A stretch of 64,000 nt of DNA from Longimicrobiales bacterium. GTDB lineage: Bacteria > Gemmatimonadota > Gemmatimonadetes > Longimicrobiales > RSA9. Both the position numbers and the translations under genes were made by a program. Below the pieces are notes generated by a model, which searched no databases, was not told the origin of the DNA, and saw nothing but the letters and a program-made list of their open reading frames with translations. Position 1 is the first letter of the stretch. Each line of letters starts with the position of its first letter. Shown in pieces: positions 1-64,000 of the stretch. The stretch covers positions 71,308 to 135,307 of the forward strand of contig JAWODW010000037.1 of NCBI GenBank assembly GCA_046483065.1. Direction: 5' to 3'.

Positions 1-964
1 GCGGCAGCTCCGTGTTGAGCTCGTAGTTGTCCACCGTCAACGCGGCGCGAATCACGGTGCCCACGTCGATATCGAACTGAGGCAGCTCCCGTCGGACCAG
101 CAGCCGCTGCTCTCGCGGTAGCCAGTACTGGCCGTCCCAGAGCGCGTTCTCGAGCATGACCTCCACCCGCTCGTTCCGGGGATCGATGTATGACGCAGGA
201 GTGAACGTGAAGGCGAGGCGGACCAGGTCGCCCCGAGCCCGCTCGAGGTACAGCGACCCCACGATCCCGGGGTCGCTGAAGTCACGGGGCCTGACCTTCA
301 CCTCGTAGACACGGAGTGGCGCGGGCTCCGTCGGGAGCCGGATGATGGTGGAGTCGGCGAGGCTGAAATCGTAGAAGTGGCGGCCGGGCTCCGCCAGCGG
401 ATGGATCACGTTACGGACGTCCCGGCCCTCGCCCACCCGGATCACGTCATCGAACCCGTTCTGGATGACCGTGTACCGGTCCAGGTAGTACCGGAAATCC
501 CGGATCGGGAACTGCTCCTCCGACCGCATGCCGTGGATCACCTGCTTCACCCGGTCCGGCTGAGCCCAGAACAGCTCCAGTGCCACCTGGTCGGCCCGCA
601 GCAGCACCGGCTCCGGGTTCGCTTCCCGATCGATGAAGAAATAGATGTGACCGGAGACGTCGGCGCGATAGTTCCGCAGCGTCGAGTCGATCACCGGCCG
701 CTGCCGCCGATCCCGGGCCCGCTGCACCAGCTCCAGCGTCCGGGCGTCGTTCCAGCCCGCGCTTCCGGACTGGGCCGCGAGTGGAGACGCCAGCGTGAGG
801 CCGGCGGCGAGGCTCGCCGCCACGAGGCTGACGGCCAGGGCCGCCGCCGCGAAGCCGGCTCCCGCACGGCCGGCTCCCGCACGGCCGGCTCCCGCACGGC
901 CGGTCCGGCCGCGGCCAGTCGCCGTGAGGATGGATGTAGACGGAAGAGGTCGGGTTCGAAGCAT
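1..964 (-). CDS. hypothetical secreted protein, 5' part (3' end lies beyond the window edge)
   Basis: Open minus-strand frame from the ATG at 964 (alternative ATG at 973) to the window edge. It is absent from the ORF track because no stop lies inside the window. My translation begins MLRTRPLPSTSILTATGRGRTGRAGAGRAGAGRAGAGFAAAAALAVSLVAASLAAGLTLASPLAAQSG (signal-like). It continues with balanced, non-repetitive sequence (VIDSTLRNYRADVSGHIYFFIDRE .. GQYWLPREQRLLVRREL). Confidence 0.6.
   Translation of the reverse strand, partial: MLRTRPLPSTSILTATGRGRTGRAGAGRAGAGRAGAGFAAAALAVSLVAASLAAGLTLASPLAAQSGSAGWNDARTLELVQRARDRRQRPVIDSTLRNYRADVSGHIYFFIDREANPEPVLLRADQVALELFWAQPDRVKQVIHGMRSEEQFPIRDFRYYLDRYTVIQNGFDDVIRVGEGRDVRNVIHPLAEPGRHFYDFSLADSTIIRLPTEPAPLRVYEVKVRPRDFSDPGIVGSLYLERARGDLVRLAFTFTPASYIDPRNERVEVMLENALWDGQYWLPREQRLLVRRELPQFDIDVGTVIRAALTVDNYELNTELP
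854..898. repeat. perfect 15-bp tandem repeat x3 (gccggctcccgcacg), in frame within the CDS above (GRAGA x3)
   Basis: Read directly from the sequence. A degenerate fourth unit follows. Confidence 0.9.
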
Positions 965-1043
965 GGTGGGCATGATAGACCGAGCGAAAAGGAGGCGGCA
1001 AGCGATGACGTCCCGGCCACATCGCCGAGCCGGGAGAAGATCG

Positions 1044-1913
1044 CTAGGGGAATCGGGCCGCGAGGAGGAGCCGGTGCCCCACCCGCTGCCCGGCGCCGGC
1101 GGCGCCGATTCCGCCGGCCTCCAGGAATCGGTGCCACGCCAGGTAGTTGGACAGATACCGCGTCGCGACGCCGTGGAAATGCTTGAGCCAGCGACGCATC
1201 GCCATGATGTACCGGCGGGCGACCATCATCTCCGGCGCCCCGGGCTCGGCCCGTCTGTATGCCCTCTCGAGACGAACCGCCAGTAGACCGGCCGCACCGT
1301 AGGGCCCGATGGAGCTGACGATCTCACCGGCAGTCCCGAGCCTCGGGGCAAGCGCCGCCTGGAGATCGTCGGCCATGGGACGGCGCTGGCCGACCACGCC
1401 GCTGGCGATCCGCCCCGCGTCGTCGGACGCAATGTACGCCCACACCGAGGGGACTTCGAACCACCCGGTCGCCCGCCGGCGACGAGGCGGCCGCTCTAGA
1501 CCACGCTTTCCCTTTTCGGAGAACGGGAACGACGTCTCGTGGATGACGACGGTCGAGCCGAGCGGGCCGCAGTCGGAGGCGTCGAGCGCCCGGAGGAGCC
1601 GGTGGCGCCAGCGGAAGGCTGTGTTCTTGTCGACGCCCAGGTATCGCGCGGCCTCGCGAACGGTCATGCTCGCGAGCATGCAGCGGCAGAAATCCGGCCA
1701 GCGGTCGACGAGCTTCAGGGCGGCGAGGGGTGTGCCGGTGAAGTCGCTGAACGTGCGCTCGCAGACCAGGCAGCGGTAACGCTGGCGGCCGGAGAACGTG
1801 CCCCAGCGGTGGACCCGGGTGGCCGCGCAGTGGGGGCAGGCGGGAAGAGCGCCGCCGGAGCGGAGGCGACGGAACTGCTCGAACGGAAACGGGGTGGGGG
1901 TGAGTGCGTCCAT
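1044..1913 (-). CDS. IS1595-family (ISXO2-like) transposase
   Basis: Track ORF 1044..2252. The internal ATG at 1913 (MDALTPTPFPFEQFRRL) is chosen as the start. An N-terminal zinc ribbon (CPHC ... CLVC) is followed by a DDE-type core (VVIHETSFPFSEKGKRG, WAYIASDDAGR, RRYIMAMRRWLKHFHGVATRYLSNYLAW). Confidence 0.7.
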   Translation of the reverse strand: MDALTPTPFPFEQFRRLRSGGALPACPHCAATRVHRWGTFSGRQRYRCLVCERTFSDFTGTPLAALKLVDRWPDFCRCMLASMTVREAARYLGVDKNTAFRWRHRLLRALDASDCGPLGSTVVIHETSFPFSEKGKRGLERPPRRRRATGWFEVPSVWAYIASDDAGRIASGVVGQRRPMADDLQAALAPRLGTAGEIVSSIGPYGAAGLLAVRLERAYRRAEPGAPEMMVARRYIMAMRRWLKHFHGVATRYLSNYLAWHRFLEAGGIGAAGAGQRVGHRLLLAARFP

Positions 1914-2301
1914 GGAGCGATCATGGCAGCGGGAATGGGGCAGAGGAATAGCGGATCGGGACGAGTTTCCAGCAGCGCGTCGGGGGGCGACTGGCCGGGA
2001 GGTTGGATGACGAGACGAGGGCTGTCCGGAGGGCGAGGTCCGGGTGGCGAGGTCTGGAGAGTGAGGGGCCCCTGCTGACACAACGGCAGAGGGGGCAATA
2101 GACCCCGAGGGCGTGAGCCGCCGGGAGGAGGCAAGTGTGGATGGTATGTGTGCGTCGGCTGCCACCCTCTGATGCTGTCTGCGGGTCCTGTTGGTCATGG
2201 GGAACCAACAGCAGTCGCAGACATCATCCGATGATCCTGTGGGCAGGCCCACCCCTCACACCGCCACCCACAACCTACTCCCCTCCTCCACCAGGCCCCC
2301 C

Positions 2302-3111
2302 TCAGCCCCTCCTCAGCAGTCTGTTCCCACCCATGGCCGCGAAGAACAACGCCGCCGCCAGCAGCACGATTGCCGCCCCCGACGGCAGGTCCAGCACCCA
2401 CGACAGCCACAGCCCACCCACCACCGATCCCAGCGCGAACACGACCGACAGCAGCAGCATCGACCTCACACTCGGCGCCAGGATCTGGGCCGTGGCGGCC
2501 GGGATAACCAGGAACGCCGACACCAGGATGATACCGACCACCTTGATGGCACTCACAATGGTCACGGCGATCAATGTCAACAGCAGATACCGCAACCGGG
2601 CGGCAGGCAGCCCGGCGGCGCGGGCCGTCTCTTCATCCACGCTAATGAACACCAGCTCCTTGAAGAACAGGAGTGTGACCAGCAGGGTGGCTCCCACCAG
2701 GATGGCCGCGAAGATCAGGTCGCTGTCCTGGACCAGAAGGATGTTGCCGAAGAGGTAGCCCAGCAGATTCTGCCGGTAGTCGGGTGTGCCGGCCATGAGA
2801 GCTACGGCCAGCGCCATGGCCGTCGGGAAGAAGATCCCGATGGCCGTGTCCTCCGACAGCTTCCCACGGCCCCCTACGGCCCCAATGGCCCACGCCACCA
2901 CCACCGAGAAGCCCAGCGCCGCCACCAGCGGATCGACACCGAAGAGAAGGCCCAGCGCCACTCCGCCGAGCGCCGCGTGCGAGATCCCGACGCCCACGAA
3001 CGCCATGCGCCGCAGCACCACGAAGAACGCCAGCACGGCGCAGCCGAGCCCGACGATGAGGCCGGCCAGCAGCGCCCGTTGGCCGAACTCGTAGGAGAGG
3101 AACTCGATCAT
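2302..3111 (-). CDS. metal (Zn/Mn-type) ABC transporter permease, ABC-3 family
   Basis: 269 aa, polytopic, with an ABC-3 pattern (MIEFLSYEFGQRALLAGLIVG .. FISVDEETARAAGLP). It overlaps the ATPase gene by 4 nt. Confidence 0.8.
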   Translation of the reverse strand: MIEFLSYEFGQRALLAGLIVGLGCAVLAFFVVLRRMAFVGVGISHAALGGVALGLLFGVDPLVAALGFSVVVAWAIGAVGGRGKLSEDTAIGIFFPTAMALAVALMAGTPDYRQNLLGYLFGNILLVQDSDLIFAAILVGATLLVTLLFFKELVFISVDEETARAAGLPAARLRYLLLTLIAVTIVSAIKVVGIILVSAFLVIPAATAQILAPSVRSMLLLSVVFALGSVVGGLWLSWVLDLPSGAAIVLLAAALFFAAMGGNRLLRRG

Positions 3112-4079
3112 AACGGCTCCTCCGGCGAGGCCGGCGGACGAGCGTCCCGGCTCGGAGCGTCCCGGCTCGCAGCGTCCCGGCTCGCAGCGTCGGCCTCGTG
3201 GGCGTCCGCGTCTTCGTCTTCCTCGTCTTCCTCGTCTTCCTCGGGCGGCCTGGGGCGGTGAACGTGGTCGTGGGGGAAATCATATACGGCGTCGAGCTGG
3301 TCCGACGCTAGCACGGTCCTGGGTGTGCCGATGGCTCGCACCGTGCGGTCGATGAGGAGCACCGTGTCGGCGTGCCGGGCCACGACCTCGACGTCGTGGG
3401 AGGCGGCGAGCAGCGTGATCCCCTCGATCCGCTGCAGCGTGCAACACATATCATAGAACCGGGCCTGCGCCGCGGGGTCGAGACCCGCAGTGGGCTCATC
3501 GAGAAGGAGCAGCCGCGGGTCGGCCACCAGCGCCCGTGCGATGAGCGCCCGCCGCTGCTGGCCACCGGACAGCTCGCTGAACCGGCGGCCGGCGCGATCT
3601 GCCAGCTTGACTCGGGCCAGTGCCTCGTGAACCGCAGCATGGTCCCGGGGCCCCGGTCGCCGCCCGAATCCGACGCTGGGATACCGTCCCATAAGCACCA
3701 CTTCCGCCAGCGTCAACGGGAACCCGTCCGGCACACCGGTGGACTGGGGCACGTACCCGATCCTGTGGCCCCGGGAGCCGGGCGGCTCGCCCATGACCCG
3801 GATCCGCCCGGACCGGGGGCGGTTCAATCCCAGGAGGAGCCGAAGCAGCGTCGTCTTGCCGGCGCCGTTGGGGCCAATCAGCGCCGTGAACGTGCCCTCG
3901 GCCACCAGGAAGTCGACGTCCTCGAGCACGGCCTCCCGGCCGTACCCGAATGTGACGTGGTCAAAAACGATCGCGGGCGCCTCGCTGCCGACGCTCCGGC
4001 CGCCGGGCCCGGCTGCGGGTCCGGTGCCGGCTTCGGGTTCGGTGCCGGCGCTGTCGGATGTCGTGTCGGAGTCCCTCAA
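3108..4079 (-). CDS. metal ABC transporter ATP-binding protein with an acidic repetitive C-terminal tail
   Basis: Walker A GPNGAGKTT, signature LSGGQQRR, Walker B LLLLDEPT. It carries a tail of about 50 aa (PPEEDEEDEEDEDADAHEADAASRDAASRDAPSRD). It overlaps the SBP gene by 4 nt. Confidence 0.85.
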   Translation of the reverse strand: MRDSDTTSDSAGTEPEAGTGPAAGPGGRSVGSEAPAIVFDHVTFGYGREAVLEDVDFLVAEGTFTALIGPNGAGKTTLLRLLLGLNRPRSGRIRVMGEPPGSRGHRIGYVPQSTGVPDGFPLTLAEVVLMGRYPSVGFGRRPGPRDHAAVHEALARVKLADRAGRRFSELSGGQQRRALIARALVADPRLLLLDEPTAGLDPAAQARFYDMCCTLQRIEGITLLAASHDVEVVARHADTVLLIDRTVRAIGTPRTVLASDQLDAVYDFPHDHVHRPRPPEEDEEDEEDEDADAHEADAASRDAASRDAPSRDARPPASPEEPL

Positions 4080-4948
4080 CCGCCACCTCCCAGCGCGCGG
4101 GCGAAGGCGCGGGCGTTGAAGCGCATGAGGGAGAGGTAGTCCTCACGTTCCTCTAGCCCTGTACCCCCCACGGCGTCGGCCACCTCGACGTTCACGCCCA
4201 GCTCGTCGGCGAGGGCGTCCACGCCGGCTCGGCCGAGCTGCGGCTCCGCGATGACGGCGTGCACGCCGGAGGCCCGGGTCTCATCCACGAGCCGGGCCAG
4301 CTCGCGGGACCCGAGCTCCGAGCCGGGCGAGCCGTGGATCGCGCCCACCTGCTCGAGCCCGTACCGCTCCGCGAAGTAGACCCAGGCGGGGTGGGCGGCC
4401 ACGAACCGCCGTCCCTCGACGTCGGACAGGGCCGATCGGATCTCGGCGTCCAGCGCCGTGAGCGAGTCGGCGAATGCGTCGGCCCGGCGGCGGACCCCGG
4501 CCGAGTCTCCGGTCACGGCGGCCACCGCGTCGGCGATCCGCGGCAGGAGCACATCACGGACACGGATGGGGTCCAGCCAGACGTGAGGGTTGCCGGTGCC
4601 GGGGCCCCGCTGCCCGTACAGGCGCATGCCGTCGGTGAGGGTCAACTCCGGCACGCCGTGCACGGGCCCCAACCAGGCGTCGGCGGCGGCCCCGACACGC
4701 ACCACCAGGTCGGCCCGGGCCAGGACCTGCGCCGTGCGGGGCGTGGCTTCGTAGGTGTCGGGGTGTGCGCCGGCGGGCAGGAGCGTGCGCACGTGGACGG
4801 CGTCGCCCCCCACGACCCGGACGAGGTCGGCGATGGGCGGCAGTGTTGCGGCTACCACGGGCCGGGCGTCGGGATCGGCCTCCGGTCGGTCCGATCCGCA
4901 CCCGGCCACGAGGGCGGCAGCAAGCAGAATCACAAAGGCAGTGCGCAT
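4076..4948 (-). CDS. metal ABC transporter substrate-binding lipoprotein (TroA/ZnuA-like)
   Basis: Lipobox LVAGC. Cluster-9 SBP-like motifs (NPHVWLDP, AAHPAWVYFAERYGL). First gene of a three-gene operon. Confidence 0.8.
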   Translation of the reverse strand: MRTAFVILLAAALVAGCGSDRPEADPDARPVVAATLPPIADLVRVVGGDAVHVRTLLPAGAHPDTYEATPRTAQVLARADLVVRVGAAADAWLGPVHGVPELTLTDGMRLYGQRGPGTGNPHVWLDPIRVRDVLLPRIADAVAAVTGDSAGVRRRADAFADSLTALDAEIRSALSDVEGRRFVAAHPAWVYFAERYGLEQVGAIHGSPGSELGSRELARLVDETRASGVHAVIAEPQLGRAGVDALADELGVNVEVADAVGGTGLEEREDYLSLMRFNARAFARALGGGG

Positions 4949-5098
4949 GGAAGGTCATGATAGACGGTGACGGCCCGGTGCGGTAGCCCCGACCGCCGCG
5001 CGGCATCGCACGACCCCCTTGCCGGGACGCGGTCGATACAGGACCTTACCCAACGACACAGAATTCCCACCCCTGTATAGCCAAACCAGGAGGCTCTT

Positions 5099-6490
5099 AT
5101 GGGTCGACGGATCCTGCGGCCCGTGGGTTTCGCCGTGCTGCTGGCCGCATTCTCCGCCCCCGCCGCGGGCCAGGGCTCGAGCGTGTACAACCAGAGCGGG
5201 TGCGCGAGCGCCAAGGCCGGTGCCGTTGTCGCGGCCCCGTGCATGGACGCCTCGAGCATCTACTACAACCCTGCGCTCATCTCGCTGCTGCCGTCGTCGG
5301 TATCCGCCGGTTTCACGGCGGTCTACAACGGCGGCGACTTCACCTATGACACTACGGGCATGGTGGTGGAGCGTGACCCGGCCGTGCCGCTGGTGCCCCA
5401 GGCCTACGCCACGTACCGCTTCGGGGCCGACAAGCGGTTGGCCGCCGGGCTCGGCGTCTGGGCCCCCTACGGGCTGGGGATCGAGTGGCCCGAGACCTTC
5501 GAGGGCCGTTTCATCTCCTGGAAGACCGCACTCAAGGGGATCTACGTCCAGCCCACCGTCGCCTACCAGGTGATCCCCGGGAAGCTGGCGCTGGGCGCCG
5601 GCGTGCAGGTGACCCTCGGTGGGATCGAGATCAACCAGCGGGTCGACGGCCCGGTCGCGGATATCCGGCTGGCGAGTCTGGGCGTGCCGCTGGGCACCGA
5701 CATCGCCAGCGCCGTCCTGACGGGCTCCGGGATCGGCGTAGGCGGGCAGCTCGCCGCCTACTACCAGGTCAGCGACCGGCTGGCCATCGGCGCTCGCTAC
5801 ATGCTCCCGGTGCAGGTGGACCTGACAGGCGAGGCGGACTTCGAGCAGATCGAGAATCCGGACATCATACTGGTCCTCCCCGATGGCGACGTCCCGCTGG
5901 ACGCGCTGCTGGCGGACCTCTTCGTAGCCGGCGGCCGGCTGGAGGACCAGGACGCCGACGCGTCGCTCACCTTCCCGCCCCAGGCGGTGATCGGGGTCCG
6001 CTATGCCGTCACCGACGCACTGGCGGTTTCCGGCGACTATCAGTGGACCGGGTGGAGCACCTTCGACGAGATCGTGGCCACCTTCTCCGGCGCGGCGCCG
6101 GAGCTGGCGCTCAAGATGGACTACGAGGACGCCCACACCTTCCGGACGGGATTGACCTACGCCCTCTCCCCGGCAGTCGAGGGCCGGGCCGGATTCAGCT
6201 ACAACACGCCGGCCTCACCGGATCATACCGTCACGCCGATCCTGCCGGAGGCGGAGCGCCAGCTCTACACGATGGGCTTCGGCTACCGGATGGGCTCGGT
6301 CCAGGCCGACGTCTACTACAACTACGTGAACCAGGCCGACCGCAGCGGTCGGGTACGGTCCGACCTGCCGGGGCCCGGTGAGCCCAGCACGCCGGACGCC
6401 ATCATCGACCAGCTGAACGTCGGGGTTTACGGCTCCACGGCCCACCTGTTCGGTCTTACACTTTCGTACGTCTTCGGTGACGAGCGCTGA
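5099..6490 (+). CDS. outer-membrane transport protein, OMPP1/FadL/TodX family
   Basis: Signal peptide, then a FadL-like N-terminus (SAKAGAVVAAPCMDASSIYYNPALISLL). The remainder is beta-rich with alternating hydrophobic residues. Confidence 0.7.
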   Translation: MGRRILRPVGFAVLLAAFSAPAAGQGSSVYNQSGCASAKAGAVVAAPCMDASSIYYNPALISLLPSSVSAGFTAVYNGGDFTYDTTGMVVERDPAVPLVPQAYATYRFGADKRLAAGLGVWAPYGLGIEWPETFEGRFISWKTALKGIYVQPTVAYQVIPGKLALGAGVQVTLGGIEINQRVDGPVADIRLASLGVPLGTDIASAVLTGSGIGVGGQLAAYYQVSDRLAIGARYMLPVQVDLTGEADFEQIENPDIILVLPDGDVPLDALLADLFVAGGRLEDQDADASLTFPPQAVIGVRYAVTDALAVSGDYQWTGWSTFDEIVATFSGAAPELALKMDYEDAHTFRTGLTYALSPAVEGRAGFSYNTPASPDHTVTPILPEAERQLYTMGFGYRMGSVQADVYYNYVNQADRSGRVRSDLPGPGEPSTPDAIIDQLNVGVYGSTAHLFGLTLSYVFGDER

Positions 6491-6506
6491 GGGAGGAGAA
6501 ACGACC

Positions 6507-7793
6507 ATGAATACACGGAATCATCGGTCCCGCACCGCGTTCGCCATCGCTTTCCTGGCAGTGTTCGCGGTGGCGGTCACGTCGTGCATCAAGGGCGACG
6601 AGCCCTACATCGTGGACCCCATCGGCGGTGAGCTCTTCGATCGCTACGTCTCGCTGGGCAACTCGCTGACGGCGGGGTTCCAGTCCGGCGGGATCAACGT
6701 CAACACGCAGCGAGAGGCGTACCCGGTCCTGCTGGCGGAGAAGGCCAACGCGCCGTTCGGGGTCCCGGCCCTCGCCCTGCCGGGCTGCCCACCGCTCCTG
6801 GTGGGCCCGCTGACCACGACGCGCACCGATACCACCGCGTGCGGGCTGCGGGTCTTCGACGCGCCGAGCCTGGTCCAGAACCTGGCCGTGCCCGGGGCCA
6901 ACACCGGCCACCTGAGCAACCCGGTGGGGACCGGGAACACGCTCAACACGCTGATCCTCGGCGGGCGCACCCAGATCGCGGCCATGAAGGACGCGGAGCC
7001 CACGCTGATCTCGGTCTGGGTCGGCAACAACGACGCACTCGGCGCCGCCCTGGCCGGCGACACGGCGGGGCTCACGCCCCTGACCACCTTCCAGACGGAG
7101 TACGACGAGATCGTGGCCGCCATGCTGGAGACCGACGCCCAGGACGCCATCCTCATGGGGGTGGTGAACCCCATGGTGGCCGCACCGGCGCTCCAGCCCG
7201 GGGCCTACTTCTGGGCGCTGCCGGACACGATGCCGCTGTCGGCGACCGACACGCTCTTCTTCGACGTGTCCGACAACTGTGCGCCATCCGTCTTCGGCGG
7301 GCTCGGCGACGACCGCCTCATCTCCTTCATCGGCGTCGGCAACGCCATCGCCGCCGGGGAGGACCCGTTGCACATCGACTGCGTGGACGGCGTCCAGATC
7401 GGTGGGGCGTACGAACCGGACTACCTCATCGATGAGGCGGAACAGATTGCCATCGCCGCCCGGATCACGGCGTTCAACAGCTACATCGCGCAGCAGGCCG
7501 ATGACAACGGCTGGATCTACATCGACCCCACGACCACCATGGTGATGCCGGCGCTGGCGGACCCGGACAAGATCCGGAAGTGTCAGGACCTGCCCACCGA
7601 CGCCGCGTCGTTCGGGGCGGCCGTCCAGAGCTCTTGCCCCGTGGACCTCGATCCGACCACGGACGCGACCTTCTTCGGGAGCTACATCAGCCACGACGGG
7701 ATCCACCCCACGGGCGCGTTCCATGCCGCGACCGCCAATGTGCTGGCGGATTCGCTGAACGCCGTCCACGGCCTGTCGCTGCCCATCAACTGA
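6507..7793 (+). CDS. SGNH/GDSL-family hydrolase lipoprotein
   Basis: ATG at 6507 preceded by gggaggag. Lipobox-like VTSC. Block I SLGNSLTAG, block III VWVGNNDAL, block V SHDGIHPT. Confidence 0.75.
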   Translation: MNTRNHRSRTAFAIAFLAVFAVAVTSCIKGDEPYIVDPIGGELFDRYVSLGNSLTAGFQSGGINVNTQREAYPVLLAEKANAPFGVPALALPGCPPLLVGPLTTTRTDTTACGLRVFDAPSLVQNLAVPGANTGHLSNPVGTGNTLNTLILGGRTQIAAMKDAEPTLISVWVGNNDALGAALAGDTAGLTPLTTFQTEYDEIVAAMLETDAQDAILMGVVNPMVAAPALQPGAYFWALPDTMPLSATDTLFFDVSDNCAPSVFGGLGDDRLISFIGVGNAIAAGEDPLHIDCVDGVQIGGAYEPDYLIDEAEQIAIAARITAFNSYIAQQADDNGWIYIDPTTTMVMPALADPDKIRKCQDLPTDAASFGAAVQSSCPVDLDPTTDATFFGSYISHDGIHPTGAFHAATANVLADSLNAVHGLSLPIN

Positions 7794-7945
7794 GCGTGGG
7801 GAGGCCCCTGCGGTGAGCCCCCTGCGGTGACCCGGCACGGTCCACTGCAGGGGCGGGCAGGGTAAAGATCTCGCGGCGAGCGCCGACACTGGGTGCAGAG
7901 GAAGGCCGGCCCGGCCGGCCGTGCACACGTACCGGGGTCGATGCC

Positions 7946-10051
7946 ATGGAACGCAAGGTAACGGGGACAGCGCAGCAGCAGGTGCCGCCGCAGGCGCTCC
8001 TGCTCTCGCTGCTCTCGCTCTGGGTCCCCGTCCTTACGTCTTCGTTCTTCCCGGACTGGACCAACGCGGACGTGGGGATCCTGATCTGGCTCCTGGCACT
8101 GATCCCGCCGTTCCTCCTCTCCTATTACCGGGGCTGGAAGGGCGCGTCCCTCGCCCTCGCCGGCGGCATGGCCGCCTTCGCCATCGCTCAGGTCCTGGTC
8201 ACCCTCCTGGGCGCCCAGATCCCCGGCCCCGAGATCATGGTCGGGATCATCGTGATCTTCATCGGCGTGGCCATGGGCAGCGGCGTCCTTTCGTCGCTCT
8301 TCCGGAGCTCGCTGAGCAAGGCCCAGGAGATGGCGCTCACGGACCCGGGCACCGGGCTGCCGAACCGTCGCCATGGGATGCTCCACCTCACCCGGGCCTT
8401 CGCGGCCGCCGAACGGGGCGCGGCGCTCTCAGTCATCATGTTCGACCTCGACAAGTTCAAACGCGTCAACGATCGGTTCGGCCATCAGAAAGGCGACGAA
8501 GTCCTCCGCGTCTTCGCCGAGATCCTCCGCCGTAACACCCGGACCATGAATTTGTCGGTCCGGTTCGGCGGGGAGGAGTTCATGTCCATCCTCGACGGCG
8601 AGACGGCTGAGGAAGCCGCTCTCATGGCCCGACGGGTTTTGCAGGAGCTCCAGAGCATCGAGTGGCCGTGGGGCTCCACCACGGTCTCTGCCGGCATCTC
8701 GGAGTTCGAGGAGGGGATGGCCTCGCCGGATGTGCTCGTCGCCGCCGCGGACCAGGCGCTCTACCGCGCCAAGAGTCACGGCGGGGACGAGGTCGTGGTC
8801 CTGGCCCGGCAGGGCTCCAGCGCCGATGCCGTCGTCACGTCGTCGGCCGACGAGTACCAGGATGACGGCGAGGGGAACGGCGAGCTGGTGCTCGTCGTGG
8901 ATGACGACCCGGCGGTCCTCCGGACGCTGAGCCGGGGCCTGCTCCGTCGCCGCTACCAGCCCATCGAGGCCGGCGACCCCGTGAAGGCGCTCCAGATCGT
9001 TCGGGGCCTCGACGACCCGGTGGATCTCGTGATCACCGACCTGGTGATGCCCGAGATGAGCGGCTTCCGGCTGGTGGAGATGCTCATGGAGATCCAGCCG
9101 GAGGTGCGCGCCCTCTACATCTCGGGCTACTCCAGCGACGAGGTCCGGTGGTCCGGCGTCCCCGGGCGGGTGAAGGCGTTCCTCCCGAAGCCGATCTCGC
9201 TGGACGCCCTGACCCATGCGGTGCGCAGCATCCTGGACGCACCGGCCCCTGCCCCCGAGGCGCGGGACGCGGAGACGGCCACAGAGCTGTCCGTGCCGTC
9301 GACCGCCGCGGACGCCCAGGGCGACCCGGCGGTCGAAGAGGACGCCAACAACGGGTCCCTCACCGATCGCCTGCAGGCCAGCAGTGCCCGGCTCGAAGAG
9401 GCCTACGGCGAGCTCCTGCTCCGCCTGGCGTGGACCGCCGAATACCGGGATGACGTCACCGGCCAGCACGCGGAGCGCGTCGGCCGGCTGTGCGGGATGC
9501 TGGCCCGCGAGCTCGGACTGTCCGAGGAAGCGACCGGTCGCATCGAGCTGGCCGCGCCGCTGCACGACCTGGGGAAGATCGCCGTCCCGGACTCCGTGCT
9601 GCGCAAGCCGGACCCCCTCACGCCCACCGAGCGGGAGATCATGATCCAGCACTGCGTGGTGGGCGCCGACCTCCTGGCCGGGAGCCGGCACCCGCTGGTC
9701 CAGGAGGCCCAGACCATCGCACGCTCCCACCACGAGCGGTGGGACGGCGACGGTTATCCCGACGGGCTCGCGGGCACCGAGATCCCCCTCGCCGCCCGCA
9801 TCACCGCGGTGGCCGACGCCTTCGACAGCCTCACCGACACCCGGCCGTACCGGCCCGCCGTCTCCCGTGACGAAGCCGTACAGCTGATCATGGACGACCG
9901 GGGCCGCCACTTCGACCCCGACGTGGTCGACGCCCTGCTCCGCCTCGACGAGGCCGGCACCCTCGACTCCGTCCAGAAAGGCATCCTGGTCGGCGAGTGG
10001 AAGGGTGGCGTCGGCAACGCCAGCATTGGCACGCGGGTGGGTCAGTCGTAA
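7946..10051 (+). CDS. membrane-anchored GGDEF - receiver - HD-GYP signalling protein
   Basis: N-terminal TM segments. GGDEF domain with an intact GGEEF (RFGGEEFMSIL). REC domain (LVLVVDDD .. ITDLVMPEMSG). HD-GYP domain (PLHDLGK .. HHERWDGDGYPDGL). Confidence 0.85.
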   Translation: MERKVTGTAQQQVPPQALLLSLLSLWVPVLTSSFFPDWTNADVGILIWLLALIPPFLLSYYRGWKGASLALAGGMAAFAIAQVLVTLLGAQIPGPEIMVGIIVIFIGVAMGSGVLSSLFRSSLSKAQEMALTDPGTGLPNRRHGMLHLTRAFAAAERGAALSVIMFDLDKFKRVNDRFGHQKGDEVLRVFAEILRRNTRTMNLSVRFGGEEFMSILDGETAEEAALMARRVLQELQSIEWPWGSTTVSAGISEFEEGMASPDVLVAAADQALYRAKSHGGDEVVVLARQGSSADAVVTSSADEYQDDGEGNGELVLVVDDDPAVLRTLSRGLLRRRYQPIEAGDPVKALQIVRGLDDPVDLVITDLVMPEMSGFRLVEMLMEIQPEVRALYISGYSSDEVRWSGVPGRVKAFLPKPISLDALTHAVRSILDAPAPAPEARDAETATELSVPSTAADAQGDPAVEEDANNGSLTDRLQASSARLEEAYGELLLRLAWTAEYRDDVTGQHAERVGRLCGMLARELGLSEEATGRIELAAPLHDLGKIAVPDSVLRKPDPLTPTEREIMIQHCVVGADLLAGSRHPLVQEAQTIARSHHERWDGDGYPDGLAGTEIPLAARITAVADAFDSLTDTRPYRPAVSRDEAVQLIMDDRGRHFDPDVVDALLRLDEAGTLDSVQKGILVGEWKGGVGNASIGTRVGQS

Positions 10052-10090
10052 CTTTCGAGTACGCCGACACCCCAACAAGGACGGCTGCTC

Positions 10091-10600
10091 ATGACGCGAA
10101 CGATCCTGGGGACAATGGTCGCGGCCACGGCGATCTCAGGGTGCGCCTCGGCACCCCAGCCGACTCCCCTCACAGGACCCTCGGGCGATATCGCGGTGCT
10201 CGAAGGCGAGTGGATCGGTGAGTACAACGCTTACGATTCGTCCCGACGCTCCGGCACCCTCCTCTTCCGCCTCGAAGCCGACCAGGACACGGCATACGGT
10301 GACGTCCTCATGCACGTCGCCGGGCAGGAGACAGCACCGGTGATTCCCCTCACCGCCGAACCGTGGGACGATGTGGCACCGAGCCACATCCTCCGCGTTA
10401 CGTTCGTGCCCGCCGCCGACGGCTCCGTCTTCGGCCGGCTCGACACGTACAACGATCCCGTCTGTGGATGCGAGGTCCGGACCACGCTGACGGGCCACGT
10501 CCGGGAGAACCTCATCGAGGGAAGCTACACCACCGAACACCTCAACGGCGCCGATCGGACCACCGGGCGATGGCGCGTAGTGCGCACCTTCCCCGACTGA
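10091..10600 (+). CDS. hypothetical lipoprotein
   Basis: Signal plus lipobox (VAATAISGC). 169 aa with balanced composition. Confidence 0.6.
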   Translation: MTRTILGTMVAATAISGCASAPQPTPLTGPSGDIAVLEGEWIGEYNAYDSSRRSGTLLFRLEADQDTAYGDVLMHVAGQETAPVIPLTAEPWDDVAPSHILRVTFVPAADGSVFGRLDTYNDPVCGCEVRTTLTGHVRENLIEGSYTTEHLNGADRTTGRWRVVRTFPD

Positions 10601-10688
10601 CCCCGGCGGCGGCGACCGCAGCGATGCAGCGAGCCCCGGGGTGACGTCGTCACCCCGGGGCTCCCGCGCCCGCCACTGCCGGAACGCC

Positions 10689-11102
10689 TCAGACGGCTAC
10701 CGGCACCTCCTGCTCAATCCGAACCGCCACCTCGGAACCCGTCACCAGCGTGTTGTGGGCGGGACAGCTCTTCGCCACCCGCTCCAGGACCTCCGAATAC
10801 TCCTCAGGGATCGCCTCCTGAAGGATCACCCGGATGTCGAACTTGCCGATCCGGCCCGGGTTCCGGGCACCGATCTGCTCCACCTCCACCCGCATGCCCT
10901 CGTACGGCAACCCCCGCGTCTCACAGAACTGCTGCACATACAGTGCTACACACGTGCCCACCGACGCCCCCATCAGCTCCAGCGGCATGGGACCCTCATC
11001 GTTCCCCACCGCCTTCGGCTGATCCACGATCACCCGGTGCCCCCGGATATCCGTCGCGAACTTCAACCCACCCTCGTGGGTCACCACCATTGGCTGTGCC
11101 AT
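10689..11102 (-). CDS. OsmC/Ohr-family peroxiredoxin-like protein
   Basis: 137 aa with the OsmC pattern (GPMPLELMGASVGTCVALY .. VAKSCPAHNTL) and two conserved Cys. SD ggaggt upstream. Confidence 0.8.
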   Translation of the reverse strand: MAQPMVVTHEGGLKFATDIRGHRVIVDQPKAVGNDEGPMPLELMGASVGTCVALYVQQFCETRGLPYEGMRVEVEQIGARNPGRIGKFDIRVILQEAIPEEYSEVLERVAKSCPAHNTLVTGSEVAVRIEQEVPVAV

Positions 11103-11197
11103 TGTCAGACCTCCGTGTTTATTACTAGTCGATTATATAGTCTGACATAACATACACGCTGTGGGGCCCCCGGTACAGGGGGAGGGCGTAGAGCGAT

Positions 11198-12385
11198 CTA
11201 CTGATACTGGATATAGACGGGGACGGGCTCGAGCTCGAGGAGCTCGGCGGGAGTCAGCAGGACGGAGCCGTTCCGAAGGTCGTTGCGGAAAAAGAGCTTG
11301 AACCCGGTGAACTGGTCGGCTTCCGGGGCGACGATGTCCCGGTAGGCGGCTCGTTTCTGTGGGGGACCGCCCCAGCCGTCCATGTTGATCACCACCTGCA
11401 CGCGGGGGTCCCGCCGGATCTCGTCGGCCCGCTGGAGCATGGAGGTAGTGAACCGGTGCACCACGAGGACCTTGGGCGGGAGGTGGTAGCGCTCGACGAT
11501 GTCGGCGAGGAAGTCGACGGCGTAGTTGATGTCGTCGGCGGTGAGGGACCCGATCTGCCGGCCGGGGATGGCGTCCGCCGACATGGCCCACTCGGGGTCC
11601 AGCGCCAGGTGGACATCGGGGCGGGCGAGCCAGCGTTCCAACGGCGCCAGCTCGGCGGGAACCGTGCTCCGCCCGGGCTGGACATCGAGGAAGAGGAGCG
11701 CGTCGCGGCGCTCGGCCCAGCCGGCCACCTCCCGAATCCGGCTGTCCGGCATACGGAGCCGGAAGAGGCTGTCGCGGCCCGGGTCGCCGGTGGCCATCAC
11801 GGCGATCATCTGGAGCGCCGGCCGCACGGGCGTTGACGGATCGGCCCGGCGCCACGCCTCCACCTCGGCATCGAGTCGCGCCAGCATCGCGTCGGGCGGC
11901 AGCTCCCCCAGAATCCCCATGTGCTCCGACGCCGGGTTGCCGTAGAAGGCCACGATACGGGTCTGCGGAAGCAGGGCTCCCGGAAGAATGGGGACCGGGA
12001 GCGGCACCGCACGCGACGGCGTCGCTCCGGCCGCACCGGGAAGATCAGCCGGCATGGGGTCCTCTACCGTCGGGGACGCGGTGTCGGCCGCCGTCAGGGC
12101 GTCAGGGGTCAGCGTGTCCGGGGCCAGGGTGTCAGCCGCCACGGCGGGCTCCGCCTCCGGCGCCGCGGAGTCGGGCTCCGCCGGGTCCGCCGCCACGGTA
12201 TCCGGACCCTCCGCGCGGACGTCGGGCCAGGCCTCCGGCCCGCTCACGCCCGGGCCACCACCCCCAGCGCACGCCGTGGCAACCGCCAGGACGGCCGGGA
12301 GCCACCACTGCCTCCCCACGGCACCCCGACCGGTCGAGCGTCTGCCCACCGCGTCCGCATCCCGATCCTCTACCTGCCAGCGCAC
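11198..12385 (-). CDS. hypothetical lipoprotein with a disordered A/D/P/T linker and a conserved C-terminal domain
   Basis: Lipobox VATAC, then a low-complexity linker, then a globular part (IVAFYGNPASEHMGILGE .. FLDVQPGRS .. LALDPEWAM). Confidence 0.6.
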   Translation of the reverse strand: MRWQVEDRDADAVGRRSTGRGAVGRQWWLPAVLAVATACAGGGGPGVSGPEAWPDVRAEGPDTVAADPAEPDSAAPEAEPAVAADTLAPDTLTPDALTAADTASPTVEDPMPADLPGAAGATPSRAVPLPVPILPGALLPQTRIVAFYGNPASEHMGILGELPPDAMLARLDAEVEAWRRADPSTPVRPALQMIAVMATGDPGRDSLFRLRMPDSRIREVAGWAERRDALLFLDVQPGRSTVPAELAPLERWLARPDVHLALDPEWAMSADAIPGRQIGSLTADDINYAVDFLADIVERYHLPPKVLVVHRFTTSMLQRADEIRRDPRVQVVINMDGWGGPPQKRAAYRDIVAPEADQFTGFKLFFRNDLRNGSVLLTPAELLELEPVPVYIQYQ

Positions 12386-12680
12386 CCTCTGCCTCGCTCC
12401 TGCTCCTGTTCGTGTCGGTCCGAAACCTCGCCGTGGATCGGCCGGGCGGCAAGCCGTCGACCCCAGCGGCCGGGGCTCGTCCCCGCCATCGAGCCCCGCC
12501 CACAGCCCCAGTTCCGTCGTAGCCCGTCAACGCCGCGTAGGGGGTTCCCCCACACCCGGTTGACGGCTGTAGTACATTCCTCTACAGTTGAATAGTAAAC
12601 GGGTTACGGAGGCCTGGACATCCCTGGGCTCGGAATCGGTAGACAGAACCACGAACAGACAACGGACGGGAAGAGGTTCC

Positions 12681-13952
12681 ATGAGCGGGAAGGGCAGTGA
12701 GACAGGGCCGGCGGCGCTCGCGCCCATGGGGCAGGAGCCGTGGCCCGGCGTGATCACTGCGGGTCAGCCCCGGCGCCCCGAGCGGGACCGGGGCGCTGCA
12801 CCGGTGGTGGTGTACTGTGCGTCGGGGAACCGGGAGCTGGCCCGACGAACGGGCGCCCGACTCTATCTCTCGGGCGAGGGGGGCGAAGACTGGAGCTACG
12901 CGTTTGCGGAGGAAGAGGGCGCGATCCTGCTCCGGGACGGCGACGCGTTCGACGTGGGCAGCATCCGGATCGAGGCGGTGCACACGCCCGACCACACGCC
13001 GGAGCACCTGACCTTTCTGGTGACCGATCGGACGGTCTCCGACCGGCCCATGGCAGCGCTCACCGGCGACTTCGTCTTCGTGGGCGACGTGGGGCGCCCG
13101 GACCTCCTGGAGAAGGCCGCCGGCGTCACCGATACCATGGAGGCCGCGGCGCGCACTCTCTACCGCAGCCTGGGCCGGTTCCGGGGCGAGCAGCCCGACT
13201 GGCTCCAGATCTGGCCGGGGCACGGCGCCGGGAGCGCATGCGGGAAGGGGATCGGCTCCATCCCCCGGTCCACGGTGGGCTACGAGACGCTCACCAACTG
13301 GGCCTTCGCCCACACCGACGAGGACAGCTTTGTCGAAGCTGTTCTCGAAGGGCAGCCGGAGCCGCCGAAGTACTTCGCGGAGATGAAGCGGATCAACCGC
13401 GCCTTCACCACCTGGGCCGGCTGGCTGGTGGACTACCGTGAGGATTTCTATCTCATCGGGGACGAGGCGGCGGTGACCGAGGCCGTTCGTGACCTCGCCA
13501 TGGTGGGCCGCGACCGGGTCGCCGGCGTATTCCGCACCACCGCCGTCGACGCCTCGGGCAGCGCCCCCGGCGGCCTGGGAGCCATCGACGTCGTCGATGA
13601 GGAGACGGTGGCACGAATGGCCGAAAACGATGAGGTTACGATCCTGGACATCCGGGCCGCCGCCGAGTGGCAGGACGTCCGGATCCCTGGTGCGATTCAC
13701 GTCCCGTTGGGATACCTTCCGGACCGGATCAATCAGGTTCCCACGGACCGCCCGCTGGTGGTCCATTGCGAGTCCGGCGGCCGGAGCCCCATCGCGGCAA
13801 GCCTGCTCCGGGCGCTGGGGGTGGACCAGGTGCTGGACTTCCGGGGCGGGACCCAGGGCTGGCAGGAGGCGCGGCGCCCCGTGGAGCGGGGCACAACCCC
13901 TCGCGAGCCCGCCGAACCGGACCGGTCGGCCGGTGAGCCGCTGGCCGCGTGA
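12681..13952 (+). CDS. persulfide dioxygenase (MBL-fold)-rhodanese fusion lacking the N-terminal HxHxDH block (possibly degenerate)
   Basis: Track ORF 12588..13952. The ATG at 12681 has an SD (gggaagagg). Family-like sequence starts only at SGNRELARRTGARLYLS. It continues with HTPDHTPEH, TGDFVFVGDVGRPDL, WPGHGAGSACGK and a C-terminal rhodanese domain with the active loop HCESGGRS. Confidence 0.6.
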   Translation: MSGKGSETGPAALAPMGQEPWPGVITAGQPRRPERDRGAAPVVVYCASGNRELARRTGARLYLSGEGGEDWSYAFAEEEGAILLRDGDAFDVGSIRIEAVHTPDHTPEHLTFLVTDRTVSDRPMAALTGDFVFVGDVGRPDLLEKAAGVTDTMEAAARTLYRSLGRFRGEQPDWLQIWPGHGAGSACGKGIGSIPRSTVGYETLTNWAFAHTDEDSFVEAVLEGQPEPPKYFAEMKRINRAFTTWAGWLVDYREDFYLIGDEAAVTEAVRDLAMVGRDRVAGVFRTTAVDASGSAPGGLGAIDVVDEETVARMAENDEVTILDIRAAAEWQDVRIPGAIHVPLGYLPDRINQVPTDRPLVVHCESGGRSPIAASLLRALGVDQVLDFRGGTQGWQEARRPVERGTTPREPAEPDRSAGEPLAA

Positions 13953-14317
13953 TGCACGCCATGCTGGAGGTGCTGATGGGAGAGAGCACAGACAAACCGC
14001 TGACGCCGGAGGTCATGGAGCTCGTGGCCGAACGGTTCAAGGCCCTCGGCGAACCCGCTCGCCTGCAGATCCTGCAGGCGCTCCGCGCCGGGGAGCAGAC
14101 CGTATCGGAGCTGGTGGAGGCCACCGGCCTCGGCCAGGCGAACGTCTCCAAGCACCTCCAGCTCTTGCACGGCCTCGGGTTCGTGGAACGGCGCAAGGAG
14201 GGGCTCTACGTTCACTACCGCCTGTCCGGCGAGGACATCTTCTACATGTGCGACCTCATGTGCGGCCGCATCGCGGATGAGACCGATCGGACCCGGGAGC
14301 TGCTCCAGGGGGATTAG
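13949..14317 (+). CDS. ArsR/SmtB-family transcriptional regulator (BigR/persulfide-sensor-like context)
   Basis: HTH (LGEPARLQILQAL .. VSELVEATGLGQANVSKHLQLL). C-terminal Cys pair (MCDLMC). ATGA overlap with the upstream gene. Confidence 0.8.
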   Translation: MMHAMLEVLMGESTDKPLTPEVMELVAERFKALGEPARLQILQALRAGEQTVSELVEATGLGQANVSKHLQLLHGLGFVERRKEGLYVHYRLSGEDIFYMCDLMCGRIADETDRTRELLQGD

Positions 14318-14335
14318 GGACCCCGGGAGCCGCTG

Positions 14336-14935
14336 CTAACGGTCGGCCAGCGCTCCGGTCAGGCACTCCCGCCACTCGGCCTCGGCCTTGATCCGCTGCA
14401 GCGCCCGGCGGACGATCACGTCGTTGCCGGGACCGATGACCTTCCAGTAGCGGACGAACTGTCGGCGTGCCTCGTCGTCGGTGGCCTCGACCCTGGCCAC
14501 GTAGTGCAGGATCGACTGGTCGTAGCCGAGGCTCTCCGCCCGGGAGGAGACGGCCAGCTTCAGGTAGCCGGGCTCGTCGAACGAGCCGAAGTCCTCGGGC
14601 GCCACGTCCCTGGCCCCGTAGTCCCGACGCCAGAACTTGCCGATGGCCCCCAGGACCAGCTCCTTGCCCTCCTCCTCACCGAGCTTGATCCACCCCGGCC
14701 CCACATCGGGGATGTTCGTGAAGGAGACGTCGTCGAGCCTGGCGGCGTCACCCCCCAGCTGACGGGCCAGCCGGTTCGGCAGGTCGCGCACCATGAACAG
14801 GGTGTTGATCACCGGGTCCTTCAGGTCGGTCCCCTTGATGACCGCAAGGACCTCCTTCGGTACCGCTTCCACCTCCAGTTCCCGCGTCTCCTCGAAGTCG
14901 GGGTCGGGAATGAATCGATCGATCAGCTTCTCCAT
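14336..14935 (-). CDS. hypothetical protein
   Basis: The ATG at 14935 is preceded by ggagaggag. 199 aa with balanced composition (MEKLIDRFIPDPDFEETRELEVEA..). Confidence 0.6.
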   Translation of the reverse strand: MEKLIDRFIPDPDFEETRELEVEAVPKEVLAVIKGTDLKDPVINTLFMVRDLPNRLARQLGGDAARLDDVSFTNIPDVGPGWIKLGEEEGKELVLGAIGKFWRRDYGARDVAPEDFGSFDEPGYLKLAVSSRAESLGYDQSILHYVARVEATDDEARRQFVRYWKVIGPGNDVIVRRALQRIKAEAEWRECLTGALADR

Positions 14936-15070
14936 GGACTCCTCTCCAGTCCGGCTCCCTCGCGTCACGAACGGATGCTACTACGAAGCCGCATCTGAAC
15001 GATGGATGATACCGTCGCGCAGGCATAGTGGGAAACGGAGGGTCTCCGTGTGGGGGAAACCCTGACACGG

Positions 15071-16594
15071 TCACGGCCGCGACCCGGCCGCCTCGGCTTC
15101 CGGCGTGGCCCCGGCGACGGCCGCCCGCCGTTCCGGGGTGGCCGCCACCAGGATCAGCGTAGCGGCCACGGCCGACGTGAGGCACCACGCGCAGCTCGCC
15201 CCTATGACGAACGGCTCGAGGAACGTGAGGTAGATAGAAAAGCCAGTGGCACCGAGCGCCATCCACCAGGTGGCGCTCCGCGCCGCGAACCGGGCCTCCG
15301 GGACGAGCCGGCCGGCCGCCCACGTCGCCAGGAGGACGGCGTACCCCACCACCCCCAGCACGCCGATGGGCACGCCCAGCAGCCGGGCGTACGGGCTCTG
15401 CTGCACGATGTTGCAGTTCCCCACCGGGCCGCACACGGCATCCGCACCCGTGACCTCCACCACGGCCAGGTACGCGGCTACGCCCAGCCCCACCACCGCC
15501 AGGGCGGGGATAGCCCACACCGGCGGAGACGGGATCCGAATCCGACCGGCGAGGTCGCCGAGGACCAGGAGGAGCACGGCCAGCATGACGATCAGCACCG
15601 CGATGGCGAATCCGTTGCCGGCCGGGTCGAGCATGAGCCGCTGCCGTACCGAAAGCTCGTGGACCAGCGACATCCGTCCGTCGGCGTCCAGGGCGCCCGC
15701 AAGTAGCGAATCCTCCGCCGTGACCCGGGACTCCGGCCCCTCTACGGGCTCCGGGCGCTCCGCCGGGTCCTCCAGCTCCCCACGCGTCGGGCCCGAGCCC
15801 GCGTCTTCTTCTGGCGCGGTATCCGCGTGCTCCGGCTGCGAGTCCCGAGTTTCGTCGGGCAGCACTTCCGGGCCGACCTCTGCGTCGGCCGGTGGGACCG
15901 CTGCATCCGGCTCCGCCGCCGCGGATTCCGGCGCCGGGTCGGACGCGGAGTCCCCGGGCGGCTCATCGGCTCCGGGCGCCTGCGCGTCAGCTTCTTCCGG
16001 GCTCTGCGGGGCCTCCTGATCCGCTGTGGTCTCGCGGGCCGTATCCGCGCCGGCTGTATCCGTCGCGGCGGTCTCGGCGCCTGTCGCCTCCCCGGACGTT
16101 GCCACCGCCGACTGGGGGATCACCCCCTGCGCGGCCAGCGCCTGCCGGATCAGGGGGACCGGAGGCCAGTCGATACCGGAGCCAGCCAGCGCGCTGTCGG
16201 CGATGTCCGGCAGCAGCCCCGGGATCTCGATGGAGCCGACGAGTAGCCTGGAGCCGACCAGAAGGGCCGGCACGCCGGCCCGTTCCCGGGGCACGGCCAG
16301 CGCTTCGACCGTGGCCCGGTAGAGCTGCTGGCCGCCGGGCGTGGCGGTATTGACGCTGACGATCTGGAGCCCGTCGCCGTAGCGGCTCAGGATCGGCGGG
16401 AGGGTCTCGGTCATGACCTCCCGGCAGTGGGAACAGGTCGGCGAGTAGAAGAGGACGCCGTGGACCACGGGCGCCTCCTGTGTCACGGACTCCTCCTCCG
16501 TCGGCGGCGCCTCCTGCGCCGCCGCCTCCTGGGCCCCGGCAAGTGCCGGGGTCATCAGCAGGAGCATACCCCACCAACGGACACAGCCCTTCAT
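15071..16594 (-). CDS. thioredoxin-like domain fused N-terminally to a vitamin K epoxide reductase (VKOR) membrane domain
   Basis: Signal peptide, then a Trx-like CxxC (FYSPTCSHC), then an acidic A/E/P/D/T linker of about 170 aa. Next come 5 TM segments with the VKOR loop Cys pair (VCGPVGNC) and the TM CxxC (SCAWC). Confidence 0.8.
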   Translation of the reverse strand: MKGCVRWWGMLLLMTPALAGAQEAAAQEAPPTEEESVTQEAPVVHGVLFYSPTCSHCREVMTETLPPILSRYGDGLQIVSVNTATPGGQQLYRATVEALAVPRERAGVPALLVGSRLLVGSIEIPGLLPDIADSALAGSGIDWPPVPLIRQALAAQGVIPQSAVATSGEATGAETAATDTAGADTARETTADQEAPQSPEEADAQAPGADEPPGDSASDPAPESAAAEPDAAVPPADAEVGPEVLPDETRDSQPEHADTAPEEDAGSGPTRGELEDPAERPEPVEGPESRVTAEDSLLAGALDADGRMSLVHELSVRQRLMLDPAGNGFAIAVLIVMLAVLLLVLGDLAGRIRIPSPPVWAIPALAVVGLGVAAYLAVVEVTGADAVCGPVGNCNIVQQSPYARLLGVPIGVLGVVGYAVLLATWAAGRLVPEARFAARSATWWMALGATGFSIYLTFLEPFVIGASCAWCLTSAVAATLILVAATPERRAAVAGATPEAEAAGSRP

Positions 16595-16858
16595 CTATCC
16601 CTCCTCACCGTCCAACGGGACGGCGGCTGGTCTCGAGACGCGGGTGGGGCCCGGCCCCAAACATATCGCCGATGGCGGCTTCGTTCCATGCGCACCGGCC
16701 CGTGCCTTGACGGGCCGCCGTCGGTCCGGGAGTATGCGGCAGGGTAAACCCGCCCGAAACGGTCCGGGATCCGGCCGTGTGCCCGGTCCCGGCGACGAAT
16801 AGAACGCGAGGACGGCCTCGTGGCCGTCGCTCACGATCGCAGCCGAGAGGAGAGGTCT

Positions 16859-18079
16859 ATGGAAACGGAACGCTATCTCGAGGAAGCCGAGCGCTACAGC
16901 GCCCGGAACTACCACCCGCTGCCGGTGGTCCTGACCCGGGGCGAGGGGATCTGGGTGTGGGACGTGGAGGGGAACCGGTACCTGGACATGCTGTCGGCAT
17001 ACTCCGCCGTGAACCAGGGCCACGCCCACCCGAAGATCGTCCAGGCGCTCATCGACCAGGCGCAGCGGCTCCCGTTGACCTCACGGGCGTTCCACAACGA
17101 CAGGATGGGCCCGTTCCTCAAGCGGCTGTGCGAGCTGAGCGGCTACGACCAGGCGCTGCCGATGAACACCGGCGCCGAGGCGGTGGAGACCGCCATCAAG
17201 GCCGTCCGGAAGTGGGGCTACGACGTGAAGGGTGTCCCGGCCGACCAGGCCGAGATCATCGTCTTCGAGGGCAACTTCCACGGCCGGACCACCACGGTCA
17301 TCAGCTTCTCCTCCGAGGACCTCTACAAGGAGGGCTTCGGCCCGCTGACGCCCGGGTTCAAGATCGTGCCGTACGGCGATCTCGACGCCGTGAAGGCGGC
17401 CATGACCGACAACACGGTGGGGATCCTGGTGGAGCCGATCCAGGGCGAGGCCGGGGTGGTGGTCCCGCCGGAAGGGTTCATGAAAGGGCTCCGTGACCTC
17501 TGTGACGAGCACGGCGCCGCCCTCATGGCCGACGAGATCCAGACGGGGCTCGGCCGTACCGGCAAGCTGTTCGCCTACGAGTGGGACGACGTCCGGCCCG
17601 ACGTCCTCATTGTGGGGAAGGCCCTCGGCGGCGGCGTCTACCCGGTCTCCGCGGTACTGGCCGATGCGGAGATCATGGACATCTTCACGCCGGGCACCCA
17701 CGGCTCGACGTTCGGCGGCAACCCGACGGGCGCGGCGGTGGGGCTGGCGGCGCTGGACGTGATCGTGGAAGAGAAGCTCCCCGAGCGGGCGGCCGAGCTG
17801 GGCGCCTGGTTCATGGAGGAGCTACGCGGCATCGACTCATCGGTCATCGACCACGTCCGGGGCCGCGGCCTCCTCGTGGGCGTGGTCCTGAACACCGCCG
17901 CCCGGCCGTACTGCGAGGCACTCCAGGAGAAGGGGATGCTGGCCAAGGAGACCCACGAGAACGTGGTCCGCTTCGCCCCGCCCCTGGTCATCGAGAAGGC
18001 CGAGCTCGAGGCCGTCCTCGCCGACATCCGCGAGGTGCTGGCCCACGAGCCCGCCGAGCTGGCCGCAACCATGGCCTGA
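16859..18079 (+). CDS. rocD: ornithine aminotransferase (class-III PLP aminotransferase)
   Basis: The ATG at 16859 follows gagaggagagg. The N-terminus (YSARNYHPLPVVLTRGEGIWVWDVEGNRYLDMLSAYSAVNQGHAHPKIV) and later blocks match the OAT pattern from memory. Confidence 0.85.
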   Translation: METERYLEEAERYSARNYHPLPVVLTRGEGIWVWDVEGNRYLDMLSAYSAVNQGHAHPKIVQALIDQAQRLPLTSRAFHNDRMGPFLKRLCELSGYDQALPMNTGAEAVETAIKAVRKWGYDVKGVPADQAEIIVFEGNFHGRTTTVISFSSEDLYKEGFGPLTPGFKIVPYGDLDAVKAAMTDNTVGILVEPIQGEAGVVVPPEGFMKGLRDLCDEHGAALMADEIQTGLGRTGKLFAYEWDDVRPDVLIVGKALGGGVYPVSAVLADAEIMDIFTPGTHGSTFGGNPTGAAVGLAALDVIVEEKLPERAAELGAWFMEELRGIDSSVIDHVRGRGLLVGVVLNTAARPYCEALQEKGMLAKETHENVVRFAPPLVIEKAELEAVLADIREVLAHEPAELAATMA

Positions 18080-18148
18080 ACCGGGCGCACCTGGCCGGCT
18101 GACCCGGGCGAACCTGGCCGGCGGGGGAACCCGGCGCTTCCACCCGGC

Positions 18149-18195
18149 GACGACGAGCCCGCGGGCCGCTCCGGCGGTTCCGCGGGCTTCGTCGT
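18149..18195 (+). terminator. strong hairpin downstream of rocD (16-bp arms, one mismatch)
   Basis: gacgacgagcccgcgg (18149-18164) pairs with ccgcgggcttcgtcgt (18180-18195). There is no clear T tract. Confidence 0.45.
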
Positions 18196-18325
18196 GTGGG
18201 GAGATCCCTGAAAAATCCTCACGGGCTCCGGAATCGGCGCTCCAGACGGTGGCTTCCGGCGCCGTCCCTGTTACATTGGCCCCGGATTCGTAACGGTACC
18301 ATTATGCCAACGTAACGGATACGCG

Positions 18326-19495
18326 ATGGAAGGCGGGCCGAAAAAGGCGCCGGAGTACCGCACGTGGACGGAGCATCCGGCCGTGCGGGCGGGCGTGGTC
18401 ATCGCCCTGCTCTACATCTTCCTGGTGGGCGTGAACGGTCTCGGGAGCGGGTTCAAGCTCCTGAGCCGTGACTTCGTGGACAACTTCTTCACCGCCACGG
18501 AGAACCCGTTCCTGGCGCTGATGGTGGGGATCCTGGCCACCACGCTGGTCCAGAGTTCGTCGGTGACCACATCGCTGATCGTGGGGCTGGTGGCGGCGCC
18601 GGAGAACCCGCTCCCGGTGGCGAACGCGATCCCGATGATCATGGGCGCGAACATCGGGACCACGGTGACGAACACCATCGCGTCGATGGCGCACATAGGG
18701 TGGAAGGAGGAGTTCCGCCGGGCGTTCGCCGTGGCGACGTGCCACGACTGGTTCAACTACCTGGCCGTGCTGCTGCTGCTCCCGCTGGAGCTGCTGACCG
18801 GGTTCCTGAGCAAGAGCGCGCACGCGCTGGCGGGCCTGCTCGGCGGGCTCGGCGGCGCCGAGTACGAGAGCCCGATCAAGGGAGCGATCAAGGCGGGCGG
18901 CGCACCGATCCAGCACGGCATCGAGGCGTTGGCGCCCACGGCCGGGTGGGCAGCGACGTTGTACATCCTGGTCAGCGCGGTCCTGATCTATGTGGCGCTG
19001 GTCACGATCGTGAAGGTGATGCGGTCGAGCATGCACTCCCGTGTGGAGAGCATGGTCACGCAGGCGTTCGAGAACAGCGCGATCATCGCCATGGCGGTGG
19101 GGGTCCTCGCCACGGTGATGGTCCAGTCGAGCTCCATCACCACGTCGCTCCTGGTCCCGCTGGCCGGGGCGGGCATATTGACGCTGGCGCAGGCGTTTCC
19201 CATCACGCTGGGCGCGAACGTCGGGACCACGGTCACCGCGCTGCTGGCAGCACTGGCCGCCACCGGCGAGCACGCGAGCGCGGGACTGACGATCGCGCTG
19301 GCGCACTTGATCTTCAACCTGAGTGGGATTCTGCTGATCTACCCGTGGGAGCGGACACGGAACCTCCCGCTCCGGGCGGCCCAGATGCTGGCCGACATCG
19401 CCACGCGCTCGAAGCTTCTCGCCATTGGCTATGTGCTGATACTTTTCTACGGGATCCCGGCGATGTTCGCCATCCTGGGTCACGCGTTCGGATAG
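18326..19495 (+). CDS. Na+/phosphate symporter family protein (NptA-like)
   Basis: Duplicated Na_Pi_cotrans pattern (ILATTLVQSSSVTTSLIVGL and VLATVMVQSSSITTSLLVPL). Confidence 0.85.
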   Translation: MEGGPKKAPEYRTWTEHPAVRAGVVIALLYIFLVGVNGLGSGFKLLSRDFVDNFFTATENPFLALMVGILATTLVQSSSVTTSLIVGLVAAPENPLPVANAIPMIMGANIGTTVTNTIASMAHIGWKEEFRRAFAVATCHDWFNYLAVLLLLPLELLTGFLSKSAHALAGLLGGLGGAEYESPIKGAIKAGGAPIQHGIEALAPTAGWAATLYILVSAVLIYVALVTIVKVMRSSMHSRVESMVTQAFENSAIIAMAVGVLATVMVQSSSITTSLLVPLAGAGILTLAQAFPITLGANVGTTVTALLAALAATGEHASAGLTIALAHLIFNLSGILLIYPWERTRNLPLRAAQMLADIATRSKLLAIGYVLILFYGIPAMFAILGHAFG

Positions 19496-19504
19496 GAGGT
19501 ACCG

Positions 19505-20194
19505 ATGCTCCGCGAACTCATGTCGCTGTTCCGATCGAACGATGCCATCGCCCGGATGGGCGAGGACTTCGAGCTCATGCTCGACCTGGCGCACGACCTG
19601 ACGGAAGCCGCCGGCCGGCTCTTCTTCGACGTCGCGGCCACACCCGATGACCGGACCTCCATCTCGATGCAGGACGTGCGGCTGAACAAGCTGGAGCGCC
19701 AGATCCGCAAACAGGTGATCTCACACCTGACCCTCGGTGACGGCGAGAAGGACGCGCCGTACTGCCTGCTCCTCATGAGCCTGGTCAAGGACGTAGAGCG
19801 GATCGGCGACTACTGCAAGAACATCGCGGAGATCTACGACGAGGGCGGCGCCCCGATCCCCGATGACGAGCTGGGCGCCGAGCTGCGGGAGATCCGCCTG
19901 ACCGTGGACGAAACGTTCGAGACGGGACAGGAGGCCTTCGCCACGTCCGACTCGGAAACGGCCATGGACCTGCTCCAGAGCGGCAAAGAGATCACCCGCC
20001 GGTGCGACAAGCTGGTCTCCCGCGTGGCCCGCAGCCACCACGAGGCCGCCACCACCGCCACGCTGATCCTCGGCGCCCGCTACTACAAGCGGATCCAGGC
20101 CCACCTGCTGAACATCCTGTCCGGCGTGGTCATGCCGCTCCACAAGCTCGACTACTACGACGAGGACTCGATCCCCGAGGAGCTCGAGGACTGA
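19505..20194 (+). CDS. PhoU-domain protein associated with the Na/Pi symporter
   Basis: Two PhoU-like helical repeats (VKDVERIGDYCKNIAE). It starts 9 nt after the symporter stop. Confidence 0.7.
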   Translation: MLRELMSLFRSNDAIARMGEDFELMLDLAHDLTEAAGRLFFDVAATPDDRTSISMQDVRLNKLERQIRKQVISHLTLGDGEKDAPYCLLLMSLVKDVERIGDYCKNIAEIYDEGGAPIPDDELGAELREIRLTVDETFETGQEAFATSDSETAMDLLQSGKEITRRCDKLVSRVARSHHEAATTATLILGARYYKRIQAHLLNILSGVVMPLHKLDYYDEDSIPEELED

Positions 20195-20254
20195 GCCCGG
20201 GAGCCGCGGCAGTTTCCGGACCCCGATCCGGCGCCGATCCGGCTTCGGGGAGCT

Positions 20255-21862
20255 TCAGCGCGCCAGCCGGAGGTAGAGAACCGGGTCGCCGCCCGCCGGG
20301 AGCCGGATCCGAACCCGGCCATCCGGGAGGCGCTCGGCCGATCCCACCATCGTCGTCTCGCCGGTGATGTAGTCGATCCGGGTCACCCGCCAGTCCTCCG
20401 CCGAGCCCTCCGCGGGGCCACGCTCCGGGGGAGCGGCCGATCCGGGGCCCAGCCCGGCCACCACCACGTCCAGCTCTACACCCGTTGCGAACTCCAGCCC
20501 CGGCAGGTCCAACCATGTGGCGATGATCACGTCCCGATCCGCCTGGAAGGCGTAGCTCCGGAACCGGTAGGGCGCAAAGTAGTTCAGCGCGGTGGAGTCG
20601 TCGAAGAGGCCGAACCCCACCTCCACCCCGCCGTCGAACTGCCCCACGGTCCCGGCGTCCCCGGCCAGCAGGTCGGAGAGGGTGCGCATGGCCCGGCCGA
20701 CGTCGGACGGCACGGGCCCGTCGGGGGCTTCGTCGAGAAGGTTGGTCCGCAGCAGCGTGCCCGAGCGCCCGGGTCCGGCCTTCATGTGGTACCAGGAGGC
20801 CTTGTACTGGTGGCGATCCTTCCAGTCGGCGCCCAACGCCCAGTGGAGCACGGGGAGCATGTAGCGGGGCACCCACTGGGCGTAGGGCGGCCGCTCCCAC
20901 GGCTCCAGGGAGACGAAGCCCCGGGTGCCGGCCTCCACGGCCGTGAGCCCGGCCTCCGTGTTCCACACGCCCTCGAGCTTCCCCGGCCGGATCCAGTGCT
21001 CATAGACGTGGTCGTAGAACGGCATGAGGCTCTGGGCGTGGGGCAGCATCGGCTTCTCGGTGTCGCCCTTCGAGTAGTGGACGGAGAGGATGTCGATGTG
21101 CCGCCACGCGTCGTGGTACGAGAGCCACCGGTCCACGTCCTCCGTCACCGCCGCCACCGTGTGCCGGAGCCGGCTCGGTCGCTCCGCCAGCGGCCAGCTG
21201 TCGGCAGGCCATTCCAGCGTATACGACGGCGCCACCACCTTCCGCCCGGCGGCGTGGATCACCTCCGCGGCGGGGATCAGGATCCGGTCGACGTACACCC
21301 GGTAGTTCTCATCGGCCCGGAGGAACCAGTCGATGTTCGGCTCGTTCCAGATCTCGAAGTACTCGATCTCCGGGTACCGCTCCACCACCCGGCGCACGTA
21401 TTCCTGCCACCCCTCCATGCCCTCATCGGAGGGTGCGTAGCGCCACCGTTCGGTGGCGTCCGGTGGTGCGCTCGACGCCCACTCCGGGACCTGGTTCAGC
21501 ACCGGGAGCATGAGCACGCCGTGCTCCCGGGCGACCCCGACGATGGTGTCCCAACGGGCGAAATCGAAGACGCCGGGCTCGGGCTCGTGGCGCCGCCACT
21601 GGAGCCCCAGCCGGCCCCAGGTGGCGCCCACATCATCGGCCAGGTGCATCTTCCCGGCGTCCAGGTGCACGGCGCCGAAGAACGCCCGGACGTACCCGGC
21701 GGGGACGGACTGCGCCGCCAGCGCCCCCGGGCCGGAGCGTACGCCCCGACGGTCCGCCGGTCCGGCGCCCGATCCATCGACCCCGACCGCCGGCGCCAGC
21801 GCCAGCGCTGCCGCCGCCCACAGTGCCGCGACCCTGCCGCGGGTCCAACGCTCCCGTCTCAT
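20255..21862 (-). CDS. secreted glycoside hydrolase, clan GH-A TIM barrel (family unassigned)
   Basis: Internal ATG at 21862 gives a signal peptide (MRRERWTRGRVAALWAAAALALAPAVG). Acid/base motif YFEIWNEPN. It begins 8 nt after the stop of the upstream gene. Confidence 0.65.
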   Translation of the reverse strand: MRRERWTRGRVAALWAAAALALAPAVGVDGSGAGPADRRGVRSGPGALAAQSVPAGYVRAFFGAVHLDAGKMHLADDVGATWGRLGLQWRRHEPEPGVFDFARWDTIVGVAREHGVLMLPVLNQVPEWASSAPPDATERWRYAPSDEGMEGWQEYVRRVVERYPEIEYFEIWNEPNIDWFLRADENYRVYVDRILIPAAEVIHAAGRKVVAPSYTLEWPADSWPLAERPSRLRHTVAAVTEDVDRWLSYHDAWRHIDILSVHYSKGDTEKPMLPHAQSLMPFYDHVYEHWIRPGKLEGVWNTEAGLTAVEAGTRGFVSLEPWERPPYAQWVPRYMLPVLHWALGADWKDRHQYKASWYHMKAGPGRSGTLLRTNLLDEAPDGPVPSDVGRAMRTLSDLLAGDAGTVGQFDGGVEVGFGLFDDSTALNYFAPYRFRSYAFQADRDVIIATWLDLPGLEFATGVELDVVVAGLGPGSAAPPERGPAEGSAEDWRVTRIDYITGETTMVGSAERLPDGRVRIRLPAGGDPVLYLRLAR

Positions 21863-21870
21863 GGGCCGCC

Positions 21871-24800
21871 TCACCGTCCGTACCGGAACAGGATCTCCAG
21901 CCACTCCACCTCCAGCTCGCCGGGCCGTCGATGCCGGACCGGCGCCTCGACGTGCTCGACCCAGGCGCCGCCGGGCGTCACGGTCCGGGGGCGGGGGTAG
22001 ACCACGGCGGCGGCGCTCGCCGACTCCACCCGGCCCGGATCCGTGGCCAGCCACCCGTGCACCGCATCGGCCCGCTCGCGCGGATCCGTCGGACCCCCGT
22101 CCCCACCGCGCGGCAGGACGTAGAACCCCGTGATCGCCGGGCCGGCGGCGTTTTCGCCCCCTGCGGGATCGCCGGCGCTGCCGCTCGCCGCCCCTGCGAG
22201 CCCCTGGACCCGGACCGCCACGTGGCCCTCCCGGATGTCCTGCCCCAGGAAACGGAGCGCGCTGAGCCCCGGGTAGACCACGGCAGCCCAGCCATCGTCG
22301 CCCCGGCGGGTCGCGGGCTCCACCAGCGGCACCCAGGCATCGCCCGCCGAGGGGTTCTCACGGACCCGGACCGTCATCCCGGTGGGGTCGAGGTCCCGGC
22401 CGTAGACCACCAGATCGAACCGGGGCGTCACCTCCGCCGGCCGATGGACGGTGACTCGCACCGATGCCGGACCCCGACTCGGGAGCCGGACCCACCCGGC
22501 GTCGCCGTCGTACCCGGACCACGGCCGGCCGTTGACCTCCACGGCGGTGATCCGCGCCTCGGGCTCCACCACCGGGATCGGCCAGAGTCGCTCGCCGCCG
22601 GGCTCTGTCACCCGGAAGTGGAGCGTCCGGGGCTCGCCCGTGAGCCAGAGGCCCGTGTAGAGCCCCAGGAGCAGCCCGTGCTCCATGGCGTGGTACGATG
22701 TCTTGGTCCGCACCGCCTTCTCGCTCCGGACGACCCTGCCCAGGGTGTCCACCGACAGGTACGCGCCGCCGTAGAGCGGGTCGATGACGTGACGGTTCCA
22801 GAACGCCGCCCCCTCCCGGAAGGCCTCCAGATATCGGGCCTCGCCCGTGAGCCGGAAGAGGGAGAGCGCCGTCATGTTGCCGTACGCCTGCACCCACCAC
22901 GGCGTGGCCTCCGCCCGGGCCGCCGGGTCCGCCAGCTCGAAGTGGTGCAGCCACGCCCCCGTCTCCGGGAGGAACGCGTGCTCGAGCGTCTGCCGCCCCA
23001 GCTCCACCGCCGCGGCCCTGTAGTCCTCCCGGCCCGTGAGACCGTGCAGCCGAGCCGCCATCCACGCCGTCTCCAGGTTGTGGCCCACGCTGACCCGGAA
23101 GGCGGACCGCCGGCCGCCGGGGACCGCGGTCCACGCGGTGTCCCAGTGCTCGAGGACCCACGCGGTGCCCGGGTCCCGCATCCGGTCCAGCACCACGTCC
23201 AGCACTCGCTGCGCCTGCTCCAGGTACCGGTCGTCCCGGGTGGCCAGGTAGAGGTAGAGCAGGTACCCGGACAACGGGGCGAGCTGGGGCGAGATGTCCT
23301 TCCCGGGGTCCGCCACCGACAGGTCACGGCTCAGCGACGCCACGTATCCGCCCCGGACCTCGTCCCAGGCGTAACGGTCGAGGAGCGCCAGCGTCCGGTC
23401 CAGGTACTGCCGGACCTCCCGATCGTGGGTAACCACCCAGTAGAAGGCCAGTCCCGTGGCGGCGTAGAGCTGCATGAAGAGGTCTTTCGACGCGTCCACC
23501 ACCTCGCCGTCGGCCGCCACCTCGTTGTACCACCCGCCGTGCTCCGGGTCCCAGCCGTGCCTCAGCATCCAGTCCAGCGCCGTCCGGGCACTGTCGAGGT
23601 GCTCGGGCTCGCCCGTCAGGAGGTAGCCCGCAGCGTAGGAGAAGAGGTGCCGGGAGACCATCCCCGGGAACCGCCCGTCGCGGTCCGTGGGCTCCCACCC
23701 CCGGTCGAGGAAGGCGCGGAACCCGCCGTCGTCGTCCCGTGCGTGCCGGTCCCAGAAGGGGAGCACGTCGGTCATGGCCTGGCTCCGCCAGAAGGCCGCC
23801 GGGAGGAGCGGCGCCGGGGCGGGCGCCTGCCCCGGACCCGACTCCCGAGCGGCGGCCGACCCGTGAGCCGCGGCCGACTCGTCACCGACGTCCGGCACCT
23901 GTGCCACACCCTGGATGCGGCCGCCGGGCGCCATCGACGCCAGCGTCACGGCGCCACCCGGCGCCAGCGTCAGCGGCCGCGGCCGGACGTGTCGGGCGAG
24001 ACTGTTGATGGCCACCCACCGGGGCTGGGCCTGGAGCAGCGCGGTCACCCGCTCCTCCGTGAGGAAGTTGGGCGTGGCGCGGTACGGCATGGCGAGAGCG
24101 GCAGTGAGCCAGGAGCCGTCGGCGTCAGAGTCGGTCTCGATCCGCAGCTCGAACCGGGGCTCGCCGTGGCCATCCACCTCCAGGAACCGGCGCCGGTCGA
24201 GGGCGTGGAAGACCACCGCGTGCTCGGTCTCGTGATAGGAGTAGACGTGTCCGGGGTCGGCGCCCGGCTCGTACGCGTCCCGGTCCTGCTGCGGGTTCAG
24301 TGTGCCGAGGAGCTCCCACGCGTCGGGCTCGCCGGGCCCACGTTCGGGCTCACCACCGGCCACCCGGAGGTAGACCCGGTGCTCGCCGTGGTCGAAGTCG
24401 TGGCCGTAGAGCCAGAGGTCGAAGCGGGCGTCGGGGTCCAGATGGCCGGTGGCCTCCAGCGCTCGCAGGTAGCTGTAGACCCAGCGGTCCCGGGAGGTGC
24501 CGAACATGGAGCCCGCCGGGCCGATAGCGCCCCAGGCGTTCGGGACGAACGGGTCGAAGGAGACGTCCACCGGCGCGGGCTCATCGGGCGCCGTGTGGTC
24601 GGTGGCGGCGTAGTTCGGCCAGTACCAGCCGATGCCGTCGGCGCCGCCGGCGAGCATGGCGTCCACGTTCCCGTCGATCTCCCACCGACCCGGCGTATAG
24701 CCCAGCTTGATGGTGTGGGTCTGGCCGAGCTGGTATGCCCGGGCCCCGTGCCGGTGGGCCGCAGCCGACGTGGTGGCCACCACGTCGGTAATGTACGCAT

Positions 24801-25581
24801 TGGTGGCCTCGTGACCGTAGCCGCGGTTGAAGTAGCCCCGATAGACGTCGGAGAAGACGAAGTCCGGGGTCTGGCCCAGCGCCGCGGCGCTGTCCATGAA
24901 CGCGCCGATCCACGAATGATCGCCCGCCATCTCCGGCGACGCGTTGTGGGGATGGTGCAGGAAGATCCCCACCTCCGCACCGGGGTGCCCCTCCTTCAGC
25001 GCCGCCCGGAGATGAGCGAAGGCCGCCGGGCCGTGGCGCCGGAAGAGCGCCGCGTCCCGGACGTAGCTGCGCCGATCCGGGTGGCCGGGTCGGGCGAAGC
25101 CGCCCAGCGGCGCCTCGTCGAACAACGTGATCCGGGCGAAGTCCGGGTAATGGCGCCGGTAGACGGCGGCCAGCTCCCTGAACGTCTCCAGGGTGGAGGC
25201 CCGCCGGGCGCTGTTACGGACGAAGGCGTCGATGGTGCCAGCCTCCGCCCGGTCCGGTCCGATCTCGATCCACGTCCGCTCGAGCCCTACCTCCCGGCAC
25301 ATGGAGAGGAACCGGTCGAGCCGGTCGGCGTCGCGCATCCCTGACGAGTACGGCGTGATCCCGTTCCGTCGCGCGAAGAGGAGCATGTCCCGGAGCAGCG
25401 CCGGGTCGGTGCCCAGGAGCCGGTTCGCGCCGACCCACATGAAGACCTCGGGCCGGTCGGCGGCGGGGCCGTCCGTCTCCGACGTCTGCGCCGCGACCCG
25501 GCCGGGCGCGAGGGCCGAAACCGCCAGTGTCAGGAATAGCGCCGCGATCCCGCAGCGCCACGCTGGATTCCGCCGTGCCAT
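21871..25581 (-). CDS. large secreted multidomain protein: N-terminal GH-like region + AGE-family (alpha/alpha)6 epimerase/isomerase-like domain + C-terminal beta-rich region
   Basis: ATG at 25581 gives a signal peptide (MARRNPAWRCGIAALFLTLAVSALAPGRVAAQ). The central region of about 400 aa shows an N-acylglucosamine 2-epimerase-like pattern (LPFWDRHARDDDGGF .. GHNLETAWMAARL .. WWVQAYGNMTAL). Confidence 0.65.
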   Translation of the reverse strand: MARRNPAWRCGIAALFLTLAVSALAPGRVAAQTSETDGPAADRPEVFMWVGANRLLGTDPALLRDMLLFARRNGITPYSSGMRDADRLDRFLSMCREVGLERTWIEIGPDRAEAGTIDAFVRNSARRASTLETFRELAAVYRRHYPDFARITLFDEAPLGGFARPGHPDRRSYVRDAALFRRHGPAAFAHLRAALKEGHPGAEVGIFLHHPHNASPEMAGDHSWIGAFMDSAAALGQTPDFVFSDVYRGYFNRGYGHEATNAYITDVVATTSAAAHRHGARAYQLGQTHTIKLGYTPGRWEIDGNVDAMLAGGADGIGWYWPNYAATDHTAPDEPAPVDVSFDPFVPNAWGAIGPAGSMFGTSRDRWVYSYLRALEATGHLDPDARFDLWLYGHDFDHGEHRVYLRVAGGEPERGPGEPDAWELLGTLNPQQDRDAYEPGADPGHVYSYHETEHAVVFHALDRRRFLEVDGHGEPRFELRIETDSDADGSWLTAALAMPYRATPNFLTEERVTALLQAQPRWVAINSLARHVRPRPLTLAPGGAVTLASMAPGGRIQGVAQVPDVGDESAAAHGSAAARESGPGQAPAPAPLLPAAFWRSQAMTDVLPFWDRHARDDDGGFRAFLDRGWEPTDRDGRFPGMVSRHLFSYAAGYLLTGEPEHLDSARTALDWMLRHGWDPEHGGWYNEVAADGEVVDASKDLFMQLYAATGLAFYWVVTHDREVRQYLDRTLALLDRYAWDEVRGGYVASLSRDLSVADPGKDISPQLAPLSGYLLYLYLATRDDRYLEQAQRVLDVVLDRMRDPGTAWVLEHWDTAWTAVPGGRRSAFRVSVGHNLETAWMAARLHGLTGREDYRAAAVELGRQTLEHAFLPETGAWLHHFELADPAARAEATPWWVQAYGNMTALSLFRLTGEARYLEAFREGAAFWNRHVIDPLYGGAYLSVDTLGRVVRSEKAVRTKTSYHAMEHGLLLGLYTGLWLTGEPRTLHFRVTEPGGERLWPIPVVEPEARITAVEVNGRPWSGYDGDAGWVRLPSRGPASVRVTVHRPAEVTPRFDLVVYGRDLDPTGMTVRVRENPSAGDAWVPLVEPATRRGDDGWAAVVYPGLSALRFLGQDIREGHVAVRVQGLAGAASGSAGDPAGGENAAGPAITGFYVLPRGGDGGPTDPRERADAVHGWLATDPGRVESASAAAVVYPRPRTVTPGGAWVEHVEAPVRHRRPGELEVEWLEILFRYGR

Positions 25582-25767
25582 CACGCCTCCCACCGGTTGC
25601 CGATGTCGTAAGCCGCCGCGCCCATCAAAGCTGGCGTCCCCCCGGCCTCGACGCGAGTCCGTGGCAGTGGTTCGCTTCGACGCCTGCCGGGAACGCTGCC
25701 CCGTCACGATCGAAGGCGGGGCGCCGGAAGCCCGACCCCCCGCCCGTCGTCGCCTGGATCTCGAAGC

Positions 25768-27189
25768 CTAGACGTCGAAGTAGAGCATCACCTCGTACGG
25801 GTGCGGGCGCGCGCGCACCGGCTGGATCTCCTTCTCCCGCTTGGTCCGGATCCAGCGCTCGATGAGCGCCTCGCTGAAGACATCGCCCTCGAGGAGGAAC
25901 GCGTGGTCGTCCTCCAACGCATCGAGGGCGGCGTCCAGCGTGGTGGGGAGCTGCCCGATCTGCGCCGCTTCCTCCGGCGGGAGGCTGAAGACGTCCTCGT
26001 CGATGGGCCCGAAGCCGTGCTCCGACGGATCGATCCGGTTCCGGATCCCGTCGATCCCCGCCATGAGCTGCGCCGCCATGGACAGGTAGATATTGCCCGT
26101 GGCGTCGGGCGGACGGAACTCCATGCGCACGGCGTCGGGGCTGGTGGCGTAGCTCGGGATCCGCACCGCGGCGCTCCGGTTGGCCAGAGAGAAGAAGCTG
26201 CGGACCGGCGCCTCGAAGCCCGGAACGAGCCGGCGGTACGAGTTGGTGCTCGGGTTCGTGATCCCGAGCAGCGCGGGCGCGTGGACCAGCAGGCCGCCCA
26301 CGTACCACCGGGCCAGGTCGCTGAGCAGCCCGTACCCCTGGGGGTCGTAGAAGAGGTTCTCGCCCCCGTTCACCAGCTGCTGGTGGAAGTGCATCCCGCT
26401 CCCGGCCTCGCCGAAGAGCGGCTTGGGCATGAACGTGGCCGTCTGCTCCGCGCCGAAGGCGGCCATCTTCGCCACGTACTTGACCAGCATCCCCATGTCG
26501 CCGGCATCCACGATCCCGGCCAGCGGGATCTCCAGCTCCACCTGGCCCGGGCCGCCCACCTCGTGGTGGTGGTACTTCACCGGCACGCTCATCCCCCGCA
26601 GGTGCTCCGACATCGCCGCCCGCAGGTTGTAGAGCCGATCCTTCGGCGGGATGGCGTGGTAGCCGCCGCCCATCGGGATCACGTGCCCGCGACCGCCGTC
26701 GGAGACCGACCACTCCGCTTCACTGGAGTCGACCCGGTACTCCGCCCGGTTCGGCCCGTTGTCGATATGGACCTCGTCGAAGACGTAGAACTCGAACTCG
26801 GGGCCCCAGCGGCTCACGGCGCCGTCCACGGTCTCCGCCAGGTACGCGTCGGCCCGGCCCGCCGTGTTCCGGGGGTCGTGGGGGTACGGCGTCTTGCTGT
26901 CCGCCTCCATGACCACGCAGATGAAGCCCAGGGTGGGCACGTCCCAGAACGGGTCGGGCGCACCGGTCTTCAGGTCCGGCACCAGCACCATGTCACCGGA
27001 AGCGATGCCCCGGAAACCGACGCTCGAGCCGTCGAAGCCCACACCGTTCTCCATGGTGTCCGTCGTGAACTGATCGGCCGGCAGCGTGACGTGATGCCAG
27101 CGCCCCCAGAGGTCGATGAACTTGAGGTCCACCATCCGGATCCCGTGGTCTTCTACATGACGCCGGGCATCCTCGAAATTGTCAAACAT
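25768..27189 (-). CDS. glnA: glutamine synthetase, type I
   Basis: ATG at 27189 (MFDNFEDARRHVEDHGIRMVDLKF). Motifs FDGSS, KPLFGEAGSGMHFH, NSYRRLVPGFEAP. Confidence 0.9.
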   Translation of the reverse strand: MFDNFEDARRHVEDHGIRMVDLKFIDLWGRWHHVTLPADQFTTDTMENGVGFDGSSVGFRGIASGDMVLVPDLKTGAPDPFWDVPTLGFICVVMEADSKTPYPHDPRNTAGRADAYLAETVDGAVSRWGPEFEFYVFDEVHIDNGPNRAEYRVDSSEAEWSVSDGGRGHVIPMGGGYHAIPPKDRLYNLRAAMSEHLRGMSVPVKYHHHEVGGPGQVELEIPLAGIVDAGDMGMLVKYVAKMAAFGAEQTATFMPKPLFGEAGSGMHFHQQLVNGGENLFYDPQGYGLLSDLARWYVGGLLVHAPALLGITNPSTNSYRRLVPGFEAPVRSFFSLANRSAAVRIPSYATSPDAVRMEFRPPDATGNIYLSMAAQLMAGIDGIRNRIDPSEHGFGPIDEDVFSLPPEEAAQIGQLPTTLDAALDALEDDHAFLLEGDVFSEALIERWIRTKREKEIQPVRARPHPYEVMLYFDV

Positions 27190-27530
27190 GTATGTATCAC
27201 TCCCGCCGGCCGTAACGGCCGTTCGTTTCGCTGTTCCAGGCTTCATCGGGCGACGCCGGACACTCAAGCTACACGCGCGACCCGGCTTCCGGTACCCGCA
27301 TCTCGACGACGGACCGCCCCGCCTTCGTTCGCGGCAGAAGACGCGAGCTGCCCGGCTCGCGCCACTGGATGGACATGATCTCTCGACTGTTCCCGGGTTC
27401 CGATGCGTGGGGGAGACAGCGGGAACCACCTCGCGGGACGGCGATTCCCGGCGGGAGCGAAGGCGGCGAGGCTGTCCCAAACCTTCCGACCATCGACGTC
27501 CGACAGATGAGCGGAGACTTCGGGACGCGT

Positions 27531-27591
27531 GGCGACCCAAAGTCTCCTTCCATTGATCCCGCAAGACGACGACCGGAAGCTTTGGGTCGCC
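27531..27591. other. long inverted repeat / potential structured RNA in the glnA-glnS intergenic region
   Basis: ggcgacccaaag (27531-27542) is the perfect reverse complement of ctttgggtcgcc (27580-27591). An inner cttcc/ggaag pairing extends the stem. Confidence 0.6.
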
Positions 27592-27660
27592 TGCCGACCC
27601 AAACCCTCATCGCGTCCCAACACCCGCGACGAACGCGGAGTTCGGGACGACGACGCCCAC

Positions 27661-27778
27661 CGACCTGGCCCACCGACCTGGCCCGCCGACCTGGCCCGCC
27701 GACCTGGCCCGCCGACCTCACCCGCCGACCTGGCCCGCCGGCCCCGTCCACCCGACCTGGCCCACCGACCCGCGCCGC
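27661..27778. repeat. 13-bp tandem repeat array, about 9 units (cgacctggccc[a/g]c)
   Basis: Six near-perfect units at 27661-27738, then three degenerate units. The period is not a multiple of 3. It lies between divergent glnA and glnS. Confidence 0.9.
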
Positions 27779-27864
27779 TCACCACCCTTCCTCCATCCCC
27801 TCCCCCGGACTTAGCTTCGATGCCGACGCCGGACCGAGACCCGAACCCGAAGCCAGAACGTCGC

Positions 27865-30231
27865 ATGGACCATAGCGAGAGCATAGCACGCCTCGAGGGC
27901 CGGGACTTCCTCCGGACCCGGGTGGCGGAGGACCTGAAGGCCGGGCGCCACGGCGGTCGGGTGGTGACCCGGTTCCCGCCGGAGCCCAACGGCTACCTCC
28001 ACATCGGCCACGCCAAGTCCATCTGCCTGAACTTCGGGATCGCCGAGGAAGTGGACGGCGCCGTCTGCCACCTCCGGTTCGACGACACGAACCCGGAGAC
28101 CGAGGACATGAAGTACGTCGAGGCCGCGAAGCGCGACGTGACGTGGCTCGGCTTCAGCTGGGGCGACCACCTCTACTTCGCCTCCGACTACTTCGAGACC
28201 ATGTACGAGGTGGGCGAGCACCTGATCCGGGAGGGGAAGGCGTACGTCGACAGCCAGTCCGAGGAGGAGATCCGGGAGAACCGGGGTACCGTGACGGAGC
28301 CGGGCACGGCGAGCCCGTTCCGGGACCGGTCGGTGGAGGAGAACCTGGACCTGTTCCGCCGGATGCGTGCCGGCGAGTTCGGGAACGGCGCCCACGTGCT
28401 GCGGGCGAAGATCGACATGGCCAGCCCGAACATGCTCATGCGCGATCCATTGCTGTATCGGATCCGCCACGCCGAGCATTACCGCACCGGCGACGACTGG
28501 TGCATCTACCCGATGTACGACTACGCCCACCCCCTCGAGGACACCATCGAGGACGTGACCCACTCGTTCTGCACCCTCGAGTTCGAGATCAACCGGGCCG
28601 TCTACGACTGGGTGGTGGAGAACGCGCCGCTGGACGCGCGTCCGCGCCAGACCGAGTTCGCACGGCTCAACCTCGACTACACCCTCATGAGCAAGCGGAA
28701 GCTCAAGGTGCTGGTGGACGAGGGCCGGGTGGATGGCTGGGACGACCCGCGCATGCCCACCATCGCCGGGATCCGACGCCGGGGCTACACCCCCGCCTCG
28801 ATCCGCGCCTTCGCCGACATGATCGGCGTGGCCAAGACCGACAGCCGCGTGGACATGGGCAAGCTCGAGTTCGCCGTCCGCGACCACCTGAACGACCGGG
28901 CCCCGCGGCGCATGGCCGTCCTTCGACCGCTCCCCGTCACCCTGACCAACTACCCCGACGGCGAGGCGGAGGAGATCGAGGCCGCCGACTGGCCCCGGGA
29001 CGTGGGCCGGGAAGGGTCGCGGCCCGTGCCGTTCTCCGGTCGGATCCTCATCGAGCGAAGCGACTTCTCCGCCGACCCGCCCGCCGGGTGGAAGCGCCTG
29101 GCACCCGGCACCGCCGTCCGCCTCCGCCACGGCTACGTCATCCGCTGCGACGACGTGGTCACCGACGCCGCCGGCGAGCCCACCGAGCTCCGCTGCAGCT
29201 ACGCGCCCGAGAGCCTGGACGGGCCGGTGCCCCCGGTGCCGGACGACTGGGAGGTCCGGGGCGCCATCCACTGGGTCGACGCCGAGCGGTCGGTCCCCGC
29301 CGAGGTCCGGCTCTACGACCGCCTCTTCCGCGTGCCCGACCCCGACGCCGAGGCCGCCGCGTCCGGCGAGCCGTTCACCGCGTTCCTGAACCCCGACTCG
29401 CTGGTGACTGTGGAGGGCCGCGTGGAACCGTCGGTCACCGTGGACGAGCCCGGTACCCGCTACCAGTTCGAGCGCCTGGGCTACTTTATGAGCGACCCGG
29501 AGGACTCGTCCGCCGACGGGCTCGTCTTCAACCGGACCGTCACGCTCCGGGACACGTGGAGCGGGAAAGCCGGCGACGGCGGCGCCCCCGCCCCTGAAGA
29601 GGAGCCCGAAGCCCGGGGCGGCCCCGAGCTCTCCGCCGAGGAGCACAGGGCGCTGCGGGAGGCCGCGGCGCCGGAGCGCTCGCCGGAGCTGGAAGCCCGC
29701 CGTCGTCGCTTCACCGACGAGCTTGGCATCGACGCCGAGGACGCCGAGCTGCTGACCCGGGAAGCCGCCACCGCCGACTTCTTCGAGAACGCGCTGGAGG
29801 CCGGCCCCGGGGCCGCCTTCAACCAGCGGGTGGCCAACTGGATGGTGAACGAGCTGCCCCGGGAGATCGGCGACCGGCCACTGGCCAACCTGCCGTTCGC
29901 CGCCACCGACTTCGGTGCGCTGGTGACGCTCATCGCCGACGGCACACTGTCCAGCAGCGCCGCCCGGGAGGTGCTGGCCGAGATGGTGGAGACGGGCGGG
30001 CGCCCGGACGAGATCGTGGACGCGAAGGGCCTCCGCCAGGTCAGCGACGCCGACGCGCTGGCGGAGACCATCGGCCAGATCCTGGCGAAGCACCCGGACA
30101 AGGTGGACGCCTACCGGGCCGGTCAGACCGGGCTGCTCGGCTTCTTCATGGGCCAGGTCATGCGGGAGACGGGCGGGAAGGCGAACCCCGGGGTGGCGAA
30201 GGGGCTGCTGGAGGAGCGGCTGGTCGGCTGA
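27865..30231 (+). CDS. glnS: glutaminyl-tRNA synthetase with a C-terminal YqeY/GatB-like appended domain
   Basis: ATG at 27865 (alternative 27820). HIGH motif (PEPNGYLHIGHAKS), KMSKS-type LMSKRKL. The C-terminal ~220 aa are an acidic linker plus a GatB_Yqey-like helical domain (VANWMVNELPREI .. GFFMGQVMRETGGKANP). Confidence 0.9.
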   Translation: MDHSESIARLEGRDFLRTRVAEDLKAGRHGGRVVTRFPPEPNGYLHIGHAKSICLNFGIAEEVDGAVCHLRFDDTNPETEDMKYVEAAKRDVTWLGFSWGDHLYFASDYFETMYEVGEHLIREGKAYVDSQSEEEIRENRGTVTEPGTASPFRDRSVEENLDLFRRMRAGEFGNGAHVLRAKIDMASPNMLMRDPLLYRIRHAEHYRTGDDWCIYPMYDYAHPLEDTIEDVTHSFCTLEFEINRAVYDWVVENAPLDARPRQTEFARLNLDYTLMSKRKLKVLVDEGRVDGWDDPRMPTIAGIRRRGYTPASIRAFADMIGVAKTDSRVDMGKLEFAVRDHLNDRAPRRMAVLRPLPVTLTNYPDGEAEEIEAADWPRDVGREGSRPVPFSGRILIERSDFSADPPAGWKRLAPGTAVRLRHGYVIRCDDVVTDAAGEPTELRCSYAPESLDGPVPPVPDDWEVRGAIHWVDAERSVPAEVRLYDRLFRVPDPDAEAAASGEPFTAFLNPDSLVTVEGRVEPSVTVDEPGTRYQFERLGYFMSDPEDSSADGLVFNRTVTLRDTWSGKAGDGGAPAPEEEPEARGGPELSAEEHRALREAAAPERSPELEARRRRFTDELGIDAEDAELLTREAATADFFENALEAGPGAAFNQRVANWMVNELPREIGDRPLANLPFAATDFGALVTLIADGTLSSSAAREVLAEMVETGGRPDEIVDAKGLRQVSDADALAETIGQILAKHPDKVDAYRAGQTGLLGFFMGQVMRETGGKANPGVAKGLLEERLVG

Positions 30232-30330
30232 GCCCCGCGAGGCCGGGGCCGTCCGCCGCCGATACTCCCGATGGACCATCGACCCGGTCATGAGGGTATG
30301 GCCGGTCGAACCTTTGGATGAGAGAGCGCC

Positions 30331-31032
30331 ATGCACACGATCGACCACGACGTAACGGACCCCACCGACCTGGAGATCCCGGACGAGACGCTGGCGGAGT
30401 GGCAGAGCCTCGTGGACACCATGGCCGAGCTCGCCGGCATCCCGGCGGGGCTCATCATGCGCCTGACCGACGACGACATCGAGGTCTTTCTCTCCAGTGA
30501 CACCGCTGGGAACCCGTACGAGCCCGGGGACCGGGAGCACTTCGAGGACTCGGGCCTCTACTGCGAGACCGTGATCAGGAGCAACGAAGCGCTCCTGGTC
30601 CCCGACGCGCTGGCCGATCCGGACTGGGAGGACAATCCGGATGTGAAGCTCGGGATGATCTCCTACCTGGGCTATCCCATCCTGCTGCCGAACCAGACGC
30701 CCTTCGGCACCATCTGCATCCTGGACGACGAAGCCAACGAGTACTCCGGACCCGTCCGCGCGCTCATCCCCAAGTTCCGCGACCTCATCGAGTACCACCT
30801 CGAGCTGCTCTACATGAACCAGGTGCTCGGCGAGCAGAACCGACGATTCAGCGACCACCTCGAGGAGATCCACGCCCTGCGTGGGCTCATCCCCATCTGC
30901 GCCTGGTGCAAGAAGATCAAGGACGACGAGGGGTACTGGAACGCAGTGGAGAAATACCTGGCCCGCTTCCCGGACACCCGGTTCTCCCACGCCATCTGCC
31001 CCGATTGCGCCGCCAGCCGGATTGACGTCTAA
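30331..31032 (+). CDS. GAF-like sensor protein with a C-terminal CxxC...HxxCxxC cysteine module
   Basis: The GAF-like core includes FGTICILDDEANEYS. The C-terminus is IPICAWCKKIKDDEGYWNAVEKYLARFPDTRFSHAICPDCAA. Confidence 0.65.
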   Translation: MHTIDHDVTDPTDLEIPDETLAEWQSLVDTMAELAGIPAGLIMRLTDDDIEVFLSSDTAGNPYEPGDREHFEDSGLYCETVIRSNEALLVPDALADPDWEDNPDVKLGMISYLGYPILLPNQTPFGTICILDDEANEYSGPVRALIPKFRDLIEYHLELLYMNQVLGEQNRRFSDHLEEIHALRGLIPICAWCKKIKDDEGYWNAVEKYLARFPDTRFSHAICPDCAASRIDV

Positions 31033-31077
31033 TACGGGCCGGAAGCAACGCAGACAACGCCCGCAGAGAGACCGCCC

Positions 31078-32046
31078 GTGCTGACCACCTTTCTCGCCCT
31101 CGAGATCCCGTACCCGTTCATCGACCCGGTGCTCCTCGACCTGCCGGGGCCGCTCTCGGTCCGATGGTACGGGCTCATGTACCTGGTGGGGTTCGCCTTC
31201 GCCTACTACGCGCTGAGCCGCCTCACGGAATGGGGATTCCTCGAGCTCGAGAAGGAGAAGGTCGGCGACTTCATCGGATACTTGGTGCTCGGCGTCATCC
31301 TCGGCGGCCGGCTCGGCTACATCCTCTTCTACGCACTCGACGACTACATCCGCGACCCGCTCCTGACGCTCCAGATCTGGCGGGGCGGCCTCTCGTTCCA
31401 CGGCGGGCTGATCGGCGTGATCGTCACCGCGGCCCTCTTCGCACGCGCGCATGGCATCCGGTTCTCCCGGCTCCTGGACAGCCTGGCCGCCGCCGTGCCC
31501 GTCGGGATCTTCTTCGTCCGGATGGCGAATTTCGTCAACGGCGAGCTCTACGGTCGAGTCGCCGACGCCGACGTGCCGTGGGCGATCCGGTTCCCCACCG
31601 ACCCCGTGGCACTCCGCCTCATGGACATCGGGCCGGGCTCCATTCAGGCCCGGGAGGACGCGATCCTCGCCGCCCACGAGAGCGGCCTCTGGGACGCGAT
31701 CCGGGACCAGGTCCCGCTCCGCCACCCGTCCCAGGTCTACGAGGCTCTCGGCGAGGGACTCCTGGTCGGGGCGGTCCTCTGGACGGTGCTCATCGTCGCC
31801 CGCCGACGGCAGAAGTGGCCGCCGGCGGGCGCCATGGCCGGGCTCTTCTTCATCGGCTACGGTGGGGTCCGCACCTTTGTCGAGCTCTTCCGTCAGCCCG
31901 ACGCCCAGTTCCGGGGCCCCGACGACCCGCTGGGCACGGTCCTCGGTCCGCTCACCATGGGCCAGACCCTCAGCCTCTTCATGGTGCTGGTCGGGATTGC
32001 GGGGCTGGTCTGGGCGTTCCGCCGGGAGCGCGGGCAGGCGGCGTAA
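31078..32046 (+). CDS. lgt: prolipoprotein diacylglyceryl transferase
   Basis: GTG start. Lgt pattern (VRWYGLMYLVGF .. IWRGGLSFHGGLIG .. RHPSQVYEAL). Confidence 0.9.
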   Translation: MLTTFLALEIPYPFIDPVLLDLPGPLSVRWYGLMYLVGFAFAYYALSRLTEWGFLELEKEKVGDFIGYLVLGVILGGRLGYILFYALDDYIRDPLLTLQIWRGGLSFHGGLIGVIVTAALFARAHGIRFSRLLDSLAAAVPVGIFFVRMANFVNGELYGRVADADVPWAIRFPTDPVALRLMDIGPGSIQAREDAILAAHESGLWDAIRDQVPLRHPSQVYEALGEGLLVGAVLWTVLIVARRRQKWPPAGAMAGLFFIGYGGVRTFVELFRQPDAQFRGPDDPLGTVLGPLTMGQTLSLFMVLVGIAGLVWAFRRERGQAA

Positions 32047-32147
32047 GGCGCGGTCCAGGCGGACGGGTCTGGAGAGGGAGAAGTACGAGGCGGAGGTACA
32101 GGTACAGGCCGAGGTAGAGGGGAGAGGAAGGAGGGAGCGGGGCGCTC

Positions 32148-33032
32148 TCAGACCTCCACCGTGTTCGCCAGCACGTGGACGAGGGTCGGTGCCAGCAGGT
32201 TCCGCGTCCGGTGGAAGATCACCCCCATGGCCAGCCCCATCGGCGCCTGTATCACCACGTTCAGCGCCGCCGCGATCCACAGGTCGCCGCCGGACCAGTC
32301 CGGGATCGAGTCGAGGTGCCACCACCCGAACGCCAGGCTCGCCAGCACCAACCCCCACTCCGGTGTCCACAGCCGGGCGATCCGGGTCTGCACCAGTCCC
32401 CGCCACAGGAACTCCTCGCCGAACCCGTTCTGGAAGAGGTTGGAGACCGCCGCCCGGAGGATCTGTCCCGGGCCGGCCTGCCCGCTGACCACGTACCACA
32501 CCCACGCCGCCACCACCGGCGCACCCCACACGGCCGTCACCCGCCACGACCGCCAGCCCTTCCCGAACCCGATCCCCCTCCAGCGTGCGCCGAGCGCCAG
32601 CACCAGGGCACCGGGGACCAGGACGTACAGGACCGGGTTCAGCAGATAGCTCGCGTTCGGGACTGGCAGCCCCTGGCCCCAGCGATAGGCCGCCCGGATG
32701 AACGACGACCAGACGGGGATGTCCGCAAACCGGAACATGGCCAGCCCGGCCATCCCCAGGACCACGATGAGCTGGGCCGCGAGCCGACGCCGGGAAGCCT
32801 CGCGGGGACGGCCGGCACCCTCGTCGCCTGAAGGAGCGCCGCCCCGGGTGAGCCAGAATGTGAGCGCCACAAACGCGCCGAGCAGCGCCCCCGCCCCCAC
32901 CGCCGCGCCGACCCAGTGCCACTCGTCCCGGATGGCCAGAAACGCCACCGCCAGGAGCCAGATCCCGCCGAAGGTGAGGGCCGGGAGGCGGTACGCCCGG
33001 TGCGGTCCCACGGGTGGCCGGCCTGCCGTCAC
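32148..33032 (-). CDS. CPBP-family intramembrane glutamic endopeptidase (CAAX protease-like)
   Basis: Motifs EEFLWRG, FGWWH, HVLAN. A GTG start at 33032 is proposed (frame arithmetic), giving a GTGA overlap with the tkt stop. The track ORF extends to 33164. Confidence 0.7.
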
Positions 33033-35017
33033 TCCTCCAGCAGCGCCCGGGCCCGCTCCACCACCCGCTCCGGGGTGAAGCCCAGCTTCTCCATGACCGT
33101 GGCGCCCGGCGCCGAAGCGCCGAAGCGGTCCAGGCCGATGATGGCCCCGTGCTCGCCGACCCACTCGTGCCAGCCCAGGGGGCTGGCGGCCTCGATGGCC
33201 AGCCGCGGCACGCCGGCCGGGAGCACATCGGCGCGGTAGCTGTCGTCCTGCTCCCGGAACAGCTCCAGCGACGGCAGCGAGACCACCCGTACGGCCACGC
33301 CCTCACCCCGCAGCGTCTCCGCGGCGCTCATGGCCAGGGAGACCTCGGAGCCGGTGGCCAGGAGCACCAGGTCGGGGCTGCCGTCGGCGTCGTCGAGGAT
33401 GTAGCCGCCCCGGGGCACGCCGTCACGGATCGGATAGCGCTCCGGGTCCAGCACCGGCACCCCCTGACGCGTCAGCGAGAACGCCACCGGCCGGTCCAGC
33501 GTCATGGCCGTCCGCCACGCCTCCGCCGTCTCGTTGGCGTCCGCGGGCCGGAAGACCACCAGGTGCGGGATCGACCGCAGCCCCGCGAGCTGCTCCACCG
33601 GCTGGTGCGTGGGCCCGTCCTCGCCCACGCCGATGCTGTCGTGCGTGAAGACGAAGCGCGGCGCCAGCCCCGTGAGCGCCGCGAGCCGGATCGACGGCTT
33701 CATGTAATCGCTGAAGATGAGGAACGTGCCCGCGTACGGGATCACGCCGCCGTGCAGCGCCATCCCGTTCACCGCGGCGCCCATGGCGTGCTCCCGTACG
33801 CCGAAGTGGATGTTGCGCCCGGGGTGGTCGGACGAGGCCAGGCTGGTCTCGCCGTCCAGCATCGTCTTGTTCGATGGCGCCAGGTCGGCGGAGCCGCCCA
33901 GCAGCGTCGGCACCCGCCGGGCTAGCCCGTTCAGCACCTTCCCGCCCGCCGCCCGCGTGGCCAGCTTCTTCTCCCCCGCCGGGAACGACGGGATCTCCGC
34001 GTCCCACCCGTCGGGCAGCCCGCCGGCCATGGCCGTGTCGAGCTCTGCGGCAGGCGACGGGTGGGCCTCCCGGTACGCGGCCATCCGCTCCGTCCACTCC
34101 TCGTGCAGCCGTCGGCCACGCTCCGACGGGGCCGCGAACGCCTCGTACGCCTCGTCGGGGACGTGGAACCGGTCCGCCGGCCAGCCGAGCTTCTCCCGGG
34201 TCGCCTCCAGCGCCTCCTCGCCCAGCGGCGCGCCGTGGGACGACGCGTCGTCCTGCTTCGGGCTGCCGAACCCGATGTGGGTCCGGACCCGGATCAGAGA
34301 CGGTCGGTCGGTCTCGGCCCGGGCGGCGCCGATGGCCGCCTCGATGGCCGCCAGGTCCTCGCCCGCGTCCACGCCCTGCACGTGCCAGCCGTAGGCCTCG
34401 AACCGCCGCTCCACGTCCTCCGTGAACGCCAGCTCCGTGCTGCCCTCGATGGAAATGTGGTTGTCGTCGTAGAGGTAGACCAGCTTGCCGAGCTGCATGT
34501 GCCCGGCCAGCGACGCGGCCTCCGAGGCGATCCCCTCCATGAGGTCGCCGTCGGAGACGATGGCGTAGACGTGGTGGTCCAGGATCTCGTGGTCCGGGCG
34601 GTTGTAGCGATGGGCCAGGAACCGCTCGGCCATGGCCATCCCCACGCCGTTGCCGAAGCCCTGGCCCAGTGGCCCGGTGGTGGCCTCCACGCCCGGCGTG
34701 AGGTGGGCCTCCGGGTGCCCCGGCGTGCGGCTGCCCCACTGGCGGAAGTCCCGGAGCTCGTCCAGCCCCAGGCGGTAGCCCGACAGGTGCAGGAGCCCGT
34801 AGAGGAGCATGGAGCCGTGGCCGGCGGAGAGGACGAACCGGTCGCGGTCGAACCAGCTCGGGTCGTCGGCGTCGTAGCGGAGGAAGCGGGTCCACAGCAC
34901 GTACGCCATGGGTGCCGCGCCCATGGGCATGCCCGGGTGTCCCGAGTTCGCGTTCTCCACGGCGTCCGCCGCCAGAAAACGCAGTGTGTTCACCGCCAGC
35001 CTGTCCCTGTCAGTCAT
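33029..35017 (-). CDS. tkt: transketolase
   Basis: 662 aa. N-terminus [30 protein letters not shown]-binding SDGDLMEGI. Confidence 0.95.
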
Positions 35018-35162
35018 TCCGATGGATCCCGTTGGGTCGTCGTGTTCGTGGGCGCCTACAACCTACACGACTCCCCCTGTCACGAACACCGTCGGTTCAC
35101 CCCTTTCGGAACCGGGCGGGCGCCTGGTCCGGGGGCTGCCGCGCTGCCGGCCGACGTGGGGC

Positions 35163-35537
35163 TCAGGTGGGGCTGCACGCGGTACAGGTCGGGGTCTCCG
35201 GGAACACCTGGAGCCGGGCGAACGGGATGGCGCCGCCGCACTCCGTGCACACGCCGTACGTGCCCTCCTCCATGCGCTGGAACGCGGTCACGATCTGGCC
35301 GAGCTTGGCCTGCTCCCGCTCCTGGAGGTTCCGGGTGAGCCCCTGGTTCTGGAGGGAGTCGATCCGTGACAGCCGACCCACGGCCGTCTGGTCCAGCTCT
35401 ACGGGGCGCATGGCCTCTTCCGTGGTGCGCATGCTCCGCTCGAGCTTCTTCACGGCCCGGTCGAGCTCGGCCGTGAGCTCCTCGATCTGGTCGGTGGTCA
35501 GGTGATTCAACGGCGGCTTTCCGTGGAATGGGCGCAC
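35163..35537 (-). CDS. DksA/TraR-family C4 zinc-finger protein
   Basis: Coiled-coil N-terminus and a CTECGGAI...CTAC zinc finger. Confidence 0.75.
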   Translation of the reverse strand: MRPFHGKPPLNHLTTDQIEELTAELDRAVKKLERSMRTTEEAMRPVELDQTAVGRLSRIDSLQNQGLTRNLQEREQAKLGQIVTAFQRMEEGTYGVCTECGGAIPFARLQVFPETPTCTACSPT

Positions 35538-35574
35538 CAGCAGTGCCGGAATATAGCCGGAAATCGCGGACGGT

Positions 35575-35991
35575 TCAGCCGCGTGGAGCCGCGGCCTCCT
35601 GGGCGTACCCGCGGATCTGCCGGACCATGGAGGCGAGGCCGTTGGCGCGTGACGGCGAGAGGTGGGCCTGGAGCCCGGTGCCCTCGAGGAAGAACAGCTC
35701 CGTCTCCAGGATCTCTTCCGGCGTGCGGCCGTCGAGGACCCGCAGCAGGAGCGCGATGATGCCGCGGGTGATCACGGCCTCGCTGTCCGCCGAAAGGCGC
35801 AGGCGGCCGTCCTCGAGCTCCGCCCGGATCCACACCCGGGACTGGCACCCGGGGACGGCGTAGGCCTCGTCCCGGATCGAGGCGTCCGCCCCGTCCAGCC
35901 GTTTCCCGAGGTCCACCAGGTACTCGTACTTGTCCAGCGGATCGTCGAGCCCCGACATCGCCTCCACGATCTCCTTCTGGACGGCGGCCAT
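35575..35991 (-). CDS. sufE: SufE-family sulfur acceptor protein
   Basis: ATG at 35991 (MAAVQKEIVEAMSGLDDPLDKYEYLVDLG). Conserved Cys loop VPGCQSRVW. An alternative GTG at 36027 would overlap the upstream stop (GTGA). Confidence 0.8.
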   Translation of the reverse strand: MAAVQKEIVEAMSGLDDPLDKYEYLVDLGKRLDGADASIRDEAYAVPGCQSRVWIRAELEDGRLRLSADSEAVITRGIIALLLRVLDGRTPEEILETELFFLEGTGLQAHLSPSRANGLASMVRQIRGYAQEAAAPRG

Positions 35992-36023
35992 GGATGAGGC
36001 GGCGCCGTTCACGCTGGGCTCAC

Positions 36024-37343
36024 TCACGGGACCCGTGCGGCGGACGGGGTCTGGTCCGCGGGCTCGCCCGTCTCCACGGGGTTCGCCGGGTCGCTGCTCC
36101 ACTCGAACCAGCCGCCGTCGAACACGGCCGCCCGGGGCCAGCCGAGCAGCCACGCGTTGAAGAACGCCTCGCTGCCCCGCCAGCCCGTGCCGCAGTAGAA
36201 GGCGTTCCGCTTCTCCGGCGTCACACCCACGCTCCGCCACGACGCGGCCACCTCCCCGTACTCGCGGGTGGTGTGATCCAGGTTCCGGTAGTTCTCCATG
36301 TGGTACGCGTCACTGCCGCAGTTGCCGAACACCGAGCCGGGGATCCGCCCGGTCTTCTCGATGTAGTTGTACCCGCTCACCTCGCCGATGTACTCGGGCC
36401 AGCTCCGGACGCTCACCAGGTTGCCGTCCTCCGACGCCAGGAGCTCCCGGGCCCCGGGCACGTCCACGGCCAGCTCCGGTGCGCCCGGGACCTCGATGCC
36501 GAACTCGGCGGCCGGCACGGGCACCTCCTCCTCGGTGCTCGTGGCGAGCCCGGCGTCGAGCCACGACTGGAGCCCCCCGTTCAAGACCTTCACGTCCTTC
36601 ACGCCCGCCCACAGCATGATGAACGCGCAGCGGAACGCCGCCAGCTGACCCGCGCTGCTGCCGGGGAACGGGTCGCTGTTGTCCGGGAAGGAGAACCGAC
36701 CGTACAGCACCACCGTGGTGTCCGCCGTGATCCCCAGCGCCAGCAGCGCGTCCCGCACCTCCGCCGGTGACCGCCGGTTCCACGTCTCCGGCGACTCCAG
36801 CAGCGTGGTCTCGAGGCTCACCGCGCCGGGGATGTGGCCCGCGGCGTAGTCGTCGTGGTTCCGGTAATGCGCATGGCACACCACCACCTCGCCGCCGGTG
36901 TGCTCCGGGGCCCGGCCATCGGTGAGGAGACCGTCCAGCCACTCCGGCGGGACCAGGTGGGTGTAGCGGGGCAGCCGGTCCAGCGGCAGCGCCTCGTCCG
37001 TGCACCACTCGTCGTCGAGCCCGTGATAGACCTGCACGTCCTCGTACCCCGCCCGGCGGAACTGACTCGCCACATCCTCCGTCTCGCCCTCGTCGTGTCC
37101 GTAGACCACCACCGGGTCCCCGGGACGGAGCCCCTTCTCCCGCACGATCTCGATCCAGTCCAGGTAGCCGCTCCACTTGAACGGCAGCGCCCGGGCGCCC
37201 GGGAGGTGTCCGCCCCGGGGCTCGCCCCGGAGCCGCCAGCCGTTGTAGGCGTGCATGGGCCGCACGTCCACCAGCTGCGTGCGCGGGTCCTCCAGTCGAT
37301 GGCGCAGCTCGGACGTGCTGATCTGATCGGGTACCTGATCCAC
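36024..37343 (-). CDS. multi-rhodanese-domain sulfurtransferase (three rhodanese repeats)
   Basis: GTG at 37343 lies 7 nt after GGAGGA. The upstream part of track ORF 36024..38213 overlaps the flavoprotein gene and is rejected. Active-site loop FYCGTGWRGSE in the last repeat. Confidence 0.75.
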   Translation of the reverse strand: MDQVPDQISTSELRHRLEDPRTQLVDVRPMHAYNGWRLRGEPRGGHLPGARALPFKWSGYLDWIEIVREKGLRPGDPVVVYGHDEGETEDVASQFRRAGYEDVQVYHGLDDEWCTDEALPLDRLPRYTHLVPPEWLDGLLTDGRAPEHTGGEVVVCHAHYRNHDDYAAGHIPGAVSLETTLLESPETWNRRSPAEVRDALLALGITADTTVVLYGRFSFPDNSDPFPGSSAGQLAAFRCAFIMLWAGVKDVKVLNGGLQSWLDAGLATSTEEEVPVPAAEFGIEVPGAPELAVDVPGARELLASEDGNLVSVRSWPEYIGEVSGYNYIEKTGRIPGSVFGNCGSDAYHMENYRNLDHTTREYGEVAASWRSVGVTPEKRNAFYCGTGWRGSEAFFNAWLLGWPRAAVFDGGWFEWSSDPANPVETGEPADQTPSAARVP

Positions 37344-37429
37344 GAAGCGTTCCTCCGGGTCCGATGAAGAGTCGAAAACGTACGGGCCGCGGTACGGCGT
37401 TGCGAATTCCGGGCCGTACCGCGGCGTCG

Positions 37430-38179
37430 TCAGCGGTACTCGGGGTTCGGGTGGTCGAACCGGCACCCGGCGTCCCACTCCGACCGCTGGTTGCCGTGGG
37501 CCGGCACGCCGCCCCGGTCCTTGAGCAGCCGGGCCAGGTGCAGGAGGTTCCACGTCATGAACGTGGTGTTCCGCTGAGTGAACTCGTTCTCCACGCCGCC
37601 GGAGCCCTCGTCCAGGTAGCTCGGCCCCGGCCCCGCCTCCCCGATCCAGCCGGCGTCGGCCTGGGGCGGGATGGTGTAGCCCAGGTGCTGGAGCGAGTAC
37701 AGGATGTTCATGGCGCAGTGCTTGACCCCGTCCTCGTTGCCGGTGACGATGCACCCGCCCACCCGGCCGTAGTAGGCGTACTGCCCCTTCTCGTTCAGGT
37801 CGCCGGAGCCGCCGTACAGCCGCTCGATCACCCGCGTGCACACCGACGACTTCTCGCCCAGCCAGATCGGCGTGCCCAGCACCAGGATATCCGCCGCCAT
37901 CACCTTCTCCTGGATGGCCGGCCACGCGTCCTGGTCCCAGCCGTGCTCCGTCATGTCCGGGTACACGCCGCTGGCGATCTCGTGGTCCACGGCCCGGATG
38001 ACCTCCGTGGCCACGCCCTGCTTCTCCATGATCGCCCGGGAGACGTCCATCAGCCCCCGGGTGTGCGACTGGCGCGGCGTCTTCTTCAGCGTGCAGTTGA
38101 GGAACAGCGCGCGCAGATCCGAGTAGTCCCCGGGACCGGATTCGAGGCCCCGGGACCGATCCGTCTTCGATGATGCCAT
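37430..38179 (-). CDS. flavodoxin-like NAD(P)H-dependent FMN reductase family protein
   Basis: The ATG at 38179 follows GGAGGAG. Pattern LFLNCTLKKTP .. ADILVLGTPIWLGEKSS .. GCIVTGNEDG. Confidence 0.7.
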   Translation of the reverse strand: MASSKTDRSRGLESGPGDYSDLRALFLNCTLKKTPRQSHTRGLMDVSRAIMEKQGVATEVIRAVDHEIASGVYPDMTEHGWDQDAWPAIQEKVMAADILVLGTPIWLGEKSSVCTRVIERLYGGSGDLNEKGQYAYYGRVGGCIVTGNEDGVKHCAMNILYSLQHLGYTIPPQADAGWIGEAGPGPSYLDEGSGGVENEFTQRNTTFMTWNLLHLARLLKDRGGVPAHGNQRSEWDAGCRFDHPNPEYR

Positions 38180-38357
38180 GGTGCTCCTCCGTGGAGATGG
38201 GCCCCGTCCACACCTGTCCCGGCGCGCGCGGGGGCGTCGCGTGATTCTGTGATTATACGGCCTGGCGCCCCGGGGCGTGAAACTCCCCCGGGAACCTGGC
38301 GCTCCATGGATCTGTTGGGTTCTCGAACGCACACCTCACCGGGGGCACCGTGCCCGA

Positions 38358-38386
38358 TTGGGTGTTTCCTTCTGACATGCTATAAT
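38358..38386 (+). promoter_or_regulatory. sigma70-like promoter TTGGGT-17-TATAAT ending 6 nt before the ATG (leaderless transcript suggested)
   Basis: A perfect TATAAT at 38381-38386 in a ~70% GC context. The ATG is at 38393. Confidence 0.45.
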
Positions 38387-38392
38387 CCGTCC

Positions 38393-39007
38393 ATGCGACG
38401 ACGAGATCCGACCCGCCTGCTCCTCTCCGGCCTCGTCCTGGCCGCCGCGTTCACGGCGGCGTGCGACGCGCCGAGCCCGGAGCTCGGCCCCGCCGACGGC
38501 GCAGACCTGCCCCCCATCGACACCGGCCGCGTGGCCGTGGGCGATACGGCACCCGACTTCACCCTCGAAGACCGCCACGGTGAGCCCGTCACCCTCTCGG
38601 AGCTCCGGGAACGACGCATCGTCCTGGTCTTCTACCGGGGCCACTGGTGACCGTACTGCGCCGCTCAGCTCGGCGAGCTGAAAGACCTCCTGACCGAAGC
38701 ACAGCGGGAGTCCACCCGCATCGTGGCCGTCTCCATCGATGGCCCGGAGCAAATCGAGCAGATGCGCCGGCGAGTGGCCGATGAGCAGGACACCGCGCCA
38801 CCCGACTACCTGTTCCTCTCGGATCCCGGGCACCGGGTCATCGACCGGTACGGGCTCCGGAACCCTGACGATCCGCGGGGTATCCCCCACCCCACCACGT
38901 TCGTCCTCGACCGCGACGGCGTGGTCCGCTGGAAGTTCGTGGAGACCGACTACCGCGTGCGTCCCACCAACGAGATGATCCTGGACGCCCTCGGGAAACT
39001 GGAATAG
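38393..39007 (+). CDS. peroxiredoxin-like (AhpC/TSA redoxin) lipoprotein with in-frame TGA at the catalytic Cys position (candidate selenocysteine, U-x-x-C)
   Basis: Track ORFs 38249..38650 and 38723..39007 share one frame, and the only stop between them is TGA at 38648-38650. Joined, they read VLVFYRGHW-TGA-PYCAAQLGELKDL. Lipobox AAFTAAC. Confidence 0.6.
38665..38681 (+). other. SECIS-like hairpin downstream of the in-frame TGA
   Basis: tcagctc-ggc-gagctga forms a 7-bp perfect stem with an apical loop containing GG. The loop starts 24 nt from the U of UGA. Confidence 0.4.
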
Positions 39008-39070
39008 TTCTTCCAGCCCCACGGCCGAGCACTCACAAACTCTCATCCGAACACAGCACGAGCCCCTGTC

Positions 39071-40033
39071 ATGCCACGTTTTGATTCCATCCTGGACGTC
39101 GTTGGACGAACCCCCGTCGTACGCCTGAACCAGGCGGCCGCCGAGCTGCCCTGTGAGGTCTGGGCCAAGTGCGAGTTCCTGAACCCCGGCGGCTCCCTCA
39201 AGGACCGGATCAGCGTGCGGATGGTGATCGAGGCGGAGAAGGCCGGCCGGATCAAGCCCGGCGACACGCTCATCGAGCCTACGTCCGGCAACACCGGCAT
39301 CGGGCTGGCCATGGCCGGCGCCGTGCGCGGCTACCGGGTGATCATCGTCATGCCGGAGAAGATGAGCGAGGAGAAGGAGTCTGTGCTGCGGGCGCTGGGC
39401 GCCGAGATCGTGCGCACGCCCACCGAGGCCGCCTGGGACGACCCCGAGAGCCATATCCAGGTGGCCAAGCGGATGGCCGAAGAGATCCCCGACGCGTACC
39501 TCCCCGACCAGTACACCAACCCCGACAACCCGGATGCCCACTACCACGGCACGGCGGAGGAGATCCTGGCCGACTTCGGCACCGACCTGGACATGGTGGT
39601 CATCGGCGTCGGCACCGGCGGGACCATCACGGGCGTGGCCCGGCGGCTCAAGGAGGAGATCCCCGACCTCATCGTGGTGGGGGCCGACCCCTACGGCTCG
39701 ATCCTGGGCGGCGGCGAGGAGGTCTACTCGTACCGGGTGGAGGGGATCGGCTACGACTTCGTCCCCGACGTCCTCGACAACGAGCTGGTCGATCGCTACG
39801 TCAAGGTCGACGACGAGGAGTCGTTCCGCCTGGCCCGCCGCCTGATCCGCGACGAAGGACTCCTCGTGGGCGGGTCCTCCGGCGCCGTCCTCGCCGCTAC
39901 CCTCGACGCGGCCGCCGAGCTCGAGCCGGGCCAGAAGTGCCTGGCCATCCTCCCCGACTCCGTCCGCAACTACATGAGCAAGTTCCTCCTTGACGAGTGG
40001 ATGGAGGAGCACGGCTTCCCCCTGCCGGAGTAG
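39071..40033 (+). CDS. cystathionine beta-synthase-like / cysteine synthase family PLP enzyme (catalytic core only)
   Basis: KCEFLNPGGSLKDRISVRM, EPTSGNTGIGLA, GVGTGGTITG, VEGIGYDFVPDVL, LPDSVRNYMSKFL. From memory it is collinear with the catalytic core of eukaryotic-type CBS. Confidence 0.8.
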   Translation: MPRFDSILDVVGRTPVVRLNQAAAELPCEVWAKCEFLNPGGSLKDRISVRMVIEAEKAGRIKPGDTLIEPTSGNTGIGLAMAGAVRGYRVIIVMPEKMSEEKESVLRALGAEIVRTPTEAAWDDPESHIQVAKRMAEEIPDAYLPDQYTNPDNPDAHYHGTAEEILADFGTDLDMVVIGVGTGGTITGVARRLKEEIPDLIVVGADPYGSILGGGEEVYSYRVEGIGYDFVPDVLDNELVDRYVKVDDEESFRLARRLIRDEGLLVGGSSGAVLAATLDAAAELEPGQKCLAILPDSVRNYMSKFLLDEWMEEHGFPLPE

Positions 40034-40179
40034 TCACGCCGACGGCAGCCGCCCGCCGGCGGCACAGAGCAGCCGGGCCCGTTGCAACCCTTTCCGGCCC
40101 TCCACTGTCTAATCGAGTGTAGGACGGCCGGGGTAGTGGCGCGCCGGCCGCGTTCTCTGAACCCGCAGCGGAGGGCCCG

Positions 40180-41313
40180 ATGCAGCACCTGGTGCGCACG
40201 ACGGCCGTGACGGTCATACTTCTCTTCATTTCCCTGCCCGCCCTCGCCCAGTCGTCGGCCGATGGAGCACACTCGTTCACCCTTGAGGACCGGCTGAGCG
40301 TACAGGCGCCTCTGCCGCTCTTCACCGCCTGGGCCTGGGTGACCGTGGCCGATTCGGCCGGGGACCACACGTACAACTGGACGCCCGTGAAGCGCCAGGT
40401 CAAAGACCGGCTCCTGGAGCGGCTGCCGCCGGCCTACCTCGACACCCTGCGCGCGGCGTACCAGGCTATCGACCCCGATGGCTACCACATGACCGTGCTG
40501 GCCCTCCAGCTCACACCGCCACCCAACATGCGCCTGGACCTCGAGGCGGCGCGAGAGCGGGCCCGCGCCCAGGAGGCGGAGTCGACGCTCCAGTACCTGG
40601 ACGCCATCGAGGAGCGGGCGGCCGAACTCGTGCCGCTCCTGAACCAGTTCTACCATCGCGCCGACATCGCCGGCCTCCGCCACGAGGTCTCGCCGACCTA
40701 CCGGGCGGCCATCGGGATCTACAAGGCCGGGACCATTGCGGCAGTCCGGGAAGCCCTCGACTACCTCCGGCTCCCCGAGAGCTCGCTCTCGCAGATGGAC
40801 CGCGTGGTCATCGTTCCCTGCCTCATCGGGATGCTCGGCTCGGCCATGGCGCCCCCGCTGGGCGGCGTCACCTACAACGTGGAGTTCCCCACCCAGCCCG
40901 TGGACAGCATCCGGTTCCACGCCCACGAGTACATTCACTTCATGGTGGGCGACCTCACCCGGGGCGACGAACACAGGGAGCAGATCGAGCGCATCACCGC
41001 GCAGGTCTGGGACGACTCCGCGGCAACCAACGCACGGAAGTACTACCCCGACCCCGTCCACTACTTCGACGAGAACCTGGTCCGCATGTTGACCGGCGTG
41101 GTGCTCTACGGCGGGGTGGACACCGAGAAGACCGCCCGGTCCCTGGAGTACCAGCACGGGCGAGGATTCCTGCTGGTGCCCGCCATGGCCGACGCGCTCC
41201 GACCGTTCGAGGAGGGCGAGATGACCTTCACCGAGTACTTCCCCACCCTCCTGGATCGGCTGGAGACGAGCATCACTCAACGCGTCCAGTCGGGCGAACA
41301 CGACGGGCACTGA
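40180..41313 (+). CDS. hypothetical secreted protein with an HExxH motif
   Basis: Signal peptide (VILLFISLPALAQS). HEYIH within FHAHEYIHFMVGD. Confidence 0.55.
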   Translation: MQHLVRTTAVTVILLFISLPALAQSSADGAHSFTLEDRLSVQAPLPLFTAWAWVTVADSAGDHTYNWTPVKRQVKDRLLERLPPAYLDTLRAAYQAIDPDGYHMTVLALQLTPPPNMRLDLEAARERARAQEAESTLQYLDAIEERAAELVPLLNQFYHRADIAGLRHEVSPTYRAAIGIYKAGTIAAVREALDYLRLPESSLSQMDRVVIVPCLIGMLGSAMAPPLGGVTYNVEFPTQPVDSIRFHAHEYIHFMVGDLTRGDEHREQIERITAQVWDDSAATNARKYYPDPVHYFDENLVRMLTGVVLYGGVDTEKTARSLEYQHGRGFLLVPAMADALRPFEEGEMTFTEYFPTLLDRLETSITQRVQSGEHDGH

Positions 41314-41349
41314 TCCATCGGGCCGGAACGCCCCGACCCTCCCGGGGAG

Positions 41350-42525
41350 CTACCGGCGCGCCGTCGCCACCTTGCGCCCCTCGGCCGCAGCCGGCGGGCG
41401 GACCTGCCGCCCGGACCGCCGCGCGCAGACCGCCGTGGGCGTGGCCGCCACCAGGATCAGCGTCATGATGATCGCGGAATTGATGCACCACATGCACGTG
41501 GCACCGATGACGAACGGCTCCAGGAACGTCAGGTAGATGGAGAAGGCGACCCCGACCACAGCCATGCCCCAGACCGCGAGCGCCGTCCGGCCCCGGTCGA
41601 GCCATCCTGCCCGACCGGCCACCCAGAGCCCCCCGAGCAGCAGGTACCCCGCCAGGCCCAGCACACCCACCGACACGCCGGCAATGGACGCGTACGGACT
41701 GAGCTGCACCCGGTTGCAGTCGCCCACCGGACCGCAGACCGCCTCCGATCCCGTCACCTCCACGAACGCCAGATAGGCCGCGATGCCGGCACCCGCCGTC
41801 GCCAGCACCGGGATCGCCCACGCAGGCCACTCGGCCGGCAGCCGGCGAGGCCGGACCAGCGTCCGCACGGCCAGCACCAGCACCAGCGCCATGCCGATCA
41901 GCACGACCACCGCAATGGCGTTGCCCGCCGGGTCCCGCATGAAACGCTCCGAGAGGGAGCTCTGCCCTGAATCACCGCCGGCGCCGAGTACGTGAACCGC
42001 CGGGGCGGCCCCCGCTCCACCATCCCCCGCCAGCATCCACCCCTCGATCTCCACCGCGGGGCCTTCCGCGATCCCCTGCACGGACAGGTACGCCCGGATC
42101 GCGCGGATCGGTGGCCAGTCCACTCCGGCCCCGTCCAGCCCCTCCGCCACGATGTCCGGCAGCTGTGACGGGATCTCCCAGGAACCCACAAGGACCCGGT
42201 CACCCACCACCAGCGCCGGCACGCCCAGCCGCTCCCGGGGCAGCTGGAAATGCTCCGCCACGGCCCGGTACAGCGTCTGACCCTGACGCGTGTCCACGTT
42301 CACCGCCACGATCCGCAGCGCCTCACCGTATCGCTCCAGCAGCGGAGGGAGGTGGTCCTCCATCACGTCATGACAGTGTGGGCACTCGGGCGAATAGAAC
42401 AGCACCGCCCGCACCTGGACCTCAGGGCCCTGCGCCACGTCCACCGACACGGCCGGACCGGGGGGCGCGGGGGCCACCGCCCCGAGTAGCGCCACCGTCA
42501 GCAGCTGCCACGCTCCGTACATCAC
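41350..42525 (-). CDS. thioredoxin-like domain fused N-terminally to a VKOR membrane domain (paralog of 15071..16594)
   Basis: FYSPECPHC, then VCGPVGDC and TCMWC. Collinear with the other copy but with a short linker. Confidence 0.8.
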   Translation of the reverse strand: MMYGAWQLLTVALLGAVAPAPPGPAVSVDVAQGPEVQVRAVLFYSPECPHCHDVMEDHLPPLLERYGEALRIVAVNVDTRQGQTLYRAVAEHFQLPRERLGVPALVVGDRVLVGSWEIPSQLPDIVAEGLDGAGVDWPPIRAIRAYLSVQGIAEGPAVEIEGWMLAGDGGAGAAPAVHVLGAGGDSGQSSLSERFMRDPAGNAIAVVVLIGMALVLVLAVRTLVRPRRLPAEWPAWAIPVLATAGAGIAAYLAFVEVTGSEAVCGPVGDCNRVQLSPYASIAGVSVGVLGLAGYLLLGGLWVAGRAGWLDRGRTALAVWGMAVVGVAFSIYLTFLEPFVIGATCMWCINSAIIMTLILVAATPTAVCARRSGRQVRPPAAAEGRKVATARR

Positions 42526-42708
42526 CCCTCCCTAACCGAGTCTGCCGTCGTTTTCTTGCCGGGCGTTACTATACTCGCTTGTCCGCGTGCATTCAAGGAC
42601 CCAATCCGGAAATGCGACAATACATACCGGTTTCACCCGGGCACCCAGCGGAAATGCACCGACGAGCGATGCGGTCGGCCCGCCCTGCACACCCCCACCC
42701 TTCGCCCC

Positions 42709-42737
42709 TTGACTGCCCCCGATCCGCGCATTAAAAT
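42709..42737 (+). promoter_or_regulatory. sigma70-like promoter TTGACT-17-TAAAAT upstream of the arsR-permease-Trx module
   Basis: Read directly from sequence. About 27 nt upstream of the GTG/ATG start region. Confidence 0.45.
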
Positions 42738-42763
42738 CGTCTACCCGGGTATATAGAAAAGGG

Positions 42764-43141
42764 GTGGACATGGACGACTTGGGCCGGATCTTCAAGGCGC
42801 TCTCCGATGAGACGCGGCTCACCATCATGGGGCTGATCTTCGAGCACGGGTGCCTGTGCGTGTGCGAGGTTGAGCAGATCCTGGGGATCACCCAGTCGAA
42901 GGCGTCGCGGCACCTGCGCTACCTGCGGGACGCGGGCGTGCTGCAGGACGAGCGCGACGGCGTGACAGTGAACTACCGCGTGCCCCGGGATGCGGGCCCG
43001 GAGCTGTCTGCCATCCTGATGCTGCTGCGGGGGCTGCTGGCCGGCCGCCCCATCCCGGACGCCCGGCAGGCGCTGGTCCAGATCCGGGCGGCCAGGGCCG
43101 AAGGTCGCCCGGCCGACTCCGTGGAGCCGGTAATGGCGTGA
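42764..43141 (+). CDS. arsR: ArsR-family metalloid-responsive repressor
   Basis: HTH with a CVC site (EHGCLCVCEVEQILG). GTG at 42764 or ATG at 42770. Confidence 0.85.
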   Translation: MDMDDLGRIFKALSDETRLTIMGLIFEHGCLCVCEVEQILGITQSKASRHLRYLRDAGVLQDERDGVTVNYRVPRDAGPELSAILMLLRGLLAGRPIPDARQALVQIRAARAEGRPADSVEPVMA

Positions 43142-44568
43142 GCGGCGGTCGAGGGGGCGAGGCGGTTCGTGCGGCGGAGGGCCCACCGGAGGGTCCGGCC
43201 GAGCCGGCGGGGCTGGGGAGCCGGATGGTGGCGTGGTGGCGTCGTCGTCGCGAGGAGCCCGGAGCCACGGACTGGGGGTCGGAGTGGAAACCGCTGGCGT
43301 GGATCGCCGGGGTCTTCCTGGTCTTCTACTTCCTGCCGGTGGGCAACGCCCGGTTCGACGGTGCGGTCACGGAGGCCCTGGCCCTCACGCAGTGGTACGC
43401 GCAGGAGCACGTGCTGCTCTGCCTGATCCCGGCCTTCTTCATCGCCGGCGCCATCTCGGTCTTCCTGAGCGAGCAGGCGGTGCTGAAGTACCTGGGGCCC
43501 CGGGCGCCGAAGCCCATGGCGTACGGCGTGGCGTCGGTCTCCGGGACGCTGCTGGCGGTCTGCTCGTGCACGGTGCTACCGCTCTTCGGCGGGATCTACG
43601 CCAACGGCGCCGGCCTGGGCCCCGCGTCGGCGTTCCTGTACTCGGGCCCGGCCATCAACGTGCTGGCCATCGTGCTCACGGCCAACGTACTGGGTCTCGA
43701 GCTCGGCGTGGCGCGGGCGGTGGGGGCCATTGTGTTCGCGCTGGTGGTCGGGCTCCTGATGCACCTCATCTTCCGGCGCTCCGAGATGGAGCGGTCGGAC
43801 AACTGGATGGTGGGTCCCGAGCCGGAGGAAACCAGCCGACCTCTCTGGCAGACGGCCACGTTCTTCGGCGCCATGGTGGCCGTGCTGGTCTTCGCCAACT
43901 GGGGCCGGCCGGACGCCGCGGAGGGTTTCTGGTACGGCGTCTACGCGGCCAAGTGGAAGCTGACGGCCGCGGCGGCCGCCGTGATGGCCGTGGCGCTGGT
44001 CCGGTGGATCGGGATGAGCGTGTGGGAGGTCGGGGCGACGGCGGTCGTCACGGCGGGCCTGGCAGTCCTCTTCCCCCAGGAGCCGCTGATCCCGTTCGCC
44101 GCGGCCACCGTCGGACTGTCGCTTGCCGCCAGCACGAGCGGCGGTGAGGCGGGGGAGTGGTTCAACGCGTCGTGGGGGTTCGCCAAGCAGATCTTCCCGC
44201 TCCTCTTCATCGGGATCCTTGCCGCGGGGCTGCTCCTGGGGCGGCCCGGCCATGAGGGGCTGATCCCGTCGGCGTGGGTGGCGGAGGCCGTGGGCGGCAA
44301 CTCGCTGGGCGCGAACCTGTTCGCGTCGGTGGCGGGCGCGTTCATGTACTTCGCCACGCTCACCGAGGTGCCGATCCTCCAGGGGCTCATGGGCTCCGGG
44401 ATGGGCGACGGCCCGGCGCTCACGCTCCTGCTGGCGGGCCCCGCCGTCTCGCTCCCGAGCATCCTGGTGATCCGGAGCTTCATGGGCACGAAGAAGACGG
44501 CGGTCTTCCTGGCGCTCACGGTGGTAATGGCCACCACGGCCGGGATGATCTACGGCGCGATCACATGA
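43138..44568 (+). CDS. permease of the YraQ/ArsP-like family (PF03773-type)
   Basis: Polytopic, with a CSC motif (LLAVCSCTVLPLF). ATGA-type overlap with arsR. The exact start is uncertain because the N-terminal 30 aa are non-membrane. Confidence 0.7.
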   Translation: MSGGRGGEAVRAAEGPPEGPAEPAGLGSRMVAWWRRRREEPGATDWGSEWKPLAWIAGVFLVFYFLPVGNARFDGAVTEALALTQWYAQEHVLLCLIPAFFIAGAISVFLSEQAVLKYLGPRAPKPMAYGVASVSGTLLAVCSCTVLPLFGGIYANGAGLGPASAFLYSGPAINVLAIVLTANVLGLELGVARAVGAIVFALVVGLLMHLIFRRSEMERSDNWMVGPEPEETSRPLWQTATFFGAMVAVLVFANWGRPDAAEGFWYGVYAAKWKLTAAAAAVMAVALVRWIGMSVWEVGATAVVTAGLAVLFPQEPLIPFAAATVGLSLAASTSGGEAGEWFNASWGFAKQIFPLLFIGILAAGLLLGRPGHEGLIPSAWVAEAVGGNSLGANLFASVAGAFMYFATLTEVPILQGLMGSGMGDGPALTLLLAGPAVSLPSILVIRSFMGTKKTAVFLALTVVMATTAGMIYGAIT

Positions 44569-44614
44569 TCATGGACGGCAGGAACTCGTGAACCGAACCT
44601 GAAGGGATGAGACC

Positions 44615-44860
44615 ATGCAGATCAAAGTGTACGGCCCCGGCTGCGCCAACTGCCGGAAGCTGGAGGAGAACGCGAGGGAGGCCGTCGAGAGCCTCGGCGT
44701 GACCGCCGAGATCGAGAAGGTCGAGGACATGAAAGGCATGGCCGCGGCCGGCGTGATGCGCACGCCCGCATTGAGTGTCAACGGGGAGCTGATCCTCCAC
44801 GGCAAGGTCGCGCCGCCCCGCTACATCGCGGATCGGCTGCGGGAGATCGCGGCGCCGTAA
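44615..44860 (+). CDS. small thioredoxin-family protein (redox-active disulfide protein 2 type)
   Basis: 81 aa, MQIKVYGPGCANCRKLEE with a CxxC. This protein typically partners the preceding permease family. Confidence 0.8.
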   Translation: MQIKVYGPGCANCRKLEENAREAVESLGVTAEIEKVEDMKGMAAAGVMRTPALSVNGELILHGKVAPPRYIADRLREIAAP

Positions 44861-44900
44861 CGAGGCCGGGCCGACAGGTACCGCCCCTCCCGGCCGGGGC

Positions 44901-46016
44901 CTACGGCTGCGGCTTCGCCCCCGCCGGCACCGCGCAGTTCGAGACCTCCTCGATCTCCGCCGCGCTGTCCGGGAAGTACTTCCGCTTCCACCACAGCGCC
45001 ACGTTCACCAGCCCGATGAGCACGGGCACCTCCACCAGCGGCCCGATGACGGCCGCGAACGCCGCGCCGTGGGCGATCCCGAACGTGCCCACCGCCACGG
45101 CAATCGCCAGCTCGAAGTTGTTCGACGCCGCCGTGAACGAGAGTGTGGCCGTCTGCGGGTACGTGGCCCCCACCGCCCGGCTCATGAAGAACGTGATGGC
45201 GAACATGGCCAGGAAGTAGATCAGGAGCGGGATCGCCACCAGCACCACCTGCGACGGCTGCTCGATGATCGCCTCGCCCTGGATCGAGAACATGACCACG
45301 ATGGTGAAGAGCAGCGCGATCAGCGTCAGCGGGCTGATCTTCGGGATGAACCGTTCGTGGTACCACGTCTTCCCCCTCGCCTTCACCAGCACGAACCGGG
45401 TCAGCATCCCCGCCAGGAACGGGATGCCCAGGTAGATGAACACGCTCTCGGCGATCTGGCCCATGGTGATGTCCACCACCGTCCCCTCGAGCCCCAGCCA
45501 CCCGGGCACAACGGTGATGAAGACCCAGGCGTACACCGAGTAGAACAGGACCTGGAAGATGGAGTTGAAGGCGACGAGCCCGGCGGCGTACTCGTTGTCG
45601 CCCTCCGCCAGCTCGTTCCAGACGATCACCATGGCAATGCACCGCGCCAGCCCGATGAGGATCAGCCCCACCATGAGCTCCGGGTGGTCCCGGAGGAAGA
45701 GGACCGCCAGCCCGAACATGAGCAGCGGGCCGATGACCCAGTTCTGGATCAGCGAGAGCCCCAGGACCTTCCAGTCCCGGAACACGTCGCCCAGCTCCTC
45801 GTAGCGCACCTTCGCCAGGGGCGGGTACATCATGAGGATCAGACCGATGGCGATGGGGATCGACGTGGTCCCCACGTGCGTCGCCTCGTTGATGGCCGTG
45901 ATCGGCTCCTGCCACAGGTAGCCCAGCCCCACACCCAACGCCATGGCCAGGAAGATCCACGCGGTCAGGTACCGGTCCAGGAACGACATCCGCCGCGCCA
46001 CACTCCGCTGTGTCAT
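44901..46016 (-). CDS. acr3: arsenite efflux transporter, ACR3 family
   Basis: ATG at 46016 ([22 protein letters not shown]) forms an ATGA overlap with the upstream stop. ACR3 pattern including [11 protein letters not shown]. Confidence 0.9.
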
Positions 46017-46765
46017 TTCGGCATCCCGCCCGTCTCCAGGTACTCGGCGAAGTCGTCCGGCAGCTCGCTCTCCCGGATCGCGTCCGCCGCGCGCGCCAGG
46101 TCGTACTCCACCCGCACGAGCTCCACGTCCACCGCCCGGCCGTCCATCGTGACCACCACGTAGCCCGCCCGCCAGTCGCCGTCCTTCGGGCGGCCCACCG
46201 AGCCGGTGTTCACGAAGTGGATCCCGTCCACCGCACGGTGCCACGGCTTGTGGGTGTGCCCGAACGCCACCACGTCGCCGGCCTTCGCACCCAGCCGGTC
46301 CGCCATCTGGAGGCAGAACCCGTCCGACCGGTCTTCGGTCCAGTAGACCGTGTTCAGCACGGGGTTGCCGTGGACCAGGATCAGCCGCGGACCGGCGGTG
46401 TGCCCGCCCAGCGGCCGGATGTCGATCCGGAAAGGCAGCCCGCCCAGCCACGCCTTCGTCTCCGGCGACACGTTCGCCCGCGTCCACTCGTAGCTCAGGT
46501 GGCTCAGCTCCTCCTGGCGCGGGTCCTCGTACCGGCAGCCGCAGTGCTCGTAGCCGGTGGCCGTGGTCGAGTCGTAGTTCCCGGCCACGCCCGGGATGGC
46601 ACGGTCCCGGAGCACCTCGACCACCTCGTTCGGCCACGGCGCGTACCCCACCAGGTCGCCCAGGTGGTACACGCCGCCCGGGTGGCCGCGCCCGTCGATG
46701 TCCGCCAGCACCGCCTCCAGCGCCGGCAGGTTCCCGTGGATGTCGCTGATCAGCGCGTACTTCAT
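46013..46765 (-). CDS. metallophosphoesterase (calcineurin-like) embedded in the ars operon
   Basis: Motifs SDIHGN, LGDLVGY, GNYD, HGN, GHTH. Confidence 0.8.
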
Positions 46766-46790
46766 CCCGTCTCCTTCGGCGTGGCCCCGC

Positions 46791-47621
46791 TCACGCCGGC
46801 TTTCGCGCCCGCACGAACGCCGACATGAACCGGCCCTCCACCGCCTCGGCGAACGCCTCCACGTCCAGGCCCGCCTCCTCCAGGAAGCCCCGGGCGTCGT
46901 CCGGGCGGTAGATCCGGGTCGGCTCCAGACTCGGATCCTCGAAGCCCGCCTCCCGCAGCAGCGTCTCGAACTCCCGCTCCTCCAGCGCGCCGGCCACGCA
47001 GCCCACCCACAGCTCCATACTGCGACGCACCTCGTCCGGGACCTCGCCCCGCACCACGATGTCCGACACCGCGAACCGGCCGCCGGGCTTCAGCACACGG
47101 TACGCTTCCCGCAGCACCCGGCCCTTGTCCGCCGACAGGTTGATCACGCAGTTGCTGATGATCACGTCCACACTCGCGTCCGGGAGCGGGATGCTCTCGA
47201 TGTCACCCTTCAGGAACTCCACGTTCTCCGCGCCGGCCTCCGCCGCGTTCTTCCGCGCCAGATCCAGCATCTCGTCGGTCATGTCCAGACCGTACGCCTT
47301 CCCCGTCGGACCCACCCGCTTGGCGCTAAGCAGCACGTCGATCCCGCCGCCGCTGCCCAAGTCCAGCACCACCTCGCCTTCCCGCAGCTCCGCAAGCGCC
47401 GTCGGGTTCCCGCACCCCAGACTCGCCAGCACCGCCTGCTCCGGCACCGAGCTCGCCGTCACCCCGTCGTACAGGTCCCGCGTGATCGGGTCCGTGCGAC
47501 CGCCCTCCCCGTCTCCACACCCGCACGACGGGCCGCAACACCCGGTCTGCCCGTCCTGGACCACCCGCAGCGCCGCCTCACCGTATTTCTCCCGCACTAC
47601 TTTCTTCACGTCCGCGCTCAT
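46791..47621 (-). CDS. arsM: arsenite S-adenosylmethionine methyltransferase
   Basis: Cys-rich N-terminus (GCCGPSCGCG), LGCGNP, SAM motif VLDLGSGGGID, VISNCVINL, WVGCVAGAL. Confidence 0.9.
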   Translation of the reverse strand: MSADVKKVVREKYGEAALRVVQDGQTGCCGPSCGCGDGEGGRTDPITRDLYDGVTASSVPEQAVLASLGCGNPTALAELREGEVVLDLGSGGGIDVLLSAKRVGPTGKAYGLDMTDEMLDLARKNAAEAGAENVEFLKGDIESIPLPDASVDVIISNCVINLSADKGRVLREAYRVLKPGGRFAVSDIVVRGEVPDEVRRSMELWVGCVAGALEEREFETLLREAGFEDPSLEPTRIYRPDDARGFLEEAGLDVEAFAEAVEGRFMSAFVRARKPA

Positions 47622-47684
47622 CCTGCCGCCTCCTATATCAATCGATCTTGATGTCTGCTCGCAAAAAAGAACGGGGCCGCCACC

Positions 47685-48017
47685 TCAACCGCAGCAATCC
47701 TCGCCCTGCCGCATCACCGGCAGCCAGCCCTCCTCCGGCGCCACCTCGCCCAGGAACGCCCGCATCTCCTCCAACGCCTCCGGCACCAGCGAGTAGTAGA
47801 CCCACCGGCCGTCCCGCCGGTCCGAGACCACCCCCGCGTCCCTCAGCTTCTTCAGATGGAACGACAGCCGGGACTGGCCGGCGTCGAGCTCGGCCTGGAG
47901 CTCGCACACACACCGCTCGCCGTCGGCCAGGAGCCGCACGATGCTGAAGCGCGTCTCCTCGGCCACCGCCTGGAACCGCTGGAGCAGCGCCGGGTCTCGC
48001 AGTGTCTCGTTTCGCAT
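47685..48017 (-). CDS. arsR: ArsR-family metalloid-responsive repressor
   Basis: HTH with ERCVCELQAEL. C-terminal CC pair. Confidence 0.85.
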   Translation of the reverse strand: MRNETLRDPALLQRFQAVAEETRFSIVRLLADGERCVCELQAELDAGQSRLSFHLKKLRDAGVVSDRRDGRWVYYSLVPEALEEMRAFLGEVAPEEGWLPVMRQGEDCCG

Positions 48018-48189
48018 GGGCCGGAATATATCAATATCGATTGATGGGTCAAGGGGGCTGGCTCAGCGCCCCCGACCAGGTCAAAACATCGAGCCGGTCC
48101 GTGCGTCCCCGCTCAGGTTCCCTCGGCCTCCGACCCATCGTATCTTCCGGAGACGTGTCGCTCGGGGGGCGCAAGGAGTCGGTGCTTCG

Positions 48190-50049
48190 ATGCCGTGTGT
48201 GCGATGGCTGGTGGTACTCAGCGCGCTGGCGTGCGTCCCCTTTCCCCCTTCCCCTGCGGCGGGCCAGCGCCCGGCGGAGCTGAGCGGTCTGGAGCTCACG
48301 TACGAGCTGCAGTCGAGCTGGTTGGAGAGCGTGGCGGACTCCCGGCGCACCGCGGCGCTGGAGCTGCTGGCAGTCGCCGAGGCCGTGGTGGCGCAGCCGG
48401 ATTCCACCGGGTCATCGACGGTGGAGCTCCTGCCGGAGGCAGGACGCCTTGCCGACCGCGTCGCCATGCTGGACCGGGAACTCGAGGAGGCGCGCGAGGC
48501 CGTGGGGCAGACCCGGAGCGGCCTGATCCGGGCGCTGGAGGAATGGGCCGGGTCGCTCCGTGGCGCTGTGCGGGCGGCGCCCCCCGCCGAGCGATCGGAG
48601 CCGGCAGCCCGGTTGGCGGAGGTCGAAGCCGAGCTCCGCCGCCTCCGGGCCACGGATTCCGGCCCCGGGCGGGCCGACCCGCTCGAGGGCGCGGCCCCCA
48701 TCGCCGCCCTGACCGGCGTGGTCGACACAGAATACCGACGCGCGGTCACCCTGAACGCCATGCGGGAAGAGCTGCGCCTCTTCATGGCCGGGCTCCGGCT
48801 GTTCGACGAGACCGGCATGCCCCCGTCGGCGCGCGCCGGTGGGGGCGGCGAGACCGACCCGGGGTGTCCGCCGGTGGCGTGCCCCATCTCGGAGTCCGCC
48901 CCGGGCGATGTACCGCTGGACCACTTCCGCCCGGAAGGCCTTGCCGACGGGAGCGAACCGACGCTGACGCCGGCCTCGCTGGCCCGTCTCCGCGATCAGC
49001 TCGCCGCTCACATCGAGCGCCCCGGTGGGGCCGCGGACGGGGAGCACGGGATCGGGCGAGCGCCCCCGGGAGACCGGATCGCGCCGGTGGCCCGGGAAGC
49101 CGTGCTCGACGCCGGGCTCACGGGCTTCCGGGCGGACCAGGCCGCGGCTTCAGCTGTGGTGATGAAGGCAGCCGTCTCGTCCGTCCATGCCCTTCCCCTG
49201 GGTGCGGGCCTTCAGCTCATGGTGGAGCCGGCGGCGGGGGCACGGGGGTTCCGACTCGGCGGCGGCACCTTCGGCGAGGCGGCGGGCGAGGTGCGGGAGA
49301 CGCTCTCGGGGGTGGGCTCGGATCGGTTCCCCTGGCAGGTAATGGCGTGGCAGAAGGGCCGGTTCCTCTCGGAGCCACTGACCCCTCCCGGCTACCTGGA
49401 GCCGGGCCGGGTGGAGGGCGGCCTGACGGGTCGCCTGAGCGTCCCGGTCCGCTCCCGCTGGGCGTTCGAGGTCAGCGGCGGAGGCGATGCGGTGCGGTAC
49501 GCCCCCGCCGACTGGGAGGCGCTCGACCGCCACGGCCTCACCGCGGCCCTCGGCCTCGCCTGGCGCCGGGCGACGCGCTCGACCCGGCTCTCGCTCCGGA
49601 GCTCCCATCACGTCTTCCCGCACCCCCGGCCCGGAGGGGACAGGCGGGCGGACACGCGCATCGACGCGGGTATCGAAGGGACGCTGGAGCGGACCTTCGT
49701 CGCCGGCGTTTCCGCCGGGTGGTCGTGGAGCCGGTCCACCCTCCCGGCCTACGACTTCCACTCCGCGCGGGCGGCGCTGGTCCTGTCCGCGCCGTGGGGC
49801 CGGGGCTCCGTGCAGGCGTACGGCGCCCTGGCCACACAGCGCTACCTCAACCCGGGGCCGGAAGAGCTGCGGGTCGCGCCGTCGGACCGCGACTCCGGAT
49901 CCATGGTGTCGCTCCGGTACGCCCGTCCCCTGGATGCGCACCGCACCCTGGTCCTCCGCGGCGCGTGGTCCCGGAGCGTGACGGGATTCCACGACGAGTT
50001 CTACCACCGGTTCGGGACCAGCCTCCAGCTGACCTTCCGGGGCCGGTAG
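48190..50049 (+). CDS. hypothetical secreted protein (coiled-coil N-terminal half, beta-rich C-terminal half)
   Basis: ATG at 48190 gives a signal peptide (MPCVRWLVVLSALACVPFPPSPAAG). The upstream part of track ORF 47941.. overlaps arsR antisense. Confidence 0.55.
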   Translation: MPCVRWLVVLSALACVPFPPSPAAGQRPAELSGLELTYELQSSWLESVADSRRTAALELLAVAEAVVAQPDSTGSSTVELLPEAGRLADRVAMLDRELEEAREAVGQTRSGLIRALEEWAGSLRGAVRAAPPAERSEPAARLAEVEAELRRLRATDSGPGRADPLEGAAPIAALTGVVDTEYRRAVTLNAMREELRLFMAGLRLFDETGMPPSARAGGGGETDPGCPPVACPISESAPGDVPLDHFRPEGLADGSEPTLTPASLARLRDQLAAHIERPGGAADGEHGIGRAPPGDRIAPVAREAVLDAGLTGFRADQAAASAVVMKAAVSSVHALPLGAGLQLMVEPAAGARGFRLGGGTFGEAAGEVRETLSGVGSDRFPWQVMAWQKGRFLSEPLTPPGYLEPGRVEGGLTGRLSVPVRSRWAFEVSGGGDAVRYAPADWEALDRHGLTAALGLAWRRATRSTRLSLRSSHHVFPHPRPGGDRRADTRIDAGIEGTLERTFVAGVSAGWSWSRSTLPAYDFHSARAALVLSAPWGRGSVQAYGALATQRYLNPGPEELRVAPSDRDSGSMVSLRYARPLDAHRTLVLRGAWSRSVTGFHDEFYHRFGTSLQLTFRGR

Positions 50050-50098
50050 AGTCTCGGGCGGCAGAGCGTCAGGCGACAGGGTCCCGCGAGCGAGGCTC

Positions 50099-50656
50099 CT
50101 AGCCCCCGGCGCGGGCCAGCCAGTCGTCGTAGGCGGCCGCACCGTGGTCGATCACCTCCTGGGCGCCCTCCCTCGAGACCGTGCTCCCTTCATCATCGAT
50201 GATGACGAGCGTCGGGATCCACTCGACGTCGTACCGGTTGAGCAGCGCGCTGCTGTGGCTGCCCCGCCAGGGTACCGCCAGCCACGACATGCCCGCCTCC
50301 GCCATATACGAGAGCATGGACGCCTCGCCGGGGTCCAGGCTCACGTAGACCACCTCGAACGAGCGCCCCTCCTCCTCGAGCTGGCCGTATGCATCGACCA
50401 GCATCGGCGTGAAGCTCGCGCACGCCGGGCACTGAGAGGAGCCGAAGTAGATCCCGATGAGCGCCGCACCCTCGACCGCCTCGATCCCCTCCACGCTCCC
50501 ATCCGCCCGGAGCAGCGTGTCGCCGAAGAGTTCCAGCAGGGAAGCCGGCGACGACTCCGTGGGTGAGTCGTCGCGGCACCCCGCAGCCAGCCCGGAGCAC
50601 AGCCCCGTCGCCACGAGCATGGTCATGATCGAGGCCCGGACACCCGTTCGTTGCAT
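50099..50656 (-). CDS. thioredoxin-fold (nucleoredoxin/TlpA-like) lipoprotein
   Basis: Lipobox LAAGC. CxxC in IYFGSSQCPACASFTP. Pattern WLAVPW .. IPTLVIID. Confidence 0.7.
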   Translation of the reverse strand: MQRTGVRASIMTMLVATGLCSGLAAGCRDDSPTESSPASLLELFGDTLLRADGSVEGIEAVEGAALIGIYFGSSQCPACASFTPMLVDAYGQLEEEGRSFEVVYVSLDPGEASMLSYMAEAGMSWLAVPWRGSHSSALLNRYDVEWIPTLVIIDDEGSTVSREGAQEVIDHGAAAYDDWLARAGG

Positions 50657-50710
50657 ACCGTCAAAGGTCGACCGCAGGGGACCATCGGGCAAGCCGACGG
50701 CACCGGCACG

Positions 50711-51367
50711 TCAGCCGATGCGAGCCGCCTGGCCAAGACTCTCGTCGGTCCCCGCCACCAGGAGCGTATCCGACTCCTTGAGGGGCGCGTCGGGGTCGGG
50801 CACGGGCTGGATCTGGTCGGCGAGCATGTCGTGGACCGCCACGACCGAGATGCCGTGGCGCTTCGGGAGCTGGAGATCCCGGAGCGACTTGCCCACCCAG
50901 TCCTCCGGAACGGCCATCTCCTGGAGGCTGAACCCCGAGCCCAGGGGGACGTAGTTGAGGAGGAGCTGGCTGGAGATCCGCTTGCCGAGCCGGGTGCCGG
51001 ACTCCCGCTCCGGGAAGATGGTCTCGGTGACTCCGATCTTCTCGATGAGCCGGGCGTGGTCGCTGGAGATCACCTTCACGTAGAGCTCTTCCACGCCCAG
51101 GTCCCGGAGCATCAGCGCCGTCATGGCGCTGGCGGTGATCTCGTCGCCGGTGCTGATCACGGCCGCGTCGGCGTCCTCCGCCCCGACCCGCCGCAGCGTG
51201 CGGACATCCGTCCCGTCCCCGACCGCGGCCTTGGTGGCGATCCGACTCATGGCGTCGACCCGGTCGGGGTCCTGATCCAGCGCCGCCACGTCGTGGCCGA
51301 TGGAGTGGAGGGTCTCGGCCACGCTCGCGCCGAAGTTGCCGAGCCCGATCACGATAAACCGTTTCAT
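50711..51367 (-). CDS. trkA: Trk/Ktr potassium uptake system NAD-binding subunit
   Basis: GLGNFG Rossmann motif plus an RCK_C domain. Confidence 0.85.
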   Translation of the reverse strand: MKRFIVIGLGNFGASVAETLHSIGHDVAALDQDPDRVDAMSRIATKAAVGDGTDVRTLRRVGAEDADAAVISTGDEITASAMTALMLRDLGVEELYVKVISSDHARLIEKIGVTETIFPERESGTRLGKRISSQLLLNYVPLGSGFSLQEMAVPEDWVGKSLRDLQLPKRHGISVVAVHDMLADQIQPVPDPDAPLKESDTLLVAGTDESLGQAARIG

Positions 51368-51371
51368 AGCA

Positions 51372-52778
51372 TCACCCGATAATCACGTCTTCGTAGGCGT
51401 AACGGAACTCGCCGGTGGCACTGGGCCGCCGGAGAGCAATGGCTGCGGCAAAGCTGAGCGGCCCCACGCGTCCCACGTACATGAGGAATACGGTGACCAG
51501 GCGGCTCGCTCCGGACAGGTCTCCGGTCACCCCCATGGAGAGCCCCACCGTGTTGAAGGCGCTCACGCCCTCGAACATATACTGGATGAAGCTCCCGCCC
51601 GCCTCGCCGTGGCCGACGGCTCCGATCTGGAGCACGGCGTACAGCAGGATCCCGCTCGTCACGATGGCGAACGCCACCACGAACAGGCCGACGGCCCGCT
51701 GGATGGTCTCCTCCGGGATGGTCCGGTTCCCGACGCTCGTTACCTGCCGGCCCCTCAGACGGGACAGGGCCAGCAGTCCGATCAAGGCGAACGTGGTGGT
51801 CTTGATCCCGCCCGCCGTGGAGCCCGGCGACCCCCCCACCGACATGAGGAGGATGGTGATGAAGTTGCTGCTGTCGGCGGTGGCCGCGTAGTCCACCGTA
51901 TTGAACCCCGCGGTCCGCGCGGTAACGCTCATGAACAGGCCGTTCATCAGCTTCTGCCATACGGCCATGTCCCCCAGCGTGTTGGTCCACTCCAGGGCGC
52001 TGAACATGAGCCAGCCGCCCAGCAGAAGCACCGCCGTGGTGGCCAGCGCCAGCTTGCTGTGGAGCGACAGGGTGACCCTCCGCCCCTCCATGCGACGCCG
52101 GCGGAAGAGGTTCACCTCCTCCAGCACCAGGAACCCCAGGCCCCCCAGCACGATGAGAACCATAACCACGCCCTGGACCACCGGCGCGCCCTGGAACCCC
52201 AGGAGGGAGTCGGAGAACGTGGAGAAGCCGGCGTTGCAGAACGCGCTGATGGCCTGGAAGACGGCGTGCCACGTGGCCGTGGCGGTGGGGAACCGGGGCG
52301 CGAACGCCAGGAAGAGCACGATCGCGCCGATGGCCTCGAACACGAACGTGAACACCACGATCGTGCGCACCAGGTGCCGGAAATCGATGTCGGGGGACAC
52401 GTCGGTGTGGGTGGCCGTAACGGCCTCGTGATGGAGAGACAGCCGGCCGCCTACGGCGAGGATCAGCAGCGTCGTGAAGGTCAGGATCCCCAGCCCGCCC
52501 AGCTGGATGAGCAGGAGCAGGAACGCCTGGCCCCACAGCGTGAAGTACGTGGCCGTGTCCACCACGATCAGCCCCGTCACACAGACCGCGCTGGTGGCCG
52601 TGAACAGGGCATCGATCCAGCCGAGGCCCTCCCCCGTGTAGAGGCCGGGAAGGAGCTTCAGCCCCAGCGTGCCGAACGCGATGAGCGTCAGGAACGAGCC
52701 CAGGAGCAGCCGCGAAGGCGTCAGGACCCGGCGGACCGCAGCCCGGCGAGATGTCGAATTACCGCGGTCCATGGTCAC
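51372..52778 (-). CDS. trkH: Trk/Ktr potassium uptake system membrane subunit
   Basis: 468 aa polytopic with repeated pore-loop motifs (CVTGL, NAGFS, RTAGFN, SPGSTAGGIKT). Confidence 0.85.
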   Translation of the reverse strand: MTMDRGNSTSRRAAVRRVLTPSRLLLGSFLTLIAFGTLGLKLLPGLYTGEGLGWIDALFTATSAVCVTGLIVVDTATYFTLWGQAFLLLLIQLGGLGILTFTTLLILAVGGRLSLHHEAVTATHTDVSPDIDFRHLVRTIVVFTFVFEAIGAIVLFLAFAPRFPTATATWHAVFQAISAFCNAGFSTFSDSLLGFQGAPVVQGVVMVLIVLGGLGFLVLEEVNLFRRRRMEGRRVTLSLHSKLALATTAVLLLGGWLMFSALEWTNTLGDMAVWQKLMNGLFMSVTARTAGFNTVDYAATADSSNFITILLMSVGGSPGSTAGGIKTTTFALIGLLALSRLRGRQVTSVGNRTIPEETIQRAVGLFVVAFAIVTSGILLYAVLQIGAVGHGEAGGSFIQYMFEGVSAFNTVGLSMGVTGDLSGASRLVTVFLMYVGRVGPLSFAAAIALRRPSATGEFRYAYEDVIIG

Positions 52779-52817
52779 GATGCCTGCACACGTGCAGCGC
52801 GAGGATCCCCGGGAAGG

Positions 52818-52949
52818 TCACGTCCACAGATACAGCAGCACGCCAAGCGCGGCAAGGACCAGAACAGCCGCGAGAACCGTCCACGTCATGCGGCGTGCGG
52901 CCACCTGCCTCCGCCTCTCCTCGCTATCCGGTAGAGGGCGCTGGGGCAT
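52818..52949 (-). CDS. possible small single-TM protein (43 aa)
   Basis: The ATG lies 1 nt after the upstream TAA (TAAcATG). MPQRPLPDSEERRRQVAARRMTWTVLAAVLVLAALGVLLYLWT. Confidence 0.35.
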   Translation of the reverse strand: MPQRPLPDSEERRRQVAARRMTWTVLAAVLVLAALGVLLYLWT

Positions 52950-52950
52950 G

Positions 52951-53364
52951 TTATGATCCCTTCCCCGCCGCCGACCATTCCAGCGCGGCACGACACACGA
53001 GTTCGGGCAGCGATCGAGATTCCAGGCGCAGCCCCCGGACCTCGATGACCCAGGTCCCGTCCGGGTCCCGGAAGAGCACGGCCTTCCCGTCCACGAACAG
53101 CCCTGCCGACTCCGCCGCCGCCATCGCCGGATCCATGCGGGCCGAGTAGCGTGGGACCCTCGCCAGCGGCTGCTCGTGAAGAGGCCGGTCTTCACCTACC
53201 TCCCTGTGGAGGTTCGACGTGATCTCCCTGGAACGGGCCAGGAAACGCCCCGGCTCGTACAGGGGCCCCTCCACCGGAACGGACCACTCCACCCAGCGGA
53301 ACCCCATCAGCCGGGTGGCCACTTCCGTATCGAGCCGCTCCTGGGCCGGCGTCCGCTGCGGCAT
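52951..53364 (-). CDS. hypothetical protein (resembles phage ABA-sandwich-type small proteins)
   Basis: ATG at 53364. LDTEVATRLMGFRWVEW ... SLPELVCRAALEW. The assignment is from memory only. Confidence 0.45.
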   Translation of the reverse strand: MPQRTPAQERLDTEVATRLMGFRWVEWSVPVEGPLYEPGRFLARSREITSNLHREVGEDRPLHEQPLARVPRYSARMDPAMAAAESAGLFVDGKAVLFRDPDGTWVIEVRGLRLESRSLPELVCRAALEWSAAGKGS

Positions 53365-53533
53365 AGTGCTGCCCCCGGGTCCGGAATCGCGTCCAGTTCG
53401 ACCGTGCGTATGCGTATGCATCTCGCGTTCAACGTGGCGAAAAGGCCGTTAAGGGCGCACAAAGGGCCCGGGCCGGACCGTTAAGAAGTCACAAAGAGTT
53501 CAACGCCGCCGCTCCGCTGAGGCGATCCCCCGC

Positions 53534-55102
53534 TCAGACGATCCCTTCCAGGCGCGCGCCGGGGAGCCGCAGCTCGAAGACGCTCCCACCGCCGGGCCGC
53601 GGCGCATACGAGACGCTGCCGCCCTGGGCCTCGGCCACGCTCCGGGCGATGGCCAGCCCGAGCCCCGTCCCCTGACCACCGGCGGCCGAAGCGGACCGGA
53701 AGAACGGCTCGAACAGCCGGGACCGCTCCCTGGCCGGCACGCCCGGACCCCGATCCAGGACCCGGAGGCGAAGGCCGTCCCGGTCCTGCTCCACCTCGAT
53801 CCCCACCGATCCGGGATCCGGCGAGTGACGGAGCGCGTTCTCCAGCAGGTTGGTGAGCGCCCGGAGGGAATGGACGAAATCGAACCGCCCCACGGGAAGG
53901 TCGCCCCCCGGCAGCCGGACCTGCACATCGCCGGACCCGGGCAGGCTCCCGATCCGCTGGAGGGCGGCACCGATGAGGTCCTCCGCCGCGTTCAGCTCCA
54001 GCTCCATGGGCACCCCGCCCACCCGGAGTCGGGAAAGGTCGAGGAGGTCGGTGACCAGACGGTTCAGCCGATCCGCCTCCTCTTCGATCACGGCGGCCCG
54101 CTCCTCTCCTTCGACCCGGAGCTCGTTGGCCGTCGCCCGGATGGACGTCAGGGGCGTACGCAGGTCGTGGGAGAGGCTCGCCAGCACCTCGTCCTTCAGC
54201 CGGTCGGCCTCCCGCAGCGCCGCCACGCGGGCCGCCTCGGCCGCGAGACGCGTCCGCTCCACCGCAAGCGCCGCGTAATAGGCCAGGGCGTCGGCGAAGC
54301 TCACGTGCGTCTCCTGGAACTCGAGACCCGCCGGGTCCACCAGCCGGAGCACGCCCAGGGTACGGTCCCGGACCCGCAGCGGGACGATCAGCTCCACGAA
54401 GTCGTCGGACAGCGGCAGGATGTCGGCCAACGCCCTGTCCGACGGCATCCGCTGATACGTGCCGCCTCGCTTCACGGCCACGATCCGCCGCTCGGCCAGC
54501 GCCACCTCCACCAGGTCGCTGGTCGGATCGTCGGCATCCGCCAGCAGACGCCCGTCCACCAGCTCGGCCCACTCCAGGTCGCCACGGAGCCGGATCCGGG
54601 CGTCCTCCACGGGCAGCTCGGAACGGATCACCCGCGCGATGGCCGTGATCGCCTCCTCGGCACGCCCCACCGAGAGGCTCTCCGCACCGAGTCCCGCCAG
54701 CCGGTCGATCTCCCGGGCCCGCTGCTCCGCCACCGCCGTGGCTCGCTGCTGCCGGTGCAGCAGCTCCGCCGCCACGCTCCCCGTGATGAGGAACGCGCCC
54801 AGCACGCCCCAGTCCAGCGGCTCCGCCACCCGGAAGGTGTGGAACGGCGGGATCAGGAAGAAGTTGAACGTGAGGAACGACGCGACGGAGACGACCAGCC
54901 CCACGATCCGCCCGGCGCGGGCGCTCCCGGCCAGCACCACCAGGAGGAAGGCCAGGGCCATGTGCGCCTTGTCGACCCGAGGGGTCAGGCCCCGGAGCAC
55001 CGCCGTGGTGGCCGCCACCACCAGCAGCCAGACCAGCAGCGACCGCCACGGGACGCGCCGCGCCCAGGCCGGCTCAGTCCACGATCTCGAATCGATAGCC
55101 AA
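53534..55102 (-). CDS. sensor histidine kinase with KdpD-type membrane domain (DUF4118-like) and GAF-like linker, lacking the KdpD N-terminal sensor
   Basis: H-box SHDLRTPLTSI. ATPase boxes NLLENALRHS, DRGPGVP, GTGLGLAI. A TTG at 55102 lies 7 nt after GGAG. The only upstream ATG is 55171 and would overlap the regulator gene by 98 nt. Confidence 0.75.
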   Translation of the reverse strand: MAIDSRSWTEPAWARRVPWRSLLVWLLVVAATTAVLRGLTPRVDKAHMALAFLLVVLAGSARAGRIVGLVVSVASFLTFNFFLIPPFHTFRVAEPLDWGVLGAFLITGSVAAELLHRQQRATAVAEQRAREIDRLAGLGAESLSVGRAEEAITAIARVIRSELPVEDARIRLRGDLEWAELVDGRLLADADDPTSDLVEVALAERRIVAVKRGGTYQRMPSDRALADILPLSDDFVELIVPLRVRDRTLGVLRLVDPAGLEFQETHVSFADALAYYAALAVERTRLAAEAARVAALREADRLKDEVLASLSHDLRTPLTSIRATANELRVEGEERAAVIEEEADRLNRLVTDLLDLSRLRVGGVPMELELNAAEDLIGAALQRIGSLPGSGDVQVRLPGGDLPVGRFDFVHSLRALTNLLENALRHSPDPGSVGIEVEQDRDGLRLRVLDRGPGVPARERSRLFEPFFRSASAAGGQGTGLGLAIARSVAEAQGGSVSYAPRPGGGSVFELRLPGARLEGIV

Positions 55103-55778
55103 CGCCTGGCTCCGTGATGATGAGCTCGGGCCGCACCGCGTCCGGCTCCAGCTTCCGGCGCAGCTGCGCAACGTACACCCGCAGGTACTGCTGGGGATCG
55201 CCCGACGACGTGGCCCACACCTCCCGGAACAGCTGCCGATGGGTCAGCGTCTTCCCACGATGCCGCAGGAACGTCCGAAGCAGCTCCCACTCCGTGGGCG
55301 TGAGGTGCACGTCCTCGCCCGCCTTCCGCACCGTCCGGGCACCCGGGTCGATGACCAGGCCACGGGTCTCCACCACACCGTCCCCGTCCGGGGCCTCGGC
55401 CAGTCGCGCCCGCCGCAGCTGGGCCCGAACCCGCGCCTGCAGCTCCCGCGGGCTGAACGGCTTGGTGATGTAGTCGTCGGCCCCCGCGTCCAGCAGCCGC
55501 ACCTTCTCCGACTCGCTGTGGTGCGCCGAAAGCACGATGATCGGCACCGTGGTCCACTTCCGCAGCTCCGCGCAGACCCACAGCCCCGGCCTGTCCGGGA
55601 GCCCGAGGTCCAGGATGACCAGGTCGGGACGCTGCGCCGCCGCCTGGGCCACCCCGTCCTCCGCCGTGTCCGCCGCGATCACCTTGCCGAGATCAGAGGA
55701 CAGCGCACTACGGACGGCACGCACGATGTGCGGCTCATCATCGATGACCAGCGCGGTGGCTGTCGGTTCGGACGCCAT
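55074..55778 (-). CDS. OmpR/KdpE-like response regulator
   Basis: ATG at 55778. Receiver domain (LVIDDEP, LVILDLGLPD, ITKPF) and winged helix (LTPTEWELLRTFL .. GVGYRFE). Confidence 0.85.
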   Translation of the reverse strand: MASEPTATALVIDDEPHIVRAVRSALSSDLGKVIAADTAEDGVAQAAAQRPDLVILDLGLPDRPGLWVCAELRKWTTVPIIVLSAHHSESEKVRLLDAGADDYITKPFSPRELQARVRAQLRRARLAEAPDGDGVVETRGLVIDPGARTVRKAGEDVHLTPTEWELLRTFLRHRGKTLTHRQLFREVWATSSGDPQQYLRVYVAQLRRKLEPDAVRPELIITEPGVGYRFEIVD

Positions 55779-55914
55779 GGAATCCGTGGGCGGTGGGCGC
55801 GAGCTGCCGTCACGGAAAGATGGAGCACGGTCCGGCGAGACGCGAGCCGGCCCGTGGACCCGGATCCGCCAGGCCCTGTCCGGATGACAGGGTACCTGAC
55901 GGCCGTCGCCCTCG

Positions 55915-56598
55915 CTATCGGCGGGCTGTGCCGTCGTGACCGCCCTGCGCCCCGGCGTCACTCTGCATCATGCCGCCCTGCATGTTCCCCTGCATACCAC
56001 CGTCCTCCGTCATGCCCTGGGGCATCTCTCCCTGCCGCATCTCCTTCATCATCGACCCGGCCAGCTCCAGACGCTCCCGCTGTTCGGCGGTGAGCAGCTC
56101 GCGAGCCTCGACAGCGGCACGGGCCATGGCGGTGTGGGCCAGTACCATATGGCTGCTCGCTTCACGGAGCTGGGCCTCGTAGGTGTCCAGGTCCGGCGAG
56201 TCCGAATCCAGCAGCTTCGACGCGGAGCGCATCGCCTGCATGCCCTGCATCATGTGCTGGCGCATCTCCTGCCCTGTCGACTCCTGCAACGCCTCCAGCT
56301 GCGTCACCTGGTCTTCGGTCAGCTCCAGCGACGCCTGCAGCCGCAGGATCATGCCGGGACCGGCGGCCATCCCCATCATGCCGCCCATCATACCGCCCAT
56401 CATCCCCTGCTGGCCGTGCATGCCCTGCATCATCTGCATCATGCCGCCCTGCATCATGCCGCCCTGCATCATCCCGGGCTGACCCTGCATCACGCCGCCC
56501 CGGGCGCTGTCCTGCCGCGCTCCATGGTGGCCCTGTGCCATCGCAGGCCCAGCCACCAGTGCGGCCGCCACCGTCAATGCTGTAATCACGTTTCGCAT
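55915..56598 (-). CDS. periplasmic Spy/CpxP-family (LTxxQ) protein with Met/Gly/Gln-rich tracts
   Basis: Signal peptide. Two LTxxQ motifs (LTEDQ, LTAEQ). Tracts such as GMMQGGMMQGGMMQMMQGMHGQQGMMGGMMGGMMGM. Confidence 0.7.
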   Translation of the reverse strand: MRNVITALTVAAALVAGPAMAQGHHGARQDSARGGVMQGQPGMMQGGMMQGGMMQMMQGMHGQQGMMGGMMGGMMGMAAGPGMILRLQASLELTEDQVTQLEALQESTGQEMRQHMMQGMQAMRSASKLLDSDSPDLDTYEAQLREASSHMVLAHTAMARAAVEARELLTAEQRERLELAGSMMKEMRQGEMPQGMTEDGGMQGNMQGGMMQSDAGAQGGHDGTARR

Positions 56599-56623
56599 AG
56601 TCCTTGTCCCTTTCAGCTCAGTT

Positions 56624-56896
56624 TCAGTCGCGCCGCAGCTCGTTCAGCCTGCGACGATACGTCTCCTCATCGATCTCGCCCCGCGCGTACTGCTCGCGCA
56701 GCGCCTCCTCGGCGCGGTCCCTGCCCCGCCCCCTGGGCTCATCTCGCCCCGGCCACCGGCCATCGGCCACCGCCCAGACCACGAGGATCAGGACCACCAG
56801 GATCAACAACCATCCGAACATCATGCCCCAGCCTCCCCATCCCATGTGGGCACCGTCTGAGGGCCATCCCTGGACGATCGCCAGCATCGTATTCAT
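56624..56896 (-). CDS. SHOCT-domain small membrane protein
   Basis: One TM (MMFGWLLILVVLILVVWAV) and a C-terminal SHOCT motif (LREQYARGEIDEETYRRRLNEL). The rest of track ORF 56624..57868 is antisense to a real gene. Confidence 0.7.
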   Translation of the reverse strand: MNTMLAIVQGWPSDGAHMGWGGWGMMFGWLLILVVLILVVWAVADGRWPGRDEPRGRGRDRAEEALREQYARGEIDEETYRRRLNELRRD

Positions 56897-57151
56897 CCAA
56901 TCAACTCCCTTTATCGACCCGGCCCCGGATCCACCGGCCGTAACCTCACCTCTTCGGCCGGCGGCTCCGGATCCTCGCCGTTCACCTGTTTCCGGTCTTG
57001 TTGACCATACAGTAATACACGGCCGGTGAAGCAGGCGTGAGGCCGGCATGAAGGCTTTTTCACCCGGCACCTCGCGGCCGTCCGCGCGCTGAATCGACCC
57101 GGGGTTGCCCCAGCCGGCGCACTGATACATTATTCCAGCAAACGATGGAAC

Positions 57152-57859
57152 ATGGAGGCCGCCATGGAGTTCGGGGACGCAAAGAAGGAACTGCTGAGCC
57201 AGTTCGCGCGGATCGGGAAGGCGGTGTCGAGCCCCGCCCGCCTGGAGCTGCTGGACCTGCTGGCCCAGGGCGAGAAGCCCGTGGAGATGCTGGCCGAACA
57301 GGCCGGGCTCTCGGTGACGAACACGAGCAACCACCTGAAGGAGCTGCGGAACGCGGCGCTGGTGGCCACGCGGAAGGAGGGACTCTACGTCTACTACCGT
57401 CTGGCGGATCCGGCGGTGTACGAGTTCCTGCGCTGCCTGGAGGACATCGCGGCGAGTCAGCTGGCGGAGGTTCGGGAGATCGTGAACGACTACTTCCGGG
57501 AGCCGGAGGCGCTGGAGCCGGTCGAGGCCGGCGATCTGCTGGAACGGCTCCGGGCGGACGACGTGATGGTGTTGGACGTCCGTCCCCAGGACGAGTACGC
57601 GGCGGGCCACATCCCCGGGGCGCTGTCGATCCCGGCGGGCGAGCTGGAGCGACGGCTCTCGGAGCTGCCCCGGGAGCGGGAGGTGGTGGCGTACTGCCGG
57701 GGCCCGTACTGCGTGCTGGCGCTGCAGGCGGTGGAGGTGCTGCGGGCGGCCGGCTACCGGGCGCGTCGCATGGAGATCGGGCTGCCGGACTGGCGCGCCG
57801 GCGGCCTGGCCGTGGAGGGAACCGCGCCGACAACCGACGAAGAGAAAGAGACGGAGTGA
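57152..57859 (+). CDS. ArsR-family HTH fused to a rhodanese domain
   Basis: HTH (SSPARLELLDLLAQGEKPVEMLAEQAGLSVTNTSNHLKEL). Rhodanese domain with the active loop AYCRGPYC. Confidence 0.8.
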   Translation: MEAAMEFGDAKKELLSQFARIGKAVSSPARLELLDLLAQGEKPVEMLAEQAGLSVTNTSNHLKELRNAALVATRKEGLYVYYRLADPAVYEFLRCLEDIAASQLAEVREIVNDYFREPEALEPVEAGDLLERLRADDVMVLDVRPQDEYAAGHIPGALSIPAGELERRLSELPREREVVAYCRGPYCVLALQAVEVLRAAGYRARRMEIGLPDWRAGGLAVEGTAPTTDEEKETE

Positions 57860-58209
57860 TGCGGACACTGTTGATCATGAATGACCCGCCCTACGGCACG
57901 GAGCGGGCGTACAACGGACTGCGGCTGGCGAACTCGCTGGCCAGACGGGAAGGCCAGGAGGCGAAGGTGTTCCTCATGGGCGACGGGGCCTCGTGCGCGA
58001 AGTCCGGCCAGACGCTCCCCAAGGGCTACTACAGCATGGAGCGGATGCTCAAGGGCTTCCACGGGAAGGGCGGCGAGACGGGCGTGTGCGGGACGTGCAT
58101 GGATGCCCGGGGTCTGACCGATGACGAGCTGGTGGAGGGCGCGCGCCGGAGCACGCTCGACGAGCTCACGGACTGGACCGTATGGGCCGACAAGGTCGTG
58201 GTATTCTGA
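57859..58209 (+). CDS. DsrE/DsrF (YchN)-like sulfur-relay family protein
   Basis: 116 aa, MRTLLIMNDPPYGTERAYNGLRLA .. VCGTCMDARG. The start overlaps the upstream stop by 1 nt (TGATG). Confidence 0.7.
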   Translation: MRTLLIMNDPPYGTERAYNGLRLANSLARREGQEAKVFLMGDGASCAKSGQTLPKGYYSMERMLKGFHGKGGETGVCGTCMDARGLTDDELVEGARRSTLDELTDWTVWADKVVVF

Positions 58210-58210
58210 G

Positions 58211-59041
58211 ATGCAGGCCCGGCTGGAGCCGGACGGGTACACGGCCTGGTTCGGGAGCGAGCTGGGCGAGCGGGTCTGGCGGGACGAGCGCAGGGCGCTG
58301 AACCACGCCCTGGGTGAGGTGGCCGGCCGCACCGTCCTGGACGTGGGCGCCGGCGACGGCCGCCTGGCCCGGGAGCTGGCCGCCCGGGGAGCGCGCGTGG
58401 TCGCCCTCGACCGATCGGCGGACATGCTGGCGGCCGCGGGTGCGGGAGACGGACCTGGATCCGGGCTGACGCGGGTCCGGGCGGACGCCGTGGCGCTGCC
58501 GTTCCCCGACGGCTCGTTCGATCGGGTCATCGCCGTGACGGTGCTCTGCTTCGCGGACCGACCCGGCGAGATGATCCGCGAGATGGCCCGGGTCGCGAGG
58601 CCCGGCGGACGGGTGGTCCTGGGCGAGCTGGGGCGCTGGAGCACCTGGTCGCTCGCCCGCCGGGTCCGGGGCTGGTTGGGCGACGAGCTGTGGGCGACGG
58701 CCCGGTTCCGTACGGCACCGGAGCTCCGGCAGCTCCTGGCGCGGGCCGGGCTCCGGCCCGGGCCGGTGCACGGAGCGGTCTTCTACCCGCGGAGCGTGTA
58801 CGCCGCCCGGCTCCTGGGCCCCGTGGACCGCCGGTTCGGACGGCACACCACCATCGGCGCAGCGTTCCTCGCCGTCGCCGGTGTCAACGTCGACGAGGGG
58901 TCGGCCGGGGGATATTCACGCAGCGGTACTACCTCGCCGGGGTGCGGGGAGGGTTCGGGACGGTCACGATCGGCCGCCATTCCACCGCCTACAAGATGGC
59001 CGGCCTGCGGCTGGATCCTTTCTATGACACGTCCACGCTGA
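58211..59041 (+). CDS. class I SAM-dependent methyltransferase; family-like sequence ends near 58882 and the ORF then reads through into porin-remnant DNA
   Basis: SAM motif VLDVGAGDGRLA, PFPDGSFD, RPGGRVVL, ending TIGAAFLAVAG. The last ~50 codons are low-complexity read-through. Confidence 0.65.
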   Translation: MQARLEPDGYTAWFGSELGERVWRDERRALNHALGEVAGRTVLDVGAGDGRLARELAARGARVVALDRSADMLAAAGAGDGPGSGLTRVRADAVALPFPDGSFDRVIAVTVLCFADRPGEMIREMARVARPGGRVVLGELGRWSTWSLARRVRGWLGDELWATARFRTAPELRQLLARAGLRPGPVHGAVFYPRSVYAARLLGPVDRRFGRHTTIGAAFLAVAGVNVDEGSAGGYSRSGTTSPGCGEGSGRSRSAAIPPPTRWPACGWILSMTRPR

Positions 59042-59555
59042 GCGCCGGGGGCGGCGTGCCTTCCACGGGTCCCTTCGCCGGCGCGAGCTTCGGCCTCTCC
59101 AATCTTGGACGGACCGGGCCCTCACCTATACCTCGCCTGCCCTCGGGGGGATCACCGGGTACGCCGCGGCCTACCTCGACACGGAGTCCGAGCACGACTA
59201 CGGCCTCGGAGCCGAATACCGGAGCGACGGCCTGGGCGCGGGCGTGCAGTACTACGACGCCGGCAGCGACCGGAACTGGGTGCAGACGGCCGGGGTCGAC
59301 CACGCGCTGCGGGGCCACGCGTCGGGCACGATGGAGGCGACCCCCGAGCTGACCGTCGCCGCGGCGGTGGGCCACGTGGACGACGGGCCCGTTCACCCCG
59401 TCGCCGGGACGGGCATCCACGCGGGGGTCTTCTACACCCTCCTGCCGGGCGCACGGGTCCATGCACTCTATTCGCGCGTCGACCCGACCACGGGCGCGGC
59501 CCGCAGCAACCTGGCGCTCGGGCTGACGTACGGCTTTTCGCTCCGGCAGCCATGA
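58912..59555 (+). pseudogene. 5'-truncated, frameshifted Gram-negative porin remnant
   Basis: Frame 1: FTQRYYLAGVRGGFGTVTIGRHSTAYKMAG..DPFYDTS..GASFGLSN. After a frame change near 59100: SWTDRALTYTSPALGGITGYAAAYL..GLGAEYRSDGLGAGVQYY..LALGLTYGFSL. No signal peptide or N-terminal strands are present. Confidence 0.6.
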
Positions 59556-59589
59556 CCGTGGACACCCACGACACGCTCCAGCCGGTCCG

Positions 59590-60396
59590 TTACGGCTGAG
59601 CTGACATGGGCACGCCGTGCCACTCGAGCACCCGGCGGAGGTACCCGACCCCCGCCACCACGCCGAGGCGTCCGACGGCGCCGGACACCAGACCCACCAG
59701 ATAGCCGCCGTCGTCGATCACCGGCGAGCCGCTCGTGTCGACCGGATCCACGTCGGGGTCGAGGGGCTGGACGTAGTAGTAGGTGGGAAAGCCGCGGAAC
59801 ACCTGTAAGGGGCTGAGGGCCGGGTCCCGGTCCCGCCGCTCCGCCCTGCTGCGGCCGACGGCGTACATCGTGTCGCCCGGCTCCAGCGGGGTATGGCGGA
59901 CCTTCAGCGGATGGACGCCGTCCGCCCATTCCCCGAGTTCGAAGACCAGCCAGTCCCTGTCCTTCAACCCGCTGAAATCCCCGATGCGCTCGGTCGAGTC
60001 GGCGTTCATGAGCCGCCGGACGGTGACCACCCGGGCGGTGTCCCGACTGGAGCGAAACCACCATCCGCGGAAGTCGTCACCGAGGGCGACGGAGTGGAGC
60101 CCCTGCCGGCGCTCGAACAGCATGAACAGGTGCTTGGCGGTGGCGCCCACCGTGTCGGCACCGGTGTCGATGGTGAAGGCGTTGGCCAGGTAGGAATACG
60201 ACGTGTCGGTGAACACGACGTCGTTGCTCAACGCGAAGTCCGGCCACTCCGACACCGGCCGGTCGACCCACGGCTCCGGCGGGAGCGTCGCGGACCGGGC
60301 GTCCCCGTCTCCTCCGCATCCCCCGCCGGCCGTCAGGGCCAGGAGGAGCAGGGCGCGGGAATGCCGTGCGAGCGATGGTCGTCTGCGAGGCGTCAT
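59590..60396 (-). CDS. trypsin-like serine protease-fold lipoprotein
   Basis: ATG at 60396 gives a signal plus lipobox (LLLLALTAGGGC). Ser motif DTSGSPVIDDGGYLVGLVSG. Confidence 0.6.
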   Translation of the reverse strand: MTPRRRPSLARHSRALLLLALTAGGGCGGDGDARSATLPPEPWVDRPVSEWPDFALSNDVVFTDTSYSYLANAFTIDTGADTVGATAKHLFMLFERRQGLHSVALGDDFRGWWFRSSRDTARVVTVRRLMNADSTERIGDFSGLKDRDWLVFELGEWADGVHPLKVRHTPLEPGDTMYAVGRSRAERRDRDPALSPLQVFRGFPTYYYVQPLDPDVDPVDTSGSPVIDDGGYLVGLVSGAVGRLGVVAGVGYLRRVLEWHGVPMSAQP

Positions 60397-60479
60397 CGTG
60401 CGTCTCCCGTTCAGAGCGCGGTCACTCAACCTACGGGATCCGGTTCCGGGGGGCTTCAATCCTGCAATATGGAAGTGTT

Positions 60480-60549
60480 GCGACTTGACCTCCCGCCCCG
60501 GATTCCGGCAGCTCTCGCCCATGCAAGCCGTCGAGCAGGACGCCGGAGC
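60480..60549. repeat. 70-bp repeat, copy A (pairs with 62635..62704)
   Basis: About 64 of 70 positions are identical by manual alignment. It contains TTGACC and an orphan ATG followed by CAAGCCGTCGAGCAGGACGCC. Confidence 0.8.
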
Positions 60550-60559
60550 TCTTCGGGGC

Positions 60560-60830
60560 GCCCTCGAGCCTCTTCGGGTCGTAGGGCTCCCCGGCTCGCC
60601 ACACCGCCAGCACGACGGAAGCGATCTGGCGGGCGATCGTCAGCTTCGCCAGGTTCGGGTTCGTGCCCCTGTCCCGGAGCCTCAGGTAGTGCCATCGGCT
60701 CGGCTCGTCTTCCCGCGACCGATCACCGTCGTGGCCGCTCCCTTGATGATCGCCTTCAGCGTGTGTTTGAAGTTGCGGTTCAGGTCCCGGGACGAGCTGG
60801 GCGGCGTTCTGTCCGATCAGACCGGGCAGG
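60560..60830 (-). pseudogene. decayed C-terminal fragment of an IS110-like transposase (at least two frameshifts)
   Basis: Pieces lie in different frames: SLPGLIGQNAAQLV / NRNFKHTLKAIIKGAATTVIG / WHYLRLRDRGTNPNLAKLTIARQIASVVLAVWRAGEPYDPKRL. The last piece matches the IS110-family C-terminal pattern from memory. Confidence 0.45.
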
Positions 60831-60913
60831 CTTCCTGTTCCGAGCCTTGCTCTCCGTCGCCGGGGGCGTCTAGACTGAGGCACGCACCGAGCCACTGAAA
60901 GGAATGAGCGATC

Positions 60914-62062
60914 ATGGACTTCGAGCTGACCAAGGAGCAGCAGGCCATCCAGGCGGCCGCACGCGAGTTCGCCAGGGGCGAGTTCGACCGCGAGCGCGCT
61001 CTGGAGCTGGAGCGGAACCACGAGTACCCGAAGGACATCCAGGAGAAGGCGGGTCAGGAGGGTCTCATCGGGCTCCACTTCCCCGTCGAGTACGAGGGGT
61101 CCGCGTATGGCGCGCTCGAGAACGCCATCGTAGTCGAGGAGCTGTGCCGCGCCGACTCCGGCATCGGCACCGCCGTCATGATCGCCGACTTCGCCTCGGA
61201 GAACATCCTCCACTTCGGCACCGACCACCAGAAGAAGACGTGGCTGCCGAAGGTCGCGCTGGGCGAGGCCATCTCCGCCGGCTGCATCACGGAGCCGGAC
61301 CACGGCAGCGACATCACGCGCATGGACACGACCGCCGTAAAGGACGGCGACGAGTGGGTGGTCAACGGCACCAAGACGTTCATCACCAATGCCGGGATCG
61401 CATCGTTCTACATCGTGATCTGCCAGACCGACCCGGAGGCGGGGCACCGCGGCCAGTCCATGATCCTGGTGGAGGCGGACCGAGAGGGGATCGGGGTCGC
61501 CAACGTCGGGGAGAAGATGGGGATCCGGATGATCCCCACGGGTGAGATACACTTCAAGAACGTGCGCGTCCCGCTGGAGAACCTGGTGGGCGAGGAAGGC
61601 CGCGGCTTCTACCAGATCCTCGAGTTCTTCGACGAGAGCCGGATCGAGACCGCGGCGCAGGCCCTCGGCATCGGCCAGGGTGCGTTCGACCGCGCGCTGG
61701 CCTACGTGAAGGGGCGCGAGCAGTTCGGCAAGAAGATCGCCGAGTTCCAGGTCACGCAGCACAAGATCGCCGAGATGGCCACGAAGCTCGAGCTGGCGCG
61801 GCTGCTCACCTACAAGGCCGCCTGGAACTTCGACCAGGGCCGGATCGACCCGAAACTCACCTCCATGGCGAAGTACTGGGTCGCCCACGCGGCCGTCGAA
61901 GTGGCCGACGAGGCCATCCAGCTCATGGGCGGCTACGGCTACATGACCGAGTTCGAGGTGGAGCGGATGTACCGCGACGTCCGGATCACGGAGATCTACG
62001 AGGGCACGCGCGAGATCCAGAAGAACACCATCGCCAGCCAGGTCATCGGCAAGCTGAAGTAG
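60914..62062 (+). CDS. acyl-CoA dehydrogenase
   Basis: 382 aa. GCITEPDHGSDI, KTFITNAG, C-terminal YEGTREIQ. Confidence 0.9.
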   Translation: MDFELTKEQQAIQAAAREFARGEFDRERALELERNHEYPKDIQEKAGQEGLIGLHFPVEYEGSAYGALENAIVVEELCRADSGIGTAVMIADFASENILHFGTDHQKKTWLPKVALGEAISAGCITEPDHGSDITRMDTTAVKDGDEWVVNGTKTFITNAGIASFYIVICQTDPEAGHRGQSMILVEADREGIGVANVGEKMGIRMIPTGEIHFKNVRVPLENLVGEEGRGFYQILEFFDESRIETAAQALGIGQGAFDRALAYVKGREQFGKKIAEFQVTQHKIAEMATKLELARLLTYKAAWNFDQGRIDPKLTSMAKYWVAHAAVEVADEAIQLMGGYGYMTEFEVERMYRDVRITEIYEGTREIQKNTIASQVIGKLK

Positions 62063-62105
62063 GCGAGAGCGGCCGCGGCGTGGATCCGGGGCGCCGCCCT
62101 GCCCC

Positions 62106-62163
62106 GGATCCCGGTCGTCGCACCGGCACGGATCCCGGTCGTCGCACCGGCACGGATCCCGGC
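62106..62163. repeat. 24-bp tandem repeat x2.4 (ggatcccggtcgtcgcaccggcac)
   Basis: Read directly from sequence, immediately downstream of the acyl-CoA dehydrogenase stop. Confidence 0.85.
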
Positions 62164-62634
62164 GCACTCACACACGCGGTACACTTCCGGCTGCGTCCAT
62201 GCACGCCCCCGGAGAACGAATCGGGTCACCCCTGCAAGCGAGCGACATGCGTTTCCGAAGGTAGCCAGCCACCACGCTGGCGTCGATTCGCCCGCGCCAA
62301 CTCTAAGCCGCCGGGGCCGAACGAGACCGCGAAGGCGTGGGCGGTGCCGGCGTCCCAAACCCTCCGGTCGTGCGCCGCCCCGCGACGAGATGAGGTCTGG
62401 GGTCGGTGAGCGACCCGAATCTTCCGATCGTCGCATTGCGAACCCAGCGGGCGGACGGCGATGACCGGAATGTTCGGGACATCCTCGCCGCCCGAACCGC
62501 CCGGAACGTTCCAGACCCTGGCGGCGGCTACCTCTGACCTTTCTGCACGAACGTCAAATATCCCGGGAGAATTCCCGACTTCCGCGTTTCTTGATCCCGC
62601 TGAGTGCGGATCGGTTCCGATGGACCGGGTGAGG

Positions 62635-62704
62635 GCGACTTGACCTCCCGCCGCGGATTCCGGCAACTTCCGTCCATGCAAGCCGTCGAGCAGGACGCCG
62701 AAGC
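62635..62704. repeat. 70-bp repeat, copy B (pairs with 60480..60549)
   Basis: It spans the upstream region and the first 10 codons of the small gene at 62676. Confidence 0.8.
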
Positions 62705-62867
62705 CCTCCGCCGGATGACGCCGGCGGAGAAGCTGGCTGTGATGCACGGGTTGATCCGCCAGGCGTGGGAGCTGAAGGCGGCGGCCATCCGGGCGCAGGG
62801 CCCGGACCTGTCCGAACCGGAGGTCCGGGCCCGGGCCCGGGAGATGGTGGGCGGTGGCCGACCCTGA
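62676..62867 (+). CDS. small helical protein, putative antitoxin-like partner of the downstream nucleotidyltransferase
   Basis: 63 aa, MQAVEQDAEALRRMTPAEKLAVMHGLIRQAWELKAAAIRAQGPDLSEPEVRARAREMV. It overlaps the next gene by 14 nt. Confidence 0.55.
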   Translation: MQAVEQDAEALRRMTPAEKLAVMHGLIRQAWELKAAAIRAQGPDLSEPEVRARAREMVGGGRP

Positions 62868-63423
62868 CCTGATCGGGCTCTTCGTCGAGCCGCTGGAGAC
62901 CACCGGCGTCTCCTACATGATCACCGGCGGGGTCGCGTCCGTCATCTACGGCGACCCGCGATTCACCCGTGACGTCGATGTCGTCATGGAACTCCGCCCC
63001 GCTGAGATCTCCGCTCTGGTGTCGGCGTTCGACCCGGCCGCATTCTACGTCCCACCGGCGGAAGCTCTCGAGACGGAAACCTCCCGTCCGGAAGGCGGCC
63101 ACTTCAACATCATCCACCACGAGACCGCGCTGCGCGCCGACGTCTACCTCGCCGGGGACGACCCGCTGATCGCGTGGGCGTTCGACCGGCGGATCCGTCT
63201 CGAGGTTGGCGATACCGAAATCTGGGTCGCCCCCATCGAGTACGTGATCCTCCGCAAGCTCGAGTACTACGAGCAGTCCGGATCGGACCGCCACCTGCGG
63301 GACGTGGCCATGATGCTCCGGATCAGCGGCGACACCGTGAATTCGGATGCGCTGAGGGAGTGGTCGGAGCGCCTCGACCTGCAGGGCACCCTGGAGCGGG
63401 CCCGCAGGTTCTCACCCGATTGA
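62854..63423 (+). CDS. nucleotidyltransferase-fold protein (AbiEii/DUF6036-like)
   Basis: NTase motif ITGGVASVIYGDPRFTRDVDVV. C-terminal helical part (VILRKLEYYEQSGSDRHLRDVAMML). Confidence 0.6.
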   Translation: MADPDLIGLFVEPLETTGVSYMITGGVASVIYGDPRFTRDVDVVMELRPAEISALVSAFDPAAFYVPPAEALETETSRPEGGHFNIIHHETALRADVYLAGDDPLIAWAFDRRIRLEVGDTEIWVAPIEYVILRKLEYYEQSGSDRHLRDVAMMLRISGDTVNSDALREWSERLDLQGTLERARRFSPD

Positions 63424-63460
63424 ATGCCCCGACACGCGGCTGGCGTGCCCCAACACCCGG

Positions 63461-63889
63461 CTAGCGTGCCTCATTGAGGCGGTAGACGCCCACCGTCCAT
63501 GGATCCGGGGGCAGGGACTCGAGCATGTACACGTAGTCCTCGACTCTCAGCACCCGCCCGGGCACCGGAACGTCCGTCCAGAGCTTCTCGCCGTCGAGGG
63601 CGTATATGTCCATCAGCGTACCCTTGCTGGCCCAGAGGTCCATTGCCGTGGGATCGTGGACGGCGTGTACGGCAACGATCAGCGAATCGTCCAGTACTCC
63701 AAGGCGCGTCAAAGATGTGGACGACCTTCTCCATCGGATCAACCGGTCGAACCCCGGCGGCCCCACGAACTCCCCGCGTTCCGGCCGTGTGGCCTGCCGC
63801 CACGACGGCGGCTCAAAACCGAAATCTCCAATGAACTCCCCGCCAGTGGTGTACAGATGCAATGGATAGAACAGGGTGTTACCGGTCAC
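63461..63889 (-). CDS. hypothetical protein or C-terminal gene fragment
   Basis: GTG-initiated 142-codon ORF bounded upstream by a TGA. Beta-rich sequence (LIVAVHAVHDPTAMDLWASKGTLMDIYALDGEKLW). The upstream 110 nt contain only short frames. Confidence 0.35.
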   Translation of the reverse strand: MTGNTLFYPLHLYTTGGEFIGDFGFEPPSWRQATRPERGEFVGPPGFDRLIRWRRSSTSLTRLGVLDDSLIVAVHAVHDPTAMDLWASKGTLMDIYALDGEKLWTDVPVPGRVLRVEDYVYMLESLPPDPWTVGVYRLNEAR

Positions 63890-64000
63890 GATCCGGGCGG
63901 ATCCCGCGGAGGCGAGGGGCGCTCATCCGTTGGCTCTCCTCCCGGGATCGGCCAGGGGAGCGGGTCACATTCCATGGGCCGAAGGGTGGCCTCCAGCTTC

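What the first reader, a model, noticed from the sequence alone, without database searches (positions are those of the whole stretch)
38393..39007. In-frame TGA at the catalytic-Cys position of a peroxiredoxin-like lipoprotein: candidate selenoprotein split by ORF calling
ORFs 38249..38650 and 38723..39007 are in the same frame. The only stop between them is TGA at 38648-38650. Read through from the ATG at 38393, the product is a 204-codon AhpC/TSA (redoxin)-type protein with a lipoprotein signal (AAFTAAC). It carries the motif VLVFYRGHW-[TGA]-PYCAAQL, so the TGA sits exactly where this family has the first Cys of its WCPxC redox motif (U-x-x-C). Both halves look family-like (PDFTLEDRHGEPVTLSEL upstream; RIVAVSIDGPEQ and HPTTFVLDRDGVVRW downstream), which argues against an old, decaying pseudogene. 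A perfect hairpin tCAGCTC-ggc-GAGCTGa (38665-38681) with a GG-containing apical loop lies about 24 nt from the UGA. That is within the spacing described for bacterial SECIS elements. A perfect TATAAT (38381-38386) ends 6 nt before the ATG, suggesting a leaderless mRNA.
Basis: partly seen in the sequence, partly recalled or inferred. Interest (0 to 1): 0.8.

Follow-up and report, generated by a model that had tools for sequence, protein, structure and literature searches.

The report
Selenocysteine Prx-like lipoprotein gene, real
The in-frame TGA is almost certainly a genuine selenocysteine codon in an exported peroxiredoxin-like redox protein of a Longimicrobiales bacterium, which makes it a new member of an already catalogued selenoprotein family rather than a broken gene.

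Summary
Window 38393-39007 (+) is one 204-codon AhpC/TSA gene interrupted only by TGA at 38648-38650, giving a U-P-Y-C redox motif.

The same TGA sits at the same codon in 31 distinct orthologues from genome contigs (8 phyla by MAG record title) and 57 from metagenomes. More distant homologues have TGC/TGT. Both halves are under purifying selection (dN/dS 0.13-0.54 in 29 of 30 comparisons; dS 0.7-2.7).

The hairpin at 38665-38681 meets the published bacterial SECIS model. It is present in every TGA form, and the Cys forms lack a conserved equivalent. It shows compensatory changes and frozen synonymous sites.

The window has no selA/B/D or tRNA-Sec. However, it comes from an NCBI Longimicrobiales MAG, and two other Longimicrobiales MAGs carry a Sec-type SelD about 2.1 kb from their TGA orthologue. 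Sec-type SelD is common in Gemmatimonadota, and one metagenome contig has tRNA-Sec 60 nt upstream of the orthologue.

The gene belongs to the known "Prx-like thiol:disulfide oxidoreductase (PF00578, UxxC)" selenoprotein family. Verdict: a real selenoprotein gene, a new member of a known kind, of modest interest. The leaderless-mRNA idea is plausible but not conserved.

The parts
38381..38386 (+). Perfect TATAAT (-10-like box, preceded by TG one base upstream). It ends 6 nt before the ATG and there is no Shine-Dalgarno sequence between them. It may drive a leaderless or very short-leader transcript.
   Evidence: only 3 TATAAT in 64 kb against 0.52 expected, and two of them lie in this intergenic region; the scan found no -35 match on this strand; the feature is not conserved in orthologues.
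38393..39007 (+). Complete coding sequence of the Prx-like selenoprotein: 204 codons including Sec86, plus a TAG stop at 39005-39007.
   Evidence: Pfam AhpC-TSA E 2.2e-31 spanning the TGA. dN/dS below 1 on both sides of the TGA.
38393..38464 (+). N-terminal export signal with a lipobox (MRRRDPTRLLLSGLVLAAAFTAA-C24). Cys24 (38462-38464) is the predicted lipidated first residue of the mature protein.
   Evidence: Read directly from the sequence. All 31 orthologues have an N-terminal signal and about 11 have a lipobox Cys. The lgt gene is present in the window at 31033-32046.
38648..38650 (+). UGA codon 86, read as selenocysteine.
   Evidence: The same codon is TGA in 31 unique genome-derived and 57 unique metagenome-derived orthologues, and TGC/TGT in more distant homologues. 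TGA is otherwise the commonest ordinary stop in this window: 23 of 37 confident ORFs.
38648..38659 (+). U-P-Y-C redox motif (codons 86-89). Sec86 is the thioredoxin-like N-terminal nucleophile, and Cys89 is at the position of the peroxidatic Cys of true Prx.
   Evidence: Alignment to A. pernix BCP 2cx3 and M. tuberculosis AhpE 1xvw. Invariant W-C/U-P-x-C in alignments A1 and A4.
38665..38681 (+). SECIS element: 7-bp stem TCAGCTC/GAGCTGA with apical loop GGC (38672-38674). It starts 14 nt after the UGA, and the loop begins 21 nt after it.
   Evidence: -8.6 kcal/mol. Meets all four criteria of the bSECIS model in PMC13188914. 94% of cells paired in 31 TGA forms against 65% in Cys forms. Synonymous sites are frozen in the stem. 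The loop is G-[G/U]-N in 31 of 31. Replicated in 57 of 57 metagenome TGA forms.

Best explanation
Window 38393-39007 encodes a single 204-residue selenoprotein of the Prx-like thiol:disulfide oxidoreductase family.

**Proposed mechanism**
1. During translation, the UGA at codon 86 is recoded as selenocysteine.
2. The 17-nt hairpin that begins 14 nt downstream (loop GGC, 21 nt from the UGA) acts as a bacterial SECIS. It recruits SelB-GTP-Sec-tRNA(Sec) to the ribosome so that Sec is inserted instead of termination.
3. The product carries an N-terminal lipoprotein signal. It is exported and anchored by Cys24 on the extracytoplasmic face of the membrane.
4. There, the U86-P-Y-C89 centre cycles between selenol/thiol and selenenylsulfide. 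It sits on a peroxiredoxin scaffold that has lost the Prx catalytic Pro, Thr and Arg.
5. The protein therefore works like a thioredoxin/TlpA-type reductant of disulfides (or of peroxide, sulfenic or selenium species), not like a classical peroxidase.

**Shown here**
- One gene with the TGA conserved at the same codon.
- Purifying selection on both sides of the TGA.
- An RNA-level constrained hairpin specific to the TGA forms.
- A Prx fold with a Trx-like motif.
- Export signals in all orthologues.
- Sec machinery in the same bacterial order.

**Inferred**
- Actual Sec insertion in this organism.
- Lipidation.
- The substrate and the redox partner.
For: **1. One gene.** Pfam AhpC-TSA spans the TGA.

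**2. The TGA is conserved.**
- It is at the same codon in orthologues of about 57-72% identity from independent assemblies, with intact flanks that carry synonymous differences.
- It is present in 31 unique genome-contig sequences whose MAG record titles span 8 phyla, and in 57 unique metagenome sequences.
- Cys (TGC/TGT) occupies the site in more distant homologues, which is the classic Sec/Cys pairing.

**3. Purifying selection.**
- dN/dS is 0.13-0.54 on both sides in 29 of 30 pairwise comparisons with the window (a single outlier at 0.81), at dS 0.7-2.7.
- The downstream frame is open for 115-126 codons in all 31.

**4. The hairpin is a SECIS.**
- It satisfies the published bSECIS model: loop 3-9 nt, stem 4-16 bp, G in the first two loop positions, 16-37 nt spacing and MFE at or below -7.5.
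- 94% of cells are paired in TGA forms, which 0 of 500 shuffles reach, and slid registers give 27-50%. The outer pair switches U-A to G-C in 6 sequences.
- The closest Cys forms are 65% paired, no better than shuffles.
- L040 encodes the same QLGEL peptide with stem-breaking codons.
- Leu, Glu and Gln codons inside the stem are essentially invariant, while neighbouring Leu codons have about 2 bits of entropy.
- The loop is G-[G/U]-N in 31 of 31, which restricts that residue to Gly/Val. Cys forms have S/K/A/R/G there.
- Replication: 57 of 57 TGA forms against 5 of 17 Cys forms carry a rule-compliant hairpin, Fisher p = 2.8e-10.

**5. Phylogeny.** In a quick NJ tree the window gene nests in the Sec clade. 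Cys forms are nested and derived, with an eroding hairpin in L090.

**6. Sec machinery in the lineage.**
- The window is from a Longimicrobiales MAG. Its transketolase is 100% identical to MFO7893175.1.
- Longimicrobiales MAG contigs L014 and L020 carry SelD about 2.1 kb from their TGA orthologue. TIGR00476 scores are 389 and 395 bits against a cut-off of 125. These SelD genes themselves have a TGA at the active site, SHGAG-U-ACK.
- About 110 of the 120 closest SelD relatives are the 325-aa post-TGA fragment, and the named ones are Gemmatimonadota.
- 11 of 11 loci checked (two distinct SelD proteins) have the TGA.
- L114 has tRNA-Sec 60 nt upstream of its TGA orthologue (ARAGORN; Rfam RF01852 at 58.9 bits against 47).

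**7. No codon reassignment.** TGA is the commonest normal stop in the window.

**8. Known family.** The family is catalogued as a selenoprotein family (PMC13188914, PMC9312934, PMC2398784, PMC1088965).
Against: - No selA, selB, selD or tRNA-Sec lies in the 64-kb window, and the rest of the source MAG could not be reached.
- No SelB or SelA was seen in any fetched locus.
- In its local GC-rich context the hairpin is not thermodynamically exceptional.
- It matches no Rfam SECIS family.
- No curated NCBIfam model reaches its cut-off.
- There is no experimental evidence of selenium incorporation for this clade.
Confidence: 0.92

Rival explanations
1. The UGA is decoded, but not as selenocysteine. 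It could be read by near-cognate read-through (Trp or Cys), or by a dedicated non-Sec suppressor or tRNA-Sec-like tRNA that inserts Cys or Ser. The hairpin would then act only as a read-through stimulator.
For: - Sec insertion itself was not observed.
- No SelB or SelA was found in any sequence held.
- UGA followed by C (30 of 31 forms) is, from general knowledge, a weak termination context.
Against: - The position is the Sec/Cys-exchangeable nucleophile of a UxxC motif in a catalogued selenoprotein family.
- The hairpin matches the SelB-type bSECIS consensus, including the G-[G/U] loop.
- The lineage encodes Sec-type SelD, which has no role without selenium chemistry.
- A bona fide tRNA-Sec sits next to an orthologue.
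- If Cys were wanted, a one-base change to TGC/TGT would do, and nested lineages have made exactly that change and then lost the hairpin.
Confidence: 0.04
2. Translation stops at the UGA. The locus would yield an 85-residue truncated lipoprotein, with or without a separately initiated C-terminal piece, so it is a functional split or truncated gene.
For: - Gene callers and public databases record the two halves separately, for example the 114-aa fragments P0091-P0115.
- In many orthologues an ATG or GTG lies 8 codons after the TGA.
Against: - In the window the first in-frame start after the TGA is a GTG 24 codons downstream, inside a conserved strand.
- The codons between the TGA and any restart (PYCAAQLGEL...) are conserved as protein. 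They include the invariant second Cys.
- An N-terminal fragment would lack both redox residues and most of the fold.
- This model does not explain the hairpin constraint specific to TGA forms.
Confidence: 0.02
3. Recent nonsense mutation (Cys to stop): a pseudogene in decay.
For: Cys-form homologues at about 65% identity exist (P0001-P0003).
Against: - The TGA is conserved across 88 distinct orthologous sequences and 8 phyla by record title.
- dN/dS is below 1 downstream of the TGA at near-saturated dS.
- The downstream frame is open to the homologous stop in all cases.
- The window gene's sister group is TGA-bearing.
Confidence: 0.01
4. Sequencing or assembly error created the TGA.
For: The source is a metagenome-assembled genome.
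Against: The identical codon appears in dozens of independent assemblies from different projects and technologies.
Confidence: 0.005

Closest known systems
Prx-like thiol:disulfide oxidoreductase selenoprotein family (PF00578, UxxC/UxxU). Listed as 'predicted with high confidence' in PMC13188914 and PMC9312934 (example WP_010940744.1). Called 'Prx-like protein' in the Sargasso Sea set (PMC1088965) and 'Prx-like 1' in GOS (225 Sec sequences, PMC2398784).
   Same: - AhpC/TSA domain.
- Sec at the first position of a thioredoxin-like UxxC motif in place of the TxxU of Sec-Prx.
- Abundant Cys homologues.
- A small SECIS hairpin with a G in the apical loop just downstream of the UGA.
   Different: - I could not align directly to the named reference sequence (no access by accession), so subfamily identity is inferred from the domain plus the motif.
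- This clade is exported and often lipidated.
- It is found in Gemmatimonadota/Longimicrobiales, and the papers I could search do not mention Sec use in that phylum.
Canonical peroxiredoxins of the BCP/PrxQ and AhpE type, including the Sec-containing Prx (PxxxTxxU) of Eubacterium acidaminophilum cited in PMC13188914.
   Same: - Same fold. The AF2 model of the closest Cys homologue superposes on AhpE and BCP with target-normalised TM 0.83-0.86 and rmsd 2.2 A.
- Best sequence matches in the PDB are 2cx3 and 1xvw.
- Cys89 sits at the peroxidatic Cys position.
   Different: - The Prx catalytic Pro is Arg82.
- The Thr/Ser is replaced by Sec86.
- The catalytic Arg aligns with Pro167, a Trx-like cis-Pro position.
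- Sec is 3 residues upstream of where Sec-Prx has it.
Extracytoplasmic TlpA/ResA/DsbE-type thiol:disulfide reductases.
   Same: - W-C-x-x-C-type motif.
- Export signal or membrane anchoring.
- Weaker sequence matches to ResA and TlpA.
- In the closest clade (L001, L007, L009) the gene neighbours CcdA/DsbD_TM and a TlpA-like gene.
   Different: - The overall fold and best matches are Prx-type, not TlpA-type.
- Gene context is not conserved elsewhere.
- It uses Sec instead of Cys.
E. coli fdhF/fdnG SECIS elements (the characterised bacterial SECIS).
   Same: - Lies inside the coding region immediately 3' of the UGA.
- Apical loop with G followed by G/U.
- Spacing within the 16-37 nt range of the consensus model.
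   Different: - Much smaller, a 7-bp stem with a 3-nt loop (or 6 bp with a 5-nt loop).
- No bulged U is evident.
- No primary-sequence resemblance, and no Rfam hit.

Membership tests
Prx-like thiol:disulfide oxidoreductase selenoprotein family (PF00578, UxxC) | AhpC/TSA (PF00578) domain | tested here: met
   E 2.2e-31, 108.8 bits against a cut-off of 26. The match covers residues 49-180 and spans the TGA.
Prx-like thiol:disulfide oxidoreductase selenoprotein family (PF00578, UxxC) | In-frame TGA at the first position of a U-x-x-C redox motif | tested here: met
   W-TGA-P-Y-C at 38648-38659.
Prx-like thiol:disulfide oxidoreductase selenoprotein family (PF00578, UxxC) | Cys-containing homologues whose Cys aligns with the TGA (Sec/Cys pair) | tested here: met
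   WCPYC in P0001-P0004, the Gemmatimonas clade, Pyrinomonadaceae, Chitinophaga and others.
Prx-like thiol:disulfide oxidoreductase selenoprotein family (PF00578, UxxC) | TGA-containing orthologues in other organisms, with coding constraint on both sides | tested here: met
   31 + 57 unique TGA forms; dN/dS 0.13-0.54 on both sides in 29 of 30 comparisons.
Prx-like thiol:disulfide oxidoreductase selenoprotein family (PF00578, UxxC) | Bacterial SECIS element downstream of the UGA (bSECIS consensus model, PMC13188914 Fig. 2A) | tested here: met
   7-bp stem, 3-nt loop GGC, 21 nt spacing, -8.6 kcal/mol. Conservation and covariation. Absent from Cys forms.
Prx-like thiol:disulfide oxidoreductase selenoprotein family (PF00578, UxxC) | Sec-decoding machinery (selA, selB, selC, selD) in the same genome | not testable with these tools
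   - None in the 64-kb window.
- The source MAG is not retrievable.
- Lineage-level support: Sec-type SelD on the same contig as the orthologue in Longimicrobiales L014 and L020, widespread Sec-type SelD in Gemmatimonadota, and tRNA-Sec next to the orthologue in L114.
Prx-like thiol:disulfide oxidoreductase selenoprotein family (PF00578, UxxC) | Selenium actually incorporated at the UGA position | not testable with these tools
   This needs 75Se labelling or mass spectrometry.
Canonical peroxiredoxin (Prx) | Prx/thioredoxin-fold scaffold | tested here: met
   model pLDDT 89.5. Best PDB matches are AhpE and BCP, TMt 0.83-0.86. The model is of the 65%-identical Cys homologue P0001, not the window protein itself.
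Canonical peroxiredoxin (Prx) | P-x-x-x-T/S-x-x-C peroxidatic motif | tested here: not met
   the window's FYRGHWUPYC aligns with FFPAAFSPVC (2cx3) and FFPLAFTGIC (1xvw). Pro becomes Arg82 and Thr/Ser becomes Sec86. Only the Cys is retained.
Canonical peroxiredoxin (Prx) | Conserved catalytic Arg before the beta-strand that follows the active-site loop | tested here: not met
   in the alignment to 2cx3, the Arg of ...AKRAVFIV... aligns with Pro167 of ...PHPTTFVL...
NCBIfam NF040769 SelL-related redox protein | Score at or above the curated cut-off (120 bits) | tested here: not met
   56 bits. No NCBIfam model reaches its cut-off for this protein.
Bacterial lipoprotein | Signal peptide ending in a lipobox with an invariant Cys | tested here: inconclusive
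   - MRRRDPTRLLLSGLVLAAAFTAA-C fits the broad lipobox rule as I recall it from PROSITE.
- No predictor was available.
- About 11 of 31 orthologues have an analogous Cys, and the others have an SPase-I-type signal.
- lgt is present in the window.
Leaderless mRNA | Promoter -10 box positioned so that transcription starts at or next to the start codon, with no Shine-Dalgarno sequence | tested here: inconclusive
   - TATAAT lies 6 nt before the ATG and is preceded by TG.
- There is no SD sequence.
- The scan found no -35.
- Many orthologues have GGAGG-type leaders.
- The transcription start has not been measured.

The most novel reading that the evidence does not exclude
In Longimicrobiales and related Gemmatimonadota, the exported Prx-like lipoprotein and a Sec-type SelD may form the core of a small selenoproteome. 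That selenoproteome would be kept in largely oxic, high-GC lineages.

- The two genes are sometimes physically linked (2.1 kb apart in L014 and L020), and in another lineage the orthologue is linked to tRNA-Sec (L114).
- The enzyme would be an extracytoplasmic selenoenzyme served by an unusually compact 17-nt SECIS. The RNA constraint of that SECIS dictates the protein sequence (Gly/Val only at residue 94).
- Its task may relate to periplasmic handling of sulfur, selenium or arsenic species, given the rhodanese, VKOR and ars-like genes around it in this window.
Probability: 0.2. Interest if true: 0.5.

Novelty: new member of a known kind. Interest (0 to 1): 0.3.

Why it matters
- **Annotation.** This gene and its many orthologues are stored in public protein sets as two meaningless fragments, for example the 114-aa 'redoxin domain-containing protein' entries. 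Sec-type SelD of the same phylum is stored as a 325-aa N-terminally truncated protein. No curated NCBIfam model captures the clade.
- **Biology.** The finding shows that Longimicrobiales/Gemmatimonadota, a widespread soil and marine phylum, decode UGA as Sec and export a selenoenzyme to the cell envelope. The papers I could search do not link this phylum with selenocysteine.
- **RNA element.** The clade offers a clean natural data set for a minimal bacterial SECIS: 88 distinct sequences with compensatory changes, and Cys-form controls that encode the same peptide.
- **Limits.** It does not change any concept, because the family and the mechanism are textbook.

Tried and rejected
- **Rfam.** A gathering-threshold scan of the window and a permissive scan of 38600-38760 gave no SECIS or tRNA-Sec hit. 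This is uninformative, because bacterial SECIS elements are not well covered.
- **Thermodynamic significance of the hairpin in context.** It is not significant. I dropped it as an argument and relied on comparative data.
- **Motif regexes for SelD, SelB and SelA** in the window and loci found nothing. The SelD regex missed real SelD genes because their active-site residue is itself a TGA.
- **Retrieving the source contig.** Exact look-ups of window proteins were not on record, so the remaining 75 kb of the 139,690-bp contig and the rest of the MAG could not be examined.
- **Is the gene already deposited as a protein?** The accession slot MFO7893180.1 lies between the neighbours. None of 9 fragment, X or C variants is in the collection, and 'U' is not accepted. 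This is unresolved.
- **Same-MAG link between SelD and the closest orthologues** (GCA_018678475.1, GCA_028279425.1). The SelD proteins I looked up came from other assemblies.
- **Conserved gene neighbourhood.** None exists beyond the closest clade. The small '+' ORFs between the Prx-like gene and SelD in L014 and L020 are probably shadows of minus-strand genes (compared with the gene calls).
- **A second selenoprotein gene in the window.** No convincing candidate was found.
- **Literature on Sec in Gemmatimonadota.** Nothing relevant turned up.
- **Pseudogene, sequencing error and split-gene readings** were considered and rejected, as set out under the rival explanations.
Full report
**1. Observation**

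- Two same-frame ORFs are separated by one TGA at 38648-38650 (codon 86).
- The context is VLVFYRGHW-TGA-PYCAAQL.
- The N-terminus MRRRDPTRLLLSGLVLAAAFTAAC is signal-like.
- A perfect 7-bp hairpin, TCAGCTC-GGC-GAGCTGA, lies at 38665-38681.
- TATAAT lies at 38381-38386, 6 nt before the ATG.

With Cys in place of the stop, the product matches Pfam AhpC-TSA across the junction (E 2.2e-31, residues 49-180).

From this sequence alone the hairpin is not decisive. The 17-mer folds at -8.6 kcal/mol (3 of 200 shuffles do as well). In its 43-81 nt context the region folds no better than shuffled 70%-GC sequence.

**2. The TGA is conserved, not accidental**

A protein search returned full-length Cys forms and about 20 clusters of 112-118-aa (mostly 114-aa) fragments. 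These fragments all start 8 codons after the position of our TGA.

Their contigs each have an AhpC-like N-terminal piece of about 82 aa in the same frame. The junction codon is TGA in every case...VFYRGHW-TGA-PWCASQL....

A scan of one genome per species gave 80 loci. In 42 unique sequences the codon is TGA, and 31 of these belong to the window's subfamily. Their MAG record titles name Gemmatimonadota (including Longimicrobiales), Acidobacteriota, Methylomirabilota/Rokubacteria, Deltaproteobacteria/Syntrophobacteraceae, Binatia, Verrucomicrobiota, Chloroflexota and Planctomycetota. In 38 more distant homologues the codon is TGC or TGT.

An independent metagenome scan added 57 unique TGA forms and 17 Cys forms.

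Pairwise dN/dS between the window gene and the 30 other TGA orthologues is 0.13-0.54 both upstream and downstream of the TGA in 29 comparisons (one outlier at 0.81). dS is 0.7-2.7 or saturated. The downstream frame stays open for 115-126 codons in all 31. A dead or truncated gene cannot produce this pattern.

TGA is otherwise the commonest ordinary stop codon in the window, in 23 of 37 confident ORFs. The codon is therefore not reassigned genome-wide.

**3. The hairpin behaves as a SECIS**

The published bacterial SECIS model (PMC13188914, Fig. 2A) sets four requirements. The window element meets all of them.

| Requirement | Model | Window element |
|---|---|---|
| Apical loop | 3-9 nt | 3 nt (GGC) |
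| Upper stem | 4-16 bp | 7 bp |
| Spacing from the UGA | 16-37 nt | 21 nt |
| MFE | at or below -7.5 kcal/mol | -8.6 kcal/mol |

The comparative evidence across the 31 in-register TGA forms is as follows.
- 94% of stem cells are paired. No shuffle out of 500 reaches this, and slid registers give 27-50%.
- The outer pair alternates U-A (19) and G-C (6).
- The closing pair shows C-G to G-C and C-G to U-A changes.
- The 14 closest Cys forms are 65% paired, indistinguishable from shuffles.

Synonymous choice is frozen inside the stem and free outside it.

| Site | Codon usage in the 31 TGA forms |
|---|---|
| Gln6 (stem) | CAG 31/31 |
| Leu7 (stem) | CTC 29/31 |
| Glu9 (stem) | GAG 23/23 |
| Leu10 (stem) | CTG 30/30 |
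| Next two Leu codons | 5-6 different codons each (about 2 bits) |
| Downstream Glu codons | about half GAA |
| Loop Gly, third base | free |

Loop position 1 is G in 31 of 31, and position 2 is G or T in 31 of 31. The encoded residue is therefore only Gly or Val in Sec forms, whereas Cys forms have S/K/A/R/G.

L040 (and L107) encode the same QLGEL peptide as the Sec forms but with CAA CTC GGT GAG CTT, which breaks the stem.

The Rokubacteria-type subfamily has a different hairpin, GCTCCAA-GGNC-TTGGAGC, at a similar distance. This shows turnover of the element with its function retained.

In the replication set a rule-compliant hairpin is present in 57 of 57 TGA forms and 5 of 17 Cys forms (Fisher p = 2.8e-10).

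**4. Evolutionary direction**

In a neighbour-joining tree the window gene sits inside a large Sec clade. Its sister group is the TGA-bearing L009/L001/L007.

Cys forms are nested within that clade: L090/P0001/P0002, L091 and the clade that includes cultured-genus Gemmatimonas contigs. This is consistent with Sec-to-Cys conversions.

In L090 the hairpin is eroding. One pair is lost, and the loop ACG lacks a leading G.

**5. Sec machinery**

The window has no tRNA, no Rfam family, and no SelA, SelB or SelD by motif or by Pfam/NCBIfam scans of essentially all ORFs.

The window's transketolase is 100% identical to MFO7893175.1, 'MAG: transketolase [Longimicrobiales bacterium]', on a 139,690-bp contig. 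Neighbouring genes match MFO7893179.1...181.1 and ...182.1. The rest of that MAG could not be fetched.

A local ARAGORN and phmmer scan of all 172 held sequences found three things.
- **tRNA-Sec next to an orthologue.** L114 has a tRNA-Sec (anticodon TCA) at 9843-9940, 60 nt upstream of its TGA orthologue. ARAGORN through the tool and Rfam RF01852 (58.9 bits against 47) both confirm it.
- **SelD next to the orthologue in the same order.** SelD lies about 2.1 kb downstream of the TGA orthologue in two Longimicrobiales MAG contigs, L014 and L020. TIGR00476 scores are 389 and 395 bits against a cut-off of 125.
- **These SelD genes are themselves Sec-type.** They are interrupted by a TGA at the active site...SHGAG-TGA-ACKLG..., compared with SHGAGCGCK in E. 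coli SelD as I recall it.

Using the L014 SelD as a query, about 110 of the 120 best relatives are 325-aa proteins that begin just after that TGA. The named ones are Gemmatimonadota or Gemmatimonadetes SelD. All 11 loci inspected (two distinct SelD proteins) have the TGA.

Sec-type SelD is a classical selenoprotein and makes sense only in a Sec-decoding cell. The order to which the window belongs therefore uses Sec.

I did not find selB or selA in any held sequence. Machinery in this particular MAG remains untested.

**6. What the protein is and how it probably works**

The best PDB sequence matches are BCP/PrxQ and AhpE peroxiredoxins, with weaker matches to ResA and TlpA.

An AlphaFold model of the closest Cys homologue, P0001 (65% identical; pLDDT 89.5), superposes best on AhpE and BCP. 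The target-normalised TM is 0.83-0.86 and the rmsd is 2.2 A.

The active site, however, is not Prx-like. In the alignments, FYRGHW-U-PYC lies over FFPAAF-S-PVC and FFPLAF-T-GIC.
- Sec86 replaces the Prx Thr/Ser.
- Cys89 is at the peroxidatic position.
- The Prx Pro is Arg82.
- The Prx catalytic Arg aligns with Pro167.

[quoted passage not shown] No NCBIfam model reaches its cut-off. The nearest are BCP-type thiol peroxidase, SelL-related redox protein (56 bits against 120) and ResA.

All orthologues have an N-terminal export signal. About 11 of 31 have a lipobox Cys like the window gene, and the rest have an SPase-I-type signal. The protein therefore acts outside the cytoplasm. lgt is in the window.

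Gene context is not conserved, except for CcdA/DsbD_TM plus a TlpA-like gene in the closest clade.

My reading is an envelope-anchored selenol/thiol oxidoreductase that cycles through a Sec86-Cys89 selenenylsulfide. Its substrate and electron donor are unknown and are inferred, not shown.

**7. Leaderless mRNA**

- Only three TATAAT hexamers occur in 64 kb (0.52 expected).
- Two lie in this 210-bp divergent intergenic region, one on each strand.
- The minus-strand copy has a -35-like box and faces the flavodoxin gene, which has a clear SD sequence.
- The plus-strand copy has an upstream TG, no SD sequence, and lies 6 nt from the ATG.
- Many orthologues have GGAGG-type leaders.

A leaderless transcript is plausible here, is untested, and is not a property of the family.

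**8. Comparison, novelty and verdict**

The element works like, and by the defining features I could test is a member of, the known Prx-like (UxxC) selenoprotein family. It is not a canonical peroxiredoxin, because that catalytic motif was tested and not met.

It is a new member of a known kind. The following points are modestly new.
- Sec use in Longimicrobiales/Gemmatimonadota, which is absent from the papers I could search.
- The compact and very well-sampled SECIS.
- The export of the selenoprotein.
- The systematic mis-annotation of this gene and of Sec-type SelD as fragments.

It is unresolved whether GenBank already annotates this exact gene as a selenoprotein. The accession slot ...180 exists, but its sequence was not retrievable.

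Confidence that this is a genuine Sec-encoding gene is about 0.92. Interest is 0.3.

Noticed in passing
L014 12609-13670; L020 12694-13755; also L172-L184: SelD genes of Longimicrobiales/Gemmatimonadota MAGs carry an in-frame TGA at the active site (SHG[A/T]G-U-ACKLG). In public protein sets they appear as 325-aa N-terminally truncated proteins, about 110 of the 120 closest relatives. SelD is convergent with lon in all these loci.
   Followed up: yes
L114 9843-9940: A tRNA-Sec gene (anticodon TCA; Rfam RF01852 at 58.9 bits) lies 60 nt upstream of a TGA-form Prx-like gene on a metagenome contig. By its Prx sequence the contig resembles the Udaeobacter-type orthologues.
   Followed up: partly
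L001 2471-3055; L007 5343-5921: A second, unrelated AhpC/TSA gene on the same contigs is also split by a conserved in-frame TGA (FFFRARTRG-TGA-T, a T-x-x-U arrangement like Sec-peroxiredoxin). A 6-bp hairpin GCGUAC/GUACGC has its loop starting 21 nt after the UGA. The gene lies next to recQ and a CcdA/TlpA pair.
   Followed up: partly
L033 minus strand near 14737; L102 (two motifs): Some contigs hold two TGA-containing Prx-like paralogues, for example SFYRGRW-TGA-PYCNAEL in a Rokubacteria MAG and IYRAHW-TGA-PYCKQQL in L102.
   Followed up: no
L056-L066, L070, L076, L142-L170 (subfamily with peptide AELQGLG): The Rokubacteria/Methylomirabilota-type subfamily uses a different SECIS sequence, GCTCCAA-GGNC-TTGGAGC, with the loop 24 nt after the UGA. 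The loop has the same G-G start, so the element has been replaced while position and loop rule were kept.
   Followed up: partly
window 38180-39070 (GenBank accession slot MFO7893180.1): Protein accessions of the flanking genes are ...179.1 and ...181.1, so one GenBank protein exists for this interval. No fragment, X-substituted or Cys-substituted version is in the searchable collection. No 100%-identical fragment appeared in the homology search either. It may be a U-containing full-length entry.
   Followed up: partly
window 38252-38257 (minus strand): A second perfect TATAAT with a -35-like TTCACG at 18-nt spacing faces the divergent flavodoxin/FMN-reductase gene (start 38179, with a GGAGGA Shine-Dalgarno sequence). 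The intergenic region therefore looks like a pair of back-to-back promoters.
   Followed up: partly
window 42874-46012 and 57041-59041: An arsenic/thiol-type cluster:
- an ArsP/SaoE-like permease (42874-44568)
- an MTH895/ArsE-type thioredoxin-like protein with CANC (44603-44860)
- a minus-strand ORF at about 44.9-46.0 kb that reads by eye like an ACR3-type arsenite carrier and has lower GC3 than its neighbours (not tested)
- further on, an ArsR-rhodanese fusion and a SAM methyltransferase
   Followed up: no
window 15071-16594 and 41350-42525 (both minus strand): Two large proteins with C-terminal VKOR domains. The window also has three rhodanese-domain proteins (12573-13952, 36024-37400, 57041-57859), an OsmC-like gene (10689-11132) directly preceded by the third TATAAT, and a Thioredoxin_8 protein with CPAC (50099-50710). 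The window is unusually rich in envelope thiol-redox and sulfur-transfer genes, and all of these are Cys forms.
   Followed up: no
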